DNA of 60,372 bases from Candidatus Moraniibacteriota bacterium (GCA_013334765.1 JAAXWW010000002.1:87453-147824), one strand, 5' to 3'. Positions 1 through 60,372 are shown, counted from the first letter of the stretch. Numbers and translations: made by a program. Notes: generated by a model not told the origin, from the letters alone.

Positions 1-1203
1 CTTCCTTACAATAAGATCCAGAATCATGGCTGAAACAATTACTGACGAAATAACTGTCAGCGGCGTGAATTTTGCCCAGGGATCGCGAAAAATCTTGAAC
101 ATAGGAAAGTTGTTCCACAAAAACATATATATCCCTCCTCCTGGATCACTGATTCCTTTTGAAATAAATATTCCGAAGATGAAAACAATAAGCCAAAAAA
201 ATACTATTCTTTTATTTTTAGCGCTGAACGATCCGACAATACACGCGGTCAGGAAAGACAGGGTTGCGATGAAGAATGAATAGATGATGAATAACGATTT
301 AGCATCGAACGCTTTTGCGAACGGAACATAAGAATGATTCCCATCCATTCCGAACCACCATGCCCAATATCCCATATATCTGAGACCGTTCATTATATTG
401 CTTGTTGATTGGGCAGTTCTTATAGTGGCGAACCCGGTATTCTCTATGATATTCGATGATGCGCCGATCATAGATGGAACCAGCACGACCAGCCACCACC
501 AATTCATCAGAATGAAAATAACTAGCGATACTGAGGAAAAGATAACGCTCTTCCTGATATCCAATCTTCTTGTGATCACTGAAAAGACAAGATACATCAG
601 AATAAGCAGGTAAACCACGGAAACAGCTGGCGGATTTGAAGAAGCTTGAACTATCAGAAGCAGGACTAAATTCAACAGAAACGCATTCTTTATGATTTTT
701 CCATCATCAATAAGTTTTTCAATTACAAGCACGACCAGAGGCAACGCAACCATTATCAGCTTGACGTTGATCGTTAATGCGGTCATTACATGGAAAACAT
801 TGTAAGTATAAAGAATAGAAGCAGAAAAAGCCGCTAAATTTTTGATTTTATAGGATTTGGTTAGAAGTCTGAACATTGACAAAGAGCCGGCTAAATATAG
901 CAAGAAATAGAGGATCCTTTCTACAGCCTGGTAGGAGAAAATGGATCCAAATAGATCCGAAAAGAACATCCAGGGTATATAATTATTAATAGATGTTCCA
1001 TAGCTGCCAAGATTTATCCAATCATTCCATGTGAAATCAGCTGTTTTATGCAAGAATAGTCCGTCATATTGAAACGAGAACTCATCCGCCCCCATCAGGA
1101 AATCAGCCTTGAAGGCATGAAGGATAACCAAAGCATTTATTATTGCCAGCAGGAGCATCCAGAAGATATCCCTCTGAGAAAATTCCTTTATTTTTTTCAA
1201 CAT
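1..1203 (-). CDS. Large polytopic membrane protein, candidate GT-C-type (YfhO/AftD-like) glycosyltransferase. Only the N-terminal 401 codons are present; the 3' end runs off the window.
   Basis: Missing from the ORF track because it has no in-window stop. The ATG is at 1203..1201. My translation (MLKKIKEFSQRDIFWMLLLAIINALVILHAFKADFLMGADEFSFQYDG...) stays open to base 1. It parallels the 891-aa protein at 12118..14793 block for block (GADEFS.QYDG, AVER.LYFLL, QASSNPPAVS, RYMGY..WW, FR[DE]PWAKF.PL). Confidence 0.7.
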   Translation of the reverse strand, partial: MLKKIKEFSQRDIFWMLLLAIINALVILHAFKADFLMGADEFSFQYDGLFLHKTADFTWNDWINLGSYGTSINNYIPWMFFSDLFGSIFSYQAVERILYFLLYLAGSLSMFRLLTKSYKIKNLAAFSASILYTYNVFHVMTALTINVKLIMVALPLVVLVIEKLIDDGKIIKNAFLLNLVLLLIVQASSNPPAVSVVYLLILMYLVFSVITRRLDIRKSVIFSSVSLVIFILMNWWWLVVLVPSMIGASSNIIENTGFATIRTAQSTSNIMNGLRYMGYWAWWFGMDGNHSYVPFAKAFDAKSLFIIYSFFIATLSFLTACIVGSFSAKNKRIVFFWLIVFIFGIFISKGISDPGGGIYMFLWNNFPMFKIFRDPWAKFTPLTVISSVIVSAMILDLIVRK

Positions 1204-1204
1204 A

Positions 1205-2368
1205 TCAGATTATTTCAGCGTACTTTTCAATTACTTTTTCCAGTGAAAAATTATAGGCGAAATGCCTCGCGTCAAATTCATATTCGTCATCCAGATGATC
1301 GGAAAACTCTTTTTGACTGCTAACAATCTTTCCGGAAACACCGTCAATAACTATCTCATTCGGACCTGGAATGTCATAACATAAAACAGGCTTTCCACTC
1401 AATTGAGCTTCGAGAGCTACATAGCAGAATGTCTCCCAATGTGATGGTATTATTACCAAATCAGCTATTTCATAAATGCACAGGACTTTCGAGTGGGGCT
1501 GAGAACCTAAGTAAATGATATTGCCATACTCTTTGGACAAATCGATTATTTTTTCTTTCGATGGACCATCCCCAACTATGATGAACTGGTAATTATTCTC
1601 TTCTTTGTTCTTCTCTTTAATAATATCGACCAAATCGTCAACTCCTTTCTGCTCTTCCAGCCTTCCAACGAATAATATTTTTCTTTTTTCCTCAACGATT
1701 CTGGGTATTTTCCAGTCCTCTTTTTCAGATTTAAATTTATTTAAATCAATTCCGTAAGGAATATACTTTATTTTCTTCCGCTCAATTCCAAAATGGCTTA
1801 TGAGCAATTCTTCGTCAGCCTTATTGGAAACTATAAGTCCGTCATATTTTTTGAGCAATGACTCATATATGATTCCCAAATAGAAAAAGTTATGCACTTT
1901 TGCCCGGAATGTGTTCGCCTCAGGATATCTTATCGATGTGAAAATGACACAATAATTCTTTTTTGATTTCGGAATCAGCAATCTGAACAGCAGCATGTCT
2001 ATCAGCTCATTCTTAACCAGCATCGCATCGCATTTTTGAGTCAATGATCCGATCTTCTTCCTGAAAGCAGAGAAGGGAAGAAAAATACCGGCATTGATAA
2101 CTTCAACAGGAAAATTCACCCTATTGTCTTTCACTGGATATTTCCCCACTTCACTGAGCAGCTTCTTGCATTCAGAGAATGAGATATTTCCAAGCACAAA
2201 TCCGATGATTATGAAAATTCTCAGAAAAATGCGGAAATCCCCAATATAAACAAATTCCTGTCCGGATTCCAAGAATTTATTTCCTATATCTATGATGTAA
2301 TTCTCCGCTCCTCCCTGATAGGTAATCCTATTGAGATTAAAGAAGGCTATTTTTTTCATTTTAATCAA
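1205..2368 (-). CDS. Glycosyltransferase, GT-B fold (family 4/1-like)
   Basis: 387-aa ORF. C-terminal GT-B signature FVGRLEEQKGVDDLV and E-x7-E (SHWETFCYVALEAQLSGKPV). Confidence 0.8.
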   Translation of the reverse strand: MIKMKKIAFFNLNRITYQGGAENYIIDIGNKFLESGQEFVYIGDFRIFLRIFIIIGFVLGNISFSECKKLLSEVGKYPVKDNRVNFPVEVINAGIFLPFSAFRKKIGSLTQKCDAMLVKNELIDMLLFRLLIPKSKKNYCVIFTSIRYPEANTFRAKVHNFFYLGIIYESLLKKYDGLIVSNKADEELLISHFGIERKKIKYIPYGIDLNKFKSEKEDWKIPRIVEEKRKILFVGRLEEQKGVDDLVDIIKEKNKEENNYQFIIVGDGPSKEKIIDLSKEYGNIIYLGSQPHSKVLCIYEIADLVIIPSHWETFCYVALEAQLSGKPVLCYDIPGPNEIVIDGVSGKIVSSQKEFSDHLDDEYEFDARHFAYNFSLEKVIEKYAEII

Positions 2369-3497
2369 ACTTTATCTTTTGCCCCTCTCCGCAACGGAAA
2401 CATGCCGGAACATTCTCCTTTCTTTGCGATTTTATCCTGCGAAACATTTTCCATTTCGGATCATTCCAAATTTTCAAGAATTTCCGCTCCTTTATATTGC
2501 CTACGTTGAATTCCATGCAAGGCGAAACGTTGCCATCCGGACGTATGATTGCGGAAAACCATGGTGTCATGCACTCGGAATGCAAGTTCGGATATTGATA
2601 AGGAGCGGCATAATATTTTTCAACATCCAAATCGAATCCCTGGGCAATACTAGTATGCACGCCCTTGAAATTCTTTATTTCATCAACCATTTTTTTGAGT
2701 CCTGGGATGTCCAATTTAAATTCCTTTTCCGTCTCCATTCCAGTAATATACTCGGATCCTATGCCATGTTTTTCAACGAATTTCTTCTGATCATTCCTTA
2801 TTTCAGGAGTATAGAACATCAAATGCCCGAAATTAGCCTCATCAACTCCCAGCCTCTTGGCAGTCTCCAAAACATGCCGCGAAGCATAAGGATTTTCCGG
2901 ATCTATTATCCCGACTAGCTTTATATGAGGGCAAGGCTTTGCTCCCCGAGCTTTCTTCAGGTTTTCGACTCCGCGCAACACGCTCTTATATGCGCCAGGA
3001 ATTCCGCGCGACCTGTCATGCGCCGCTTCATCACCATCCAATGAAATGGAAACGAAATCGATTCCTGACTTCACGATGTCGGAAGCCAGCTTTTCTTCAA
3101 GAATACTGGCGTTAGTTGTCATAGCAGTAATCATGCCTTTCTTTTTGATGTATTTGATCACCTCAACCAAATCATCTCGAAGAGTCGGCTCTCCTCCGCA
3201 GAAATATATGGCGGGCTTGTATGGGGATACCTCGTCAATGATACGCTTATAGTCATCAAGTGTCATTTCTTTAGCCAACTCTTTCTTCATTTCTTCCGGA
3301 GCATGCGCGCTGCAGCGATAGCACCTGTAGTTGCAGCGTTTGGTTATGAGAAAGGTAATGAAATCAGGACAAAGGCTCCAGCCGCTTTTCAGATTATATT
3401 CCAAGCGGCTTTTCCTTCTCAGCATGTGAACTCCCTGAATGAGAGCAGCCTCAGGATTGGCCATTGCTATTCTTGCTATTTTTTTTATCGATGGCAT
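2361..3497 (-). CDS. Radical SAM protein with SPASM/twitch-type C-terminal Cys motif
   Basis: CX3CX2C in ITKRCNYRCYRCSA and GGEPTLR. C-terminal CX12GX4C (CMTPWFSAIIRPDGNVSPC) plus CX2C (PACFRCGEG). Overlaps the downstream GT by 8 nt. Confidence 0.85.
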   Translation of the reverse strand: MPSIKKIARIAMANPEAALIQGVHMLRRKSRLEYNLKSGWSLCPDFITFLITKRCNYRCYRCSAHAPEEMKKELAKEMTLDDYKRIIDEVSPYKPAIYFCGGEPTLRDDLVEVIKYIKKKGMITAMTTNASILEEKLASDIVKSGIDFVSISLDGDEAAHDRSRGIPGAYKSVLRGVENLKKARGAKPCPHIKLVGIIDPENPYASRHVLETAKRLGVDEANFGHLMFYTPEIRNDQKKFVEKHGIGSEYITGMETEKEFKLDIPGLKKMVDEIKNFKGVHTSIAQGFDLDVEKYYAAPYQYPNLHSECMTPWFSAIIRPDGNVSPCMEFNVGNIKERKFLKIWNDPKWKMFRRIKSQRKENVPACFRCGEGQKIKFD

Positions 3498-3549
3498 ATT
3501 TTAAAATTTCCTAATAAGTGGATCGAGTTAAGGCGAGCATACTATCAGG

Positions 3550-4719
3550 TCAGGTTTCAATTTCGTTCTCCATCAGTCCGTTCGCCAATTCCACGATCTC
3601 CTTAGCATGAATCTCCCACGAATAGCTCCCTTTCACCTTTTCCCAGGCCGCCCGACCCATTTCGGCAGCAAATCCCTTGTCAGACAGGAATTTCCCCAGC
3701 AGCTTGATTATCTTTTCAGTATCCCTTTCTTTGGTGAAGAATCCTTCCTTTCCCGATTCGAAAAGATTGCAGACTCCTTGTCCTTCCGGAATGATGAACG
3801 AACACCCGCAAGCCGCTCCCTCGAGCGCCGGCATGCCGAATCCGCGATCGTCATTGGTCTGCAGGATCAACCGGGCGCGCGAAAGATAGCCGTTCAGATC
3901 CTTTTCGCTTATGCTGCCCAGCACTTCCAGCCTATCTTCCATCCCTCTGGATTCAACCATTTCCCGGAAGCTCTTCTCATATTCCTTGTCGAGCCAGATG
4001 CCGCCCATCTTGATCCTGAGTTCTGGCATCTTATCTAGGAGATCCAGGATATATTCCGGATTCTTTCCCTGCTTCCAAGCCGTCATCATGAACACGAACT
4101 CCTCCTTGTCCGGATTTATGGCTGCCTGAGGATAGACGGAAGGATAGAGGATACGATAATCCTTGCCAGTATTCCTGACGAATTCCTCGTGCGCGTCTCC
4201 GCCTAGAAGCACCATCTCGGAATTCCTGATGAACAGGCTGTCAAGACGCAGGCCGATCCCATATAGCAGCTTGTTGAAAGCGCCAAGGACGCCTTTGGTA
4301 TAGACCCTCTTTACGATATAGGAAATCGGATCCCAGATGAACTGGATATATCGGATCTTTTTCTTCTTTAGGCGTAAAAGGAAGAAGGTCAAATATGACT
4401 CATGATTTATGATGAGGTCCCATTCGCCTTCCTTGACATATCCCGGAAGATATAGCGGATAGAGCAGGTGGCAGAAATTCCAGACGGTGAAGAACGGGAC
4501 TTTCCTGTTGACCCGCAGGTATTTCGGCAGCCTCTCAGCAAGACGCACGATCGGGATGTCTCCCGCTATCTCGCTGTATCTGTTCTCTTCTCCCCAGTCG
4601 GAAAAGACCAGAAGCTCCGCGTCCACTCCGAGCTTCCTGAGATTCTTCACTTCCTCGATGGAAATCTTCCCGATCCCGCCGAATATCTCGACTGAATTTA
4701 TCAGCACTCCGATTCTCAT
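3550..4719 (-). CDS. Glycosyltransferase, GT-B fold (family 4/1-like)
   Basis: 389-aa ORF. The C-terminal half has the GT-B donor-binding pattern (RGFGMPALEGAACGCSFIIPE). Confidence 0.75.
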   Translation of the reverse strand: MRIGVLINSVEIFGGIGKISIEEVKNLRKLGVDAELLVFSDWGEENRYSEIAGDIPIVRLAERLPKYLRVNRKVPFFTVWNFCHLLYPLYLPGYVKEGEWDLIINHESYLTFFLLRLKKKKIRYIQFIWDPISYIVKRVYTKGVLGAFNKLLYGIGLRLDSLFIRNSEMVLLGGDAHEEFVRNTGKDYRILYPSVYPQAAINPDKEEFVFMMTAWKQGKNPEYILDLLDKMPELRIKMGGIWLDKEYEKSFREMVESRGMEDRLEVLGSISEKDLNGYLSRARLILQTNDDRGFGMPALEGAACGCSFIIPEGQGVCNLFESGKEGFFTKERDTEKIIKLLGKFLSDKGFAAEMGRAAWEKVKGSYSWEIHAKEIVELANGLMENEIET

Positions 4720-4954
4720 TTGTTTTTGCGTTAATCCATTATGTCAGAACAACGCTTATATTCTAGCAAGCTTTGGTTATTTCTCCAAAATATGCCCGGA
4801 ATCGGAAAACAGATCGATCGTATGATTTTTCATCTTAACTAAAGGTAAAAATTGACTGGAAGCGCATAAAAAACCCCTTTATATTTGACATTATCGGTAT
4901 TCTGTGCAAGGATTGAAAGTCACTGAAACGATGTTCCTAAAAAAGGAGGCTCCT

Positions 4955-5707
4955 ATGCCCGAGGTAGTTGTTGTCACGACGACTTTTTACGGAAGCACCG
5001 CCGAACCGCGGTTCGGACTCACCTGCAAGACCATCGAATTAGCCAGGCAAGCGGGCCGCGTTGTCGTAGTGGTCGACGGATCACCCGATCCCTCGATCGC
5101 GGACACGTTCAGGGCGTTGGGCGCGCTGGTTTTTCCCCAGGAAAAACCCGGCATGGGAGCGTCCCGCCGGCAAGCGTTCGGCTGCGCCATCCAGCATCTC
5201 CGGGACATCGGCGAGCCGAAAGGTGTCGTATTCTGGACCGAACCGGAAAAGCATGACATCATCCGGTTCATCCCTGAGATCGTCGAGCCCCTCGAAAGCG
5301 GCGCTCTGGTGGTCATCCCGAATAGGAGCCAAGCAAGCTGGAAAACCTATCCGGAATTCCAGGTCGTTTCCGAACAGGCAGCCAACGCTGCCTATGCCCG
5401 GCACACTGGGCGCGAGGGCTACGACCCGATGTTCGGACCGGTAGCCTTCCTCGTCACGCCGGAAATCGAGAATCTACTGCTCAACTTCGACCCGGAAAAG
5501 CACGGTGTGCCGGACACATACGTACAGCATTACATCCCTCTCTTCCTGACGGGCGAAACGGTGGCTTCCGTCGAGGTGGACTTCGTCTACCCTCCCGATC
5601 AGCGAGAGCAGGAAGAATCTGCGGATAACGAGGAAATCCGCAAAAAGCGGGCGTGGCAGCTCGAGACGCTTGTCAAAGCCTACGAGATTCTGGGCAAGGC
5701 CGCCTAG
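4955..5707 (+). CDS. GT-A-fold-like (family-2-like) glycosyltransferase candidate; function uncertain; compositionally foreign
   Basis: The ORF is open from 4904, but the ATG at 4955 sits 5 nt after a strong SD (AAAAAGGAGG, 4941-4950). The beta-alpha start PEVVVVTTTFYGS and VVVVDGSPD are reminiscent of GT-A. The gene is much more GC-rich than its neighbours and is followed by a perfect terminator. Confidence 0.55.
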   Translation: MPEVVVVTTTFYGSTAEPRFGLTCKTIELARQAGRVVVVVDGSPDPSIADTFRALGALVFPQEKPGMGASRRQAFGCAIQHLRDIGEPKGVVFWTEPEKHDIIRFIPEIVEPLESGALVVIPNRSQASWKTYPEFQVVSEQAANAAYARHTGREGYDPMFGPVAFLVTPEIENLLLNFDPEKHGVPDTYVQHYIPLFLTGETVASVEVDFVYPPDQREQEESADNEEIRKKRAWQLETLVKAYEILGKAA

Positions 5708-5730
5708 AAGATGTTCGACCAATAAGCGAA

Positions 5731-5772
5731 GCGCCCTTCCGACCACGCATGGTCGGAAGGGCGCCTTTTTTT
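5731..5772. terminator. Rho-independent terminator shared by convergent genes
   Basis: Perfect 14-bp stem gcgcccttccgacc / ggtcggaagggcgc with loop acgcat, followed by T7. Lies between the stop of 4955..5707 (+) and the stop of 5794..6732 (-). Confidence 0.85.
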
Positions 5773-5793
5773 ATCCTTCAAGAATATAAGATA

Positions 5794-6732
5794 TCAGCGA
5801 GTTTTCAGGTAATACCGAACGGTTCTTTCCAATCCTTCTTCCAAGCTTAACTTCGGTTCCCAGCCTATTTCCTCCCTGATCTTTTCTGCTGAAATCAGCC
5901 GGCGTTTCGCTCCTTCAGGCTTGTCCATATCGAAGATTATCTTCTTTTCGCTTTTCAATATTCCCTGGATTATCCTGACAATCTCTTTGAAGCTTACTGC
6001 CTGTCCGCTGCTCACATTGAACAGGCGCATACCTTTTTCGCCATTCACCAGGGAAATCAGCGCATCGCATACATCTCCAACATAAGCAAACGTCCTTTCC
6101 TGATTGCCGCTTCCCCAGATGACGATCTCCTCATCTTCGACCGCTTTGCGGATAAGCGAAGGAATCACCTGGGCATCAGGCCCAAAATCATCATATTTTC
6201 CAAAAAAATTGTCGCAGCGAGCTACGGAAACGGAAAGTTCTTGATTATCCATGCTCAAGGCGCGGGCATTGATCTCCAGTGCTATCTTCGAAAGGGCATA
6301 AGCGTCTTTCGTTCCAAAATTAACAGGATCGACCTCGGAGATGAAATCTTCCTTGGACTCATATACGGTGACGGAGCTCGGAATGACTAATGATCTCACG
6401 CTACTGTGCCTGACTGCTTCCAGGAACGTTCCGGACATGAGGATGTTCCTCGAAAAGACTTCCAGCGGATGATCCAAATGATATTTGAAATTCTTCTTGA
6501 ACGATGCCAAATGAAAGCAGACATCGATCCCTTTGACCACATTCTCCGAGAAGCCGCGATCCATGAGATCGCCTTCAACTATCCTGACGTTTTCGAGATT
6601 GGAAAAAGCGTCGCTCCCTCCGATCGAGGCCACAACCACCGACCCAGCCTCCGCGGCCAGTTTAGGTACGAGATTCTTTCCCAGAAATCCCGTGCCACCC
6701 GTCACCAGTATTTTCTTGCCGCTGATGCTCAT
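5794..6732 (-). CDS. NAD(P)-dependent epimerase/reductase of the GDP-L-fucose synthase / GDP-L-colitose synthase (Fcl/ColC) type
   Basis: Rossmann motif ILVTGGTGFLG and YxxxK (YALSKIALE). C-terminal blocks VIPSLIRKA..IVIWGSGNQERTFAYVGDVCDA and FDMDKPEGAKRRLISAEKI..GWEPKLSLEEGL resemble E. coli Fcl as I recall it. Sits directly downstream of gmd. Confidence 0.65.
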   Translation of the reverse strand: MSISGKKILVTGGTGFLGKNLVPKLAAEAGSVVVASIGGSDAFSNLENVRIVEGDLMDRGFSENVVKGIDVCFHLASFKKNFKYHLDHPLEVFSRNILMSGTFLEAVRHSSVRSLVIPSSVTVYESKEDFISEVDPVNFGTKDAYALSKIALEINARALSMDNQELSVSVARCDNFFGKYDDFGPDAQVIPSLIRKAVEDEEIVIWGSGNQERTFAYVGDVCDALISLVNGEKGMRLFNVSSGQAVSFKEIVRIIQGILKSEKKIIFDMDKPEGAKRRLISAEKIREEIGWEPKLSLEEGLERTVRYYLKTR

Positions 6733-6735
6733 GGA

Positions 6736-8076
6736 TTATGGGAAAATCTTATTTATATTCTTGAGATCATGCTCCATCATGGATCCAGCCAGATCCTTGA
6801 ACTTTATCTTCGGCTCCCAGCCCATCTTCTCCCTAGATTTCTTCGGATCGCCGATGAGAAGATCCACTTCCGCAGGGCGGAAATACCGCGGATCTATTTC
6901 GATGATAGTCTTTCCAGTGTTCCTGTCTATCCCCTTCTCTTCCAGCCCGCTTCCTTGCCATTCGATATCCATGCCGGCATGCTTCGCGGCCTCCTCGACG
7001 AATTCGCGGACGCTGTGCGTCTCGCCGGTTGCCAAAAGATAGTCATCGGGCTTCTCCTGCTGAAGCATCCGCCACATGCCTTCCACATAGTCCTTGGCAT
7101 GACCCCAGTCCCTCTTGGCGTCAAGGTTCCCGAGATATAGCTTCTCGAGTTTACCAGCCTTTATGCCAGCCAGTCCGATCGTGATTTTCCTAGTCACGAA
7201 GTTCTCCCCTCTTCTTTCCGATTCGTGATTAAAGAGGATGCCGTTGCAGGCGAATATGCCATAGCTCTCACGATAATTCACAGTCAGCCAATAGGCATAT
7301 ACCTTGGCGCAGGCATAGGGAGAACGCGGATAGAAAGGCGTCTTCTCGGTTTGAGGAATCTCTTGGACTTTTCCGAACATCTCACTGCTCGATGCCTGGT
7401 AGAATTTGATGGGATATTCGGCATCACGGATCGCCTCTAGGAGCCTTAGCGTCCCAAGTCCCGTAGTATTGCCTGTGAATTCAGCCAAATCGAAACTTAT
7501 CCGCACATGGCTCTGCGCTCCAAGATGATAGATCTCGTCAGGCTTTACTTTGTTTATTATGTGCCTTATTGAGGTGCTGTCAGTAAGATCACCATAGTGC
7601 AAGGTTATGTCATATTTATGGATATGAGGATCGATAAACAAATGTTCGATTCGCTGCCGATTGAAAGTGCTGACCCTTCTCACGATTCCATGCACTTCAT
7701 ATCCCTTCTCGAGAAGAAGCTCAGCCAGATATGATCCGTCCTGTCCGGTTATTCCAGTAATGAGCGCCACCTTCCTGGATCTTGCCTCAGAATCTCTTTT
7801 GCGGCCTTCCGGCTTCTCTACGCCCGAATCACTTGAGGAATCGCGGCTTTCCTCGTGATTCGACTCGAGCTTTCTGCTGAAAGACGCGTAGGCATGGACC
7901 AGATAGATGAAAGCCGCCATCTCCAAAGACATAAATAGAAAGACTGCCACATTACCGCCGGAACTCCCCCTCCCGACAGTTTGCGGAGTAATCAAGACAA
8001 GCGCAAACAGAAGCGCAGCGACAGCTGCCAGTACAGCCTTTCTTCTTTTTTGGTTTTCCATGTACATATATTGCAA
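6736..8076 (-). CDS. gmd: GDP-mannose 4,6-dehydratase with a ~100-aa N-terminal extension containing two hydrophobic helices
   Basis: The core starts at [33 protein letters not shown]. Also [27 protein letters not shown] and [19 protein letters not shown]. The extension reads [18 protein letters not shown] ... [21 protein letters not shown]. Confidence 0.9.
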
Positions 8077-8120
8077 ATACGCTTAGTTAATTATTTCATG
8101 ACTTTCTCTGTGCCCGACAA

Positions 8121-9293
8121 TCACTTTTCCAGTATGCCGCACAGTATCCTCAATTCATCTTCCGTGAGTTCCGGATTGTTTCCGAAATAGAATCCGTTCT
8201 CATGCACCAGCTCCGCATTGCCGGACACGCGGGTTCCTCCGGCATATTTCCTGTAAAAAGGCTGCTTGGAGATATCACCGGCGATTATCGGCCTGGTCTC
8301 CACCCCGTTTTCCTGGCATTTCTTCCGGTACTTCTCCGCCAGTGTCCTGCTTTTGCAGATTACTGGATAAGCGAAATTGGAAACCAGTTCCATATGGGAA
8401 AAATCCAACGGGAAAAAATCATCATTCTTCCTGGCTACATAATTGAAAAGCTTGTAGTTGCCTTCCCGCCTGAACACAATCTCATCCAGATAACCGAGCT
8501 GGGCATTTCCAAGAAAGCCGTTGATCTCAGTCGGCCTTGCATTGAAAGCCAAGTCATAGAAAGTATATTTGGCATAAAAATCATCGACGCCGTTTTCTCT
8601 CCTGAGCCTGTCTTGCTCCGTTCCAGGAAGATTCCTGTCCCAGCCATGTATGCGCGTCATCAGAAGCATGTTGTGCAGTTCGTCGTCATCAGTACATATC
8701 ATCCCTCCCTCGATCGTGGACATGTGATGCCCAACAAAAAAGGAGAAGGTCGAAGCCTCACCAAAATTCCCCAGAAGCCTGCCGCCCGCCTTAGACCCCA
8801 GCGATTCGCAGTTGTCCTCGAGAAAAACAACTCCTTTCGCTTCGCACATGCTCTTTATTTTTCCGATATCGTCGCAGAATCCAAGCGTATTCGTCAGAAA
8901 AAGCCCTTGAAGATCTCCGATCTTCTCTTCCAAATCGCGCGGAGAAACATTAAGCGTGGAGAGATTTGAGTCCAGCGGTACAGGAACGAGTCCGAGCTGT
9001 ATGAGAGGCATTACGTTCGTGGACCAGGTCAATGAGGAAAATCCGACCTTGTCGCCTCTCCTGAGCCGATCCAGATTGAGGAGAGCCTGGATGAGGACCA
9101 GATTGGCGGCGCTTCCACTGGTCACGAAGACAGCGAATCTTCTTCCTTGCTTCTTGGCGAAATCCTCCTCGAATTTGCGACACTCCCGATCCATGCTAAA
9201 AAGAGAGGCGTCCCGCACGAATGCGGCCAGCCCCTCTCTTGTTTCTTTTTCTTTGTAAAAAGCCGACTTTATCAACCTCACCCTGATATCCAT
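8121..9293 (-). CDS. DegT/DnrJ/EryC1-family PLP/PMP enzyme, ColD/E1-like sugar 3-dehydratase candidate
   Basis: TSGSAANL and LEDNCESLG. Where aminotransferases carry the Schiff-base Lys, this protein reads FFVGHHMSTIEGG (His-His). That is the hallmark I recall for GDP-4-keto-6-deoxymannose 3-dehydratase ColD. Adjacent to gmd. Confidence 0.65.
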   Translation of the reverse strand: MDIRVRLIKSAFYKEKETREGLAAFVRDASLFSMDRECRKFEEDFAKKQGRRFAVFVTSGSAANLVLIQALLNLDRLRRGDKVGFSSLTWSTNVMPLIQLGLVPVPLDSNLSTLNVSPRDLEEKIGDLQGLFLTNTLGFCDDIGKIKSMCEAKGVVFLEDNCESLGSKAGGRLLGNFGEASTFSFFVGHHMSTIEGGMICTDDDELHNMLLMTRIHGWDRNLPGTEQDRLRRENGVDDFYAKYTFYDLAFNARPTEINGFLGNAQLGYLDEIVFRREGNYKLFNYVARKNDDFFPLDFSHMELVSNFAYPVICKSRTLAEKYRKKCQENGVETRPIIAGDISKQPFYRKYAGGTRVSGNAELVHENGFYFGNNPELTEDELRILCGILEK

Positions 9294-9294
9294 A

Positions 9295-10848
9295 TCATCT
9301 GTCCATAATTAACTCCATAGCCCTTCTTATCCTTTTTATAACAAAATTCGACCCCTGTCCAGCTCTGGAGCGGTTTAGATAGCGCAACTGCCGTATCACC
9401 CACTTAGGATCCCTCATCTTATGCTTCAACCATCTGCCAGTCGCCTTCTTGTAGAAATCAACGATATATTTCTCGTCGAAATCATCGAATTTGACTACGC
9501 AGTTATTGTTCCCGTCGAAATCTTCCCATTTCTCACTAAGCAGCCTCCCCTGGCTCTTGAGCTCATCATGATATCTCGTTCCAGGAAAAGGAGTGGTTAT
9601 GCTGAATTGGACACTGTCGCAATCTATTGATTTGGCAAGATTGAAAGTTTCCTGAATGGTCTTCTTAGTCTCATTGGAAAGCCCGAACGTGAAGGTCCCA
9701 TGAGTCTTTATGCCCAGTTTGGCGCAAAGCTTCGCGTTGCTTTTTATCCTGTCAAAATTTATCGGCTTACCGATATGCTTCAGTATATCCTGATTGCCGC
9801 TTTCGACTCCGAATTTGAGCCCCACACAGCCAGCTTTTTTCATCCTGCGGATCATCTCATCATCCGTTATCATGAAATCAGCCATTGCTGACCAGCCGAC
9901 TTTCTTGTGAAGGCCTCGTTTTATCATCTCGTCACAGAACTCCAGCACATGCTGTTTGCTTCCTGTAAATGTATCATCATCAAAATATATTTCTTTAGCC
10001 CTGTATTCTTTCAGGACAGATTCTATCTCATCGCAAATATAGCTTGCTGGAAAAGGTCGGTATTTTTCATTGCGATACATGATCTGGTTCCAGACACAGA
10101 AATTGCAACGAAACGGACAGCCTCTTGACGCATGCATCTGAATGGCAGGCCTGGATTGGCAAAAGCCATCCCAATACACGCTTATATCATTATTGGTATT
10201 GGACGGGAAAAGATGTCTAGCAGGAAAAGGCAGCTTGCTGATATCCAAAAGGGATTTGACCGGGTTGATAACCACCTGACCGTCTTTTTTGAATGCGATT
10301 CCTTCCTGTGAAGAAAAATCCCGACCGTCGCGAAGCGCCTTGACCAAATCTACGAAATTGATTTCGTATTCAGAAAGCAATATGAAATCTATGGCTGATC
10401 CGGAAATATCGAAAGTTTCTTTCGTGAGAGCTGTCACGTGGAATCCTGCCAATATTATCCTGGTCTCTGGGCTGAATTCCTTTATCTTCTTGGCAAGCTC
10501 AATATCATGACGGACGGTATTTGTGGAAGTTTCAAACAATATCACGTCAGGAACAATCGTCTTGACTTTGGCAATGAATTGATCTTCAGTTTCGTTAAGC
10601 GCAATACTGTCCTCAACAAAAACTTCAACGTTTTCTTCTTTTTCCAAAAGCGCTGCCGCATAAGCCAAATAAAACGGGAACGGCATATAGTCTGATTTTT
10701 CATTCTTGCACTTGGTAACCGAAAAAGGCCAGCGCGAACCGGCGCGAATAAAAAATCTCTCCTCTTTATCATTTATTGAAACTCTATATGGGGGATTAGC
10801 TAATAATACTTTCATGTTCAATATAAAATAAAAAATTAAAAAAGGCAT
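9295..10848 (-). CDS. B12-binding-domain radical SAM protein (class B)
   Basis: N-terminal Rossmann-like KVLLANPPY..., then canonical ASRGCPFRCNFCVW (CX3CX2C). The start may be the ATG at 10815 (MKVLLANPP). Confidence 0.85.
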   Translation of the reverse strand: MPFLIFYFILNMKVLLANPPYRVSINDKEERFFIRAGSRWPFSVTKCKNEKSDYMPFPFYLAYAAALLEKEENVEVFVEDSIALNETEDQFIAKVKTIVPDVILFETSTNTVRHDIELAKKIKEFSPETRIILAGFHVTALTKETFDISGSAIDFILLSEYEINFVDLVKALRDGRDFSSQEGIAFKKDGQVVINPVKSLLDISKLPFPARHLFPSNTNNDISVYWDGFCQSRPAIQMHASRGCPFRCNFCVWNQIMYRNEKYRPFPASYICDEIESVLKEYRAKEIYFDDDTFTGSKQHVLEFCDEMIKRGLHKKVGWSAMADFMITDDEMIRRMKKAGCVGLKFGVESGNQDILKHIGKPINFDRIKSNAKLCAKLGIKTHGTFTFGLSNETKKTIQETFNLAKSIDCDSVQFSITTPFPGTRYHDELKSQGRLLSEKWEDFDGNNNCVVKFDDFDEKYIVDFYKKATGRWLKHKMRDPKWVIRQLRYLNRSRAGQGSNFVIKRIRRAMELIMDR

Positions 10849-10851
10849 CCC

Positions 10852-12039
10852 TTAGACGAGACTATCATACACATCTCTGTCTAGCTTATTTATAATGCTT
10901 TTCCAGCTGAGATCGTTTTCTGCAAGCATCCTTGCATTTGAGCTAACTATACCAGATAATTCCCTATTTTTCAAAGATTTTTCAATATTTGCAGCAAATT
11001 CATGAACCGAATCCGGCGCTGACGTCAATCCGGCATTGTATTTTTCAATATAATATTTCACTTCTCCGATCGCATTGGAAACAATAGGGCGACCAGCACA
11101 AAGATAATCCCCGAAACGCATTGGGAAACGGGCCTTTTCAATACCATTATCATCCATAGGGAGAAGCAAAGCGTCGGCGCTGGCTAAATAAAAAGGAATC
11201 TCAGAAAAAGGGCGCTTGCCCGTAATGATTATTTTTTCCTTCAATTCATCAAAAATATTTCTGAATTTATCGGTTATTTTACCCTCTCCTACCATTACTA
11301 GCTGAATGTCATCAACCTTCAGTGCCTCCTTAAAAGCTCCAAGCATCAAACCAAGGCTGTCCGTATATGTGTTGCCTATCGACACCAAATATTTCTCACC
11401 AACCTCCAGTCCGACTCTCGCACGGCTTTCTTCTTTGTCGAGCATGGCTATCTGTTCAATATTGGACCCGTTGGGAATTTTTATTTTTTCAATTTTCAAA
11501 CCAAGCTTTTCAATCTGTTCTCCGATGAATTCCGAGACATAAGTAATCTTATCGGAAAATTTCAAAAAATATCTTTCCGAAAAACCAAGAACTTTGGAAA
11601 CTATTCCCCCATGCTCATCGGCAAATCCTCCTCCCCATAAATCGTCCCAGTCTATGATGAGCTTTTTCCGACGGATAACCTTAGCAGCCCAAGCCGGAAT
11701 GGCAATCTGGGGCTGCGCCACCGTAAAGGCATGGCATATATCATAATTTCCAAGCAAAACGAAGAGTAATGCAAGAGGAAGACGAAAAAGAAGCTGTCCG
11801 GTAAAATATTCGTGATATTTTATTCGCGGAAGAGTTATGATTGAAAAATTATCATTTATTTTTCTCCTGCGAATCAGGAGATCGAATTTCTTCCCAGAAG
11901 CGCAAATCATTGTGATTTGACACCCGCATTCAGATAACCCTTTCGCCAGAAAAAAACAACGGTAATATGTCCCGAAGTTTTCTTGATTATGATTTATGAA
12001 CAGTATTTTTTTCATCATGTTTCTATTTTTCAAAAACAA
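10852..12039 (-). CDS. Glycosyltransferase, GT-B fold (family 4-like)
   Basis: 395-aa ORF with an N-terminal KILFINH..GTYYRCFFLAKGL domain and a C-terminal LLLPMDDNGIEKARFPMRFGDYLCAGRPIVSN. The motifs are less canonical than in the other GTs. Confidence 0.65.
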   Translation of the reverse strand: MFLKNRNMMKKILFINHNQENFGTYYRCFFLAKGLSECGCQITMICASGKKFDLLIRRRKINDNFSIITLPRIKYHEYFTGQLLFRLPLALLFVLLGNYDICHAFTVAQPQIAIPAWAAKVIRRKKLIIDWDDLWGGGFADEHGGIVSKVLGFSERYFLKFSDKITYVSEFIGEQIEKLGLKIEKIKIPNGSNIEQIAMLDKEESRARVGLEVGEKYLVSIGNTYTDSLGLMLGAFKEALKVDDIQLVMVGEGKITDKFRNIFDELKEKIIITGKRPFSEIPFYLASADALLLPMDDNGIEKARFPMRFGDYLCAGRPIVSNAIGEVKYYIEKYNAGLTSAPDSVHEFAANIEKSLKNRELSGIVSSNARMLAENDLSWKSIINKLDRDVYDSLV

Positions 12040-12117
12040 CCTTCCGACTCAAAGAAATTCTATTTTAATGGCAAATGCCTAATTCTTGTTCATTTTATCA
12101 TATTACAGATAAAATTA

Positions 12118-14793
12118 TTATGAATTTCTGTTTTTCCCTGGAATAGACCGAGAAATGTTTACTGATAGATAGATAGCAGCACCAAGAATAGAAACGATGC
12201 TTATGAATATCCCTATATAGAAGATCCTTTGCGGCTGATATTCCATGACCAGCTCTAAATCGTAACTTCCGTCCGGATTCCTGATACAATTCCCGCTATT
12301 CCGACACAATTGATCGGAATCCATCATCCAAGCATTGGCATAGCTATTGGCGATGAGATGGGTTTTGCTGTCCTCGATCGGACGAGCGAGCCAGTTCTCG
12401 AAGATGGAACCGTCGGGCAGATTGTCGTTTTGGATAGTTCCTTGGAAATCTTTGGAAACGAAACCGATGCTTTTCCCGTTTCCGAGATCGCTCACCCATC
12501 CTTTTCGGATATATTCCTTGACCTCATCGGCACTGGCCTGATCCTCTTCGTTGCCGTCCAGGATCTTGTAGCTATCCAGGCTTTGGTTTTGGGTCCGCCA
12601 GCTGGCAGATTTTTCAAGATACATCTTCCAACCATCATGGAACGATTCAGAGAAGACCAATGGGAACTCCCCTTGGGCAGCATGGACACGAATGCGATAT
12701 TTTGTCGGACTGATTTTTTTGAACTCAAGAGTGGGAAGATTGTCTCCTTTCCGGATAACATCATCACCGCTTTCCGATCCGCTGAAATATTTTCCAATAT
12801 TCTTATCCTGATTCAAAAAGTATATGACTGACGAATCTTTTCCATCGCCATTTTCCGAAGAAACATCGGCGATATCCGAAACATCCTTTTCAGTCAATAT
12901 TGTTTCTTTCGGAACATAGATCAATGGCAGGAAATATTCCCTTCTGAAATCATACGTATCTATACCTGAAAGGTCCTTGAGTCCGTCCCTTATTATTTTG
13001 GTATATTCCCGGTCGCCTTTGACACCCGGATCTATTTTATCCAAATACTCGCTGGTAAATTTACCAAAATTACTTTTTGATTCAAGAAAATATTTAGCCT
13101 GCAATATTTCCCTCATCTTGCGAGGAGAAGGAGTGCTGTCATAGCCAGCAATCCAGTTGTAATCATTCTGCTGAGTAATATATCCGGTGCCCAAATAGCC
13201 GAGTACTCTCGGATTATCAAGTCCTGAGTCATAGAAAGCCTTAATAGCGTTGTCATTATAGTATCCGGTATCGCTGAAATTAGGATATATCACAAATGGC
13301 TGCCTTGAGGCCAGCGACACGAAAGGAAGCGGTCCGGAAAATCCGTATTGGAAAAGATGGCTGCCATTGAAAGCCTTCGGCAAAGCGATGTTGCGCATCA
13401 AGAGTTTTTTCTTGGCATACTCGTTTTCATACTCTTTCCAATAATCCGGAACTTCCGTATGAATGGTCCGCATCGTCAGGAAATTATCGCTGTAATATAT
13501 TTCTGGGGTGAGGGCGTAGAAATACACGGTGATGATAGCGATAGACAAGACAGCAACGCTGAAATATTTGGTTTTTTTAAGGAAGAAATCAAACAGTTGG
13601 GCACCGAGAACCGTTGATGATAGGATTACTAGCGGAATGAATTTAGCCCAGGGCTCACGGAATATCCAGAATCCTGGGACATGATCCCAACATAATTTGA
13701 AAATGAATCCTAATGGGGCGCTCGGTCCCTTGGATAGAAAAACGCCGGAGAGGAAAATGAAAATCCAAAAGGAAGCCTCTTTCCCAACCCATTCTTTCTT
13801 GCTTTTCTTATCTAATATCGCGAAAAATACTGCGCCCAAGACAAAGATTATGGGGATAAAAGAATATGCGACTAAAAAACCGCTATTTTCGAAAACAGTC
13901 GCGAACTGGACATACCTATGTCCGTATCCCTCCCCTTGCCACCACGGAGCATATCCCATATACCTCATGACATTGAAAAAGGTGAGATTTTCCGAAACAC
14001 GGAGTTCTGTCGCATTCAGGCCTTTGGAAATGCCAACAGAAGATTCCAGCATCGAAGGCGCAAGGGTTGAAAGCCACCAGGCATTGATAAGGATGAACAT
14101 AAAAGAGGCGCCTATGGAAAAAAACACAACCTCCTTGATTCTTATTTTTCTCCCGATGATTATGTAGGTCAGATAGGAAAGAATGAGAAAATATACAATT
14201 GAGACGGCTGGCGGATTAGAGGATGCCTGCGCAATAATCAGGAGCGAGAAAGGCATAAGAATGATAAATTTCAGAAGTTTCCGGTCAATCAGATATTTCT
14301 TGATTACCAGGATTGTTATCGGAAGAACGATGTATACCAATTTGACGTTTAGCGCCAACGGAGAAACCACATAATGAAGATTATATGTATAAAAAAGGGA
14401 GAAGGCCGTGGCGACGGAATAGTTTGTCCTATACGATCTCACAAGAAGCAGGAACATCGAGTAACCGCAGAAGAACAGGAGAAGGAAATATAGCACCCTT
14501 TCGATAGCCTGAGGAGAAAAAACAATATGAAACAGATTAAAGAATAGCACGTAGGGAATGTTGTTTATTGAGAGATTGGAGTGTCCGAGGTTCATCCAAT
14601 CGTTCCAGGCGAAAGTCGACGTTTTCTGAATGAAAAAACCATCATATTGCAGCGAGAACTCATCCGCGCCCATCAGGAAGCCAGTATTAAAAATATTCCG
14701 GATGATGGCCAGGTTTATGATCGCTAGCAAAACCGCCCAGGCATATTCGTGCTTGAACCAAGATCTTATTTTTTTCAAAATTTCTTCAAACAT
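12118..14793 (-). CDS. Large (891 aa) polytopic membrane protein with a C-terminal extracytoplasmic domain; GT-C-type (YfhO/AftD-like) glycosyltransferase candidate
   Basis: More than 10 hydrophobic helices in the N-terminal ~430 aa, then a soluble domain (..VFSESFHDGWKMYL..) and a terminal TM helix. Paralogue of the edge-truncated gene at 1..1203. Confidence 0.6.
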   Translation of the reverse strand: MFEEILKKIRSWFKHEYAWAVLLAIINLAIIRNIFNTGFLMGADEFSLQYDGFFIQKTSTFAWNDWMNLGHSNLSINNIPYVLFFNLFHIVFSPQAIERVLYFLLLFFCGYSMFLLLVRSYRTNYSVATAFSLFYTYNLHYVVSPLALNVKLVYIVLPITILVIKKYLIDRKLLKFIILMPFSLLIIAQASSNPPAVSIVYFLILSYLTYIIIGRKIRIKEVVFFSIGASFMFILINAWWLSTLAPSMLESSVGISKGLNATELRVSENLTFFNVMRYMGYAPWWQGEGYGHRYVQFATVFENSGFLVAYSFIPIIFVLGAVFFAILDKKSKKEWVGKEASFWIFIFLSGVFLSKGPSAPLGFIFKLCWDHVPGFWIFREPWAKFIPLVILSSTVLGAQLFDFFLKKTKYFSVAVLSIAIITVYFYALTPEIYYSDNFLTMRTIHTEVPDYWKEYENEYAKKKLLMRNIALPKAFNGSHLFQYGFSGPLPFVSLASRQPFVIYPNFSDTGYYNDNAIKAFYDSGLDNPRVLGYLGTGYITQQNDYNWIAGYDSTPSPRKMREILQAKYFLESKSNFGKFTSEYLDKIDPGVKGDREYTKIIRDGLKDLSGIDTYDFRREYFLPLIYVPKETILTEKDVSDIADVSSENGDGKDSSVIYFLNQDKNIGKYFSGSESGDDVIRKGDNLPTLEFKKISPTKYRIRVHAAQGEFPLVFSESFHDGWKMYLEKSASWRTQNQSLDSYKILDGNEEDQASADEVKEYIRKGWVSDLGNGKSIGFVSKDFQGTIQNDNLPDGSIFENWLARPIEDSKTHLIANSYANAWMMDSDQLCRNSGNCIRNPDGSYDLELVMEYQPQRIFYIGIFISIVSILGAAIYLSVNISRSIPGKNRNS

Positions 14794-14798
14794 TCGTT

Positions 14799-15815
14799 TC
14801 AGTCGAAAATCTCACTCGCGTTCATATTATACAACGCACTCTTATCATCAAATCGTTCCAACCATTCCAATATTTTTTCTTTTGATTTTCCAGCTATCTC
14901 CTCAAATCCCAAGGCTTCCATTCCGTTCACGCTCATCATCTCAATCGCTGTTCTCGCCGGAATGACAGTCGGGTCATGATTGATCCCTTTCTGAAGAAGC
15001 GCGGCGAATTTCCCCGCTTCCCAGATGTCGAGACGGTTAGAACTGGCTGCTCCGTCAGTTCCAAGAGAAACACAGATGCCTTTTTCCATCATCTTGGCAA
15101 CAGGAGCGATTCCGGAACCGAGCTTCAGGTTGCTGAGCGGGCAATGCGACACTTTCACGTTCCTTTTAGCAAGGATGTCGATGTCATCGTCTGTGAGCCA
15201 CACGCAATGAGCTGCAATCGTTTTTTCATCCAGAACGCCGAGGCTGTCGAGATATGCGGTCGGAGTCATCCTGTTCTTATCCATCGAGTCATCGAATTCT
15301 TTTTTCGTTTCCGCCAGATGGATGTGATATGGAGCGTCATGTTTCCTGGCCAGCTCTTTGGCTCTGACAAGATTTTCTCTGGAAACGGTATAGATGGAAT
15401 GCGGAGCGACCGCCACTTTGACGAATCTGCTTTCTTTATATTTCTCAAACAATTTTTCAGTCAGATCAAAAGCCTCATCGGCATTCTTGGCGCTCGGAGT
15501 CGGGAAATCCAGGATCCCCTCGCCGATGAGGACATGCATTCCTAGCTCTTCGGCAGCGCGAGCCACCTGGTCTTCGAAAAAATACATATCCGAAAAAGCC
15601 TCGACGCCGTTTCTTCTCATTTCAAGGATCGCCTCCTTGGTTTTCTCATAGACGAAATCCGGTTTCACGTTCGCCCTTTCTGCCGGCCAAATATATTCCT
15701 CAAGCCATTTTTGAAGCGGCATATCTTCAGCCAAACCGCGGAAGCCGACCATGGCAGCGTGGGTGTGAGTGTTTATAAGCGGAAAATCCAGTTTCATAGT
15801 TTTATTTTTCTTCAT
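14799..15815 (-). CDS. Amidohydrolase of the MTA/SAH (5'-deoxyadenosine) deaminase group (MtaD/DadD-like)
   Basis: Metal ligands INTHTH, HIHLAET, HCVWL and SLGTDGAASSN. Shorter than typical members (338 aa). Confidence 0.7.
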   Translation of the reverse strand: MKKNKTMKLDFPLINTHTHAAMVGFRGLAEDMPLQKWLEEYIWPAERANVKPDFVYEKTKEAILEMRRNGVEAFSDMYFFEDQVARAAEELGMHVLIGEGILDFPTPSAKNADEAFDLTEKLFEKYKESRFVKVAVAPHSIYTVSRENLVRAKELARKHDAPYHIHLAETKKEFDDSMDKNRMTPTAYLDSLGVLDEKTIAAHCVWLTDDDIDILAKRNVKVSHCPLSNLKLGSGIAPVAKMMEKGICVSLGTDGAASSNRLDIWEAGKFAALLQKGINHDPTVIPARTAIEMMSVNGMEALGFEEIAGKSKEKILEWLERFDDKSALYNMNASEIFD

Positions 15816-16011
15816 CTTTTATCATCCCAGCGCCGGAAAGCGCCTTTCCTGAAAGGGCTTTTTCAATGGAAGAAACCCTGTCTTCAAGCTGCTTTCTCCA
15901 AGAAGCGTCATGCCCTTTCTTCTCATAGTTCTCTGCCAGGTCTTTCTTGATCGACTGCAATTCTTCTTCTAGCTGCCGCATTTCCTCGCTATGATTCGTT
16001 TTATTTTCCAT
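15802..16011 (-). CDS. Small coiled-coil protein, unknown function
   Basis: 69-aa charged, heptad-like ORF (QLEEELQSIKKDLAENYEKK) in the operon orientation. Its 3' end overlaps the next gene by 14 nt. No family recognised. Confidence 0.4.
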   Translation of the reverse strand: MENKTNHSEEMRQLEEELQSIKKDLAENYEKKGHDASWRKQLEDRVSSIEKALSGKALSGAGMIKDEEK

Positions 16012-16031
16012 ATTTTTGTTGAATTTAAGGT

Positions 16032-16877
16032 TTAAGATTTTTTCCTAAGCAAGAAATTGAAACCGACCATTCCTCTCAGGAAATACATCCCGAATGCCAA
16101 GCATGGATGCGCGAGAAGCTTCTTCCATTTGCCGTTTTCCATGAAAACCCCGAAAAAACGATAGCTGAGGCCGAACTGTTTTTTGATGTCAGGGTCGTCT
16201 TTTCCCCATTTTTTTATATACTCGTCGAACTTCTCTCCATAATAGCCTTTCTTAGATAAATATTTCATCAAATCGAATTCGGCTTCGTTGTGATATATGG
16301 GATGGCTTACTAGGGCGATTTCCCCGATTTTCTTGAGCTTCTTGTCCAGATCCCAATCTTCCGGGCCGGTGAGCTTCTCGTCAAAGCCTCCGACTTCCAA
16401 GAATGCGCTCTTTTTGATGAAGCGCACCCCGTCGATGACCGTTCCGTCATAGAAGCTCCGCTCGAATCTTCTCACTTGAGAGAAAAATCTCTCCCCCATC
16501 ACTATTTCCGAGATATGGAGAGCGATGATTTTGTCATTTTGACTTATCTTTTCAATGCAATCAGCGATAACGCCATCGCTCATGATCATATCGGCATCCA
16601 GATAGATGACATAATCTCCCTGTGATTTTGCAACCCCGAAATTCCTTTGAGCGCTCCTTTCCGGACCTTTATCAAAAACCTTGCCAGTATGTTTCCCCGC
16701 GATTTCCTTGGTTCTGTCAGCAGAACCGTTATCCACCACGATGATCTCCAGCTTGTCCTGGGGATAGCTTTGCTTCTTCACCGATTCCAAACACGCCCCG
16801 ATGTTCTTTTCCTCGTTTTTGGTGGTTATAATGATTGAAACAAGCGGCTGGTTTTCCATGTTCGGGTTATGAGACAT
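16032..16877 (-). CDS. Glycosyltransferase family 2 (GT-A)
   Basis: VSIIITTKNEEKNIGACLESV, VVDNGSADRT and YLDADM (DxD). Confidence 0.85.
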   Translation of the reverse strand: MSHNPNMENQPLVSIIITTKNEEKNIGACLESVKKQSYPQDKLEIIVVDNGSADRTKEIAGKHTGKVFDKGPERSAQRNFGVAKSQGDYVIYLDADMIMSDGVIADCIEKISQNDKIIALHISEIVMGERFFSQVRRFERSFYDGTVIDGVRFIKKSAFLEVGGFDEKLTGPEDWDLDKKLKKIGEIALVSHPIYHNEAEFDLMKYLSKKGYYGEKFDEYIKKWGKDDPDIKKQFGLSYRFFGVFMENGKWKKLLAHPCLAFGMYFLRGMVGFNFLLRKKS

Positions 16878-16927
16878 TACTCTTGGAATTATAGTATAAT
16901 AGGGTCATAATCACAATCCAACCCATT

Positions 16928-18661
16928 ATGCCTCTTACTGCCCAGCAAAAAAGATATATCAAGAAAAACGCCGACCGGATGAGCCCGGAAGAGATCGCCA
17001 GAAACGGGAATATTCCCGAAAAGGAGGTCTTCTGGTTCTTCAAGAAGAATCCTTCCAAGAGCAAGATCGGGAAGACGAGCCCGGACAGGACCGAAGAAGC
17101 TCCTGTGTCATCCAATGGTTTCGATTTCGCCGCTTTTTTGAATGACAACCTTGGAATATTCATCTCCCTTTCGCTTCTGGTTTTCATCGCATATTTCAAC
17201 GCTCTCGGCAACGGTTTCGTTTCCGACGACATCGCCGCCATCGCCAACAATCCCGACATCGGAAAATTCAGCAACATCTTCTCATATTTCCCCAATGGTT
17301 CCGTCCAGAAGCTCCTCTATTTCTTCGCTTTCCATATCGCCGGACTCTCGCCGTGGATTTTCAGATCCATAAACATCCTCGCCCATCTCGGATCCGTCTT
17401 CCTGGTCTTCACCATCCTATCGCTCCTCGCCAAAAAGCCGGTCGCCGTCATGGCAGCCGTTCTTTTCGCCGTCCATCCGATCCTCACCGAATCCATCACC
17501 TGGATTTCCGGCGGACCGTATGCGCTCTATTCCTTTTTCTTCCTGGTTTCCTTCCTGCTGTATATCCTATCCGAAAACAGCAAGAAGGCATATGCCTATT
17601 CGATCCTTTTCTTCTTCCTGGCTCTCACCTCCAGCGAAAAAGCCATGCCGCTTTTCCTGGTTTTCCTGCTTTTCGAATTCGTGTTCAGGGATCTCGGGAA
17701 GAATTGGAAAAAAACGATCCCGTATTTTTCCTTGAGCATCCTCTGGCTTTTCATGTTCCTCTTCCGTGTCGGAGAAAGAGTGTCTTCGGTCGTTTCTGAT
17801 TCGCCGACCCAGGGAAACTCCGGGCTGTTCAATCCTTTCATCCAGATCCCGGTCGCCATCGTGTCATATCTCAAGCTCATCTTCTGGCCGGCAAAGCTGT
17901 CGCTCTATCAGACGGAAATGGTTTTCTCGACCGGGCAATATGTTGCCATCCTCTTGGCTTTCCTTGTTTTCCTGGCAATCGTTTTCTGGAGCTTCAAGAA
18001 GGACAGGAAGATATTCTTCTGGCTTTCCTTTTTCATCGTTTCGCTTCTGGTGACGCTCACGCCCATCAAAATCGCCTGGGTCGTCGCTGAGCGCTATGGC
18101 TATCTCGGATCAATCGGCATTTTCGTTCCCCTCGCCTATTTCTTCAGCTACCTGTCCGAGAAAGAAGAGAAATGGAGAGTCGCCGCCTATTCCGTTTTCG
18201 GAATCCTGACGATTGCCCTCTTAGTGCGTACCATCATCAGGAACACCGACTGGAAAAACGAAGACACGCTCTGGGTCGCCACCGCCCAAGTCGCGCCCTC
18301 AGGAGAGCATATCCACAACAACCTAGGGGATGTATATTCAAGGCAGGGAGACCTTCCTAGGGCCGTTTTGGAGTTCCAGAAGGCCATCGAGATCAATCCG
18401 CGCTATGCTGACGGCTATCACAACCTCGGAAACACCTACCAGCAGATGGAGGACTATGACAACGCTGTTTTGAACTATCGAAAAGCCATCGAATTCAACC
18501 CGAACCTGTGGCAGTCATATCAGGGGCTCGCCGCCATATATTTCGAAAGGGGCGATTATCCGCAAGCATTGGAAAACATCCAGGCAGCCGCCAAGATAAA
18601 TCCGAACGACCCGGATCTCGCTCAAAACCTGCAGCTGATACGAAGCCGGGTTGGGAAATAG
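16928..18661 (+). CDS. Membrane protein with C-terminal TPR repeats, TMTC/PMT-like GT-C O-glycosyltransferase candidate
   Basis: First-loop motif NALGNGFVSDD, about 10 TM helices, and C-terminal TPRs (NLGDVYSRQGDLPRAVLEFQKAIEINP, repeated about four times). Confidence 0.7.
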   Translation: MPLTAQQKRYIKKNADRMSPEEIARNGNIPEKEVFWFFKKNPSKSKIGKTSPDRTEEAPVSSNGFDFAAFLNDNLGIFISLSLLVFIAYFNALGNGFVSDDIAAIANNPDIGKFSNIFSYFPNGSVQKLLYFFAFHIAGLSPWIFRSINILAHLGSVFLVFTILSLLAKKPVAVMAAVLFAVHPILTESITWISGGPYALYSFFFLVSFLLYILSENSKKAYAYSILFFFLALTSSEKAMPLFLVFLLFEFVFRDLGKNWKKTIPYFSLSILWLFMFLFRVGERVSSVVSDSPTQGNSGLFNPFIQIPVAIVSYLKLIFWPAKLSLYQTEMVFSTGQYVAILLAFLVFLAIVFWSFKKDRKIFFWLSFFIVSLLVTLTPIKIAWVVAERYGYLGSIGIFVPLAYFFSYLSEKEEKWRVAAYSVFGILTIALLVRTIIRNTDWKNEDTLWVATAQVAPSGEHIHNNLGDVYSRQGDLPRAVLEFQKAIEINPRYADGYHNLGNTYQQMEDYDNAVLNYRKAIEFNPNLWQSYQGLAAIYFERGDYPQALENIQAAAKINPNDPDLAQNLQLIRSRVGK

Positions 18662-18669
18662 TCCCCCGA

Positions 18670-18698
18670 TTGACTGATTTCAAGCCATATGCTATGAT
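18670..18698 (+). promoter_or_regulatory. Sigma70-like promoter for the cold-shock gene
   Basis: TTGACT (18670-18675), 17 nt spacer, TATGAT (18693-18698). About 48 nt upstream of the csp ATG. Confidence 0.55.
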
Positions 18699-18746
18699 TC
18701 AGATGTGAAAAGTAGTCGAGCTTCACTAATTACGCAGAAAAAAATC

Positions 18747-18944
18747 ATGATCGGTACTATAAAAACCAAGACTGACAGAGGCTTCGGCTTCATTACTTCT
18801 CCAGAACTAGGCAAGGATTTATTCTTCCATAGCAATTCTTTGGTCGGAGTGACTTTTGACGAGATCAAAGAAGGAGACAGCGTCTCTTTCGAGTCTGAAG
18901 AATCCCCTAAGGGACTCAACGCGACAAACGTTCAGCGCGCCTAA
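18747..18944 (+). CDS. Cold-shock domain protein (CspA family)
   Basis: MIGTIKTKTDRGFGFITS...DLFFHSNSL...EGDSVSFESEESPKGLNATNV contains RNP1-like GFGFI. The ORF is open from 18705, but the family start is the internal ATG at 18747. Confidence 0.85.
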   Translation: MIGTIKTKTDRGFGFITSPELGKDLFFHSNSLVGVTFDEIKEGDSVSFESEESPKGLNATNVQRA

Positions 18945-18961
18945 TAAGCGAGCGAAAACAG

Positions 18962-18997
18962 AAAAACTTCCAGGTTTCGGCCTGGAAGTTTTCTGTT
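18962..18997. terminator. Bidirectional intrinsic terminator
   Basis: Perfect 12-bp stem aaaacttccagg / cctggaagtttt with loop tttcgg. Lies between the convergent csp (+) and 19011..19502 (-). Confidence 0.65.
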
Positions 18998-19010
18998 ATG
19001 GAAGGAATGT

Positions 19011-19502
19011 CTAATTGAATCCCGCTTCCAGCCTTCTTTTGAGATGCTCGGCATAGTGCTCCGGATATATGAGCGGCTCTATCTTGAAATTGTGCTCAAG
19101 GCGATATGCGATGGAATATGACTTCACCGGCATATGATCGATCATGACGTCCAGGCAGAGATGGAAAAACAGGCCCAGCGCCAACGCCAGGACGAATGAT
19201 TTCCAGAGCCTGTTCCTGATTATGAGCCCGACAGCGATCAGGATGATGACATATTCCCAGGCATGGAAAAGGATCAACAGGCGATCGCTTTTCAGGAACT
19301 GGTCTCCCCTGTTGAAATATGCCAGGTTGAAATGGAAACCGAAAGTCAGGAAATAGTCGATGAAGTGATCGAGGTCGACCAGGACGCCGCCAAGGATCCC
19401 GGCAGCGAAAGACGCGATCGGCTTTTTCCAGACGCGCCAAACAATGAAACCGGCCAGAAGAGCGGAAAGCACATGAAGGGCAAGGTGAAGCTTGAGACTC
19501 AT
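19011..19502 (-). CDS. Membrane-bound metal-dependent hydrolase-like protein (YdjM/DUF457-like)
   Basis: Four to five TM helices with HLALH and VDLDHFIDY motifs. Confidence 0.5.
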   Translation of the reverse strand: MSLKLHLALHVLSALLAGFIVWRVWKKPIASFAAGILGGVLVDLDHFIDYFLTFGFHFNLAYFNRGDQFLKSDRLLILFHAWEYVIILIAVGLIIRNRLWKSFVLALALGLFFHLCLDVMIDHMPVKSYSIAYRLEHNFKIEPLIYPEHYAEHLKRRLEAGFN

Positions 19503-19670
19503 AGATGTTGTTTAGGACTTATGCGTTTGCTGAAAAAACCTTTTCTCTAGCCAGAAACAGAAAGCAGTTTCTGGAAAGTCAAGACTAAGCCATATATAAC
19601 CCGGAAGCATTCCGCACAGCCTCGCGATTTAAAAGGTTTTTGAGGCGAATGCATAAGTCCTAGTCTTTTT

Positions 19671-19699
19671 AAAAAATAGGAGTTCCAAGCTCCTATTTT
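19671..19699 (-). terminator. Intrinsic terminator downstream of the second B12-radical SAM gene
   Basis: Minus-strand hairpin taggagc-ttgg-aactccta (one G-U pair) followed by T6. Confidence 0.5.
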
Positions 19700-19734
19700 A
19701 TATGCGTTCATTCGATTTTGCAAGCACATCGGGG

Positions 19735-21213
19735 CTATTGGCAGTCCTTGCCGTCTTTTTGGGAATAGTCCATAATTTTCCCGATCCATTTGTGTCCGGC
19801 CTTGGCGATGAATTTCACGTCGTCCAATGAACGGATGGAGATGAGCTTCCTCATGATGAATTGCGGGCTGGCAAAGGCCTTGTAGAGGTCCTGAACGAGC
19901 CCCTTGGCATCACCGGAAGAAAGCGGGGATTTCATGACCATTTCGCGCTGGTCGAAATTCTCATAATCCCTGGTGAGAAGCAGGTCTTTTTCGTCGCAGT
20001 ATCTGTATAGCGGGGTTCCGGGATACGGGATGACGATCGTGCCCTGGAGAGTGTCGACATAGCCCTTCTTGAACAGGCTCTTGGCAAGGCTGATGGTCTT
20101 TTCGGCCATTTCCTTGGTTTCCCAAGGATATCCGATCATGGTCGTGATGTGCGGCTCCAAGCCACCCGCTTTGCACAATCTCAATCCAGGTTCGATCTCT
20201 TCGACTCTGAGATGCTTATCGATGCGATCAAGCGTTTCCTGATTGGCTGATTCCAGGCCGAAAAGGATGAAACGGAAACCGGCTTTCTTCATGAGTTTCC
20301 AGGTTTCCAGCCTTTTTATGCCGGTTATGCGCATATTGCAGCTGATGGTCACTTTCTTGTTGAAGCCTTTTTCGATCATCCCTTGGCAGAATTCCTCCAG
20401 CCATTTCCCGACAGGAAGCGACCCGGAATCCTCCATGATTTCCTTCACGCCGAGGCTGATGAGATTTTCCACTTCCGCGAGCGCTTTCTCGGCTGACATG
20501 GTCCTGAACTTCTTTCCCGGGAAGAATATCGTCCAGGCGCAGAAAGTGCATCTCCCCCACCAACAGTCGCGGGCGCTCATCATATATGCTCCGGGAGTGT
20601 ATTTGAAATTGCCGTTCTTGTAGGCATAGAGTTTCCACTTGGTGAGATCGCGATCGATGAGCGGCAAGGTGTCCAAGTCATGTTTGGAGATATCGGAAGA
20701 GCCGGAATCGGCAATGGCGCCGTTCGCGTCACGGAAATGGAATCCGCCTTCAAGAGGATCGCTCTTCGAGAGATGGTTGGCGAGGTTCAAAAGCATGAAA
20801 TCGAAATCCCCGCCAGTGAGAACGAAATCGGCTTTCGAATTCTCGAGCGTTTCTTCCGGGCGCGCCGTAACATGGTCGCCCATGATGACGATTTTCGCCT
20901 GCGGCAGTTCCGCCTTCAGCTCGTCGATTATCTTCCAATGCATCTTGACTGTCGGCGTCTTGGTTTCGATAGCGATCAGGTCCGGCTTTTCATCAAGGAT
21001 CCTTTTCTTCCAATCCGCATAGCTCAGTTCTTCGGCAATAGCATCGTCCCACATCACCTCGTATCCGTTCTTTTCAAGAAGCGTCGCCGCATAGGCCGGG
21101 ATGACCGGATAGATATATGTCGGGATATTGAACCATTGGAATTGGCGGTTCTGACCGAGGCAAGCAACGCCCTTCTTGGAGACGAGAGGCGGATACGATA
21201 TTGAGATCTTCAT
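19735..21213 (-). CDS. B12-binding-domain radical SAM protein with non-canonical CX4CX2C spacing
   Basis: N-terminal B12-like domain (DLIAIETKTPT, KIVIMGDHVT). The cluster motif is SARDCWWGRCTFCAW, encoded at 20539-20565 and verified from the DNA (TGT TGG TGG GGG AGA TGC ACT TTC TGC). Confidence 0.8.
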   Translation of the reverse strand: MKISISYPPLVSKKGVACLGQNRQFQWFNIPTYIYPVIPAYAATLLEKNGYEVMWDDAIAEELSYADWKKRILDEKPDLIAIETKTPTVKMHWKIIDELKAELPQAKIVIMGDHVTARPEETLENSKADFVLTGGDFDFMLLNLANHLSKSDPLEGGFHFRDANGAIADSGSSDISKHDLDTLPLIDRDLTKWKLYAYKNGNFKYTPGAYMMSARDCWWGRCTFCAWTIFFPGKKFRTMSAEKALAEVENLISLGVKEIMEDSGSLPVGKWLEEFCQGMIEKGFNKKVTISCNMRITGIKRLETWKLMKKAGFRFILFGLESANQETLDRIDKHLRVEEIEPGLRLCKAGGLEPHITTMIGYPWETKEMAEKTISLAKSLFKKGYVDTLQGTIVIPYPGTPLYRYCDEKDLLLTRDYENFDQREMVMKSPLSSGDAKGLVQDLYKAFASPQFIMRKLISIRSLDDVKFIAKAGHKWIGKIMDYSQKDGKDCQ

Positions 21214-21254
21214 GATATTTGTACTTTTTGTAATTGTTTCGTAATCTCGTAGGG

Positions 21255-22250
21255 TTATCTGAATTTGCTTTTTAGCTCTTTGGTGAATAGGAAGCCCTTA
21301 AGAAACATAATGCCATATGCGATATGGGTCAAGAAGACATATACCAAGGCATAGAGAGCCACCGGCATTTCCTTCTGACGCTTCATTATGTCGGAAAAGA
21401 CGATGACCAAAGCGGCGGCATAGGCGATCCAGCCGAAAACATAGAGCGCTTTCACAACAGGAAAGAAAAAGCTCAGGAATCCTCCCAGGAAAACGAACAG
21501 GACGAAAGCGCTCGGAACGAAATAGCGGAAACTGAAGGACGTTTCCGGAAACCTCTTGGCGAAGAATCCTCGGTGAACCCCATAGCCGGCAATCTGATCG
21601 AGGTGCCTCAGTATTCCCGCGCGGCGGTGATGGAAGACGATCACGCGCGGATCATAGAGGATTTTGCTTCTCTCTTTGAACTTGCTGACGATGTCGAGAC
21701 AGAATTTCGTGTCTTCTCCCGGCCAATAGTCGCAGTCGAATCCGCCGATCGTCTTGAAGATGTCTTTCCTGACGGAAAGATTGACGCTCGGCCAGTCGGA
21801 AACGAAATGCTTTTCCCCGACCGGAGCATAGCGCTCGGGAAATCCGCCGGAAAAATGGCTGAGAAAGACCGCGCCGGAGACTTTCTGGAAAAAGCTGTCG
21901 TCTTTGGGCGTGACAGCCGGTCCGCCGACCGCAGCGATCGTCGCGTCGGAAAAATCGCCGTCCAGGATATCCAGGATATCCTTCTCGGGATAGGCATCGT
22001 CATCGATGAAAACCAGGATCTTGCCATGGGCATCGTTCATCGCCATGCTTCTTTTGGCAGCTGGTCCTTGCGGGCTTTCGATCTGCCTGGTCTTGGGCCA
22101 TTTCTCCTTGCTTTCGAAGCCCTTGTCGACATAGATGATTATCTCATAATCTTCCCTTTCTATTTCCAGGATCTTAGGAACCGATTCTCGAACATAGGGA
22201 TTTATCTCATTGACCGGGATTATGAAGCTGTAGTTTATTTTGTGCCGCAT
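21255..22250 (-). CDS. Glycosyltransferase family 2 with C-terminal TM helices
   Basis: YSFIIPVNEINPYV and VFIDDDAYP (DxD), plus about four C-terminal hydrophobic helices. Confidence 0.8.
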   Translation of the reverse strand: MRHKINYSFIIPVNEINPYVRESVPKILEIEREDYEIIIYVDKGFESKEKWPKTRQIESPQGPAAKRSMAMNDAHGKILVFIDDDAYPEKDILDILDGDFSDATIAAVGGPAVTPKDDSFFQKVSGAVFLSHFSGGFPERYAPVGEKHFVSDWPSVNLSVRKDIFKTIGGFDCDYWPGEDTKFCLDIVSKFKERSKILYDPRVIVFHHRRAGILRHLDQIAGYGVHRGFFAKRFPETSFSFRYFVPSAFVLFVFLGGFLSFFFPVVKALYVFGWIAYAAALVIVFSDIMKRQKEMPVALYALVYVFLTHIAYGIMFLKGFLFTKELKSKFR

Positions 22251-22268
22251 TTTGTTTTCCTAGAATGC

Positions 22269-23219
22269 TTATTCTCCTTTTTTTATTTTGGCTTTCCTTA
22301 TGACATACATGGGACGGTTGTTGACCTCCGCATGGATATTGGCAATATATAGCGCGATGAGTCCGAGGCAGATAAGGACTATCCCAATCAGGAAAAGGAT
22401 GATGACAGCCAGGATGGCAGTGCCTGAGAAATAGAACTGCTGGGTGAAATAGCGGTTTATCATGATGAAGATTCCCAGAAGCCCTGAAGCGATGGTGATG
22501 AATATTCCGAGATAACCGGCGACTCGGAGCGGGAAAAGGCTAAGGGACACCATACTGTTGAACGCGAGGCGCACCAATTTGAAAAAGCTATAGCTCGGGA
22601 CGCCATGAAGCCGTTCATTGGCATTGAAATAGACGAACTCGCGGCGGAATCCCAGCCAATCGATGAGGGCGCGCGTCATCCGGTTCTTTTCCGTCAGCTT
22701 ATTGAATTCGTCGATAACCACCCTGTCCAAGAGCCGATAATCGGTCGCCTGCGGGACTATCTTCGTATCGGAAATGCTGTTTATGATCTTATAGAAAAAA
22801 TAGGAACCGAATTTCTTGACCAGGCCTTCCCCCTTGTTGCTTTGGCGCACGCCGATGACGACTTCGGCGCCTTTTTCCCATTTGTCCAGGAACTCAGAAA
22901 TCTTTTCGATCGGATGTTGGAGATCGGCATCGATCATTATGCAGGCTTCGCCTTTGGCACGGTTTATCCCGGCTGTCACGGCGATTTCCTTTCCGAAATT
23001 GCGGGAAAAATCAATGACGGCCACACGCGGGTCGGCTTGGGATATCTTCTCCAGTTCGAGAATGCTTTTGTCGGCGCTGCCATCGTTTATGAAAATGAAT
23101 TCCCAATCATATCCGGAACCAACGACAAAATCCTTTATCTTTCCATAAAGGACAGGGATATTCTTTTCTTCGTTGTATACCGGAACGATGAGAGAAATGT
23201 TTTTTCTTGCTTCTGTCAT
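22269..23219 (-). CDS. Polyprenyl-phosphate glycosyltransferase (GtrB/ArnC/DPM1-like GT2)
   Basis: ISLIVPVYNEEKNI, FINDGSADKS, RNFGKEIAVTAGI and IMIDADLQHP, plus two C-terminal TM helices. Confidence 0.85.
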   Translation of the reverse strand: MTEARKNISLIVPVYNEEKNIPVLYGKIKDFVVGSGYDWEFIFINDGSADKSILELEKISQADPRVAVIDFSRNFGKEIAVTAGINRAKGEACIMIDADLQHPIEKISEFLDKWEKGAEVVIGVRQSNKGEGLVKKFGSYFFYKIINSISDTKIVPQATDYRLLDRVVIDEFNKLTEKNRMTRALIDWLGFRREFVYFNANERLHGVPSYSFFKLVRLAFNSMVSLSLFPLRVAGYLGIFITIASGLLGIFIMINRYFTQQFYFSGTAILAVIILFLIGIVLICLGLIALYIANIHAEVNNRPMYVIRKAKIKKGE

Positions 23220-23223
23220 TTTT

Positions 23224-24495
23224 TTAGGCCGGCTTTTTCTCTTTCATAGACTTAAATACGAAGGGCAAGCTGACGGCAAGCGCCAGGACTTGGGAAAGAG
23301 AGCTTATGATAAGTATAGCAGAAATCGAGTGTCCAAGGAACAGGATAGCGGCAGACGACGCCACAGCGACTGTCATAAGACCATAAACGACCTTGACCCG
23401 ATGCAGCGAGAGCAGGTATTGGAAAGTCAGATTGACGAGCGAGAAAAGCGCTACCATGATGGCAAACCAGCCGAGATACGATGAGACCGCATTGTATTTG
23501 GAACCGAAAAGGATCGAAAGGATGAGCCTCGGAGCCAGGAAATATGCGGCTGCCGAAAAAGAAGAAACGCCGAACACCAGATAGAAAGCGTTCCGGAAAA
23601 GCTTGCCGGTATCCCCTTTCTTGTGGTTGTTTTCCGCCGACATGGAAAAAAGGACGGTCGACATCACCCCGGTGGCAAAGAATATTATCTTGGAAATGAT
23701 GGTCAGCGCGCCGTATTGGCCGGCTTCGAAATCAGTGAGGTTGTGCTTGGCTATGACCATGTCCACGTTGCCGAGAACCGTTATGGCGAGATTGCCAAGC
23801 AGGAACGTCATGACGGTGTTCTTGACCGGACCGAAATCAAGGCTGCTCATATGATGAGAGCCTTTGTATCCGCCTTCTTTGAAAATGAAACGCAAAGAGA
23901 AAAGAGCGATGACATATGTCGCCACCGCGGAGAGGAAGAAACTGAACATGAGACCGTTGACCCCGAATCCGAGCGCGATGAAGGCAAGCGCCGAGATGAG
24001 CTTCAATCCCCCGCCTCCGATGAGAGACCAGCCCGTGGCCTTGAACAGCTGCCATCCATTGAGCATTCCGGAAGTCCCGGCTGAAAACAGGGAAAGCAGC
24101 ATTGAACACCAGACAATCGCCAAAGGAATGTTGCTGTCGAGATTCATGAACCGGCTGATCTGCGGGGTGAACGCAAGCGCCGCGAAAAAAACCACGATGC
24201 CATACGAAGCTATCTTCTTATTGAAATATCTCAAAAGCTCATAGCTCCGCTTCTTATCGTCATGAGCTTTCGATTCGGCGGCATATTTGGTTATGACCAA
24301 AACCAAAGCGGCAGCCGGGACTGCCGTTATGGTCATGAGCGATATCAATGATTCCGTTTCGCCATATACGCTGACACTCACCATTCTTCCGACCACCAGG
24401 TGAAAGACATAGTTCAGGACGTTGTTCACCATCGTTCCGATGAACAATATGAGGCTGTTCTTGGCGAACGGATTGTTTTTGATTTTATTGATCAT
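23224..24495 (-). CDS. Wzx-like polysaccharide flippase (MOP superfamily)
   Basis: 423 aa with about 12 or more TM helices. N-terminus FAKNSLILFIGTMVNNVLNYVFHLVVGRM is typical of polysaccharide-biosynthesis (Wzx) proteins. Confidence 0.7.
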   Translation of the reverse strand: MINKIKNNPFAKNSLILFIGTMVNNVLNYVFHLVVGRMVSVSVYGETESLISLMTITAVPAAALVLVITKYAAESKAHDDKKRSYELLRYFNKKIASYGIVVFFAALAFTPQISRFMNLDSNIPLAIVWCSMLLSLFSAGTSGMLNGWQLFKATGWSLIGGGGLKLISALAFIALGFGVNGLMFSFFLSAVATYVIALFSLRFIFKEGGYKGSHHMSSLDFGPVKNTVMTFLLGNLAITVLGNVDMVIAKHNLTDFEAGQYGALTIISKIIFFATGVMSTVLFSMSAENNHKKGDTGKLFRNAFYLVFGVSSFSAAAYFLAPRLILSILFGSKYNAVSSYLGWFAIMVALFSLVNLTFQYLLSLHRVKVVYGLMTVAVASSAAILFLGHSISAILIISSLSQVLALAVSLPFVFKSMKEKKPA

Positions 24496-24522
24496 TGATT
24501 TCAGAGTAGCGGATTCGGAATC

Positions 24523-25473
24523 CTAAATCTTATAATACTCCTTGTACCAATCCACGAAATTCTTGATGCCTTCTTCTATTCTGGTTGCCGGCTTCCATCC
24601 GAGCTTCCTGAGCTTCTTGATATCGGCGCAAGTCGAAGGGACATCTCCAGGCTGCATAGGCAGCAGGTTCTTCTTGGCTTTCTGCCCGAGATTCTCTTCC
24701 AAGACCTCGATATACCGCATGAGCGTTTCTTCCTTGTCTCCTCCGATATTGTATATCTCGTATTTCGCCGGCTTATCAAGAACGGCAATGATTCCGGAAA
24801 CGATGTCATCGATATATGAGAAGTTACGGCTCATCTTTCCGCGGTTATATACATCGATCGCTTTCCCGTCAAGAATATTGCTAGTGAAGGAAAAAAGCGC
24901 CATGTCAGGCCGTCCCCAAGGTCCGTATACTGTGAAAAAACGCAGCCCTGACACGTTCAACCCGTATATGTGGCTGTATACGTGAGCGATGAGCTCCGTG
25001 CATTTCTTGGTGGCAGCATAGGGGGAAATCGGCGTATCCACCGAATCGGTTTCTGAAAACGGCATCTTCTTGTTGTTGCCATAGACGGAAGAGGAAGAAG
25101 CGAAAACAAAATTCTTGATCTTGTATTTGGCGGACATTTCCAAAAGGTTCATCGTGCCTTTGATATTGACATCCTCATAGAGGAAAGGGTCTTTCAAGGA
25201 ATACCTCACCCCTGCCATCGCGGCCAGGTGCATCACTTTGTCGATCTTCTCATTTTTGAATATGCGTTCCAAGAGTTTCTGGTCGCGGATATCTCCTTTA
25301 TACAGCTTGAAATCATAGCCCTTGAGATATTTTTTGATACGATCCTGCTTCAGTTTCGGATCATAGTAGTCATTGAAATTGTCGATAAGAACGACCTTGT
25401 CCTTGCGATCCATCAGCTTCTTCGCCAGATTCGATCCGATAAAACCCGCCCCGCCCGTGATTAGGATTTTCAT
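24523..25473 (-). CDS. NAD-dependent nucleotide-sugar epimerase (UDP-glucuronate 4-epimerase-like)
   Basis: MKILITGGAGFIGSNL, IDNFNDYYD, YAATKKCTE (YxxxK) and RFFTVYGPWGRPDMA. Confidence 0.75.
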   Translation of the reverse strand: MKILITGGAGFIGSNLAKKLMDRKDKVVLIDNFNDYYDPKLKQDRIKKYLKGYDFKLYKGDIRDQKLLERIFKNEKIDKVMHLAAMAGVRYSLKDPFLYEDVNIKGTMNLLEMSAKYKIKNFVFASSSSVYGNNKKMPFSETDSVDTPISPYAATKKCTELIAHVYSHIYGLNVSGLRFFTVYGPWGRPDMALFSFTSNILDGKAIDVYNRGKMSRNFSYIDDIVSGIIAVLDKPAKYEIYNIGGDKEETLMRYIEVLEENLGQKAKKNLLPMQPGDVPSTCADIKKLRKLGWKPATRIEEGIKNFVDWYKEYYKI

Positions 25474-25476
25474 AGT

Positions 25477-25516
25477 GATTGGTTGGTTAGTTACTTGGTT
25501 GATTAGTTAATTGGTT
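25477..25516 (-). repeat. Five tandem degenerate 8-nt units immediately 5' of the epimerase start codon
   Basis: Plus strand: gattggtt ggttagtt acttggtt gattagtt aattggtt. On the mRNA this is (AACYAAYY)x5 ending 4 nt before the AUG, and there is no SD. Confidence 0.6.
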
Positions 25517-25591
25517 ATTAACTATAGTTCTTTCAGCGAAGCAAATGCGGTTTTATTTTTTGGTTGAGTTATTACTTCTTTAAATTTATTG

Positions 25592-25615
25592 TTGAAAAAC
25601 AGATCTGTTTTTCAA
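25592..25615. promoter_or_regulatory. Perfect 24-bp palindrome (operator or hairpin candidate)
   Basis: ttgaaaaacagatctgtttttcaa equals its own reverse complement. Located in the 206-bp intergenic region. Confidence 0.4.
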
Positions 25616-25679
25616 TCGCGGGCGTATCTCTGTTTTTTGGTTAAGGGATTTCTCCTTAATCCAAAAAATATAACAGCAT

Positions 25680-26882
25680 TCACTTCGCCCTAGCAGCAAA
25701 GCGTTCGATCTTCTCTTTCAGATATCCATAAAACTCTTCATTCCCTTCGCTCTTGGTGGTGTATTTCCTCAGCACTTTGCTTCTGGCATTCTCGCCCATC
25801 TCCTTCCTGAGTTCCGCGTCTTCGATGAGCTTCCCGATCTTTTCAACCCATTCCTCTTTCGTCGCAGCAAGCATGCCGTTCTCTCCGTCTTCGATCGCTT
25901 CGGAAAAAGTCCCGTTCCTAACCGCAACTGTCGGGATCTTCAATATTCCCGCCTCTATGAATTTTATCTCAGATTTCGCTTCGCAGAAAGGGCTGCCGAT
26001 TTCAAGAGGAGCAAGATTGATGTCGATCTTGAAAAGGTTGTCATAATAGTCATCGCGGGAAACCCTCGGCAATACGCCGATCCTGTCATTGAATTCATCC
26101 AATCGGGAGTCCTTTTTGACCGGTCCCGCGAATATGATCCTGGCGTTGGGATATTTTCTCAAGACCTCTGCCAGGGCGTCCGTTATGGTCGCCAAATCCT
26201 TGTCATGGCTCGGCGTCCCGCTGAAATATCCGATACACACCCTCTCGTCCGCTATTTTCGCGCGGGTCGCAAGGACATGATCAGCCAGCTTGATTTCCCT
26301 TTCAGACAGCTTGTTGCGGACAATGAAAGTTTTCTTGCCTTTTTCTTCCAGCTTCTTTGCTAGATATCTCGTGCTCGCAGTCGCGGTCGCGACATACGGA
26401 TCCTCCACTATCTCGCGCCCGACCCCGTTCTCATACCGTTTCCTCTCAAAAGAGCCCGCATTCTTATAATATTCCACCTGGGAAAGATATTTCGGATCGA
26501 AAATCAGATCGTCCGTGTCGAAAATAATCTCTTTTTCAAGTGATTTGATTTTCTTGATTATCCGCGGGACATTCCCGTCAAAAGCCGTGCGATGGAAAAC
26601 GAATATCTTGAACTTATCAACCAGGCTCGGCAGGATCGGGTTCCCAAGAACCGTCGCCGAGGCGCGGAAACCGTGATTCCTGAGCTCTTCAGCCACGTTC
26701 CGCGTCCGATACATCGCGCTGTCGCCTACTCCGCCGGTGATATACAGGATATCGCCGCTTCCCACAATGAACGACTTCAAGAATGTCATGGCATGCCCGG
26801 CCACGATTTTTCCGCCCTGACGCATCCCGTTCCTCTTGATGACGTCAGCTGCCTTTTGAAATTTTATCAAAGCCTGCTTCAT
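25680..26882 (-). CDS. Glycosyltransferase-like protein, GT-B fold (assignment tentative)
   Basis: 400 aa. The C-terminal half IGYFSGTPSHDKDL...IIFAGP...EAKSEIKFIEAGILKIPTVAV...GENGMLA resembles a GT-B donor domain. Confidence 0.5.
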   Translation of the reverse strand: MKQALIKFQKAADVIKRNGMRQGGKIVAGHAMTFLKSFIVGSGDILYITGGVGDSAMYRTRNVAEELRNHGFRASATVLGNPILPSLVDKFKIFVFHRTAFDGNVPRIIKKIKSLEKEIIFDTDDLIFDPKYLSQVEYYKNAGSFERKRYENGVGREIVEDPYVATATASTRYLAKKLEEKGKKTFIVRNKLSEREIKLADHVLATRAKIADERVCIGYFSGTPSHDKDLATITDALAEVLRKYPNARIIFAGPVKKDSRLDEFNDRIGVLPRVSRDDYYDNLFKIDINLAPLEIGSPFCEAKSEIKFIEAGILKIPTVAVRNGTFSEAIEDGENGMLAATKEEWVEKIGKLIEDAELRKEMGENARSKVLRKYTTKSEGNEEFYGYLKEKIERFAARAK

Positions 26883-28300
26883 TGCTGCTGGGTATTTTCC
26901 TGGAATTGAAATTTCAGATCCTGAGTCATGGTCTGATCCTGATCGAATTCGCCATTGGCCGTCTTCAGATGGACATGCACCGGCACATCGCCGACTCCGG
27001 ACTGCTTTTGGATGAGCAGCCGGTAATCGTCCTTGTTGAAATCGGCCGGCAGTTCGTATTTTATGATGACATTGGTCTCTCCTCCGATAAGGACATGCAC
27101 TATGAATCCGAAATAGGTCTTGTTGAATTCATCGGCCGTATTAGCATGGCTCGCCATCTTGGATTCGATGAAATTGGATCCCTTAGGCGCGTAGACGCGC
27201 AGATACGAATGATAGTCGCTGGTGCGCCAATCGCCCTGCGGCGCCGTATTCCTATATAGGATATTAAGCGTGACAGTCGGTTTCTCGGCGGTCAGGTCGA
27301 TATCGTAATTGATCTGCCTTCGCATATAGTAGTCGGTCTTGAGCGCTCCCATGTTGGCATCCACGCACATCAGGAAATCCGAGCCCCAGTCTTTCGTGAC
27401 CTCGCCGTCCCAATGGACGCTCTCGACCAGCTTTTGCAGCTCGGCATCTTTGAAATTGACCATGACGTTCTTCTGCTGGAACTCCTTATGCACGAAATCC
27501 CCCAGTTTGGAGATGCTTCCGATATTGGAAAGTTTCTGAATCAATATGGTCGTGAGGTTCTTCATGATAGCCTTCCTGTTCTGAGTATCGATATCCGGAT
27601 TCATTATATATGCCTTCTCAACGACTTCTTCCAGCTTGAGGAATCCGTCAGTCGAGTTGAATTCGACGTTATATCCCGGAACCGTCACCGGACCGGTTAT
27701 TGCCAAAACGTCATTGAAGGCTTGCGAATTCACGGCTATGACCCCATCGAAATCAGGATTGCCTCCGCTCAGGCGATAGAAATATTCAGCTTTTTCGACA
27801 TTGGTCGGGAAATCAGGAGAGAAGTTGGAATCGCGGAATTTCCAATTGCTCAGCTGCATCATCCTTTTGAAAGGATACGGCGGCGTGATTTTGGCCTTTA
27901 TTCTCTGATCCAAAAGGTTGGCGTCTTCGAAATACGACGAAACCACCGCTCCGTCCTTGATCTTTATGATGGCATATTGCCCCAGGAACCCTCCGCCTGG
28001 GCGAAGCTCCATGTTGTTCTGAAGCAGAAAGAGAAATGTGCGCGTCGTTCCGTCATTCTTAGTGAACGCGTCCGTGAGCTTGCCGATCACCTGGATTTCC
28101 TGCTGCTCGTCATGGGAAACCGGCAAAAACGCTGAGAGCTTCCCAAGCGTCGTGATCGATTTCAGCGCCAGTATTTTCTTATTGTCTTTCGCGAAAAAAA
28201 ATCCGGCGAATAATGCGCCGATGATGATAATCAGAACCGCAACCGTTTTTTTCCTTTTCATCAACAGTTGGAAAAAACCGCCCCCGCTGGAATTACGCAT
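26879..28300 (-). CDS. DUF4012-domain protein (N-terminal TM anchor)
   Basis: FLFLLQNNMELRPGGGFLGQYAIIKIKDG matches the DUF4012 core as I recall it. ATGA overlap with the downstream gene. Confidence 0.7.
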   Translation of the reverse strand: MRNSSGGGFFQLLMKRKKTVAVLIIIIGALFAGFFFAKDNKKILALKSITTLGKLSAFLPVSHDEQQEIQVIGKLTDAFTKNDGTTRTFLFLLQNNMELRPGGGFLGQYAIIKIKDGAVVSSYFEDANLLDQRIKAKITPPYPFKRMMQLSNWKFRDSNFSPDFPTNVEKAEYFYRLSGGNPDFDGVIAVNSQAFNDVLAITGPVTVPGYNVEFNSTDGFLKLEEVVEKAYIMNPDIDTQNRKAIMKNLTTILIQKLSNIGSISKLGDFVHKEFQQKNVMVNFKDAELQKLVESVHWDGEVTKDWGSDFLMCVDANMGALKTDYYMRRQINYDIDLTAEKPTVTLNILYRNTAPQGDWRTSDYHSYLRVYAPKGSNFIESKMASHANTADEFNKTYFGFIVHVLIGGETNVIIKYELPADFNKDDYRLLIQKQSGVGDVPVHVHLKTANGEFDQDQTMTQDLKFQFQENTQQQ

Positions 28301-28396
28301 AAACGATTTGTTTTACTTTATTACTTTGATTGTATTATGGGATCCTCACGATAGAGACTCGGCCCATATCAAGTATTCTATCCAATAAAACGCGGT

Positions 28397-28425
28397 TTGG
28401 CAAAAAAAGCTTTTTTCCTTATAAT
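28397..28425 (+). promoter_or_regulatory. Sigma70-like promoter; predicts a leaderless or near-leaderless mRNA
   Basis: TTGGCA (28397-28402), 17 nt spacer, TATAAT (28420-28425). The ATG of the downstream ORF is only 8 nt after the -10 element. Confidence 0.5.
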
Positions 28426-28433
28426 TAGGGTCA

Positions 28434-30167
28434 ATGGATACATCAAGAAAATCAAGCAGGCTTTCCCCTTTCGCCGCCTTCGGCCTTTTTGTTTTGGGAT
28501 TGGAATCATTATCGGTGATCCTCGCCATAGCGGGAATATTCTATCAATGGATAATCCTTGCCTATCTCATAATCGCCCTCTTTTCCCTTGGATTCGTTTT
28601 TCTGAAAAAAAACAAATATGAAGCGTCCTCCTTGTGGGTCGTTTCCTTTCTCATATTCATTTCCGTATTCTATGCCTGGAACGCCTCCCCTTCGATATTT
28701 TCCGGCAGAGACCAGGGATCATTCAGCGAGGCAGCCATAAGGCTCGCCGAGAATCACCGCCTGGAATTCAAAAACCCCGTCTCGGAAGAATTCTTCAAGA
28801 TATACGGTCCTGGCACAGCCCTTAACTTCCCGGGATTCAGCTATACGAAAGACGGCAGCCTGATGACCAATTTCTCTTTGGGATACATAAGCTGGCTGGC
28901 TGGATTCTATGCCTTGTTCGGCATGGCCGGCTTCTCCATTGCGAACGCACTAACATTGTTCCTGTTCCTGACCTCTTTCTATTTCCTTTTGCGCCAATAC
29001 ATGCGCGTTTCGCCAGCGCTGATCGGAATGCTTTTCATCCTTTCATCTTTCGTTTTCAATTGGCTTCCCAAGATCACTCTCGGAGAAAACCTGGCTATGG
29101 GATTCCTTTGGTTCGCGATCCTGGAGGCCGTCCTGTTCTTCAAAAAGAAAGAGAAGCTGCCTCTTTTCATTTCGATTTCGACGCTGCTCATCCTGACACT
29201 GACCAGGATCGAAAGCTGGGCCTTCCTTTCGATGCTTTTGATAGCTTTTCTCTGGCAGCAAAAATCATGGACGAAAGCATGGAAAATCCTGAAAGACAAG
29301 AAGTTCCTGATCGCGTTTTTCGCCATATCGGCGATTGTCGTTGCCGGCATCGTCAAGAACAACCCTTTCTATATATCTTCGCTCAAGGGACTCATCCATT
29401 CGTTCGAACCGCAAAAGGAAAGCCTGGGATTCATGGAACCCCTGCTTTACCTATGGAAAGTCCTGACCAATTATGCCATAATCGAATTCGTCATCCTCGG
29501 TTTTTCCGGAGTCGTCTATTTCATCAAAAAAAAGAAATATGACATGCTTGTCCCGGCGATCATCGTGCTTCCGTCGATAATTTATCTTGTCCATCCTGGC
29601 ATTTCCCCTGACCATCCCTGGATGCTTCGGAGATTCGCCTTTTCGGTCATCCCAGCCGGCATCCTCTATTCCATTTTTCTCCTGGAAAGTTTCTGCAAAA
29701 AAAGAATCCGGCTCTATATCGTTTCCATTCTCATAATTTTCACCAACATACTCATAACCGCTCCCTATTTCCAATTCAGGGAAAATGCGGAACTATTGAA
29801 ACAGACGGAAGATCTGAGCCGGAATTTCTCAGCAAACGACCTCGTGCTTCTCGACAGGGAAACTGATGGGGACGGCTGGAACATGATAAGCGGACCGATG
29901 AATTTCCTATTCCAAAAACAAGCCGTCTATTTTTTCAATCCGAACGACCTTTCCCGTATCGACACTTCCCGATTCGAACATGTCTATTTAATTTCTCCTG
30001 ATAGTAATATCGATTTCTATGAGAGATATCCTGCGTTCAGGAACCTATCGCCAATAAGCAGCTACTCCCTGACGACCTCTTTCTATGGGAATACCCTGGG
30101 ATACGCCGACCTTCCGATAATACAGGAAAAAACAACTGCAGGAGAAATATATCTATTAACCAAATAG
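28434..30167 (+). CDS. Polytopic membrane protein, GT-C (ArnT/GT39-like) glycosyltransferase candidate
   Basis: 577 aa with about 12 TM helices and a C-terminal soluble domain. The architecture resembles ArnT/PMT, but no strict motif was verified. Confidence 0.5.
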   Translation: MDTSRKSSRLSPFAAFGLFVLGLESLSVILAIAGIFYQWIILAYLIIALFSLGFVFLKKNKYEASSLWVVSFLIFISVFYAWNASPSIFSGRDQGSFSEAAIRLAENHRLEFKNPVSEEFFKIYGPGTALNFPGFSYTKDGSLMTNFSLGYISWLAGFYALFGMAGFSIANALTLFLFLTSFYFLLRQYMRVSPALIGMLFILSSFVFNWLPKITLGENLAMGFLWFAILEAVLFFKKKEKLPLFISISTLLILTLTRIESWAFLSMLLIAFLWQQKSWTKAWKILKDKKFLIAFFAISAIVVAGIVKNNPFYISSLKGLIHSFEPQKESLGFMEPLLYLWKVLTNYAIIEFVILGFSGVVYFIKKKKYDMLVPAIIVLPSIIYLVHPGISPDHPWMLRRFAFSVIPAGILYSIFLLESFCKKRIRLYIVSILIIFTNILITAPYFQFRENAELLKQTEDLSRNFSANDLVLLDRETDGDGWNMISGPMNFLFQKQAVYFFNPNDLSRIDTSRFEHVYLISPDSNIDFYERYPAFRNLSPISSYSLTTSFYGNTLGYADLPIIQEKTTAGEIYLLTK

Positions 30168-30170
30168 CCT

Positions 30171-31508
30171 ATGCTTGATTTCACGAAAGAGATCGCTCTC
30201 GACAAAAAAAAATACCGTATCTATCGAATGGCACAAGCCTGCGTCTATTCAGCGGCGATCCTTGCCGCCCTCTATCTGGCAGACTCGGTGCTTTTCCCGA
30301 GCGTTGATTTCAACTTCTCGTTTGCAGATCCGGCTTCCAGCAGGAACGGCTTCGTCCCCCAATACAGGGACGGAAGCGAGATGAAGAGCGGAAGGATTCC
30401 GAAAGGCAGCCAGATATATTTCGATACGGCGCTCTTGGGAAACTTCTCGCATGTCGAAATATCGCTCACTAGGGATCAGAATTTCAAGAAGCTCCAGAAC
30501 GTCAAGGTTGAAATGCGAAAATCATATCAGGCCTTCCTCTATCCGGAAGGCGCGCCTATCGGATTCAGGGATGGAACGCTCATCAAGAACAATGGGAAAT
30601 ATTACATTGTGTCGGGCGGGAAATTCAGGCAGTTCGGGAGCGACAAAATAATATCCGCTTTCGGATTTCCCAAAGACGCTTTCCTGGATGCAAGCGATGA
30701 TGACATGAAATACAACGAAGCGGGAGAAATGATCGCCGATTCCACGACATATCCTGATTTCTCCATCTTCAAGACAGCCGGAAGATACTATATCCTTGAA
30801 AACGGCATGCTCCGCGAATTCGTAAGCCAAGAGGCATACCTCAGCCGATACGAAGAAAACCAGGCCATTCCTAAGGACGAATCCTTCATCCGCTCATTCA
30901 CCCTTTCCAAAGAGCAGCTGGGATTCAGCGACGGGTCCCTGGTGGCCTATGGGACATCAGGATTCGTGGTGAGCGGCAAGGAAATCCTGCCTATCAGCAA
31001 CGCTGGCACATTCGTCGACAAAGGATTCAAATGGGAGGACATAAAAAACATAAGCGGCGATGAGTTCTCGCTCTATTCGCAAGCCTTGAAACATTTTTCA
31101 GATTCGTCTCCTCATCCTGACGGAACGATATTCCTTACGAGCGATACCCATCTGTGGTATATGGTCGAGGGAGAGCGGAAACATCCCCTCCCGTCCGATG
31201 CCATAGCCTCGACATGGATAAAAGGAAGAAGCCCGGTTACGGTTTCTTCCGCTGGAGCAGGCGTCCTTTCCTCGTGCATCATAAACGAGGACTCATCTGG
31301 AAAAACCTCATGTAAGCTCATCATTCCCCCATCCGCCTATCAGGAACTTCCGGGTGTGGACTATGAATTCGATATTGTTTCTGAAAACGACATGAAACTC
31401 ACCAACATAGAAGCGTTCTTCACCCAAGACATGACGAAAAACAACCTGAAGACATCGGTTCTGGGATTATTAAGAAGAATAAAATCCAACTATGGAAGCA
31501 CTCAATAA
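30171..31508 (+). CDS. Membrane-anchored extracytoplasmic protein with about four internal repeats, unknown function
   Basis: N-terminal TM helix (AQACVYSAAILAALYLADSVLF). Repeated units are GKYYIVSGGKFRQFGSDKII, GRYYILENGMLREFVSQEAY, SGFVVSGKEILPISNAGTF and HLWYMVEGERKHPLPSDAI. Confidence 0.5.
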   Translation: MLDFTKEIALDKKKYRIYRMAQACVYSAAILAALYLADSVLFPSVDFNFSFADPASSRNGFVPQYRDGSEMKSGRIPKGSQIYFDTALLGNFSHVEISLTRDQNFKKLQNVKVEMRKSYQAFLYPEGAPIGFRDGTLIKNNGKYYIVSGGKFRQFGSDKIISAFGFPKDAFLDASDDDMKYNEAGEMIADSTTYPDFSIFKTAGRYYILENGMLREFVSQEAYLSRYEENQAIPKDESFIRSFTLSKEQLGFSDGSLVAYGTSGFVVSGKEILPISNAGTFVDKGFKWEDIKNISGDEFSLYSQALKHFSDSSPHPDGTIFLTSDTHLWYMVEGERKHPLPSDAIASTWIKGRSPVTVSSAGAGVLSSCIINEDSSGKTSCKLIIPPSAYQELPGVDYEFDIVSENDMKLTNIEAFFTQDMTKNNLKTSVLGLLRRIKSNYGSTQ

Positions 31509-31932
31509 GATCAAGCGAATATTTCTCCCTGGCAAATGGGAGAAAGATGCCCTGCTCATAGCCTATAAAGCTCTCCACGACATCCTGTTCGTCGAGCTCC
31601 TGTTTTTCGCCTTGGCCATGTTCGCAGAAGGCGTGATTCCGGGAATCATAATCTCGCATATCGGCTTTTCCAAAATCGTCATCGCCATTGCCCTCACGAT
31701 GGTCGTCATGTCATATTTGGGAAACCTGCCAAAAATAAAAGAGTTGGCATTGACTGGAGAAAAAAAACAGACCAGGAAGATGGTCATCGCTTTTGTCTTT
31801 TTCGCCGCCTTGATAATGTTCAACAGCCAATTCAAAATGAACCTGATCCTCAACCTGTCCCTTATCGCTATTTCCTTGCTGATCGGATATTTCATCTTCC
31901 AAGTTCTCATGGAAGATGAAAAATCAAGCTAG
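31492..31932 (+). CDS. Small membrane protein (about four TM helices), unknown function
   Basis: 146-aa hydrophobic ORF that overlaps the upstream gene by 17 nt. Confidence 0.5.
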   Translation: MEALNKIKRIFLPGKWEKDALLIAYKALHDILFVELLFFALAMFAEGVIPGIIISHIGFSKIVIAIALTMVVMSYLGNLPKIKELALTGEKKQTRKMVIAFVFFAALIMFNSQFKMNLILNLSLIAISLLIGYFIFQVLMEDEKSS

Positions 31933-31944
31933 AAAAGACGGAAT

Positions 31945-31997
31945 AAAAAAAGCGGAATTATTCAGGAGAAACGCCTGCTGAAAAGTTCCGCTTTTTT
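31945..31997. terminator. Possible bidirectional terminator (long-loop hairpin)
   Basis: A-run, agcggaa, 28 nt (with inner cagg/cctg pairing), ttccgct, T5. Lies between convergent genes. Confidence 0.45.
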
Positions 31998-32013
31998 GCG
32001 CCCATCCAAGCAG

Positions 32014-33135
32014 CTAGCCTTTCAAGAACTCCAATGTCCTTTCAGCGCATTTCTCCCATGAGAAATCATTGGCACGCTCTCTGCCATTCCGAGCAAGTTC
32101 GGCTGCCAAAGCATCATTAGAAAGAAAGACCCCAATCTTCGAAACAAGATCATCGACACTGTTATTTTCAAAATAGAGCGCCGCGTCCCCTGCCACATCA
32201 GGAATGCTGGAATTCCTGGCAAGCACTGACGGAACGCCGGAAGCCAGCGCTTCAAGAATGGGAATGCCGAAACCTTCATAAAGGGAAGGCAGAACGAAAA
32301 CGCTCGCGCCTCCATATATCAATGCCAGATCAGAAAATCCCGCTTTTCCAACAAGTATTATGTCGCGGGAAAAAGGAGAATCCTGGATAGCCTGAATAGT
32401 CGGTTCCGACTGCCAAGCCGGTTCGCCTGCCAAAACCAGTTTGAGATCATTATTCTCTTTTTCCTTCTTCAATATCTCGAAAGCCTTTATCAGCAAGATG
32501 AGGTTCTTCCTTGGCTGGATAGCTCCCACGTGCAGAAGATACCTGCCGGCTGGAATTCCGTATTTCTTTCTGGCACCTTCCAGCCCTTCCTTTGAAAAAT
32601 CGCGGCCGAATGTCGAAGCATCGAAACCGAGCGGAATGACTTTTATTTTACCTTGTTCAATATCCGGATAGAATCTTGCGATATCTTTTTTGGTCGATTC
32701 AGAATCGGTAATGACTTTCGTAGCGTTCCTGATCGCAAAGTCTGCATAGAAATTCAAGCGCCTCAGATCTTTTTCTGGAAAATATTCCGGAAAGATCTTG
32801 AAAGCCAGATCGTGCACCGAAATCACCGTTTTCAATCCCTTTCTCCTCAGAACCGGCAGCGCCTGCATCGGCAGCCAAACAACATCCGGCTTGCCTTTCC
32901 ATATTTCATATGCGAACCTGGTCTGAGTCCAGAAAAACGGAAATCCTTTGGAAATCGCCCTGTAGTTCCCGAACTCTGGCGGAGCAAGGTTCGGATTGAA
33001 ATCACCTTTATGGTATATCAGGAATTCATCTTCTCTGCCAAGATTTCCGAAATGCTTCAGAAGATTCCATATATAAACCCGCGTACCGTCGATACGCGGG
33101 TGATCCAGATCAGCAGCTTGAATGGCGATTTTCAT
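32014..33135 (-). CDS. Glycosyltransferase family 4 (GT-B)
   Basis: HVGAIQPRKN and VLPSLYEGFGIPILEALASGVPSV (E-x7-E). Confidence 0.85.
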   Translation of the reverse strand: MKIAIQAADLDHPRIDGTRVYIWNLLKHFGNLGREDEFLIYHKGDFNPNLAPPEFGNYRAISKGFPFFWTQTRFAYEIWKGKPDVVWLPMQALPVLRRKGLKTVISVHDLAFKIFPEYFPEKDLRRLNFYADFAIRNATKVITDSESTKKDIARFYPDIEQGKIKVIPLGFDASTFGRDFSKEGLEGARKKYGIPAGRYLLHVGAIQPRKNLILLIKAFEILKKEKENNDLKLVLAGEPAWQSEPTIQAIQDSPFSRDIILVGKAGFSDLALIYGGASVFVLPSLYEGFGIPILEALASGVPSVLARNSSIPDVAGDAALYFENNSVDDLVSKIGVFLSNDALAAELARNGRERANDFSWEKCAERTLEFLKG

Positions 33136-33157
33136 ATCTAGGATTCAATAGGAATAG

Positions 33158-34024
33158 CTAACAGAGTTCTTTGAGGAATTTCTTGAGCTTTTCTCCGATT
33201 TCAGGATGCTTGAGCCCGAGCTTTATCGAAGCCTTGATGAAATTGAACTTGTCGCCCGTATCGAGCCATTCCCCCTCAAGCTCTTTCCCATATAGCGGAC
33301 GGTTGTTCCTGAGCATGATATCGAATGCATCCGCCAAGCGTATTTCCCCTGATTTGCCATGCTTCATATTGGCAAGTACCTCCATGACTTCCGGAGTGAT
33401 GATATATTTCCCGACTGCCACCAGATTGGAGGTGGCGTCCTCCGGCTTGGGCTTCTCGACCATTCCCTTGATTTCGAATACCGACTCATCCAGCTTTACC
33501 CCGTCGATCACTCCGAATTTCGAAACTTCCTGCTTGTCCACCTGGCTGAGCCCGATGACGCTGTCCCCATATTTCTCATATACCTCGATAAGCTGTTTGG
33601 ATGGAGGGCATATCCCGTCATAGAGGCAATCACCGAAAAGAACCAGCACCGGTTCATCCCCGACGATATGGGCCGCCTGCAGGATGGCATGACCGTCTCC
33701 AAGCGGCATCGGCTGCCTGACATAGGAGAATTTGGCCAGGCTTGAAATCTTCTGGACCTCATGCAGAAGCTCCTTCTTGTTCTTCTCAACCAAGGTCTCT
33801 TCCAGCTCGAATGATTTATCGAAATGATCCTCGATCGCCCTCTTTCCTCTTCCAGTCACGAAGATTATCTCTTCAATTCCGGAAGCGACCGCTTCCTCAA
33901 CCAGATATTGAATAACCGGCTTATCCACAACCGGCAGCATCTCTTTGGGCTGAGCCTTAGTGGCCGGCAAGAACCTGGTTCCGAATCCCGCTACGGGAAG
34001 AATCGCTTTTTTTATTTTCTGCAT
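33158..34024 (-). CDS. galU: UTP--glucose-1-phosphate uridylyltransferase
   Basis: KKAILPVAGFGTRFLPATKAQPKEMLPVVDKPVIQYLVEEA and VEKP. Confidence 0.9.
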   Translation of the reverse strand: MQKIKKAILPVAGFGTRFLPATKAQPKEMLPVVDKPVIQYLVEEAVASGIEEIIFVTGRGKRAIEDHFDKSFELEETLVEKNKKELLHEVQKISSLAKFSYVRQPMPLGDGHAILQAAHIVGDEPVLVLFGDCLYDGICPPSKQLIEVYEKYGDSVIGLSQVDKQEVSKFGVIDGVKLDESVFEIKGMVEKPKPEDATSNLVAVGKYIITPEVMEVLANMKHGKSGEIRLADAFDIMLRNNRPLYGKELEGEWLDTGDKFNFIKASIKLGLKHPEIGEKLKKFLKELC

Positions 34025-34073
34025 ACTGTTTCAGAGCATAATCCAGAAGCCAAGCTTATTGCTCTCAAAGAGG

Positions 34074-34156
34074 TTTCTCATAGAGGATGCTTTTTACTTG
34101 CCTTTCGTTCGCTTCGCTCACACGGAAGCCGCAAAATAGCATCCTCTATGAGAAAC
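34074..34156. repeat. Perfect 19-bp inverted repeat with a 45-nt spacer (structured RNA or MITE-like element candidate)
   Basis: gtttctcatagaggatgct (34074-34092) pairs with agcatcctctatgagaaac (34138-34156). The spacer contains an inner gcttc/gaagc pairing. Confidence 0.6.
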
Positions 34157-34185
34157 CGACTGCCTGGAAACACCCGTCTTACGAA

Positions 34186-34983
34186 TTATAATAATCTTTT
34201 TTTCGCCATGGCTTTCAGTTCTTCATTGAACTCGAAAATAGCATCATTGATCATCGGATCGAAATTCTTGTATATCTCTTTCTCCTTCACGATCCTGCCC
34301 GCTTCCATAAGAGTATCGAACGTTCCGGCATCCAGCCATTCTCCATCGAAAGGACTGACCTTCAGCTCTCCCCGCTTCAGATAATAATTATGGATTTCCG
34401 TTATCTCGATCTCGCCCCTCTCTGAAGGCTTGGCCGTCATCGCCGCTTCGACCGCCCGATTATCGAAAACATACAGCCCCGGAATCGCATAATCGCTTAT
34501 CCACTCCTTTGGTTTTTCGACGATCTCAACCGCATTGTTATCCTCATCGAACTTGACCACCCCATACCTTTCAGGATCAGGAACCTTCTTGGCAAAAATC
34601 AATCCGCCTTTCTCGAAATTCCTGATCTCATCGGAAAAATCCTTTTCGAAAATATTATCCCCGAGAACCATCGTCACATCATCCCGCCCGATGAAAGGCG
34701 CTCCCAGAATGAAAGCCTCAGCCAAGCCGCGCGGAACCTTCTGCACTTCGAAATAGATATGCACCCCTCGGCTCTTGAAAACCGAACCCAGGAGATTCAG
34801 GTATTGCCCGCTATGCTCCGGCGCCACAATCAGCAGGATGTCCCTTATCCCGGCCCTGATAAGAGTGTTCAGCGGATAGAAAATCATCTGACGATCATAG
34901 ATCGGCAGAAGCTGCTTGGATGTCGTAGCTGTCAGAGGAAAAAGCCTCGTTGCCGTCCCGCCTGACAATATTATGCCTTTCAT
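34186..34983 (-). CDS. rfbA: Glucose-1-phosphate thymidylyltransferase-like sugar nucleotidyltransferase (short form)
   Basis: MKGIILSGGTATRLFPLTATTSKQLLPIYDRQMIFYPLNTLIRAGIRDILLIV. Confidence 0.75.
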   Translation of the reverse strand: MKGIILSGGTATRLFPLTATTSKQLLPIYDRQMIFYPLNTLIRAGIRDILLIVAPEHSGQYLNLLGSVFKSRGVHIYFEVQKVPRGLAEAFILGAPFIGRDDVTMVLGDNIFEKDFSDEIRNFEKGGLIFAKKVPDPERYGVVKFDEDNNAVEIVEKPKEWISDYAIPGLYVFDNRAVEAAMTAKPSERGEIEITEIHNYYLKRGELKVSPFDGEWLDAGTFDTLMEAGRIVKEKEIYKNFDPMINDAIFEFNEELKAMAKKRLL

Positions 34984-34990
34984 AGTTCGT

Positions 34991-36235
34991 TTATTTGATG
35001 TTCTTATATATCGGAAACTTCTTGCAAAGAGTCACAACCTCTTTCTTGATTTCCCTGATCCTTTTCTTGTCCTCACGGTTCTCGATAGCATCATTAATGA
35101 GCCGCGCGATTGTCCTGATTTCTTTTTCCTTCATCCCGCGGGTCGTCACTGCCGGAACGCCGATCCTCACTCCGCTCGGATCCATCGGGCCTCTCGGATC
35201 ATCCGGAATCATGTTTTTGTTGAGTGTCATCCCCACTTCATCCAGGATCTTCTCCGCTTCCTTTCCAGTCACTCCTTTCGAAGAAAACACGTCGACCAGG
35301 ATCATATGATTGTCAGTTCCGCCGAACATGATCTTGAAGCCGTGCTTCATCATCTCTATTTCCAAGATCTTGGCGTTCTTGATGATCTGCGCGGCATATT
35401 TCTTGAAAGACGGCTTCAAAGCCTCGCCGAAAGCGACAGCCTTGGCAGCGATATTGTTTTCATGCGGTCCGCCCTGGAACCCCGGGAAAGTGGATTTATC
35501 GATAGCCTTGGCGAATTCCTGCTTGCACATGATCATGCCGCCGCGCGGCCCACGAAGGGTCTTGTGAGTCGTAGTGGTCACGATATCGAAATACGGCACC
35601 GGATTCGGAATAGCTCCTCCAGCGATGAGTCCTGCGATATGAGCAATATCGATCATCGTTATTGCCCCGACTTTCTTGGCTATTTTCTGGAATTTCTTGT
35701 AATCCAACTGCCTGGTGTATGCCGAGAATCCAGCCAGGATCATCTTCGGCTTTTCCTTGATGGCCATTTCCTCCAACGCCTTATAATCTATTTTCCCGTC
35801 TTTTCCGGTCTTGTAGCGAACGAAGTCATATATCTTGGCGCTGAGCGTCACCGGATGGCCGTGAGTCAGATGGCCTCCGTGAGACAGGTCCATTCCCAGG
35901 ACCTTGTCGCCGGGATTCAAGACTGCGGCATAGGCGATCATATTGGCAGGTGCGCCGGACAGCGGCTGGACATTCACATGTTCCGCCCCGAAAAGTTTCT
36001 TGGCGCGCTCGATTGCCAGAGTCTCAACCACGTCCGTATATTCCTGACCGCCATAATACCTCTTTCCAGGATAGCCTTCGCTGTATTTGTTGGTAAAGAC
36101 CGACCCGAGCGCCTCCAGCACGGCCTCTGAAACATAGTTCTCCGAAGCGATAAGTTCCATTCCCTCTTGCTGCCTTTTGAGCTCCCCCATAGCGGCTTTA
36201 TACACGGCCGAATCCTGCTTTTTCAAGTTTTTCAT
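34991..36235 (-). CDS. glyA: Serine hydroxymethyltransferase
   Basis: ELIASENY, GYPGKRYYGG and TTTTHKTLRGPRGG (PLP Lys). Confidence 0.95.
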   Translation of the reverse strand: MKNLKKQDSAVYKAAMGELKRQQEGMELIASENYVSEAVLEALGSVFTNKYSEGYPGKRYYGGQEYTDVVETLAIERAKKLFGAEHVNVQPLSGAPANMIAYAAVLNPGDKVLGMDLSHGGHLTHGHPVTLSAKIYDFVRYKTGKDGKIDYKALEEMAIKEKPKMILAGFSAYTRQLDYKKFQKIAKKVGAITMIDIAHIAGLIAGGAIPNPVPYFDIVTTTTHKTLRGPRGGMIMCKQEFAKAIDKSTFPGFQGGPHENNIAAKAVAFGEALKPSFKKYAAQIIKNAKILEIEMMKHGFKIMFGGTDNHMILVDVFSSKGVTGKEAEKILDEVGMTLNKNMIPDDPRGPMDPSGVRIGVPAVTTRGMKEKEIRTIARLINDAIENREDKKRIREIKKEVVTLCKKFPIYKNIK

Positions 36236-36330
36236 AATTTTGAAAGCTAAAAATAAATAAAATCATAAGACTCATCTGCTCCTGCAATTGTCGCATCGAT
36301 CTCAGCTCATATGTTTTTCCAATTTAGCTT

Positions 36331-37275
36331 CTATTTTCTGACCTCTTTCAGATAGTCCTTCAGGGCCTCTTCCCATTTCCGCATCGGATTCAGTTTGGTG
36401 TTGATGAGCGCCGAATAGAACGGGCGCCTGGCAGAACGCTTCAATTCGCCCGCAAAAATAAGGGTCACTTTGGTTTTGATTTTGGCCTGCCTATACAATT
36501 CAAGAACCGCCTCATACCAAGTCGCCGGTCCGGTGTTGGCCACATGATATATGCCGAACGCCTTTTTCGATTCGATAATCTCCTTCGTCTTTTTGGCAAG
36601 ATCCGGCGCATAGGTGAAACAGCTCACCTCCTCGTCTATGACCTTCACTTTTCCGCCAGCCGGCGGATTTTTTCCCTGCTCTAGCATCAGGTCGAAAAAA
36701 CTCCTGTTCGGTTCTTTCGCATCCGCAGGACGGCCGAACAATTTGGAAGTGCGGATGATATAATATTCGCCTATGTTCTTGATCACATTCTTTTCACCAA
36801 GAAGCCTGCTTTCCCCATAATTGGAGATCGGATCGGGCATATCGTCTTCCTTAAATCCGATTTCCGGAGTGAATCCTTCATGCAGCCCGCACGTAGCGCA
36901 GGAATGGCTGCACCCTTCCGGTTCAGGGATTTCGGGTTCGCCATTGAAAACATAGTCCGAGGAATAATGCACCAGGACAGCGCCGGCCTTCTTGGCAGCT
37001 TTCGCCAAATATCCGGGAGCAAGACCGTTCAGTTTCTTAGCCTTTTCATATTCCGATTTGCTGTCCTCGCATTTGTCTATCGCGTCATATGTCTCGGTAT
37101 TGAGGATGATGTCCGGCTTCAATTCGGAAATCTTCTTCTTCACGTCCTTTTCGTCCGTGATGTCGATGTCCTTCTCATCCCAAGCGATCACATCGAAAGC
37201 CTCGTCCTGGCTGAACAGCAAGGCCAGCTCCTGGCCAAGTGTCCCATTGGCACCTATGATAATAATCTTTTGCAT
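36331..37275 (-). CDS. RmlD-like (dTDP-4-dehydrorhamnose reductase family) SDR with a Cys-rich insertion and YxxxR instead of YxxxK
   Basis: IIIIGANGTLG and SSDYVFNGE. A ~25-aa insertion contains CSHSCATC, and the catalytic motif reads YGESRLLGE. Confidence 0.65.
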   Translation of the reverse strand: MQKIIIIGANGTLGQELALLFSQDEAFDVIAWDEKDIDITDEKDVKKKISELKPDIILNTETYDAIDKCEDSKSEYEKAKKLNGLAPGYLAKAAKKAGAVLVHYSSDYVFNGEPEIPEPEGCSHSCATCGLHEGFTPEIGFKEDDMPDPISNYGESRLLGEKNVIKNIGEYYIIRTSKLFGRPADAKEPNRSFFDLMLEQGKNPPAGGKVKVIDEEVSCFTYAPDLAKKTKEIIESKKAFGIYHVANTGPATWYEAVLELYRQAKIKTKVTLIFAGELKRSARRPFYSALINTKLNPMRKWEEALKDYLKEVRK

Positions 37276-37444
37276 AATATATTGTTAATACCAGGAAATC
37301 TGGCATGGAAGTTAAGGAAATTAGCACCTATTGAAACTGCCCCTCTATTTTACCCCACAAGGCAAAAAGTTCAAAATGACCCGAAAAAGACGAAAAATCC
37401 TGCAGATTGTGCCGGGTTTTGACAGATCATTAAGTATTAGAGAA

Positions 37445-38083
37445 TCATTTTTCTTTAACTTTATCAAGATCATCCAATGAGAACCCCAGGTCATTGAAAA
37501 TAATATCCCTAAGATATATCCCTCCTACAAAAAGAACCGCGTCTATATCAGCTCCGGATTTAAAAGCACCATCTTTCAAGCGCTCCACAATCTCAGGACA
37601 ATGCTTTTGCAGATCTCTCACTGTCTTAAGTATCTCTATTTCTGCATCATAAGCATTATTTCTGTTGTTTCTTTTTACAAGATCAAGTAATTTATCCCTA
37701 TTTTCATCAATAATACTTTTTATTCCACTATTAATAAGCACGTCATTACCTCTCGTATTAAGTTTACGAGGAGAACTAGATGGAGCCAATTTATCCTTCC
37801 ACATACTTCCAACACGATCTTCTACCACAACAAACCTCTCTCGGACATCTTTCAAGTCTGGTTCTATCTTCTTATCCAAAGAATCCTTTATCCCGCACAT
37901 TGAAGCATGCATCCTCCCATAAGCAATTCCAAGACTTATCAATATTACAGCCAAACCAAAGACAGATTCCCAAAAACCTATCTCTATATTTCGCGAAGCA
38001 CCTGGCTCTATAGAATGAGTATCATTTGGATATACCGTACCAGACTGCAGGTTAGCTGAAGATAATTTATTTTGGCTATCCAT
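37445..38083 (-). CDS. Single-TM protein, unknown function
   Basis: 212-aa ORF with a TM helix FWESVFGLAVILISLGIAYG. Lower-GC region. No family recognised. Confidence 0.5.
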   Translation of the reverse strand: MDSQNKLSSANLQSGTVYPNDTHSIEPGASRNIEIGFWESVFGLAVILISLGIAYGRMHASMCGIKDSLDKKIEPDLKDVRERFVVVEDRVGSMWKDKLAPSSSPRKLNTRGNDVLINSGIKSIIDENRDKLLDLVKRNNRNNAYDAEIEILKTVRDLQKHCPEIVERLKDGAFKSGADIDAVLFVGGIYLRDIIFNDLGFSLDDLDKVKEK

Positions 38084-38145
38084 ATTTATTTATTCTTTAT
38101 TCTATATACATTATATCATTATCGCATTATAGCAAAAAAGATTCG

Positions 38146-40188
38146 CTACTCTCCCTTTTCAAACCAGACCAATCTGTTCTTACTTCTGTCAAATTTGTAA
38201 TAATTCCTATAAAATCCGACTGGTCGGCTATCTAAATCAACATTCTGATAATACTCAGTGCTTATTATTCCATTATCAATCATCAACGCTTTCGATGATA
38301 TATCAACATACAGATTATTCGTGTCTTCATTGTTTCTGGTTGTTATTCCTATTTCTTCTATTTTTCCTGAATCAGTGTTGTATCTCAAGAATCTGATTTT
38401 GTTACCGTTGCAATTCTCGTACTCAGCAACAATAAACTCCTGTTTTTTGCCGTCCCCATCAATATCCTGCGGTTCGTAATAGGACAGGTTGCCTGAAGTA
38501 GAATTGGGAAAAAACAATTCTGGATCAGAAAGCCCGACAGATTCGATCAATCGTCCATTCCTATAGAGCCCCAGACTGGCCGTTGATTCATATATCTTCC
38601 CATACCTGAAACCACAATAAAGTCCGTCATCCATAGTCGCCTCTCTCTCAGAATAAATATCCACTTTGGATACCAATTTGAAACCGTCATCAAGATTGAC
38701 GTTTTCAGAATAACTATCCAGAACCTGCTTATTGCCACTGATATTCCCGGCCAAGCTCCTGCCTGCAGACGAAACAAAGAAACATGCTCCGGCAAGGAAA
38801 ACCGCCAGTAGCGCCAACTTGGTAATAGTTTTTGCAACTTTTTTGGTTTCCGTCGGACCTCCTAGATCACCCTTTCCAAAAAATCCAAAATAGACATCAT
38901 AAACCAGTCTTGCACCATCGACAAATGGGGTGTACTTATAAAGCGTATATGTGGCAGCATTTAATACTTTGAATGGTTTCCCCTCTACTTCATGAGTGAG
39001 ATTTATTCCTTGTGATTCATTATAATACTGCCTGAAATATTTCGCCGCACTATTTATCTGAATAATCAGTCCTTGGAATTGAGGAAGTTTCGTATTTTCA
39101 TCCAGGACTCCGACGCCCATAGCCCAATCGAGTTGATCCCGAGTCGGATCGACAGATTTTTCTCCCTTAATCAGATTTCTCTCTGCCTGCAGCTTCACGA
39201 GGAGTAACTTGGGATTTATTGAATTTTCGTCAGCCGATTTTTTTATCCAAAAAGCTGCCTTTTTTCCATCAAACTCCGTCTTGGAAATGTGCGACTTTTC
39301 CAAATCCTTGTGATAGGAATCCAAAAATGTCTGGATATCATCCTCACTCATCGAATCGTTCCGCAGGAACGCACTGTCCTTAATAACATAAACAGGATTA
39401 AATCCTTCTTCTATTTTAATAGGGTCATTGGAAGATTCATCTATTTTCTTTTCTTCCAATTCAAGTATCATATTTTCTAGTTCCGGCGTCCTGTCAGCCC
39501 AAAGCTCTATGTAGTGCAATCCGCTTTCCAGATTCAGTTCCTGATCGAATTCCTTCTCTCGTCCGCGCAGTTCCATACCGCACCAATACCAATTCCTGAA
39601 ATCTTTCCTGATTTCATTCTCCTGGATTTTTCCATCGATAACAAGTTTCAGATCGTCACCGTCCTTTTCCTGGGAAAAATAGTCAGCCTTAGCCCGGATA
39701 GACAGGTTTTTCAATGGCAGATCGACCAATGCGATACTGATCCATTGCCGCCTGTCCCCATTCTCTGGCGGATTATTCCCTTCAGGAACATAATCCGCTC
39801 TGCCGCCTTCGATCCGATTTATCAGAATACTCTCAAGAGCCGGGTGTTGATCGACTGTAAAAACAATGGAATGGCTGCCCTTGGACAGCTTAATAATGAA
39901 CACTCCCGTCTTTTTCAGTCCTTTCAGATTATTGCCGTTCCATGCAACCTCCCCGTCAAACAACCCTCTTTTTCCGTTCAATTTCGGAAATTCACGTCCG
40001 TCTATTGCCACCGCAAGATCATCGTCCTTGAAAAAACTCCTCAGTTTCTTGAAATTCTGCCACCAATTCCTTGCACTGGCAGTGATTTCTATGAGATAAA
40101 TTCCCTTTTCAGGAATATCAAAATCATACCTGAACTTATCGCCGATATTGCTTTCGTTCCGGTTAAAATTCTTCCTGATTATCTCCAT
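38146..40188 (-). CDS. Large multidomain envelope protein, unknown function
   Basis: 680 aa. Two N-terminal beta-sandwich-like repeats (LSKGSHSIVFTVDQHPALESILI and LESGLHYIELWADRTPELENMIL). A central segment NPKLLLVKLQAERNLI..DWAMGVG, a TM helix LALLAVFLAGACFFV, and a C-terminal FG-GAP-like DIDGDGKKQEFIV. Confidence 0.5.
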   Translation of the reverse strand: MEIIRKNFNRNESNIGDKFRYDFDIPEKGIYLIEITASARNWWQNFKKLRSFFKDDDLAVAIDGREFPKLNGKRGLFDGEVAWNGNNLKGLKKTGVFIIKLSKGSHSIVFTVDQHPALESILINRIEGGRADYVPEGNNPPENGDRRQWISIALVDLPLKNLSIRAKADYFSQEKDGDDLKLVIDGKIQENEIRKDFRNWYWCGMELRGREKEFDQELNLESGLHYIELWADRTPELENMILELEEKKIDESSNDPIKIEEGFNPVYVIKDSAFLRNDSMSEDDIQTFLDSYHKDLEKSHISKTEFDGKKAAFWIKKSADENSINPKLLLVKLQAERNLIKGEKSVDPTRDQLDWAMGVGVLDENTKLPQFQGLIIQINSAAKYFRQYYNESQGINLTHEVEGKPFKVLNAATYTLYKYTPFVDGARLVYDVYFGFFGKGDLGGPTETKKVAKTITKLALLAVFLAGACFFVSSAGRSLAGNISGNKQVLDSYSENVNLDDGFKLVSKVDIYSEREATMDDGLYCGFRYGKIYESTASLGLYRNGRLIESVGLSDPELFFPNSTSGNLSYYEPQDIDGDGKKQEFIVAEYENCNGNKIRFLRYNTDSGKIEEIGITTRNNEDTNNLYVDISSKALMIDNGIISTEYYQNVDLDSRPVGFYRNYYKFDRSKNRLVWFEKGE

Positions 40189-40341
40189 GATTTTGGATAT
40201 TTATTCATACAAACAGACACCCTTACAATATCACATGGGGATAAAATCTTTATCAAGATAAAATAAACTTTTTTTTCAAATATTCCAAGGAATGATCCGC
40301 CTTTCAGCCCACCGATTTTCTGCGAAATCATAATCCTTCAG

Positions 40342-41328
40342 TTATTTTACCTCATTACTCTTCTCAAAAATATTCCTGATGATATTCTCGATATCCATTT
40401 CGTCGATCATGATATCGTCCACCGGCAGATCGGAAGAAAGAATGTCTTTGGCAACATTCCTGACACCAGCTTTCGGAATCTTGAAAGTAACCTTGATCGG
40501 ATCAAAATCAGACACTTCTCCGAATCCCTCGATATCCTTTCTTTCAACAGCATTTTCGAAAGTGATCGTCAGCAGTTTATTCTTGGCATATTTATCAACC
40601 AGCTCTTTGAGAGGTCCATCATAGAATATTTTCTGATTGATTATGATTATCCTTTCGCACAATCTTTCAATATCTTCCATATAATGCGAAGTAAGGATGA
40701 TCGTTATTTTCTTCTCCTTATTGTATCTCACCAAAAAGTCGCGCATGCTTTTCTGAGCAATGACATCCAGTCCGATCGTCGGCTCGTCCAGGAACAGAAC
40801 TTTCGGACGATGAAGCAGCGATGCGATAAGCTCGCACTTCATCCTTTCTCCGAGAGACAATTTCCTCACCTGGATATCCAGGATCTTCGAAACATCCAAA
40901 AGTGTGACCAGTTCATCAAGAGATTCTTTGAAATCAGCATCTGGAATGTCATATATCTTCTTGTTAAGAAGAAAACTTTCCATGACTGGAAGATCCCACC
41001 ATAGCTGATTCTTCTGACCCATCAAAAGGGCAAACTGCTTCTTGTACTCATTCTTCCTCTCCCATGGATCATATCCAAGAACACTCACTTCTCCGCCAGT
41101 AGGCTTGATGATCCCAGAAAGCATCTTAAGAGTCGTGGTTTTCCCCGCACCGTTCGGACCGAGGAATCCCACGAATTCTCCCTCTTCGATTTTGAAACTG
41201 ATATCATCGACCGCTTTAGTCTCGATAGTTTCCGCATAAAACAAATTCCTTATCCCAGCCAGCACTCCTGGCTGTTTTTTGTGAGACACATAAACCTTAT
41301 TCAATTTTTCAACGTTGATCGCTTCCAT
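40342..41328 (-). CDS. ABC transporter ATP-binding protein (ABC-2 type, COG4586-like)
   Basis: Walker A GPNGAGKTTT, signature LSLGERMK, Walker B VLFLDEPTIGLD. Confidence 0.9.
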   Translation of the reverse strand: MEAINVEKLNKVYVSHKKQPGVLAGIRNLFYAETIETKAVDDISFKIEEGEFVGFLGPNGAGKTTTLKMLSGIIKPTGGEVSVLGYDPWERKNEYKKQFALLMGQKNQLWWDLPVMESFLLNKKIYDIPDADFKESLDELVTLLDVSKILDIQVRKLSLGERMKCELIASLLHRPKVLFLDEPTIGLDVIAQKSMRDFLVRYNKEKKITIILTSHYMEDIERLCERIIIINQKIFYDGPLKELVDKYAKNKLLTITFENAVERKDIEGFGEVSDFDPIKVTFKIPKAGVRNVAKDILSSDLPVDDIMIDEMDIENIIRNIFEKSNEVK

Positions 41329-41355
41329 ATTTTTTAAGATATTAAATAGTTTACA

Positions 41356-42180
41356 TTAACTGCTAGCGCTTGAATATTTAGCAAGTCCTTTGTTCCATAT
41401 CAGACGGGAGATACTGAAAAATATGACCGCCATAACGATAGAACCGGCTACAAGCAAAGGATCGAACCCACGCGAGAAAATCCTTGCTTGAAAAGTACCC
41501 AGAAAGCCGAGGGGTAGAATGAATGTCAATGAATATCTAATGAACTTGTTTCCGAATATATCAATCGGATACTGAGAAGATCTCACGATCGTATCAGCCA
41601 AATTGAATGATGAAGCCGTTTCGATAGTCCAAAAGGATATTGCGTTAAGCATCACCGATATGCTATATATTATCACCCATCCGCAAATTACCGTAATAAG
41701 ATACCAACATAGATTAAGCGATAATGACATCCACCCGATACTGATGTTCTTGATACAGAACACTATGATTCCAAGAGCAATAATGATTCTGGCCGTATCC
41801 TCCAGATCTCCACGATAAATCGAAACCAGATACTGTGTGTCCATCGGTTTGACTATGAGCCCGTCGAGCGTCCCCTGTTTGATGTGCATTTTCAGGACCG
41901 ACATGAAAGCGAAGCTGGACCACATAAGACCGTCCAGAAGCATGACTGTTCCGACCACCAGAAGAACTTCATAATAGTTCCAGCCTTTAATATTCTTGAC
42001 CCAACCGAAAATGATCTGGATAAAAACCAAATTGAAGAATATCTGAAAAATCACCGCCAAAGCAATCAGCAAGAAGTTGAAGCGATATGCCAGCCTCGTA
42101 GAAAAATTGATCTTTTTGTAATGGATGAATACTTTTATGCATTTCCACATTTCACGCGCCAAATCCTTCATATTTTTCAA
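41356..42180 (-). CDS. ABC-2 family transporter permease
   Basis: 274 aa with six TM helices, adjacent to the ATPase. Resembles ABC2_membrane_6-type proteins. Confidence 0.7.
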   Translation of the reverse strand: MKNMKDLAREMWKCIKVFIHYKKINFSTRLAYRFNFLLIALAVIFQIFFNLVFIQIIFGWVKNIKGWNYYEVLLVVGTVMLLDGLMWSSFAFMSVLKMHIKQGTLDGLIVKPMDTQYLVSIYRGDLEDTARIIIALGIIVFCIKNISIGWMSLSLNLCWYLITVICGWVIIYSISVMLNAISFWTIETASSFNLADTIVRSSQYPIDIFGNKFIRYSLTFILPLGFLGTFQARIFSRGFDPLLVAGSIVMAVIFFSISRLIWNKGLAKYSSASS

Positions 42181-42946
42181 TGCCTTTCTTAAAGATTAGA
42201 ACAGAAATCACATAGAGAGCGACCAACCATGCTATTTCAGGAATAAAAATATTCCATTCCAAATTCTCCTGACCGATAAATATCTGAACCGGTTGCCAGG
42301 CCATGTATTTGAATGGGAGAAAATCATTCGCATTGATCAGCCAGCCAGGAAGAAGATCAAGCGGAAGCATGCTGCCGGACAGAAACATCATGATCATCCT
42401 AACCATGAAATTAAGCCCCTGAGATGTTCCCATCCAAAATGATACGGATCCTATTATATAGAAAAATGACATGAATATTCCGAATGAAAACAAAAGGGAA
42501 ATCAAAAGGAAAACATCCAACCGCGCATTTCCGAAAAATTCAGAAATCAATGATGGTTTCGCAAAGAAGAACGGGATCGATATCAGGACAACTGTCGAGA
42601 AGTTGAAAATAGATTTCCCAGCCACGATAGACATGGTCGACCAGAAATAATCGATCGGCTTCAGGATGAAATTAGTAACATTCCCCATTCTGATGTCATC
42701 GCTGATCCTCCATGCCACATCGACTCCCTGAATGATAAACGCGATGATAGTCGAAACGACGTAGTATGTTATGAGGCTACCAATGGAATAATTCCCGACC
42801 GTATTCCCCTCTTTATATATCGCCGTCCAAAGCATGATGAAGATGGATAGAGAAATGATCTGGGAAACAAGCAGGATGAAAACATTGGTCCGATATACCA
42901 ACGATTCAGAAATGGAATTTTTGAAGAATGAATAATATTTCCCCAT
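42152..42946 (-). CDS. ABC-2 family transporter permease (second subunit)
   Basis: 264 aa with six TM helices. Overlaps the downstream permease by 29 nt. Confidence 0.7.
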   Translation of the reverse strand: MGKYYSFFKNSISESLVYRTNVFILLVSQIISLSIFIMLWTAIYKEGNTVGNYSIGSLITYYVVSTIIAFIIQGVDVAWRISDDIRMGNVTNFILKPIDYFWSTMSIVAGKSIFNFSTVVLISIPFFFAKPSLISEFFGNARLDVFLLISLLFSFGIFMSFFYIIGSVSFWMGTSQGLNFMVRMIMMFLSGSMLPLDLLPGWLINANDFLPFKYMAWQPVQIFIGQENLEWNIFIPEIAWLVALYVISVLIFKKGIEKYEGFGA

Positions 42947-42960
42947 GATGTTAATTGAAT

Positions 42961-42988
42961 AAAAAGAAAACCGGCCCTTCAGCCGGAG
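42961..42988 (-). terminator. Possible intrinsic terminator
   Basis: Minus strand ccggc-tgaagg-gccgg followed by ttttcttttt. The stem is short (5 bp). Confidence 0.35.
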
Positions 42989-43016
42989 ATATCTGAGCGG
43001 ATTTCGTTCTGGATAA

Positions 43017-43190
43017 TTACTGATGAAACGATTTCTCTAGACAGCTTCGGCCGGAATCTGATGCATCCTCGAAAAGCGAATGAGCAGAAATGCACCTGTC
43101 GGCAACGACGGTGGCAATACTCATGTTTTCCTGATATCCGCGCTTTTTCATATTGGCTGTCTTGATTATTATCTTCCTAATTTTTATCAT
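43017..43190 (-). CDS. Sub-threshold 57-codon ORF (or non-coding RNA) in a GC-richer patch; doubtful
   Basis: My translation is MIKIRKIIIKTANMKKRGYQENMSIATVVADRCISAHSLFEDASDSGRSCLEKSFHQ*. It is not in the ORF track (under 60 aa). The region also folds as cacc-t-gtcg GCAA cgacggtg on the plus strand. Confidence 0.25.
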   Translation of the reverse strand: MIKIRKIIIKTANMKKRGYQENMSIATVVADRCISAHSLFEDASDSGRSCLEKSFHQ

Positions 43191-43265
43191 GATTGATTTG
43201 ATTTGTCAAATTGCTAAGTAGTCAGTTCAACAAGTAAGTGCAACATTCTCAAATTTTAATTTAAT

Positions 43266-43559
43266 TTAGTTTTTCATCTCAAACTGAATAATCTGGAATC
43301 CATATTTATCTATTTCCTCTTTCGACCAAAAATCAACATCCTTAGTTTTTATTTTGTATGTCACAATAGTTTCGACTTTTCGTCCAGTATATTCTTCTTT
43401 GTCCTTATCCCACTCTTCAAGCACTAGCGTATCACCTTCATTGATTTCAAAGTCAGCCAGGCGAAGCTCCAGCTTCTTCTTACCAGAAATAATCTTATCA
43501 AAATATTCTCCCAGGACTTTTTTATGTATTATTGCCATGGATTTATTTATAAATAACAA
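43266..43559 (-). CDS. ASCH/PUA-like small protein (DUF3850-like)
   Basis: IHKKVLGEYFDKIISGKKKLELRLADFEINEGDTLVLEEW resembles the ASCH beta-barrel N-terminus. The likely start is the ATG at 43538. Confidence 0.5.
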   Translation of the reverse strand: MLFINKSMAIIHKKVLGEYFDKIISGKKKLELRLADFEINEGDTLVLEEWDKDKEEYTGRKVETIVTYKIKTKDVDFWSKEEIDKYGFQIIQFEMKN

Positions 43560-44046
43560 TTATCTGCCTAATTATTAGCTCCTCCGATTTTATATATTCT
43601 CCCCTGAAATCAAACCAGACTTTCAGAAAATCATTCTTGGCTATTTTCCTGACGGAACCGATTTCCGGATCTTGGAGATATATATTTTGATCATCTAATC
43701 CTGAAACGACAGAATAATGACCGTCCGCTACTTCTGAATCGGAATAATCCTGCCTCCCTTTCGTGAACCAATTGACGATTACCGGAACTTTTTTATCAAG
43801 CCATTTTTCAACATCTTTAAAGCTGCTTTCGTTTTTTATTTCCACCCGGAATCCCAAACCTTCAGCCGCTTTTTTTATTCCTTCGTCATCCACTCCCAAA
43901 TTCTTATCATGTCCGCACATTTCAGCCAGTTCATTCTCTGATTTTTCAATGCCATAATATTCCAGAACCATCTTCAAAGAAGCCGGCCCGCACATGCTAG
44001 CATTCAGCGTTTCTTGGAAAGGTTCTATTTCAAGCATTGTTTTCAT
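43543..44046 (-). CDS. Stand-alone papain-like cysteine peptidase, C39-like
   Basis: Q..ASMCGPASLKMVLEYYG (catalytic Cys), DGHYSVVSGLDD (His) and YLQDP (Asp). No ABC domain is fused. Confidence 0.7.
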   Translation of the reverse strand: MKTMLEIEPFQETLNASMCGPASLKMVLEYYGIEKSENELAEMCGHDKNLGVDDEGIKKAAEGLGFRVEIKNESSFKDVEKWLDKKVPVIVNWFTKGRQDYSDSEVADGHYSVVSGLDDQNIYLQDPEIGSVRKIAKNDFLKVWFDFRGEYIKSEELIIRQIIVIYK

Positions 44047-45046
44047 GATTTGTTTTTATTCGCTGAATAAAATAGTCCTTCAGATTTTCATCCTTGCAGT
44101 GGTATGAGCGAAAAGAATCCGGATCTATGAAAGAATCTATAAGGACTTTGACATGTTCTTTTTTCAAATCATAATAACTATCCATAATTCTCTGCCATTC
44201 ATCAGAAGTGACGCCGTCCATCATTTTTAGTGGAGAGATTCTTTCTATTCCATTATTTCCATACCTACCCATAAGCTCTGCTATTTTTTCATCACCAAGG
44301 ACAGCATGAATCGCGGTCAACACATAAAACGCGTCCGCTTTATAGATATCAAAACATTTTATTGCCATCTCGAATGAAGGATGAGCTGTATCTAATCTGG
44401 ATATCTCCCCAGATGCTATCCCACGCTGAATACGCCCCAAACCGGTTGGAGGATATTTATTGTCTTTGAAGTCCCATCCCTTTCTCTTTAGAATTATTTT
44501 TTTAATATCAGTATCAATCAAGCTAGGATTAATATCCGGACAATCAAACCTTCCATACTTCTCAAGAGCCGCTTTCAGCTCTCTCTCAAAGTCTTCATTG
44601 GAATCGTGTTTTTCTAGCAGCTTATATACGACCCTGCTTGTTCGCCCATTGCCATCAGCGAAAAAATGGACTGCGTTTATGACTGCCGGAATCAGGTACT
44701 TCACGTCGTCCCTGTCGATACGTCCTGAATTATCATAGGCATATTTCAAAAGGCCTTCCTTGTCTTCATGTCTTGGAACAAGAGCATCCCCAATGAATCC
44801 GCTTAATTTTACATCCTTTCCATCCAAAGCTCTCTCTTTAATAGGAATATCCCTAGCGATTCCATTGATCCTTATCAGAAAATTCTCAAATTCTTCAAAT
44901 GAAGGTTTTTCAATCTTACCCTCCAGCATGCTCTGCGCATATTCATACGCATCAATGCGATCAATTAATCCAGCGACCTTTTCCGCGCGTTCGGAACGTG
45001 AATCATTGTTTCCATTTATTCTATTGAAGTTGTCCATGCTCTCCAT
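44030..45046 (-). CDS. Fic-domain protein (AMPylase family)
   Basis: Fic motif HFFADGNGRTSR, which fits HxFx[DE]GNGRxxR. Confidence 0.85.
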   Translation of the reverse strand: MESMDNFNRINGNNDSRSERAEKVAGLIDRIDAYEYAQSMLEGKIEKPSFEEFENFLIRINGIARDIPIKERALDGKDVKLSGFIGDALVPRHEDKEGLLKYAYDNSGRIDRDDVKYLIPAVINAVHFFADGNGRTSRVVYKLLEKHDSNEDFERELKAALEKYGRFDCPDINPSLIDTDIKKIILKRKGWDFKDNKYPPTGLGRIQRGIASGEISRLDTAHPSFEMAIKCFDIYKADAFYVLTAIHAVLGDEKIAELMGRYGNNGIERISPLKMMDGVTSDEWQRIMDSYYDLKKEHVKVLIDSFIDPDSFRSYHCKDENLKDYFIQRIKTNHENNA

Positions 45047-45053
45047 ATGATTA

Positions 45054-46220
45054 TCATTTCTCCCCCATCTTCAACTTCACCGAATTGGCGAATTTGAGGA
45101 CATCGTTTTTGAAAGTAAAGGTTATGCCATTTTTTTCTTCGTGCTTTTCAATAGCGAATGAAATGAGCTTGCTGATCAGATCGCCGATTTCGATTCCGCT
45201 CGCTTTCCAGAGATGATGATAGAGCGTTCCCGGCATAGTGTTCACTTCGTTTACATAGAAAACCTCTTTCGCCTTGTCATAGAGGAAATCGATCCGAGCA
45301 AGTCCCGCGCAGTCGAACAGCCTATAGACCCTGATTGCCATATCGCGCACCTGTTTCGTTGTTTCGTCAGCAAGCCTTGCCGGGATGACGATGCTGTCCG
45401 TAGCGTTCCCGAGCTGGGCTCCGCCGTCTTCCAGATATTTGGCTTCGAAGCTGAAATGTTCTCCGTTGAAAACGGATTCCTGAACAAGCGATGCGACCGG
45501 TTCATCATTCCCCATCACGGCGCAAGTTATATCAACCATATTCTCGACCGACTCTTCAACGATCACCTTGGAATCATAGTGAAGGGCCACTTCGCATGCT
45601 TGAACAAGATCATTCTCATTTTTCACTTTAGCGATCCCGATCGATGAACCGAGCCTGGCGGGCTTCACGAAAAGAGGAAGGTTAAGCGCCATGGCTTTTT
45701 TGATCGCTTCATCTTTATCTTTCTTCCAATCGAACGCGTTGAAATGAATGAATTTCGTCGTCGGAATCCCTTCGCTCTCATACATCTTCTTGGTCAGGAC
45801 CTTATCCATCGTCATAGCCGATGCCGCCACGCCGCAACCGACATATGGAACGTTCGCAAGTTCGAACACGCCCTGCATCGTCCCGTCCTCCCCGTTCATG
45901 CCGTGGAACGCTGGAAACACTAGGTCGATGACAATCTCCTTGGAAATGATGCCCTGTTTGACCAGAACCATTTTCTTCCCGGATGGGTCATGTCGCAGCA
46001 TGCATTCCTTAAAGCCTTTCAGTTTTTCTTCAATAGTCCCGTCGGTGAAAAAATCCAATTTCCCCATGGCATCTTCCGAAAACCATTTGCCCTCCTTGCT
46101 GACATACACAGGAACGACCGAGTGTTCGGTTTTTTTGAGTTCGGAAATGATAAGCTGTCCGGTGATGATGGAAACTTCATGCTCCGGGCTTTTGCCTCCG
46201 AAGAATACGGCTATGTTCAT
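45054..46220 (-). CDS. ddl: D-alanine--D-alanine ligase
   Basis: VFFGGKSPEHEVSI, FPAFHGMNGEDGTMQG, PLFVKPARLGSSIGI and NEVNTMPG. Confidence 0.9.
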   Translation of the reverse strand: MNIAVFFGGKSPEHEVSIITGQLIISELKKTEHSVVPVYVSKEGKWFSEDAMGKLDFFTDGTIEEKLKGFKECMLRHDPSGKKMVLVKQGIISKEIVIDLVFPAFHGMNGEDGTMQGVFELANVPYVGCGVAASAMTMDKVLTKKMYESEGIPTTKFIHFNAFDWKKDKDEAIKKAMALNLPLFVKPARLGSSIGIAKVKNENDLVQACEVALHYDSKVIVEESVENMVDITCAVMGNDEPVASLVQESVFNGEHFSFEAKYLEDGGAQLGNATDSIVIPARLADETTKQVRDMAIRVYRLFDCAGLARIDFLYDKAKEVFYVNEVNTMPGTLYHHLWKASGIEIGDLISKLISFAIEKHEEKNGITFTFKNDVLKFANSVKLKMGEK

Positions 46221-46231
46221 ATTTTTTGGTT

Positions 46232-47599
46232 TTAGAAATAATTATCAGTAAGATCGTTTTGGAAGATGATCGTGTCGCCTTTCCTAAGGATATTCGCCAG
46301 ATCGGCATGCGCCTCCTGAGTGGTGGCATACAGTTTGAATTCAGAAAATCCGCCCAGTTTCAATCCGTCTATAATATACCCCGAAGCCGGGCTTTTGATA
46401 AGCAGCACGAGATCGGCAGATCGAGCATATGATTCCCCTATTTTTTCGTGTATCTCTTGGGATTTTTCCCCAAGCTCGACAAGCCCAGGCGTGAGAACGA
46501 CTTTCCTTCCGCTTGCCCGGCCAAGAACTTCGAGTCCGCTTTTTATCCCGTTCATATTCCCGTTATAGCTGTCATCGATGACTATCACTCCGGTTGCCGT
46601 ATTGAAAATGGGTTCAAGGCGGTGAGGAATATATCCGATCGAGGAAATTCCCGATCTAATCTCATCATTCGAAAGCCCTAATTCCTTGGCTATCCTTATG
46701 CCAAGCAAAATGAGAGCGATATTATGCTTGGCCAGCAGCTTCGTTTCGAAACGCATCCCGTCATATGAAAATTCCAATCCTCCGAAATTGTCTTTGACGA
46801 TGATATCAGCCGCTTCAGCAGCGGAAACCTTTTCCGGATGCTTGATTCTGAATCTGTCAGCGCTGTTCCTTATATTCTCATCATCGAAATTGAGCACTGA
46901 CATTTTCGCGGTATTTTCAGGCAACTCGAACTTGGCTGCGATAGTGTTCCCGATATTCCCGAAACGCTCCAGATGCGATTCGTTTATCCCGGTCAGTATG
47001 GAATAATCAGGCTTCACCATCCGGCATATATCCCCGATCTCCCCTCTCCTGTATGCTCCCATCTCGACTATGAACACTTTCGATTCGCTGAATCTGCTCC
47101 TGTTTTTTACAATGAACTCAGCGATTCCGATATCGGTATTCACATTCTCAGGAGTATTTATGACGTCATATTTTTTGGAAATGATCGCGGAAAGGATTTC
47201 CTTCATGCTGGTCTTTCCATAGCTTCCGGTTATTCCGATGACTATATTCCTGTTCGCCTCCAAAATATGGCCAGCTTCTTTCATTGTTCCGTTCTTCAAG
47301 AAACTATCCAGCGGAGAAACGAATAAAAGCGACAGGCCGATGATGAAGGGCAGGCAGATAATAGAAACAAGAACAAATATGAAAAGCGATGCCAGCCCGA
47401 ATCCCAAGAAAGCACCAAGGCAAACGGAGATGATAATCAGAATGGAAACAATACAGATGGCAACGGATTTTTTCGTCCAAGAAATCTTCCCGCGGTTCTC
47501 CAAACTCCACCATTTCGGATGGGAATAAGCGAAACGCAGAAAGCGGCCGAAATAATAGTTCTCCCCTTGGAGTATGTATATGAGGTTCCTTATGATCAT
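46232..47599 (-). CDS. murF: MurF-like UDP-MurNAc-tripeptide--D-Ala-D-Ala ligase with the N-terminal domain replaced by TM helices
   Basis: GITGSYGKTSMKE, NTPENVNTDIGIA and DDSYNGN. Residues ~45-100 are hydrophobic (VAICIVSILIIISVCLGAFLGFGLASLFIFVLVSIICLPFIIGLSLLF). Sits next to ddl. Confidence 0.8.
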   Translation of the reverse strand: MIIRNLIYILQGENYYFGRFLRFAYSHPKWWSLENRGKISWTKKSVAICIVSILIIISVCLGAFLGFGLASLFIFVLVSIICLPFIIGLSLLFVSPLDSFLKNGTMKEAGHILEANRNIVIGITGSYGKTSMKEILSAIISKKYDVINTPENVNTDIGIAEFIVKNRSRFSESKVFIVEMGAYRRGEIGDICRMVKPDYSILTGINESHLERFGNIGNTIAAKFELPENTAKMSVLNFDDENIRNSADRFRIKHPEKVSAAEAADIIVKDNFGGLEFSYDGMRFETKLLAKHNIALILLGIRIAKELGLSNDEIRSGISSIGYIPHRLEPIFNTATGVIVIDDSYNGNMNGIKSGLEVLGRASGRKVVLTPGLVELGEKSQEIHEKIGESYARSADLVLLIKSPASGYIIDGLKLGGFSEFKLYATTQEAHADLANILRKGDTIIFQNDLTDNYF

Positions 47600-48372
47600 G
47601 ATTTTCGAATGAATGAAAAGAATATCCTCTCGAATTCTTCCGGCTTATCAAGAAAGACATAGTGTCCCGCGCCTTTTATTATTTCCAATTCTGAGCCGGG
47701 AATGGATCTGCTCATTTCGCGCGCGTCACTTATGGGCGTCTCTTTGTCATCTTCTCCCCAGATGAGGAGAGTCGGAACGGTTACATTAGGAAAGCTCTTG
47801 CTTATATCCTCGCTGACAATCCGCTTATATATCTCAGAAAGCTCGCCGGACTGGATATAGTCTTCCGAATCGATGGCTTTATAGAATCTCTTTCTTGCGG
47901 CGTTCCTCAATTTGCCGAGTCCTGGGATTCGGAAAATCAGGCCGACAGTTTTTGAAAGCATAAGGAAAATGATTTTCCTAGCACTCTTTCTCCTGATCCC
48001 AGCGCTCCCGATAAGGATCATCCTATCGACAGCATCCTTATGCTCCGAAGCATACCTGATGGCGATGCTTCCGCCGAATGAATGTCCGGCAATGACAGGC
48101 TTCTTGATTCCTAGCTGTTCGATGAATTTCCTCACGAATTCCACATAGTCTTCAAGGAACCAATCGCCTTTCGGCTTTTCACTGCCTCCGAAGCCCGGAA
48201 GATCAAGAGCGGCCGCGCTTTCGATCTTTTGGAGCATCCCGCCGAAATGCATAGCCTCGGATCCCCAACCATGCAGAAAAACGACCGCTTTTTCAGGATC
48301 GAAGTTATCCGTGAGATAATAGCGGACATTCAGGCCATCTATGATGATGTTTTTCTTGTTCATTCGATTCAT
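47596..48372 (-). CDS. Alpha/beta-fold hydrolase
   Basis: VVFLHGWGS and the nucleophile elbow AGHSFGG, plus GAGHYVFLDKPEEF. Confidence 0.8.
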   Translation of the reverse strand: MNRMNKKNIIIDGLNVRYYLTDNFDPEKAVVFLHGWGSEAMHFGGMLQKIESAAALDLPGFGGSEKPKGDWFLEDYVEFVRKFIEQLGIKKPVIAGHSFGGSIAIRYASEHKDAVDRMILIGSAGIRRKSARKIIFLMLSKTVGLIFRIPGLGKLRNAARKRFYKAIDSEDYIQSGELSEIYKRIVSEDISKSFPNVTVPTLLIWGEDDKETPISDAREMSRSIPGSELEIIKGAGHYVFLDKPEEFERIFFSFIRKS

Positions 48373-48422
48373 TTCAGCTTTTCCTTAATTTTCTCATATT
48401 AAAAGCTAAATTCAAAGCCGGC

Positions 48423-49313
48423 CTAAAACAGTCCCGTGCTGAGATATTTCTCTCCCCTGTCTGGGAAAATGACGGCGATCCGGCCGGAATCGATCCTTTT
48501 GGCGGTTTCAATAGCTGCCAGCATGGCCGCACCGCTCGACATACCGACGAAAAGACCTTCGCGCCTAGCAAGTTCCCTGGCTGCCTCGAAAGCCTTCTCG
48601 CTCTCGATATTAACGAAATCATCGATTCTGGATCTGTCATAAATTTTCGGAACAATCGCCTCTTCCATATTCTTGAGTCCTTGGATATAGTGTCCTTTTT
48701 CAGGATAGGCGCAGACAATCTTCACATCCGGATTCAGTTCCTTGAGCCTTTTGGATATCCCCATGATCGTGCCGGAAGTTCCGATAGAAGAAACCAGAAA
48801 ATCCACTTTTCCACCCATGTCATTCCAGATCTCATCAGCTGTTGATTCGTAGTGAGCTGCGATATTCCCATCATTGGAAAATTGGTCAGGCATGAAATAC
48901 TTTTCCGGATCGCTTGATAACATCTCCCTGGCTTTCATGATCGCTCCGTCAGTCCCCTTGTCTGGATCAGTGAGGATTACCGAAGTTCCAAAAGCCTCGA
49001 TCATTTTCCTTCTCTCAACAGAAACCGCCTCGCTCATGACGATTTCCACCCTATACCCGAGGACAGAGGCGATCATAGCCAGCCCGATTCCCGTATTTCC
49101 GGAAGTCGGTTCGATAATCGTCTTGCCTTTCGTGAGCCTGCCTTCCTCTTCCGCTTTCCTGATCATCTTGAGGGCGATCCGATCCTTGATGCTCCCGCCC
49201 GGGTTCGCTCCTTCAAGCTTGGCATATATCGAAACCTCCGGATTCGGGCTCATCTTGTTGATCCTGACCATCGGAGTATTCCCGATCATTTCGATAATGT
49301 TTTCATATGTCAT
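48423..49313 (-). CDS. cysK: Cysteine synthase (O-acetylserine sulfhydrylase)
   Basis: KLEGANPGGSIKDRIA (PLP Lys), TSGNTGIGLA and GTSGTIMG. Confidence 0.9.
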   Translation of the reverse strand: MTYENIIEMIGNTPMVRINKMSPNPEVSIYAKLEGANPGGSIKDRIALKMIRKAEEEGRLTKGKTIIEPTSGNTGIGLAMIASVLGYRVEIVMSEAVSVERRKMIEAFGTSVILTDPDKGTDGAIMKAREMLSSDPEKYFMPDQFSNDGNIAAHYESTADEIWNDMGGKVDFLVSSIGTSGTIMGISKRLKELNPDVKIVCAYPEKGHYIQGLKNMEEAIVPKIYDRSRIDDFVNIESEKAFEAARELARREGLFVGMSSGAAMLAAIETAKRIDSGRIAVIFPDRGEKYLSTGLF

Positions 49314-49336
49314 ATGTTTGCAATAAATTTAGAAAT

Positions 49337-49360
49337 AAAAAATCCCGAGTTTCCTCGAGA
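49337..49360 (-). terminator. Terminator-like hairpin in the cysK 5' leader (attenuator candidate)
   Basis: Minus strand tctcgag-GAAA-ctcggga (7 bp including one G-U, GNRA loop) followed by T6. It ends ~24 nt upstream of the cysK ATG. Confidence 0.45.
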
Positions 49361-49516
49361 AATAAGTTGCCTGGATTATAGAATATTATTTAGCAGCAAC
49401 AAAAGGATCCCGAGGAATGATTCCCGAGACAACACGCCGCCTGCATCGTTGAAACCGCATATTTCATATTCATGATTTGAGTTTCTCACATTATCAAAAA
49501 AATATCAAGAAGCTCC

Positions 49517-50053
49517 CTACAGCAGCCCCAGATGATCGAGCGCCATATATCCTATCTCGACATCCGTCATTTCTCCGCTTCTCAGAAGCTCCCTGAATTC
49601 AGGAAGCGACACCAAAACGACCTCTATGAATTCCGTGCTATCCAGTTTCTGCTCTCCTATCTTCTTGCAGTTCCTAGCAACTGCGCAGAATCTTTCCTTC
49701 CTAGAATATGCGTCATCGAATGATTTACCGATAATTTCCATGTCTCCGGCATAGCCGGTTTCTTCCAGAAGCTCCCTCTCGGCTGCTTTCCGGATATCTT
49801 CGCCATCTTCAATCGCTCCGCCGGGCATTTCAAGGAGGACCTTGTCAGGACCCGGCCTGAATTGCTTCGCCAATACGATTTCATTATCCTCAGTGACCGC
49901 CAAGATGCCCATGGAATTGTTTCCATACGCGATATAGTAGTCTTCTTTCTTCTTATCCGGCATCTCGAAATCGACCCGCTTTATTCCGCGGGAATATTTT
50001 TCAAATACCGTTTCGCTTTCAAGGGGTTTCCACTTTTCAATTTCCTGTTGCAT
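49517..50053 (-). CDS. Nudix hydrolase (ADP-ribose pyrophosphatase-like)
   Basis: Nudix box [24 protein letters not shown]. Confidence 0.85.
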
Positions 50054-50078
50054 ATGAATATATCAATATTGAATATCT

Positions 50079-50633
50079 TCAAATCATGCCACTGAAACAG
50101 GAATATGTCAAAAAACCGACCCTCTCGGATCGGTTCTGCCATTCTTCCGTCAATTCTTCGCGTATGGCGATTCCGCGCATGCGCTTCTCGATCCATGCAT
50201 CAGAATATCCCTTGAGCTTGTATAGCGCTTTGGTTCTTTTCGTTGCCAGTTCCGGATCTTCTATTTCCTGGACCCTTTCATAGCCGACTTTAGCCAGCCA
50301 ACGCTTGAACGGCTCTGCCTTTGGAGAAGGAATGGATTGGATTATTCGAAAAATAGTTTCCGTATTTCCGCAATCAGTTTCCCTCATTTTTCCATCCGAA
50401 GCAATCAGTTTCAACTGGTGACAATTTGTCACCACTTCGCTTCCCTCTTCTCGCAGTCGTTGCGACAGCTTGTTCCAGTATTTTCGAGCCTTCAGATTAT
50501 CTGGCTGATCGACAAGCGCTTGAATGACATCAACAACCGAAAACCACCATTCATTCTGAAAGATTATTTTCCTTATAGACTTGCCCTTGAAAATGGCAAT
50601 ATGATTGTTTGTGTTTTCCATGATAGGTAGCAT
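50079..50633 (-). CDS. Bro-N domain protein (phage-associated, DinD/antirepressor-like), apparently 3'-truncated
   Basis: IAIFKGKSIRKIIFQNEWWFSVVDVIQAL and PKAEPFKRWLAKVGYERVQEIEDPE. Homologues as I recall them continue about 90 aa beyond ..EEWQNR. Here the frame reads through a terminator copy (SERVGFLT) and then stops. Confidence 0.65.
   Translation of the reverse strand: MLPIMENTNNHIAIFKGKSIRKIIFQNEWWFSVVDVIQALVDQPDNLKARKYWNKLSQRLREEGSEVVTNCHQLKLIASDGKMRETDCGNTETIFRIIQSIPSPKAEPFKRWLAKVGYERVQEIEDPELATKRTKALYKLKGYSDAWIEKRMRGIAIREELTEEWQNRSERVGFLTYSCFSGMI
50110..50138 (-). repeat. Copy A of a 29-nt direct repeat (terminator hairpin sequence) embedded in the 3' end of the Bro-N ORF
   Basis: aaaaaaccgaccctctcggatcggttctg is identical to 50777-50805. 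The match extends to 33 nt with one mismatch. Confidence 0.8.
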
Positions 50634-50776
50634 TTATTTTTTTTACAGTGATATATTATCACTACTTGCAAAAATCGTCAACAACAGCAGAGTCCTCTAA
50701 TAATCTCTTTGGAGATACCCTGCACCTTTACTGCTTTGACCCAAGGATAACATATCAGGATAAAATCTATCTAAAG

Positions 50777-50805
50777 AAAAAACCGACCCTCTCGGATCGG
50801 TTCTG
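50777..50805 (-). terminator. Intrinsic terminator of the histidine kinase gene (copy B of the 29-nt repeat)
   Basis: Minus strand aaccgatcc-gaga-gggtcggtt followed by T6. It begins 3 nt after the kinase stop codon. Confidence 0.8.
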
Positions 50806-50808
50806 GCA

Positions 50809-52728
50809 TCAGACGATGCGATTCCTTTTTTTCGGTTCGCTGAAGATTATCCTTCCTTCCGGAGCGGGCTCCGTTCTGGGTTTTTCCGTGACGGAAACCT
50901 CCGTTACTGCTGGCACAGGCTTTTCTTCTTGCGGCGCTTCGGCTTGCGACGTCGGTTCGTTTGCGACCGGCTCAGGAACTTCCATCCTTCGCGGCGTTGC
51001 CGGCAGCGCTTTTTCCAAAGTATCCAACCGTGGCATTTCCGTCCTGACATTCTCAACGTCGTCCCCAGTCTCTTCATCCCCAGCCGGCAATTCGATGATG
51101 AATGTCGAGCCCTTCTTGTCTCCTTCGGACTCGGCCCAGACTCGGCCATGAAGGGCTTCTACCATGCTCCTGCTGACATGGAGCCCCAGTCCCGTTCCGG
51201 GAGCAGTGAGGCGTCCAGTGTCTTTTCCGCGGGAGAATTTAGCGAAAAGATATGGCATTTCGGTCTCCGGAATCCCGATCCCCGAATCGGATATCTCGAT
51301 CCTGACTATCATCTTGTTCTTCTGGAAGGCTTTTATCCTGACCCACCCTTGAGGGGTATATTTGACGGCATTGTCGATCAGGTTGGAAATGACTTCGCGC
51401 AATTTGCTCCTGTCGGTCGATATTTTCCGAATTCCCTCTTCGGGAAGATCGAGCTTGAATTCGATATCGTGGTTTTCCTTGTCCCTGGCTCCGAAAGAAT
51501 TGTATAGCTCAGTACAGAGTTCCGGAACGTCGGTCGGAGCGAATTTGAATTCCATCCTTCCGGATTCCATGCGGGAAATATTGAGAAGGTCCTCGACGAG
51601 CTCGATGAGCCGGTCATTGGAAATCTTGATGTTCTTCACTACGCGCTTCACGTCCTCGCTGACATCCCCGAATGTCCCCTCTGTGAGAAGCGACACATAT
51701 CCTTTGATGACGGTAAGCGGCGTCCTGAGCTGATGGGACGCGATGGAAATGAATTCCGTTTTGGCGTTGTCCGCCTTTTTGAGCCTATCATTGGAAACCG
51801 CAAGCGCATCCGCCATACGCTGCAGTTCGTCCTTCCTTTGAAGATCCAATTTTACGGTTTTGATGAGAAAATATCCAAACCCAGAAGCAATGATCAAAGT
51901 CATTCCAGCGAGGATCCTGTTAGTATTGTTCTGAATAAAGAAAAACTGGGAGCCGATGAGAATGACAAGGGAGTATACAAGAGCTTGAGCACCGATGAGT
52001 TTGATATCGAATGCTTTGTATTTGACGATTAGATATGCCAATACGCCCATGAAAATAGTTATAGCAAAAAGTCCATAAAATTCAATCCGATAATCATCAA
52101 ATATTAGATTGGATGAATACTGAGTAATTAAAAACGAAAGCAAAAGAAGAACTGTTCCTATGCCGACAATTACAATTTTCGTCCTTTTTTCTGCAATTTC
52201 TCTGTATTTAAGAAATTTGACTATCAGAAGCACTAAAACACCAATAAACACAGCCGCCTTAAGGGCATATATATAGTAAAGAAAATCATGGTTTTCCACA
52301 GCATCGCATGTTATTGCAGAAAATTTAGTAAAATAATATTTGGTCGGAGAAATCAGAGCTACAGGTAAAAACAATATTCCAAAAACAATTTTAACTGTGA
52401 AAGGAATATCTCTTTCTTCTATGAATACAAAGACAAAATAAAATACAAGGAAATAAAACAGCACCGAAAGTATTTCAAAAAAAGACCAAAAGAAAGAAAA
52501 TACTACGCTACTGAAAGTAAGCCACACTATAAGATTAACAATTGCCCAAGCAGAAAAAGACAAGGATATTGCAAGAAGCACCTTCCCAGCTAATAATTTC
52601 CGGTTCTTCATGAATACAAATACACCAAAAAACAAAGATACTATTATGGATGGTAAATGGGAATAATAGAGTAATTGTGGAATGTCTATATAGCAACTCT
52701 CTACATTAGATACCAAATTGTACGCCAT
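50809..52728 (-). CDS. Sensor histidine kinase with a multi-TM N-terminus and a Pro/Glu-rich C-terminal tail; no cognate regulator nearby
   Basis: H-box FISIASHQLRTPLTVIKGY, N-box ISNLIDNAVKYT, G-boxes DSGIGIP and GTGLGLHV. About 9-10 TM helices in the first ~290 aa. A ~100-aa P/E/T-rich tail follows the ATPase domain. Confidence 0.9.
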   Translation of the reverse strand: MAYNLVSNVESCYIDIPQLLYYSHLPSIIVSLFFGVFVFMKNRKLLAGKVLLAISLSFSAWAIVNLIVWLTFSSVVFSFFWSFFEILSVLFYFLVFYFVFVFIEERDIPFTVKIVFGILFLPVALISPTKYYFTKFSAITCDAVENHDFLYYIYALKAAVFIGVLVLLIVKFLKYREIAEKRTKIVIVGIGTVLLLLSFLITQYSSNLIFDDYRIEFYGLFAITIFMGVLAYLIVKYKAFDIKLIGAQALVYSLVILIGSQFFFIQNNTNRILAGMTLIIASGFGYFLIKTVKLDLQRKDELQRMADALAVSNDRLKKADNAKTEFISIASHQLRTPLTVIKGYVSLLTEGTFGDVSEDVKRVVKNIKISNDRLIELVEDLLNISRMESGRMEFKFAPTDVPELCTELYNSFGARDKENHDIEFKLDLPEEGIRKISTDRSKLREVISNLIDNAVKYTPQGWVRIKAFQKNKMIVRIEISDSGIGIPETEMPYLFAKFSRGKDTGRLTAPGTGLGLHVSRSMVEALHGRVWAESEGDKKGSTFIIELPAGDEETGDDVENVRTEMPRLDTLEKALPATPRRMEVPEPVANEPTSQAEAPQEEKPVPAVTEVSVTEKPRTEPAPEGRIIFSEPKKRNRIV

Positions 52729-52777
52729 ATAATTATTCTTTTTTTATTTTTTATTTTCTGTAAGTCCAAGATGGTTC

Positions 52778-53542
52778 TCATAATGACCTAATTTCGCAGA
52801 ATTTTTTCATAGTCTCCAGTTTTAGCATATTGCCATTGCGGGAAACCCAGTGAACTCCTCCATCACTTTTGAATTCAATAGGTTTATTGCACGATTTATT
52901 ATCAAAGCACAAAACAGCCAAATACGAAGACAGCGATCCCGTCCCACACGATTTAGTTTCAGCAAACAATCCTCGCTCATAAGTCCTTATCAGATAATGA
53001 GATTCGTCTATTTTCTGTATCGCATCGACGTTTACGCCTTCTGGATAATCCTTCTGCATTTCTTTTCCAAATTTGGTCAAATCGAAATTATTCAGATCAT
53101 CCACTAAATAAACAATATGAGGCTCTCCAACTTTTATGTACACACAGTTACTGTCGTTATTGATCTTTTTCATGTCAGAAAATTTGAGGCTCATCGATAT
53201 CGATTGCTTTTCAGAATCTCCTTCAACAATAGCTCCATTATCCTTCATCTCTATTTTGCCTTTATCTAAACCTAACAAATAGGCAATCAGAAGTGTTCCA
53301 TTTCCACAAGATTCAGATTCCGACCCATCTTTTTCGTAAATTTCCATAAAAGCATCGAAAACATTCGATGGCCTCAGAAAAAGCGCAGAATCAACACCGT
53401 ATTTATTTATATTCTCCACGGCAAAATCAACTTTTGACTGCCGGCTCATTTCCATACTGCGACAATCTAAAATAATAAAACTATTACCGCAACAACTTCC
53501 AACATATTCCCTTCTTTCATATTGATTCATATGCTCATTCAT
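52778..53542 (-). CDS. Diaminopimelate epimerase-like (DapF/PhzF fold)
   Basis: GNSFIILD plus the two catalytic-Cys motifs ESCGNGT and KSCGTGS. Short at 254 aa. Confidence 0.65.
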   Translation of the reverse strand: MNEHMNQYERREYVGSCCGNSFIILDCRSMEMSRQSKVDFAVENINKYGVDSALFLRPSNVFDAFMEIYEKDGSESESCGNGTLLIAYLLGLDKGKIEMKDNGAIVEGDSEKQSISMSLKFSDMKKINNDSNCVYIKVGEPHIVYLVDDLNNFDLTKFGKEMQKDYPEGVNVDAIQKIDESHYLIRTYERGLFAETKSCGTGSLSSYLAVLCFDNKSCNKPIEFKSDGGVHWVSRNGNMLKLETMKKFCEIRSL

Positions 53543-53559
53543 ATTTCAAAATACGCGAA

Positions 53560-54879
53560 TTATATCCAGTTCCACTCCTTCAACAATTTCCTATCATTTT
53601 TTACAAACCTAAGACCAATATCAGTCCTGTAAAACATCTTTGGTATGATTATCTTACCTATTATGCCGTATATTTTCTCCCTAGCTTTCTGGATTGTTTT
53701 TTCAACACTAGTAACATACAACACATATCCGGTGCTGCCAGCGATGCGATATTGTTCACTGTCCCTGTTTTTCTCAATCATAACTTCTTCAAAATGAACG
53801 TGCGATAATTCCTCTTGAGACATATCCTTCTTAAAGAAAATGTTAACCCCCTTTTGGCTAAGGCTGCTGTCCGATGTTCTGTATGGAAACGGCGGAACTG
53901 TAACAGCAACATTTACTCCATAACCTTTTTTGTATTGCAACTCGTAATCTTTCCCTTTTGCCATAGCAAGCAGAAATTCGCTCCATGGAGATATATGTAT
54001 TTCGCTCTGCATTTCATTCGTCGACGATCCAAACCTTGATGTTATCTCAAGAGGATAAACCGTATCTTTGTCAGACACTATGCAATTTACATCCACATAT
54101 CCCTTATAACTACTTTTTCTTAAGTGAGGTTCGAGTTTAGCCAGAGTTTCCTGGAAAAGCCTCTTGTTAGAATTTTTTTCGTACCACATCAGCGTTCCAG
54201 TCTCTCCACCAAGCGGCCCTATGTCATCATTACACAGATGTTTATGCTCTATATTAAAAACTAATGGACCAATCCATGTATTGCCATTGAAGAATCTTCC
54301 AATAGCGATTTCGACTCCGCAAACTTTTCTCTGAAGTGAAACACGATATGATTCTCCTAGATGAACCCGGTAATTTTCAAGCACCTCCAGAACATCCGAT
54401 CCATCATCCATCTCCCCCACGCAGGTTAGAGCCTCATCGTGATTATCTTGCTTTAAAACCCATCTTCCTTTTCGCTTCTTGATAAAATCTATGGCAGACT
54501 TCACCGTAAAAGATTTCGTTTCAAAATCATCATCCATGCCAAATCCGCATGTTCTCATCACCTTTTGTCCGTATTTTCTATCCAGCTCAAGTCTGTCTCC
54601 ATCGCCACTTCCGCCAATAACCAAGTACCCTTCTCGCCTAAGACTGTCTTGTTCGGTGCCATACCCCACATCGTCGAACACTATGAGCCCATCTTTTCCA
54701 ACCCATCCTAATTCTTTTTTCCAATCTTGAGTTTTCTCCACCATTCCGTTGAAACAATCCTTATCTCCTCCGTTTTCTATGCAGAGTTTAACTTCACATT
54801 CTTCATTTTTCAGCTGGTATGCAAGATCACCTGCAATAAGCTCTTTAGAAACAAATAAAACTCTAAGTCTCCTAGACAT
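53560..54879 (-). CDS. PurD-like ATP-grasp ligase (phosphoribosylamine--glycine ligase family)
   Basis: GPLGGETGTLMWY, PLEITSRFGSSTNEMQ and GSTGYVLYVTS...RTDIG align with the E. coli PurD blocks GPNTGGMGAYSP, IEFNCRFGDPETQ and GGRVLCVTA...RKDIG as I recall them. Confidence 0.6.
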   Translation of the reverse strand: MSRRLRVLFVSKELIAGDLAYQLKNEECEVKLCIENGGDKDCFNGMVEKTQDWKKELGWVGKDGLIVFDDVGYGTEQDSLRREGYLVIGGSGDGDRLELDRKYGQKVMRTCGFGMDDDFETKSFTVKSAIDFIKKRKGRWVLKQDNHDEALTCVGEMDDGSDVLEVLENYRVHLGESYRVSLQRKVCGVEIAIGRFFNGNTWIGPLVFNIEHKHLCNDDIGPLGGETGTLMWYEKNSNKRLFQETLAKLEPHLRKSSYKGYVDVNCIVSDKDTVYPLEITSRFGSSTNEMQSEIHISPWSEFLLAMAKGKDYELQYKKGYGVNVAVTVPPFPYRTSDSSLSQKGVNIFFKKDMSQEELSHVHFEEVMIEKNRDSEQYRIAGSTGYVLYVTSVEKTIQKAREKIYGIIGKIIIPKMFYRTDIGLRFVKNDRKLLKEWNWI

Positions 54880-54944
54880 ATCTTTCTTGCTGTTATTCAG
54901 AAAACTTTATATAACGAATACTAAAACAATAATTCAATTTTGAC

Positions 54945-54983
54945 AAATAAAAAGGGCGCTCCATAGACAGAACAGGAGCGCCC
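54945..54983 (-). terminator. Intrinsic terminator after the 177-aa membrane protein gene
   Basis: 9-bp GC-rich stem gggcgctcc / ggagcgccc with a 12-nt loop, then TTTTTATTT on the minus strand. Confidence 0.65.
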
Positions 54984-54998
54984 CGTCAGCAAATTCAT

Positions 54999-55532
54999 TC
55001 ATCCGATGATGAACTTTATGGACTCAACACCTCCAAACACTGCAAGTGCCCAAGTTGCGTTACCAACAACAAGACTACTTAAAAATATCGACCATCCTTT
55101 CACGCTTAGTCCATTATACCGTCCATTCCTGCAAAAAGCCACGGTATAGAATGGGTCTTTCCAAAGAGATAGGATGACAAACGCAATAGGTACTCCACCC
55201 TTCTTTAAAGAAAAGGCTACAGCCCTTCTAAACCAGTTGTGGCCTTCGTACTTCTTCAATCCGTCGACCCAGTCCTTGACACCTTCGATAAGGAAAAGAT
55301 CCTTCTTGAGATAGTCATAGACACGTATCTGCGCGTAGCAGATCAGAAAAGAGAGCGATACCATAATCAGGAAACCTTTTTGCAAACCAAATCTCCACAT
55401 CACATACCCATACAAGGGGTAATTGAAGGCGTGCTCCAAGATGAGATCGAACATGTATGCGGCTCCGACCTCGCCGATCCGCTTCTTCTTGACCGCGATG
55501 TTCGCGGCCACTTTCTTCAAGAAACCGCTCAT
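54999..55532 (-). CDS. Membrane protein, unknown function
   Basis: 177-aa ORF with about four TM helices. No family recognised. Confidence 0.5.
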   Translation of the reverse strand: MSGFLKKVAANIAVKKKRIGEVGAAYMFDLILEHAFNYPLYGYVMWRFGLQKGFLIMVSLSFLICYAQIRVYDYLKKDLFLIEGVKDWVDGLKKYEGHNWFRRAVAFSLKKGGVPIAFVILSLWKDPFYTVAFCRNGRYNGLSVKGWSIFLSSLVVGNATWALAVFGGVESIKFIIG

Positions 55533-55675
55533 CGCGACACCTCTTTGTTGGATTTTTCAAAGAACTACTTCCATTGCATCACTCCAGTCCGATACCATCG
55601 TGACTCCAGAGTATACACCAAAAAACGATTCTCGTCAATAGACGTATCTGGAGATTATTTTGGCTTGAATAAGGT

Positions 55676-55702
55676 AAAAAATCAGAAGCATGCTCTGATT
55701 TT
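55676..55702 (-). terminator. Probable terminator of the low-GC operon
   Basis: Minus strand aaaatcaga-gcatgct-tctgatttt with a T6 tail. Located ~270 nt downstream of the carbamoyltransferase stop. Confidence 0.45.
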
Positions 55703-55973
55703 ACAGATAAATATGCCCTATTTCAACTTAATATTCACCTCTCCTAGCCGTTTCGATTAAATATTGCAATGCGTCCACAAAGTGACCTGTTACATCACTC
55801 ACTGCACCATAAATGAAGGTACTTATCTCCTTTTGTTATTTTCTTTGTTTTTTTCACTGCACCATATTAAAAACATTCAAATGCCTTCTTATAAGCATTT
55901 TCTAAATTTACACAACAGAGACGTTAGGACTATTTTATGAAGAAAAAGCAGTCTGTTATACTCTAACATCATG

Positions 55974-57632
55974 TCACAAAATTTTCTTTAACACATAGTT
56001 ATGAATGACCAGATAATCCATTTCAGTACCCAAGAAACACCTAACTGCGTCATCAGGAGTTTCTACTAGCGGTTCGCCAGCAACATTAAATGATGTATTT
56101 AAAATCATAGGTACCTTAGTTAGTTTGTAAAACTTTTTTACCAACTCATAAAAAATACCATTTTCTTTTTTGGTTAAAGTTTGGATTCTGCAAGTGTTAT
56201 CCACATGAGTTACTGCTGGTATTTTTTTTATTTTATCCTTTTTTACTTTGGCAACAAATAACATAAAGGGACTCCGCTCGTTAATGTCAAAGTAATCACT
56301 CATTCTTTCTAGTAAAACAGATGCTGCAAATGGACGAAATTCTTCGCGATTTTTCACCTTTTTATTTAATATATCTTTCATATCTCTTCTCCGCGGATCG
56401 CAAATAATACTTCGATGACCCAAAGCGCGAGGCCCCAGCTCACTTCCTCCCTGAAACCACCCTACAATATTTCCTTCGCTTACTAGCTTAGCAACAATTT
56501 CTGGTATTTGATTCAATTCATATTCTTTCAATTCGTATTTATTAGCTCTAGAAATTACATCATCCTTAAATCCAGATCTATTTTTTAATTTTTTACCTAT
56601 CTCATTATCATTATAAATCTTTCCACGGTAATCATGCACCCACTTGCTTCTTTTATTTCTTTTATTTTTACCCAATACATAATATCCATATAAAGCGTTT
56701 CCGACACACTGACCAGAGTCATTTGCGGCTGGAAATATATGCATATTTTTTATTTTTTTATTATTCAATAGCTTCGTGTTGCATACACTATTCAATGCAC
56801 CACCTCCAGCTAGACATAAATTTTCACTTTTTGTTAAGCCGATCGCTTTTTCAACATCACCAAAAATAGCCCTTTCAAACTCAGATTGAACCCAGGCTGC
56901 CATATCTTTATAATCATTTACGCTGTTTTCAGAAAAACATTTCGGAATATTTATTTTATTGCTCTTACAAAAATGACTCAATCTGTCAGATAAATAACCT
57001 TCAGAACCAAAATTATTTATATAAAAGCCATCTATTCGTTGTGAATAAATAGGATACTTACAAAATTTATCTGAAATGCCATAAGAAGCAAGTCCCATCG
57101 TCTTTCCAGCTTCACTACTTGTCCATCCGAAATAAGAAGTAAAGATCTCATAAGCTTTCGTTATTCCTCTTTGGGCATCTCTTAACGGATTTCCTCCGAT
57201 TTTTGTTATCTTATTTTCATTGCCGATATAAAAACTCTCAGTATCTTGTCCATTTCCATGCCCATCATAAATAAAAATTGTCGCTTCATTAAACTTTGAT
57301 GTGAAAAACGCTGAACAAGCATGAGACAAGTGGTGATCAACCGAAAAACATTTTTCCTTAGGAAATCCTATGGATTGCAACCCACCATCATATTTTTTTG
57401 GCAACTTATTTTTATAACCGCTAAAAACTATAGCGTCTATGTCTCTTATATTAATTTTTGAACAATTAAGGCAATAAAAAAGAGAGTTAATCCAGCCAGA
57501 GGAGTTTTTCTTTCTATTCAACCGCTCTTCACTGATGGCAACAACGATTTTACCGTCTACACACAATGCACACCCACCATCATGCCCGGTGTTAATACCT
57601 ATAACATTTTTAATTGTTCTTTTTTTAGACAT
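55974..57632 (-). CDS. Carbamoyltransferase (NodU/CmcH/TobZ family)
   Basis: IGINTGHDGGCALCVDGKIVVAISEERLNRKK, DHHLSHACSAFFTS, GGGALNSV and the C-terminal HVDNTCRIQT..NTSFN. Confidence 0.9.
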   Translation of the reverse strand: MSKKRTIKNVIGINTGHDGGCALCVDGKIVVAISEERLNRKKNSSGWINSLFYCLNCSKINIRDIDAIVFSGYKNKLPKKYDGGLQSIGFPKEKCFSVDHHLSHACSAFFTSKFNEATIFIYDGHGNGQDTESFYIGNENKITKIGGNPLRDAQRGITKAYEIFTSYFGWTSSEAGKTMGLASYGISDKFCKYPIYSQRIDGFYINNFGSEGYLSDRLSHFCKSNKINIPKCFSENSVNDYKDMAAWVQSEFERAIFGDVEKAIGLTKSENLCLAGGGALNSVCNTKLLNNKKIKNMHIFPAANDSGQCVGNALYGYYVLGKNKRNKRSKWVHDYRGKIYNDNEIGKKLKNRSGFKDDVISRANKYELKEYELNQIPEIVAKLVSEGNIVGWFQGGSELGPRALGHRSIICDPRRRDMKDILNKKVKNREEFRPFAASVLLERMSDYFDINERSPFMLFVAKVKKDKIKKIPAVTHVDNTCRIQTLTKKENGIFYELVKKFYKLTKVPMILNTSFNVAGEPLVETPDDAVRCFLGTEMDYLVIHNYVLKKIL

Positions 57633-57633
57633 A

Positions 57634-58035
57634 TTAATACAAAAACTGGGAATTTAACAAATCCTGCGCGACAAGTTTCTGATTAAACGCAAAATTAAAA
57701 TCTAAAATTCTTTCATCTATTGGAAACCATCCATAATTTGACAACTCATTATTCAATTTGAGTGATTTTTCAGAAAAATCACAAAGATAATAAAATGCCT
57801 TGATAGTATTTCCATTGCTCTTCATAGAATATTCCTGGAAAAATCGTATATTTTTAGCTTCTATCTTCAATTCCTCTCTTAATTCTCTTAACAGTGCATC
57901 CTTTTTCAATTCTCCCCTGTTAGCTACCCCGCCAGGAAAAGACCACTTGCCACACTCATCTTCTTTTTCTGAACGCTGCACCAAAAGAATTTTTTTATCT
58001 TTTATAATAATTGCATCTACTATTATTGTTATCAT
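57634..58035 (-). CDS. Nudix hydrolase
   Basis: Nudix box PGGVANRGELKKDALLRELREELKIE. Confidence 0.85.
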   Translation of the reverse strand: MITIIVDAIIIKDKKILLVQRSEKEDECGKWSFPGGVANRGELKKDALLRELREELKIEAKNIRFFQEYSMKSNGNTIKAFYYLCDFSEKSLKLNNELSNYGWFPIDERILDFNFAFNQKLVAQDLLNSQFLY

Positions 58036-58059
58036 ATAAAAAAATTAAAAAATCATCCT

Positions 58060-58091
58060 GCTCGGGCTATCAATAATATGATAGCCCGAGC
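58060..58091 (-). promoter_or_regulatory. Perfect 13-bp stem-loop between the NDK-like and Nudix genes (intra-operon processing or attenuation site candidate)
   Basis: gctcgggctatca - ataata - tgatagcccgagc. It starts 1 nt after the NDK-like stop codon. On the minus strand the T-run begins only 7 nt after the stem. Confidence 0.5.
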
Positions 58092-58538
58092 TTAATATTT
58101 GCAGAAATTTTTAAAAATCTCTACTTCTACGCGCGCATCACCCTTATTATCGGATTTGTGCACCGCATTCAAAAAGAACTCCCTGCCCCTGTAAAAACCA
58201 GAACTACCCAAACCAAACATTCTCCTAAGCGTACCGATCGCGCATCTCGATGGTTGCGGGCTTAATCCACAGAATCTTTTAAATCTTGCTACAGCATCAA
58301 AACCTTCGATTATGCCCAATTCAGATGTGCCCATACTCATAAAATAAACATAGGCACTAAATAGCTCTTCATCTCTCAAATAGAGCTGGTCAAGCCTTCT
58401 AAACAACAGTAAGTCATTGTAGGTCAGCCTCCTTTCGAGTGTATCACTAATAATGAAACCATTATCAATAATAACACCCGTTATTTCCTTCCTACGATTA
58501 AACGCTTCCGGCTTGATAATAAACAGGGTTTGTTCCAC
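58092..58538 (-). CDS. Divergent nucleoside-diphosphate-kinase-like protein
   Basis: TLFIIKPEAF (NDK IKPD), YFMSMGTSELGIIEG, GTLRRMFG and NAVHKSD (NDK NxxHGSD, catalytic His retained). Confidence 0.55.
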   Translation of the reverse strand: MEQTLFIIKPEAFNRRKEITGVIIDNGFIISDTLERRLTYNDLLLFRRLDQLYLRDEELFSAYVYFMSMGTSELGIIEGFDAVARFKRFCGLSPQPSRCAIGTLRRMFGLGSSGFYRGREFFLNAVHKSDNKGDARVEVEIFKNFCKY

Positions 58539-58567
58539 TGCATCCTCCTTGATTTAAAGGTTCTTTT

Positions 58568-59188
58568 TTAATTTGTCTTATCGGTTTGACAAATTTTTTT
58601 ATCTGTAAAACTTAGGATTTCTTTAATTGATTTATATTTATCTTCCACCATTTTTCTTGCAAAAGGTATTGTAAGTTTTTTCCATGATCTTTCAATTTTA
58701 TCATCAATCCATTTTGCCCCGTCTTCAAGTGACATTTCTTTTTTACCAAAAGCTGAATAAAAAAGAATAATTCTGAATTCAAAATGGGACATTGCATCTG
58801 CACACGCAACTATCTCTTCCTCTATGCTTGTTTTTTTAATATTACAACTTCCTCGATGAGCATATATGCATCGGGAAACTTTTTTTATTTTTTCAGGGCT
58901 ATATTTAAGTTTTTTTAATATTATAGTAGCCTCATACGAACTAGTTTTATGATGATTCTTAACATCACCTCGAACTCTTGTTAAATCATGCAGCCAGCAT
59001 GCCAACTCCACAATCTCGATATCTGCTCCAAGCTTTTTCGCCAACATCTTTCCATATTCAACTACGGGATATATATGGTATTTCCAACGATCTTCAGTCG
59101 TGCAAGCATCTTTAACAACACATTTTACTTCGTTCAATATCCTAGCATAATTATAATCATTTTTTTTTGCTATATCTGACATAATCAT
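58568..59188 (-). CDS. HD-domain phosphohydrolase
   Basis: H...HD...H...D pattern: KYHIYPV, LACWLHDLTRV, IYAHRG and CADAMSH. Confidence 0.8.
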   Translation of the reverse strand: MIMSDIAKKNDYNYARILNEVKCVVKDACTTEDRWKYHIYPVVEYGKMLAKKLGADIEIVELACWLHDLTRVRGDVKNHHKTSSYEATIILKKLKYSPEKIKKVSRCIYAHRGSCNIKKTSIEEEIVACADAMSHFEFRIILFYSAFGKKEMSLEDGAKWIDDKIERSWKKLTIPFARKMVEDKYKSIKEILSFTDKKICQTDKTN

Positions 59189-60177
59189 TTTTTAAACTTC
59201 TTGTCTATGTATTCGGGAGTTACACCAAACCGCCAAAAATCATAGTATTTCTGCCTATGGAGAAACCCGCTATAATCTCTCCTTTTCTTTTCTTTTACTA
59301 TCTCTTTCATTAATTCTATTTTTTCTTCTAATGTTTTATTTCTAAAATCACGGACATGATTAAGATTTATTGTGCAATTTGAAACAAAACCATTAGGACT
59401 CACTCTGATTTTTGGACATTTTTTTTGATCACATTTAAATCCTACGCTAAAATTTGGGTTAACGCCATATATTCCTCTTTTTCCTTTAATCTTAAAATAA
59501 GATGACTTGGGAACATCCCCAAAAATTTTAACAGGAGTTAGCTCTCCTATATCTTTCATATGATTCAACATCTCATTTTCCGATACAAATTGATCTTCAA
59601 AAATTGACTTATTATATTCATACATTTGACCACAAGGTACTATTTCTAAGAAACGTACGACCACCTTTCCATTATATTTATCGAAATAATCAATCATTTC
59701 TCCTATTATACTTATGTTTGATTTCGTAACTACGCAATTAATTTTAATCTTATTATATAAATCAACCGCCTTATCAATAGAGGTTATCACTTTATGTAAT
59801 CCATCGTAACCACATATTTTTTTGTACTTTTCTGACTCAAGAGAATCTAGACTAAAATTAATTTTTGTTAAGCCATATTCTCTTAAATCTTCCGCGATCT
59901 TGCTATATAAAATACCATTCGTTGTTAAGCTTTGTCGCACAATTCCTATTTCCTTTGCTTTTTTAACAAGTTTTAAAAAATCTGGCCTTATCGTAGGCTC
60001 TCCCCCTGTCCAACTAACTTTTTTTATCCCAGCCTGAAAAGCCGCCCGTAACAAATCTTCTATATCTTTTTCAGACATTAGCTCCCTGGGATTTGCAACG
60101 CGCTGAGTATTGCAATAAATACAATTTAAATTACACAGAGATGTGACTGATATTCTTAAAGTATAATTATTTTCCAT
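59185..60177 (-). CDS. MoaA-like radical SAM enzyme (atypical; probably not a bona fide GTP 3',8-cyclase)
   Basis: LRISVTSLCNLNCIYCN (CX3CX2C), VSWTGGEPTIRPD, LTTNG and VVRFLEIVP. The C-terminal Cys triad KCDQKKCPKIRVSPNGFVSNC is CX4CX13C, whereas MoaA has CX2CX13C. There is no C-terminal Gly-Gly. Confidence 0.8.
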   Translation of the reverse strand: MENNYTLRISVTSLCNLNCIYCNTQRVANPRELMSEKDIEDLLRAAFQAGIKKVSWTGGEPTIRPDFLKLVKKAKEIGIVRQSLTTNGILYSKIAEDLREYGLTKINFSLDSLESEKYKKICGYDGLHKVITSIDKAVDLYNKIKINCVVTKSNISIIGEMIDYFDKYNGKVVVRFLEIVPCGQMYEYNKSIFEDQFVSENEMLNHMKDIGELTPVKIFGDVPKSSYFKIKGKRGIYGVNPNFSVGFKCDQKKCPKIRVSPNGFVSNCTINLNHVRDFRNKTLEEKIELMKEIVKEKKRRDYSGFLHRQKYYDFWRFGVTPEYIDKKFKK

Positions 60178-60237
60178 TATTTTATAAATAGGATAATATT
60201 GATATTTCAGTTAAATATACAACTTCTATAAAATATG

Positions 60238-60372
60238 TCAAATTTTTGTATTAGATGAGTACATCTTGGACACCCGGGAGTATTTCTGGGTAAATTCGAT
60301 AGGAGTCAGATAATCCAGGGCCTGATGCGGCCGATTGAAATTGTATTCGATCAGCCATTCGGTCAGGTTGCG
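60238..60372 (-). mobile_element. 3' end of an rve (integrase-core, IS3/IS481-like) transposase gene; the N-terminal part lies outside the window
   Basis: Not in the ORF track because it is edge-truncated. My translation is RNLTEWLIEYNFNRPHQALDYLTPIEFTQKYSRVSKMYSSNTKI*. The W..YN..RPH.AL...TP motif is typical of the C-terminus of DDE integrase-core transposases. Confidence 0.7.

What the first reader, a model, noticed from the sequence alone, without database searches (positions are those of the whole stretch)
55974..60177. Low-GC operon (MoaA-like radical SAM + HD phosphohydrolase + NDK-like + Nudix + NodU/CmcH carbamoyltransferase): candidate modified-nucleotide or nucleoside-analogue pathway
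Seen: five co-directional, tightly packed genes, with a 4-nt overlap at 59185-59188 and a 1-nt gap at 57632/57634. Spot-counted GC on individual 60-nt lines is about 30% in this block, against roughly 45-53% in the ddl, glyA and GT regions. The block ends 60 nt from a transposase fragment. The radical SAM protein has MoaA-type N-terminal motifs. It deviates at the second cluster (CX4CX13C) and lacks the C-terminal Gly-Gly. No moaB/C/D/E, mog or moeA is present in the window.

Established: MoaA and viperin-type enzymes act on NTPs. Prokaryotic viperins are often next to nucleotide kinases. Oxetanocin biosynthesis pairs a radical SAM enzyme with an HD phosphohydrolase. NodU/CmcH/TobZ enzymes O-carbamoylate sugars and nucleosides.

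Inference: an NTP is radically rearranged, its phosphates are trimmed or restored (HD, Nudix, NDK-like), and the product is carbamoylated. The product could be an antiviral chain terminator or an antimetabolite. A more mundane alternative is that the carbamoyltransferase decorates a surface glycan and the co-location is coincidental.
Basis: partly seen in the sequence, partly recalled or inferred. Interest (0 to 1): 0.8.

Follow-up and report, generated by a model that had tools for sequence, protein, structure and literature searches.

The report
Unnamed MoaA-sister radical-SAM nucleotide operon
A five-gene cassette in an ultra-small (CPR/Patescibacteria) bacterium is built around an undescribed sister family of the molybdenum-cofactor enzyme MoaA, which travels with, and is sometimes fused to, nucleotide kinases and NTP pyrophosphatases, so it most likely makes a modified nucleotide rather than molybdenum cofactor.

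Summary
Five tightly packed minus-strand genes lie at 55974-60177: MoaA-like radical SAM, HD, NDK-like, Nudix and NodU/TobZ-type carbamoyltransferase. The block is 33% GC in a 46% GC CPR genome and starts 60 nt from an IS-type transposase.

The radical SAM protein is not MoaA. It scores below all three MoaA equivalog cut-offs. It lacks the C-terminal GG, has Lys for Arg266 in 29 of 29 members, uses CX4CX13C, and carries a conserved [FY]WRFG tail. It keeps the MoaA fold (TM 0.74) and most NTP-binding residues.

The gene set is not a coincidence. The same five genes recur at 62-77% identity in another contig. rSAM-HD-NDK recurs with a glycosyltransferase or GNAT-Nudix instead of the carbamoyltransferase. 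Fusions exist: rSAM-NDK-HD, NDK-HD, Nudix-rSAM, uridine kinase-rSAM and MetK-rSAM. About 150 ordinary MoaA/rSAM loci contain no homologue of this HD.

Most likely a kinase-supplied NTP undergoes MoaA-like ribose radical chemistry, is cut to the monophosphate by HD/Nudix, and is then decorated. The chemistry, product and biological role are inferred, not shown. No paper describing the family was found. This is a new variant of a known kind, with interest about 0.7.

The parts
60214..60241 (-). Best sigma-70-like promoter match of the region (TTGACA-16-TATATT, 11 of 12). It lies between the transposase stop and the rSAM start.
   Evidence: This is a consensus match only. The number of such sites in the region is not above the shuffle expectation (33 found vs 28.7 expected).
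59185..60177 (-). MoaA-sister radical SAM enzyme, 330 aa. Radical SAM cluster C15/C19/C22, auxiliary cluster C249/C254/C268, and a conserved C-terminal HKQKYYDFWRFG motif in place of the MoaA GG tail.
58568..59188 (-). HD-domain phosphohydrolase of the YpgQ/YedJ type, predicted to be an NTP pyrophosphohydrolase. Its family of about 21 clusters was found only next to, or fused with, this rSAM family.
58092..58538 (-). Divergent NDK-like kinase (GTG start). The catalytic His (NAVHKSD) and the Lys/Arg/Asn of the NDK active site are retained.
   Evidence: Fused to HD in P0074 and to rSAM + HD in P0097.
58060..58091 (-). Perfect 13-bp stem-loop followed by a T-rich tract, between the NDK-like and Nudix genes. 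It is a possible partial terminator or mRNA-stabilising hairpin separating the core trio from the accessory genes.
   Evidence: A hairpin of different sequence lies at the same intergenic position in the orthologous operon L175.
57634..58035 (-). MutT/NudG-type Nudix NTP pyrophosphohydrolase with an intact Nudix box (GX5EX7RELREELKI).
   Evidence: PADLOC PDC-S07 at 81.6 bits. Fused to the rSAM in P0033.
55974..57632 (-). NodU/CmcH/TobZ-family O-carbamoyltransferase (Kae1-like N domain plus YrdC-like C domain). This is the variable tailoring enzyme of the cassette.
   Evidence: Present after the module in L175 (77% identity), L001 and the distant L096.
60238..60372 (-). C-terminal end of an rve/IS3-type transposase that runs off the window. 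It flanks the cassette. An independent assembly breaks here.
52778..55532 (-). Three neighbouring genes: a 177-aa membrane protein, a PurD-like ATP-grasp ligase and a DapF-like epimerase. Their membership of the system is not supported. They are separated by a 441-nt gap, have intermediate GC (36-46%), and none of the three is conserved next to the module in any other locus; the 177-aa membrane protein has only weak matches about 5 kb away in one locus (L171).

Best explanation
The cassette is a nucleotide-modifying pathway built on an undescribed sister family of MoaA, restricted mainly to CPR bacteria and DPANN archaea.

Proposed steps:
1. The NDK-like kinase keeps a nucleotide in the triphosphate form. 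In relatives a fused uridine kinase does an earlier phosphorylation step.
2. The radical SAM enzyme binds that NTP as MoaA binds GTP, with the base on the unique iron of the retained auxiliary [4Fe-4S] cluster and the triphosphate held by the retained Lys/Arg residues.
3. It uses the 5'-deoxyadenosyl radical for ribose-centred chemistry (probably C3'), giving an altered NTP. The outcome is not the one that feeds Moco synthesis.
4. The YpgQ-like HD and the MutT/NudG-like Nudix enzyme remove pyrophosphate to give the modified monophosphate.
5. A lineage-specific tailoring enzyme decorates a hydroxyl. Here that is an O-carbamoyltransferase; elsewhere it is a GT4 glycosyltransferase or a GNAT.

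The end product is most likely a nucleotide or nucleoside analogue used in conflict, as an antimetabolite against phage, host or competitors.

Shown: gene content, family separation from MoaA, retention of fold and binding residues, and functional linkage of the partners.
Inferred: substrate identity, site of radical attack, order of steps, product and biological role.
For: Not MoaA but MoaA-like:
- It scores 185.5, 171.5 and 170.3 bits against equivalog cut-offs of 284, 325 and 231.
- The AlphaFold model (pLDDT 87.6) matches S. aureus MoaA at TM 0.73-0.75; the next folds are at 0.6 or below.
- Core members are 44-73% identical to each other and 34% or less to named MoaA.
- In an NJ tree the 29 core members are monophyletic inside a 61-70-tip clade that holds only 2 GG-flagged tips (one a frameshifted core member), separate from 96 GG-ending MoaA.
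- R17, K163, R192 and R268 equivalents are kept. R266 is Lys in 29 of 29 and R71 is lost.
- All true MoaA end in IGG, whereas this clade has [FY]WRFG. The literature names R17/R266/R268 and the GG motif as MoaA hallmarks.

Linkage of the partners:
- The identical five-gene order occurs in L175 at 73/76/62/74/77% identity.
- rSAM-HD-NDK-GT4 occurs in L176.
- rSAM-HD-NDK-CarbT occurs in a 413-kb Berkelbacteria contig.
- GNAT.Nudix-NDK-HD-rSAM occurs in reordered form in gut metagenomes.
- rSAM-HD occurs in L010 and L171.
- PHP replaces HD in L003, L013 and L005.
- Fusions: rSAM-NDK-HD (P0097), NDK-HD (P0074), Nudix-rSAM (P0033), uridine kinase-rSAM (P0087), MetK-rSAM (P0089) and DSP phosphatase-rSAM (P0091).

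Control: homologues of the window HD occur in every HD-type family locus and in none of about 150 loci holding ordinary MoaA or other rSAM relatives.

Partner functions:
- The HD fold is nearest B. subtilis YpgQ and E. coli YedJ.
- The Nudix is nearest MutT and the CTP pyrophosphohydrolase NudG.
- The NDK-like protein keeps the catalytic His.
- The carbamoyltransferase is nearest the secondary-metabolite enzymes NovN, GdmN and TobZ.

Host and cassette:
- The host is CPR: the best named Ddl relatives are all Patescibacteria.
- The cassette is a 33% GC block beside an IS.
Against: - No biochemical datum exists, so substrate, reaction and product are inferred from homology.
- Having two NTP pyrophosphatases beside a kinase could equally mean detoxification rather than a biosynthetic step.
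- In several CPR genomes the rSAM sits with MetK, SerRS, a PHP phosphoesterase or an MTAN-like nucleosidase and no tailoring enzyme. That looks like housekeeping rather than secondary metabolism.
- The uridine-kinase fusion points to pyrimidines, while the retained MoaA base-binding residues point to guanine. The substrate base is therefore unresolved.
- The window cassette contains no exporter and no 5'-nucleotidase.
- The tree is neighbour-joining without support values.
- The neighbourhood sample is about 13 independent contexts.
Confidence: 0.55

Rival explanations
1. It is a viperin-like antiviral immune module. The rSAM turns a kinase-supplied NTP into a chain-terminating analogue during phage infection, and HD/Nudix protect the cell by clearing the analogue.
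For: - MoaA and viperin are neighbouring rSAM families, and the protein gives partial pVip matches (PADLOC 81 bits, NF038283 70 bits).
- Kinase adjacency and kinase fusions mirror pVip-kinase architectures.
- The Nudix matches the PADLOC candidate PDC-S07.
- The cassette is a low-GC block next to an IS, with a Bro-N protein nearby.
- Some loci have toxin-antitoxin or Abi genes nearby.
Against: - It scores far below the pVip cut-off (70 vs 180).
- Its fold match to viperin is TM about 0.59, against 0.74 for MoaA, and it keeps the MoaA auxiliary cluster that viperins lack.
- Carbamoyl- or glycosyl-transferases tightly coupled to the module have no role in a chain-terminator scheme.
- Constitutive pyrophosphatases fused to the rSAM would destroy the active triphosphate.
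- The MetK/SerRS/PHP contexts are not defence islands.
- No family member was found in viral contigs.
Confidence: 0.18
2. It is housekeeping nucleotide conversion in reduced-genome symbionts. The rSAM performs RNR-like 3'-radical chemistry (deoxygenation or dehydration) on salvaged ribonucleotides. Kinases and pyrophosphatases route the products, and MetK and MTAN support the SAM turnover.
For: - The family is almost confined to CPR/DPANN.
- The partners are salvage-type enzymes: uridine kinase, NDK, MutT/NudG-like and YpgQ-like NTP pyrophosphatases, MetK, and an MTAN-like nucleosidase.
- The contexts lie among aaRS and other core genes.
- MoaA chemistry starts with H3' abstraction, as ribonucleotide reduction does (established knowledge).
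Against: - The family is rare: 3 loci among 185,579 species-representative genomes, subject to the limits of the pattern search.
- In the window it is a mobile-looking, compositionally foreign cassette.
- It would cost one SAM per turnover.
- Neither a reductant partner nor a reductase is conserved.
- Carbamoyl and glycosyl tailoring does not fit.
Confidence: 0.08
3. It modifies a sugar nucleotide for a cell-surface glycan. The rSAM acts on a GDP- or NDP-sugar, and the carbamoyl- or glycosyl-transferases decorate or transfer the sugar.
For: - Distant clade members sit beside an NTP_transferase (GMPPB-like), RmlC, RmlD and His_Phos_1 (L172).
- GT4 or GT2 genes follow the module in L176 and L007.
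- NodU/TobZ enzymes carbamoylate sugars (established knowledge).
Against: - The core family never has a nucleotidyltransferase, dehydratase or epimerase in the conserved set.
- The fusions are to a nucleoside kinase, NDK and a MutT-type Nudix, which act on plain nucleotides.
- The window has no glycan-assembly genes adjacent to the cassette.
Confidence: 0.08
4. It is a bona fide but divergent MoaA making 3',8-cH2GTP for molybdenum cofactor, and the neighbouring genes are unrelated.
For: - The best HMM, sequence and fold matches are all MoaA.
- The auxiliary cluster and most GTP-binding residues are retained.
- The GG motif is reported as not conserved in archaeal MoaA.
Against: - It scores below all three MoaA equivalog cut-offs, including the archaeal one.
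- It forms a separate clade with its own tail motif and a fixed Lys at the R266 position.
- No MoaB/C/D/E or MoeA is present in any of about 13 family neighbourhoods.
- The hosts are CPR/DPANN, which are described as lacking electron-transport chains and having limited metabolic capacity; that they therefore lack molybdoenzymes is my own knowledge.
- The partner genes are fused to the rSAM.
Confidence: 0.03

Closest known systems
MoaA / MOCS1A, GTP 3',8-cyclase (radical SAM, twitch-type auxiliary cluster)
   Same: - Same fold (TM 0.73-0.75), a CX3CX2C radical SAM cluster and a three-Cys C-terminal cluster.
- Equivalents of R17, K69, T73, N124, D128, K163, R192 and R268 are retained.
- The best HMM and PDB hits are MoaA.
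   Different: - Below equivalog cut-offs.
- CX4CX13C spacing instead of CX2CX13C.
- Lys fixed at R266, and R71 lost.
- No C-terminal GG; a conserved [FY]WRFG motif instead.
- Separate clade.
- No Moco genes nearby.
- Partnered with or fused to NDK, HD, Nudix and kinases.
- Found in Moco-poor CPR/DPANN.
Viperin / prokaryotic viperins (pVip) with adjacent nucleotide kinases
   Same: An NTP-directed radical SAM enzyme coupled or fused to nucleotide kinases. Weak HMM and fold similarity.
   Different: - Far below the pVip cut-off.
- Possesses an auxiliary cluster domain.
- Additionally coupled to NTP pyrophosphatases and to carbamoyl- or glycosyl-transferases.
Oxetanocin A pathway (OxsB radical SAM + OxsA HD phosphohydrolase)
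   Same: The logic of a radical SAM enzyme acting on a phosphorylated nucleoside, paired with an HD phosphohydrolase that removes phosphates.
   Different: - The rSAM has no cobalamin-binding domain.
- The HD groups with YpgQ/YedJ, and OxsA is not among the fold matches listed.
- NDK and Nudix partners are absent from the oxetanocin system (own knowledge).
NodU/CmcH/TobZ/NovN/GdmN O-carbamoyltransferases
   Same: The window enzyme has both family domains well above threshold and aligns over almost its full length with the crystal structures of a carbamoyltransferase (7xb6), NovN and GdmN, and over its C-terminal domain with TobZ.
   Different: It is only 151 bits against the NodU equivalog (cut-off 1000). 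Its acceptor is unknown and is predicted here to be a nucleotide or nucleoside rather than an aminoglycoside, coumarin sugar or ansamycin.
B. subtilis YpgQ / E. coli YedJ HD-domain (d)NTP pyrophosphohydrolases
   Same: Closest fold (TM 0.6-0.75) and closest sequence matches of the window HD protein. The H..HD..D metal ligands are conserved.
   Different: About 20% identity. The window HD belongs to a small family (about 21 clusters) seen only beside, or fused to, the MoaA-sister rSAM and NDK-like proteins.

Membership tests
MoaA (GTP 3',8-cyclase) | Score above the curated equivalog cut-off (TIGR02666, TIGR02668, NF001199) | tested here: not met
   185.5 vs 284; 171.5 vs 325; 170.3 vs 231. Mob_synth_C scores 33.9 vs 37.4.
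MoaA (GTP 3',8-cyclase) | N-terminal CX3CX2C radical SAM cluster and a C-terminal auxiliary cluster bound by three Cys | tested here: met
   C15/C19/C22 and C249/C254/C268 are invariant in 29 of 29 members. The spacing is CX4CX13C, not the CX2CX13C typical of MoaA.
MoaA (GTP 3',8-cyclase) | Three conserved guanine-site arginines, R17, R266 and R268 | tested here: not met
   The R17 and R268 equivalents are kept. The R266 position is Lys in 29 of 29 core members and K/D/T/E/G in the wider clade, against Arg in 89 of 96 GG-type MoaA.
MoaA (GTP 3',8-cyclase) | Catalytically essential C-terminal Gly-Gly tail in bacterial and eukaryotic MoaA | tested here: not met
   The window protein ends ..PEYIDKKFKK. 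The family has a conserved HKQKYYDFWRFG motif instead, while sampled MoaA end in IGG.
MoaA (GTP 3',8-cyclase) | MoaA three-dimensional fold | tested here: met
   Model pLDDT 87.6. Foldseek top hits 1tv7 and 2fb2, TM 0.73-0.75, E about 2e-18.
MoaA (GTP 3',8-cyclase) | Occurrence with the rest of the Moco pathway (MoaC, MoaB/Mog, MoaD/E, MoeA) | tested here: not met
   None is present in the cassette, in the 18 window proteins scanned, or in about 13 family neighbourhoods. Whole genomes could not be examined.
MoaA (GTP 3',8-cyclase) | Formation of 3',8-cH2GTP from GTP | not testable with these tools
   This needs an anaerobic enzyme assay.
Viperin / pVip | Score above the viperin equivalog cut-off (NF038283, 180 bits) | tested here: not met
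   70.1 bits. PADLOC pVip models give 81 and 78 bits over the radical SAM core only. Fold TM about 0.59.
Viperin / pVip | Association or fusion with nucleotide kinases | tested here: met
   The NDK-like gene lies two genes downstream of the rSAM in the same operon, and relatives carry uridine-kinase and NDK fusions.
Oxetanocin-type OxsB/OxsA pair | Cobalamin-binding domain on the radical SAM enzyme | tested here: not met
   No B12-binding domain is found in the window rSAM.
Oxetanocin-type OxsB/OxsA pair | HD partner that is specifically OxsA-like | tested here: inconclusive
   The top fold and sequence matches are YpgQ, YedJ and structural-genomics HD proteins. OxsA is not among the 50 listed.
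NodU/CmcH/TobZ carbamoyltransferases | Carbam_trans_N and Carbam_trans_C domains above the gathering score | tested here: met
   137.9 bits (cut-off 24) and 236.9 bits (cut-off 27). PDB matches to 7xb6, NovN, GdmN and TobZ at E 1e-58 to 1e-71.
Nucleoside diphosphate kinase | NDK domain with the catalytic histidine | tested here: met
   PF00334 at 53.5 bits (cut-off 27). NAVHKSD aligns to NVVHGSD. It is below all NDK equivalog cut-offs (46.9 vs 155), so it is a divergent paralogue.
Nudix hydrolases (MutT/NudG group) | Nudix domain and Nudix box | tested here: met
   PF00293 at 69.4 bits (cut-off 21.1). Box GGVANRGELKKDALLRELREELKI. The nearest structures are MutT and CTP pyrophosphohydrolase. 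It is below the equivalog cut-offs.

The most novel reading that the evidence does not exclude
The [FY]WRFG-tail family may be a third functional branch of the MoaA/viperin lineage. In Moco-less, biosynthetically poor CPR and DPANN cells it would use MoaA-style C3' radical chemistry on salvaged ribonucleoside triphosphates as part of core nucleotide supply. That would be a SAM-consuming, RNR-like deoxygenation or dehydration. Fused or adjacent uridine kinase, NDK, NTP pyrophosphatases, MetK and MTAN would form the surrounding salvage circuit. The carbamoyl and glycosyl variants would be later recruitments into secondary metabolism.
Probability: 0.07. Interest if true: 0.95.

Novelty: new variant of a known kind. 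Interest (0 to 1): 0.7.

Why it matters
MoaA and viperin are the two characterised radical SAM enzymes that act on free nucleoside triphosphates. One founds a universal cofactor pathway; the other makes antiviral chain terminators.

A well-delimited sister family would add a third NTP-directed radical reaction. This one keeps the MoaA nucleotide pocket and auxiliary cluster, has replaced the radical-gating GG tail with a different conserved motif, and is hard-wired by fusion to kinases and pyrophosphatases. It would likely also yield a new nucleotide analogue.

The family lives almost only in CPR bacteria and DPANN archaea. Their metabolism and their interactions with hosts are poorly understood, and this would be one of few candidate small-molecule pathways there.

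The triple fusion (rSAM-NDK-HD) and the compact five-gene cassette are directly expressible. That makes the question experimentally tractable.

Tried and rejected
- Literature: eight full-text searches (MoaA-like/paralog, radical SAM + HD + NDK + Nudix, viperin + MoaA, CPR/DPANN + MoaA, nucleoside antibiotic + MoaA, chain terminator + Nudix, and PDB codes 7XB6/8HIU) found no description of this family or operon. One query was rejected for syntax.
- Viral origin: a scan of viral contigs found only two distant rSAM relatives.
- Defence-system libraries: PADLOC gave only partial pVip core matches and a Nudix candidate (PDC-S07). The HD, NDK-like and carbamoyltransferase proteins had no meaningful hit.
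- Extending the operon to the membrane protein, PurD-like ATP-grasp and DapF-like genes: rejected as unproven. The ATP-grasp and DapF-like genes have no homologue in any of 180 loci. The membrane protein has only two weak hits in L171. There is a 441-nt gap and the GC content is intermediate.
- Oxetanocin analogy: rejected on domain and fold grounds.
- Taxon of the window by exact-cluster look-up: no names were returned. It was resolved instead through Ddl homologues, all Patescibacteria.
- 'Bacteroidales' and 'Bacillota' labels on two family loci: the Bacteroidales contig is identical over the operon to the 413-kb Berkelbacteria contig, so it is probably mis-binned.
- Frequent aaRS neighbours (SerRS, AspRS, ArgRS, and a SerRS-like amino acid:carrier-protein ligase) were considered as a hint of aaRS-inhibitor biosynthesis or a tRNA substrate. 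They were left as unexplained, because small CPR genomes are dense in such genes and the fusions all point to free nucleotides.
- Not done: an exhaustive HMM scan of all window ORFs for Moco genes, maximum-likelihood phylogeny with support values, and whole-genome co-occurrence. The context look-ups were exhausted.

Full report
**Observation**

The region holds five co-directional minus-strand ORFs:
- 59185-60177, 330 aa
- 58568-59188, 206 aa
- 58092-58538, 148 aa, GTG start
- 57634-58035, 133 aa
- 55974-57632, 552 aa

Pfam assigns Radical_SAM plus a sub-threshold Mob_synth_C, then HD, NDK, NUDIX, and Carbam_trans_N + Carbam_trans_C. The 4-nt overlap and the 1-nt gap are real. An independent gene call starts the HD two codons later, which would leave a 2-nt gap instead of the overlap.

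The block is 33.1% GC. No window of equal size in the first 52 kb falls below 39.1%, and the mean is 45.7%.

Upstream, an rve/IS3-type transposase C-terminus stops at 60238-60240, 60 nt before the rSAM ATG. A separate assembly of the same sequence breaks at that point, as expected at a repeat. The best promoter-like match of the region lies in the 60-nt spacer.

The host is itself a CPR bacterium. The best named relatives of the window's Ddl (58-64% identity) are all Patescibacteria: Parcubacteria group, Moranbacteria and Falkowbacteria.

**The radical SAM protein is a sister of MoaA, not MoaA**

It scores 185.5, 171.5 and 170.3 bits against the three MoaA equivalog models, whose cut-offs are 284, 325 and 231. 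It scores 70 against the viperin model, whose cut-off is 180.

A search of 5.8 billion proteins found about 35 clusters at 44-73% identity. There is then a gap to the sequences named MoaA, at 34% or less.

In the best 150 hits of an exhaustive profile search, sequences divide cleanly:
- True MoaA end in ..IGG and have C-X2-C-N-R-x-R.
- This family and a wider clade around it have mostly C-X4-C-x-K-I-R and a C-terminal [FY]WRFG-like motif.

In a neighbour-joining tree of 171 domains, the 29 core members are monophyletic inside a 61-70-tip clade that holds only 2 GG-flagged tips (one a frameshifted core member). Of the remaining 100 tips, 96 are GG-type MoaA (no support values).

The window residues were mapped onto S. 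aureus MoaA numbering:
- R17, K163, R192 and R268 are retained, essentially invariantly.
- T73, N124 and D128 are retained.
- R71 is lost.
- R266 is Lys in 29 of 29 core members.
- In the wider clade the R266 position varies (K/D/T/E/G). This hints that base specificity differs between subclades.

The literature identifies R17/R266/R268 and the GG tail as MoaA hallmarks, with the tail acting as the substrate-sensing gate for SAM cleavage.

An AlphaFold model (pLDDT 87.6, pTM 0.88) matches MoaA at TM 0.73-0.75. The next folds are GDGT-MAS, BlsE, AbmM, PqqE and viperin, all at 0.6 or below.

So the fold, both clusters and most of the NTP pocket are MoaA-like, while four defining MoaA features fail.

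**The gene set is a functional unit**

Independent neighbourhoods:

| Locus | Gene order |
|---|---|
| L175 | The same five genes in the same order, at 73/76/62/74/77% protein identity |
| L176 | rSAM-HD-NDK, then a GT4 glycosyltransferase |
| 413-kb Berkelbacteria contig (L001) | rSAM-HD-NDK-carbamoyltransferase |
| Human-gut contigs (L007 and relatives) | Reordered: GNAT.Nudix-NDK-HD-rSAM |
| L010, L171 | rSAM-HD |
| L003, L091, L013, L005 | A PHP phosphoesterase takes the place of HD (not visible in L091, whose contig ends within MetK), with an archaeal-type AdoMet synthase and SerRS alongside (neither in L005, which has rSAM, a second rSAM and PHP) |
| L094, L173 | An MTAN-like nucleosidase overlaps the rSAM gene |

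Fusion proteins make the same point:
- rSAM-NDK-HD (P0097)
- NDK-HD (P0074, whose HD is 57% identical to the window's)
- Nudix-rSAM (P0033)
- uridine kinase-rSAM (P0087; Udk model 162 bits)
- AdoMet synthase-rSAM (P0089)
- dual-specificity phosphatase-rSAM (P0091)

As a control, the window HD, NDK-like, Nudix and carbamoyltransferase proteins were searched against all ORFs of 180 fetched loci. HD homologues occur only in family loci and in none of about 150 loci holding ordinary MoaA or other rSAM relatives.

The HD family itself is tiny, at about 21 clusters.

The carbamoyltransferase is therefore an exchangeable tailoring step on a conserved core of rSAM plus phosphoesterase, with or without NDK.

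**What the partners are**

- HD: the model (pLDDT 90.6) is closest to B. subtilis YpgQ, E. coli YedJ and related small HD proteins. From my own knowledge, YpgQ is a (d)NTP pyrophosphohydrolase.
- Nudix: an intact Nudix box, nearest to MutT and the CTP pyrophosphohydrolase NudG.
- NDK-like: a divergent paralogue that keeps the catalytic histidine and the other active-site residues.
- Carbamoyltransferase: aligns over almost its full length with the structures of 7xb6, NovN and GdmN, and over its C-terminal domain with TobZ; all are O-carbamoyltransferases of secondary metabolism.

**Most likely mechanism (inference)**

1. Kinases hold a nucleotide in the triphosphate state.
2. The rSAM binds it as MoaA binds GTP and performs ribose-centred radical chemistry with a different outcome.
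3. HD and Nudix release pyrophosphate to give the modified monophosphate.
4. A lineage-specific transferase decorates it. In this window that is O-carbamoylation.

I put 0.55 on this scheme. The biological role is less certain. A conflict molecule (antimetabolite or antiviral) fits three things: the tailoring enzymes, the transporters next to some loci, and the mobile, compositionally foreign cassette here.

The MetK/SerRS/PHP contexts in other CPR genomes look like housekeeping. They keep alive a low-probability but striking alternative: an RNR-like, SAM-dependent nucleotide conversion in reduced-genome symbionts.

A strictly viperin-like role is weakened by the fused pyrophosphatases and the tailoring enzymes. 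A sugar-nucleotide role is suggested only by distant clade members. Bona fide MoaA function is close to excluded.

**Limits**

- No assay exists. Substrate base (guanine-type pocket versus uridine-kinase fusion), the site of attack and the product are all unknown.
- The neighbourhood sample is about 13 independent contexts.
- The rarity estimate (3 loci among 185,579 species representatives) depends on peptide patterns.
- The tree lacks support values.
- Whole genomes could not be screened for Moco or RNR genes.
- Eight literature searches found no description of the family. Neither Pfam nor NCBIfam has a specific model for it.

**Verdict**

This is a new variant of a known kind, namely NTP-directed radical SAM systems. 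Interest is about 0.7.

Noticed in passing
window 58060-58091 (minus strand); L175 about 3305-3340: A perfect 13-bp hairpin followed by a T-rich tract lies between the NDK-like and Nudix genes. The orthologous operon L175 has a hairpin of different sequence at the same intergenic position. This suggests a conserved partial terminator or RNA-stability element that splits the core trio from Nudix and the carbamoyltransferase.
   Followed up: partly
window 52778-55532: A 177-aa membrane protein, a PurD-like ATP-grasp ligase (82 bits vs cut-off 288) and a DapF-like epimerase (just above the DapF cut-off) sit downstream of the cassette, with intermediate GC. The ATP-grasp and epimerase have no homologue in any of the 180 fetched loci. 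Their relation to the cassette is unknown; an amino-acid ligation step is conceivable.
   Followed up: partly
L001 about 10880-10990 (also L002, L011): In the Berkelbacteria operon the rSAM reading frame shifts at an A-run (GAGAAAAAAATAG). The conserved ..HKQKYYDFWRFG.. tail is intact in the other frame. The carbamoyltransferase there is also split into two ORFs (220 + 351 aa). The sequence is identical in three deposited assemblies. It could be a homopolymer error, decay or slippage.
   Followed up: partly
L011 (contig in a MAG labelled Bacteroidales) vs L001 (413-kb Berkelbacteria contig): The 4.6-kb 'Bacteroidales' contig is identical over the operon to the Berkelbacteria contig, so it is probably mis-binned. 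Taxon labels on short family contigs should not be trusted.
   Followed up: yes
L171 2497-3345; L179 4959-5768: A truncated RlmN/Cfr-like radical SAM methylase (269-282 aa; 215 and 141 bits vs cut-off 290) lies upstream of the MoaA-sister gene in two different loci, directly abutting it in L171 and one gene (a sulfatase-family protein) away in L179. It is either the CPR housekeeping RlmN or a C-methylase of the same nucleotide product.
   Followed up: no
L003, L091, L013 (SerRS); L171 (Asp/AsnRS, ArgRS); L176 (AspRS, then ThiF and FeeM-like); L179 9797-10987 (SerRS-like amino acid:carrier-protein ligase): Aminoacyl-tRNA synthetase genes or aaRS-like ligases neighbour the module in many loci, and SerRS stays adjacent despite rearrangement. 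This may be chance in gene-dense CPR genomes. It could also be a hint of aminoacyl-nucleotide chemistry or aaRS-targeting products.
   Followed up: no
L096 1686-5922; L172 4118-7518: Distant members of the wider clade (34% identity) sit in other contexts. One is rSAM, aldo/keto-reductase-like, carbamoyltransferase (317 bits to the window's) and an AAA_18 kinase. The other is RmlC, His_Phos_1, rSAM and a GMPPB-like nucleotidyltransferase, with RmlD nearby. The wider clade may include sugar-nucleotide enzymes.
   Followed up: partly
window 49517-50633: A Bro-N domain protein and a second, NudE-like Nudix hydrolase lie just beyond the histidine kinase that borders the low-GC island. Bro-N domains are often phage-associated.
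   Followed up: no
window 12118-14793 and 38146-40188: Two large ORFs (891 and 680 aa) have no NCBIfam match at E <= 1e-5. They are typical of CPR dark matter and were not examined further.
   Followed up: no
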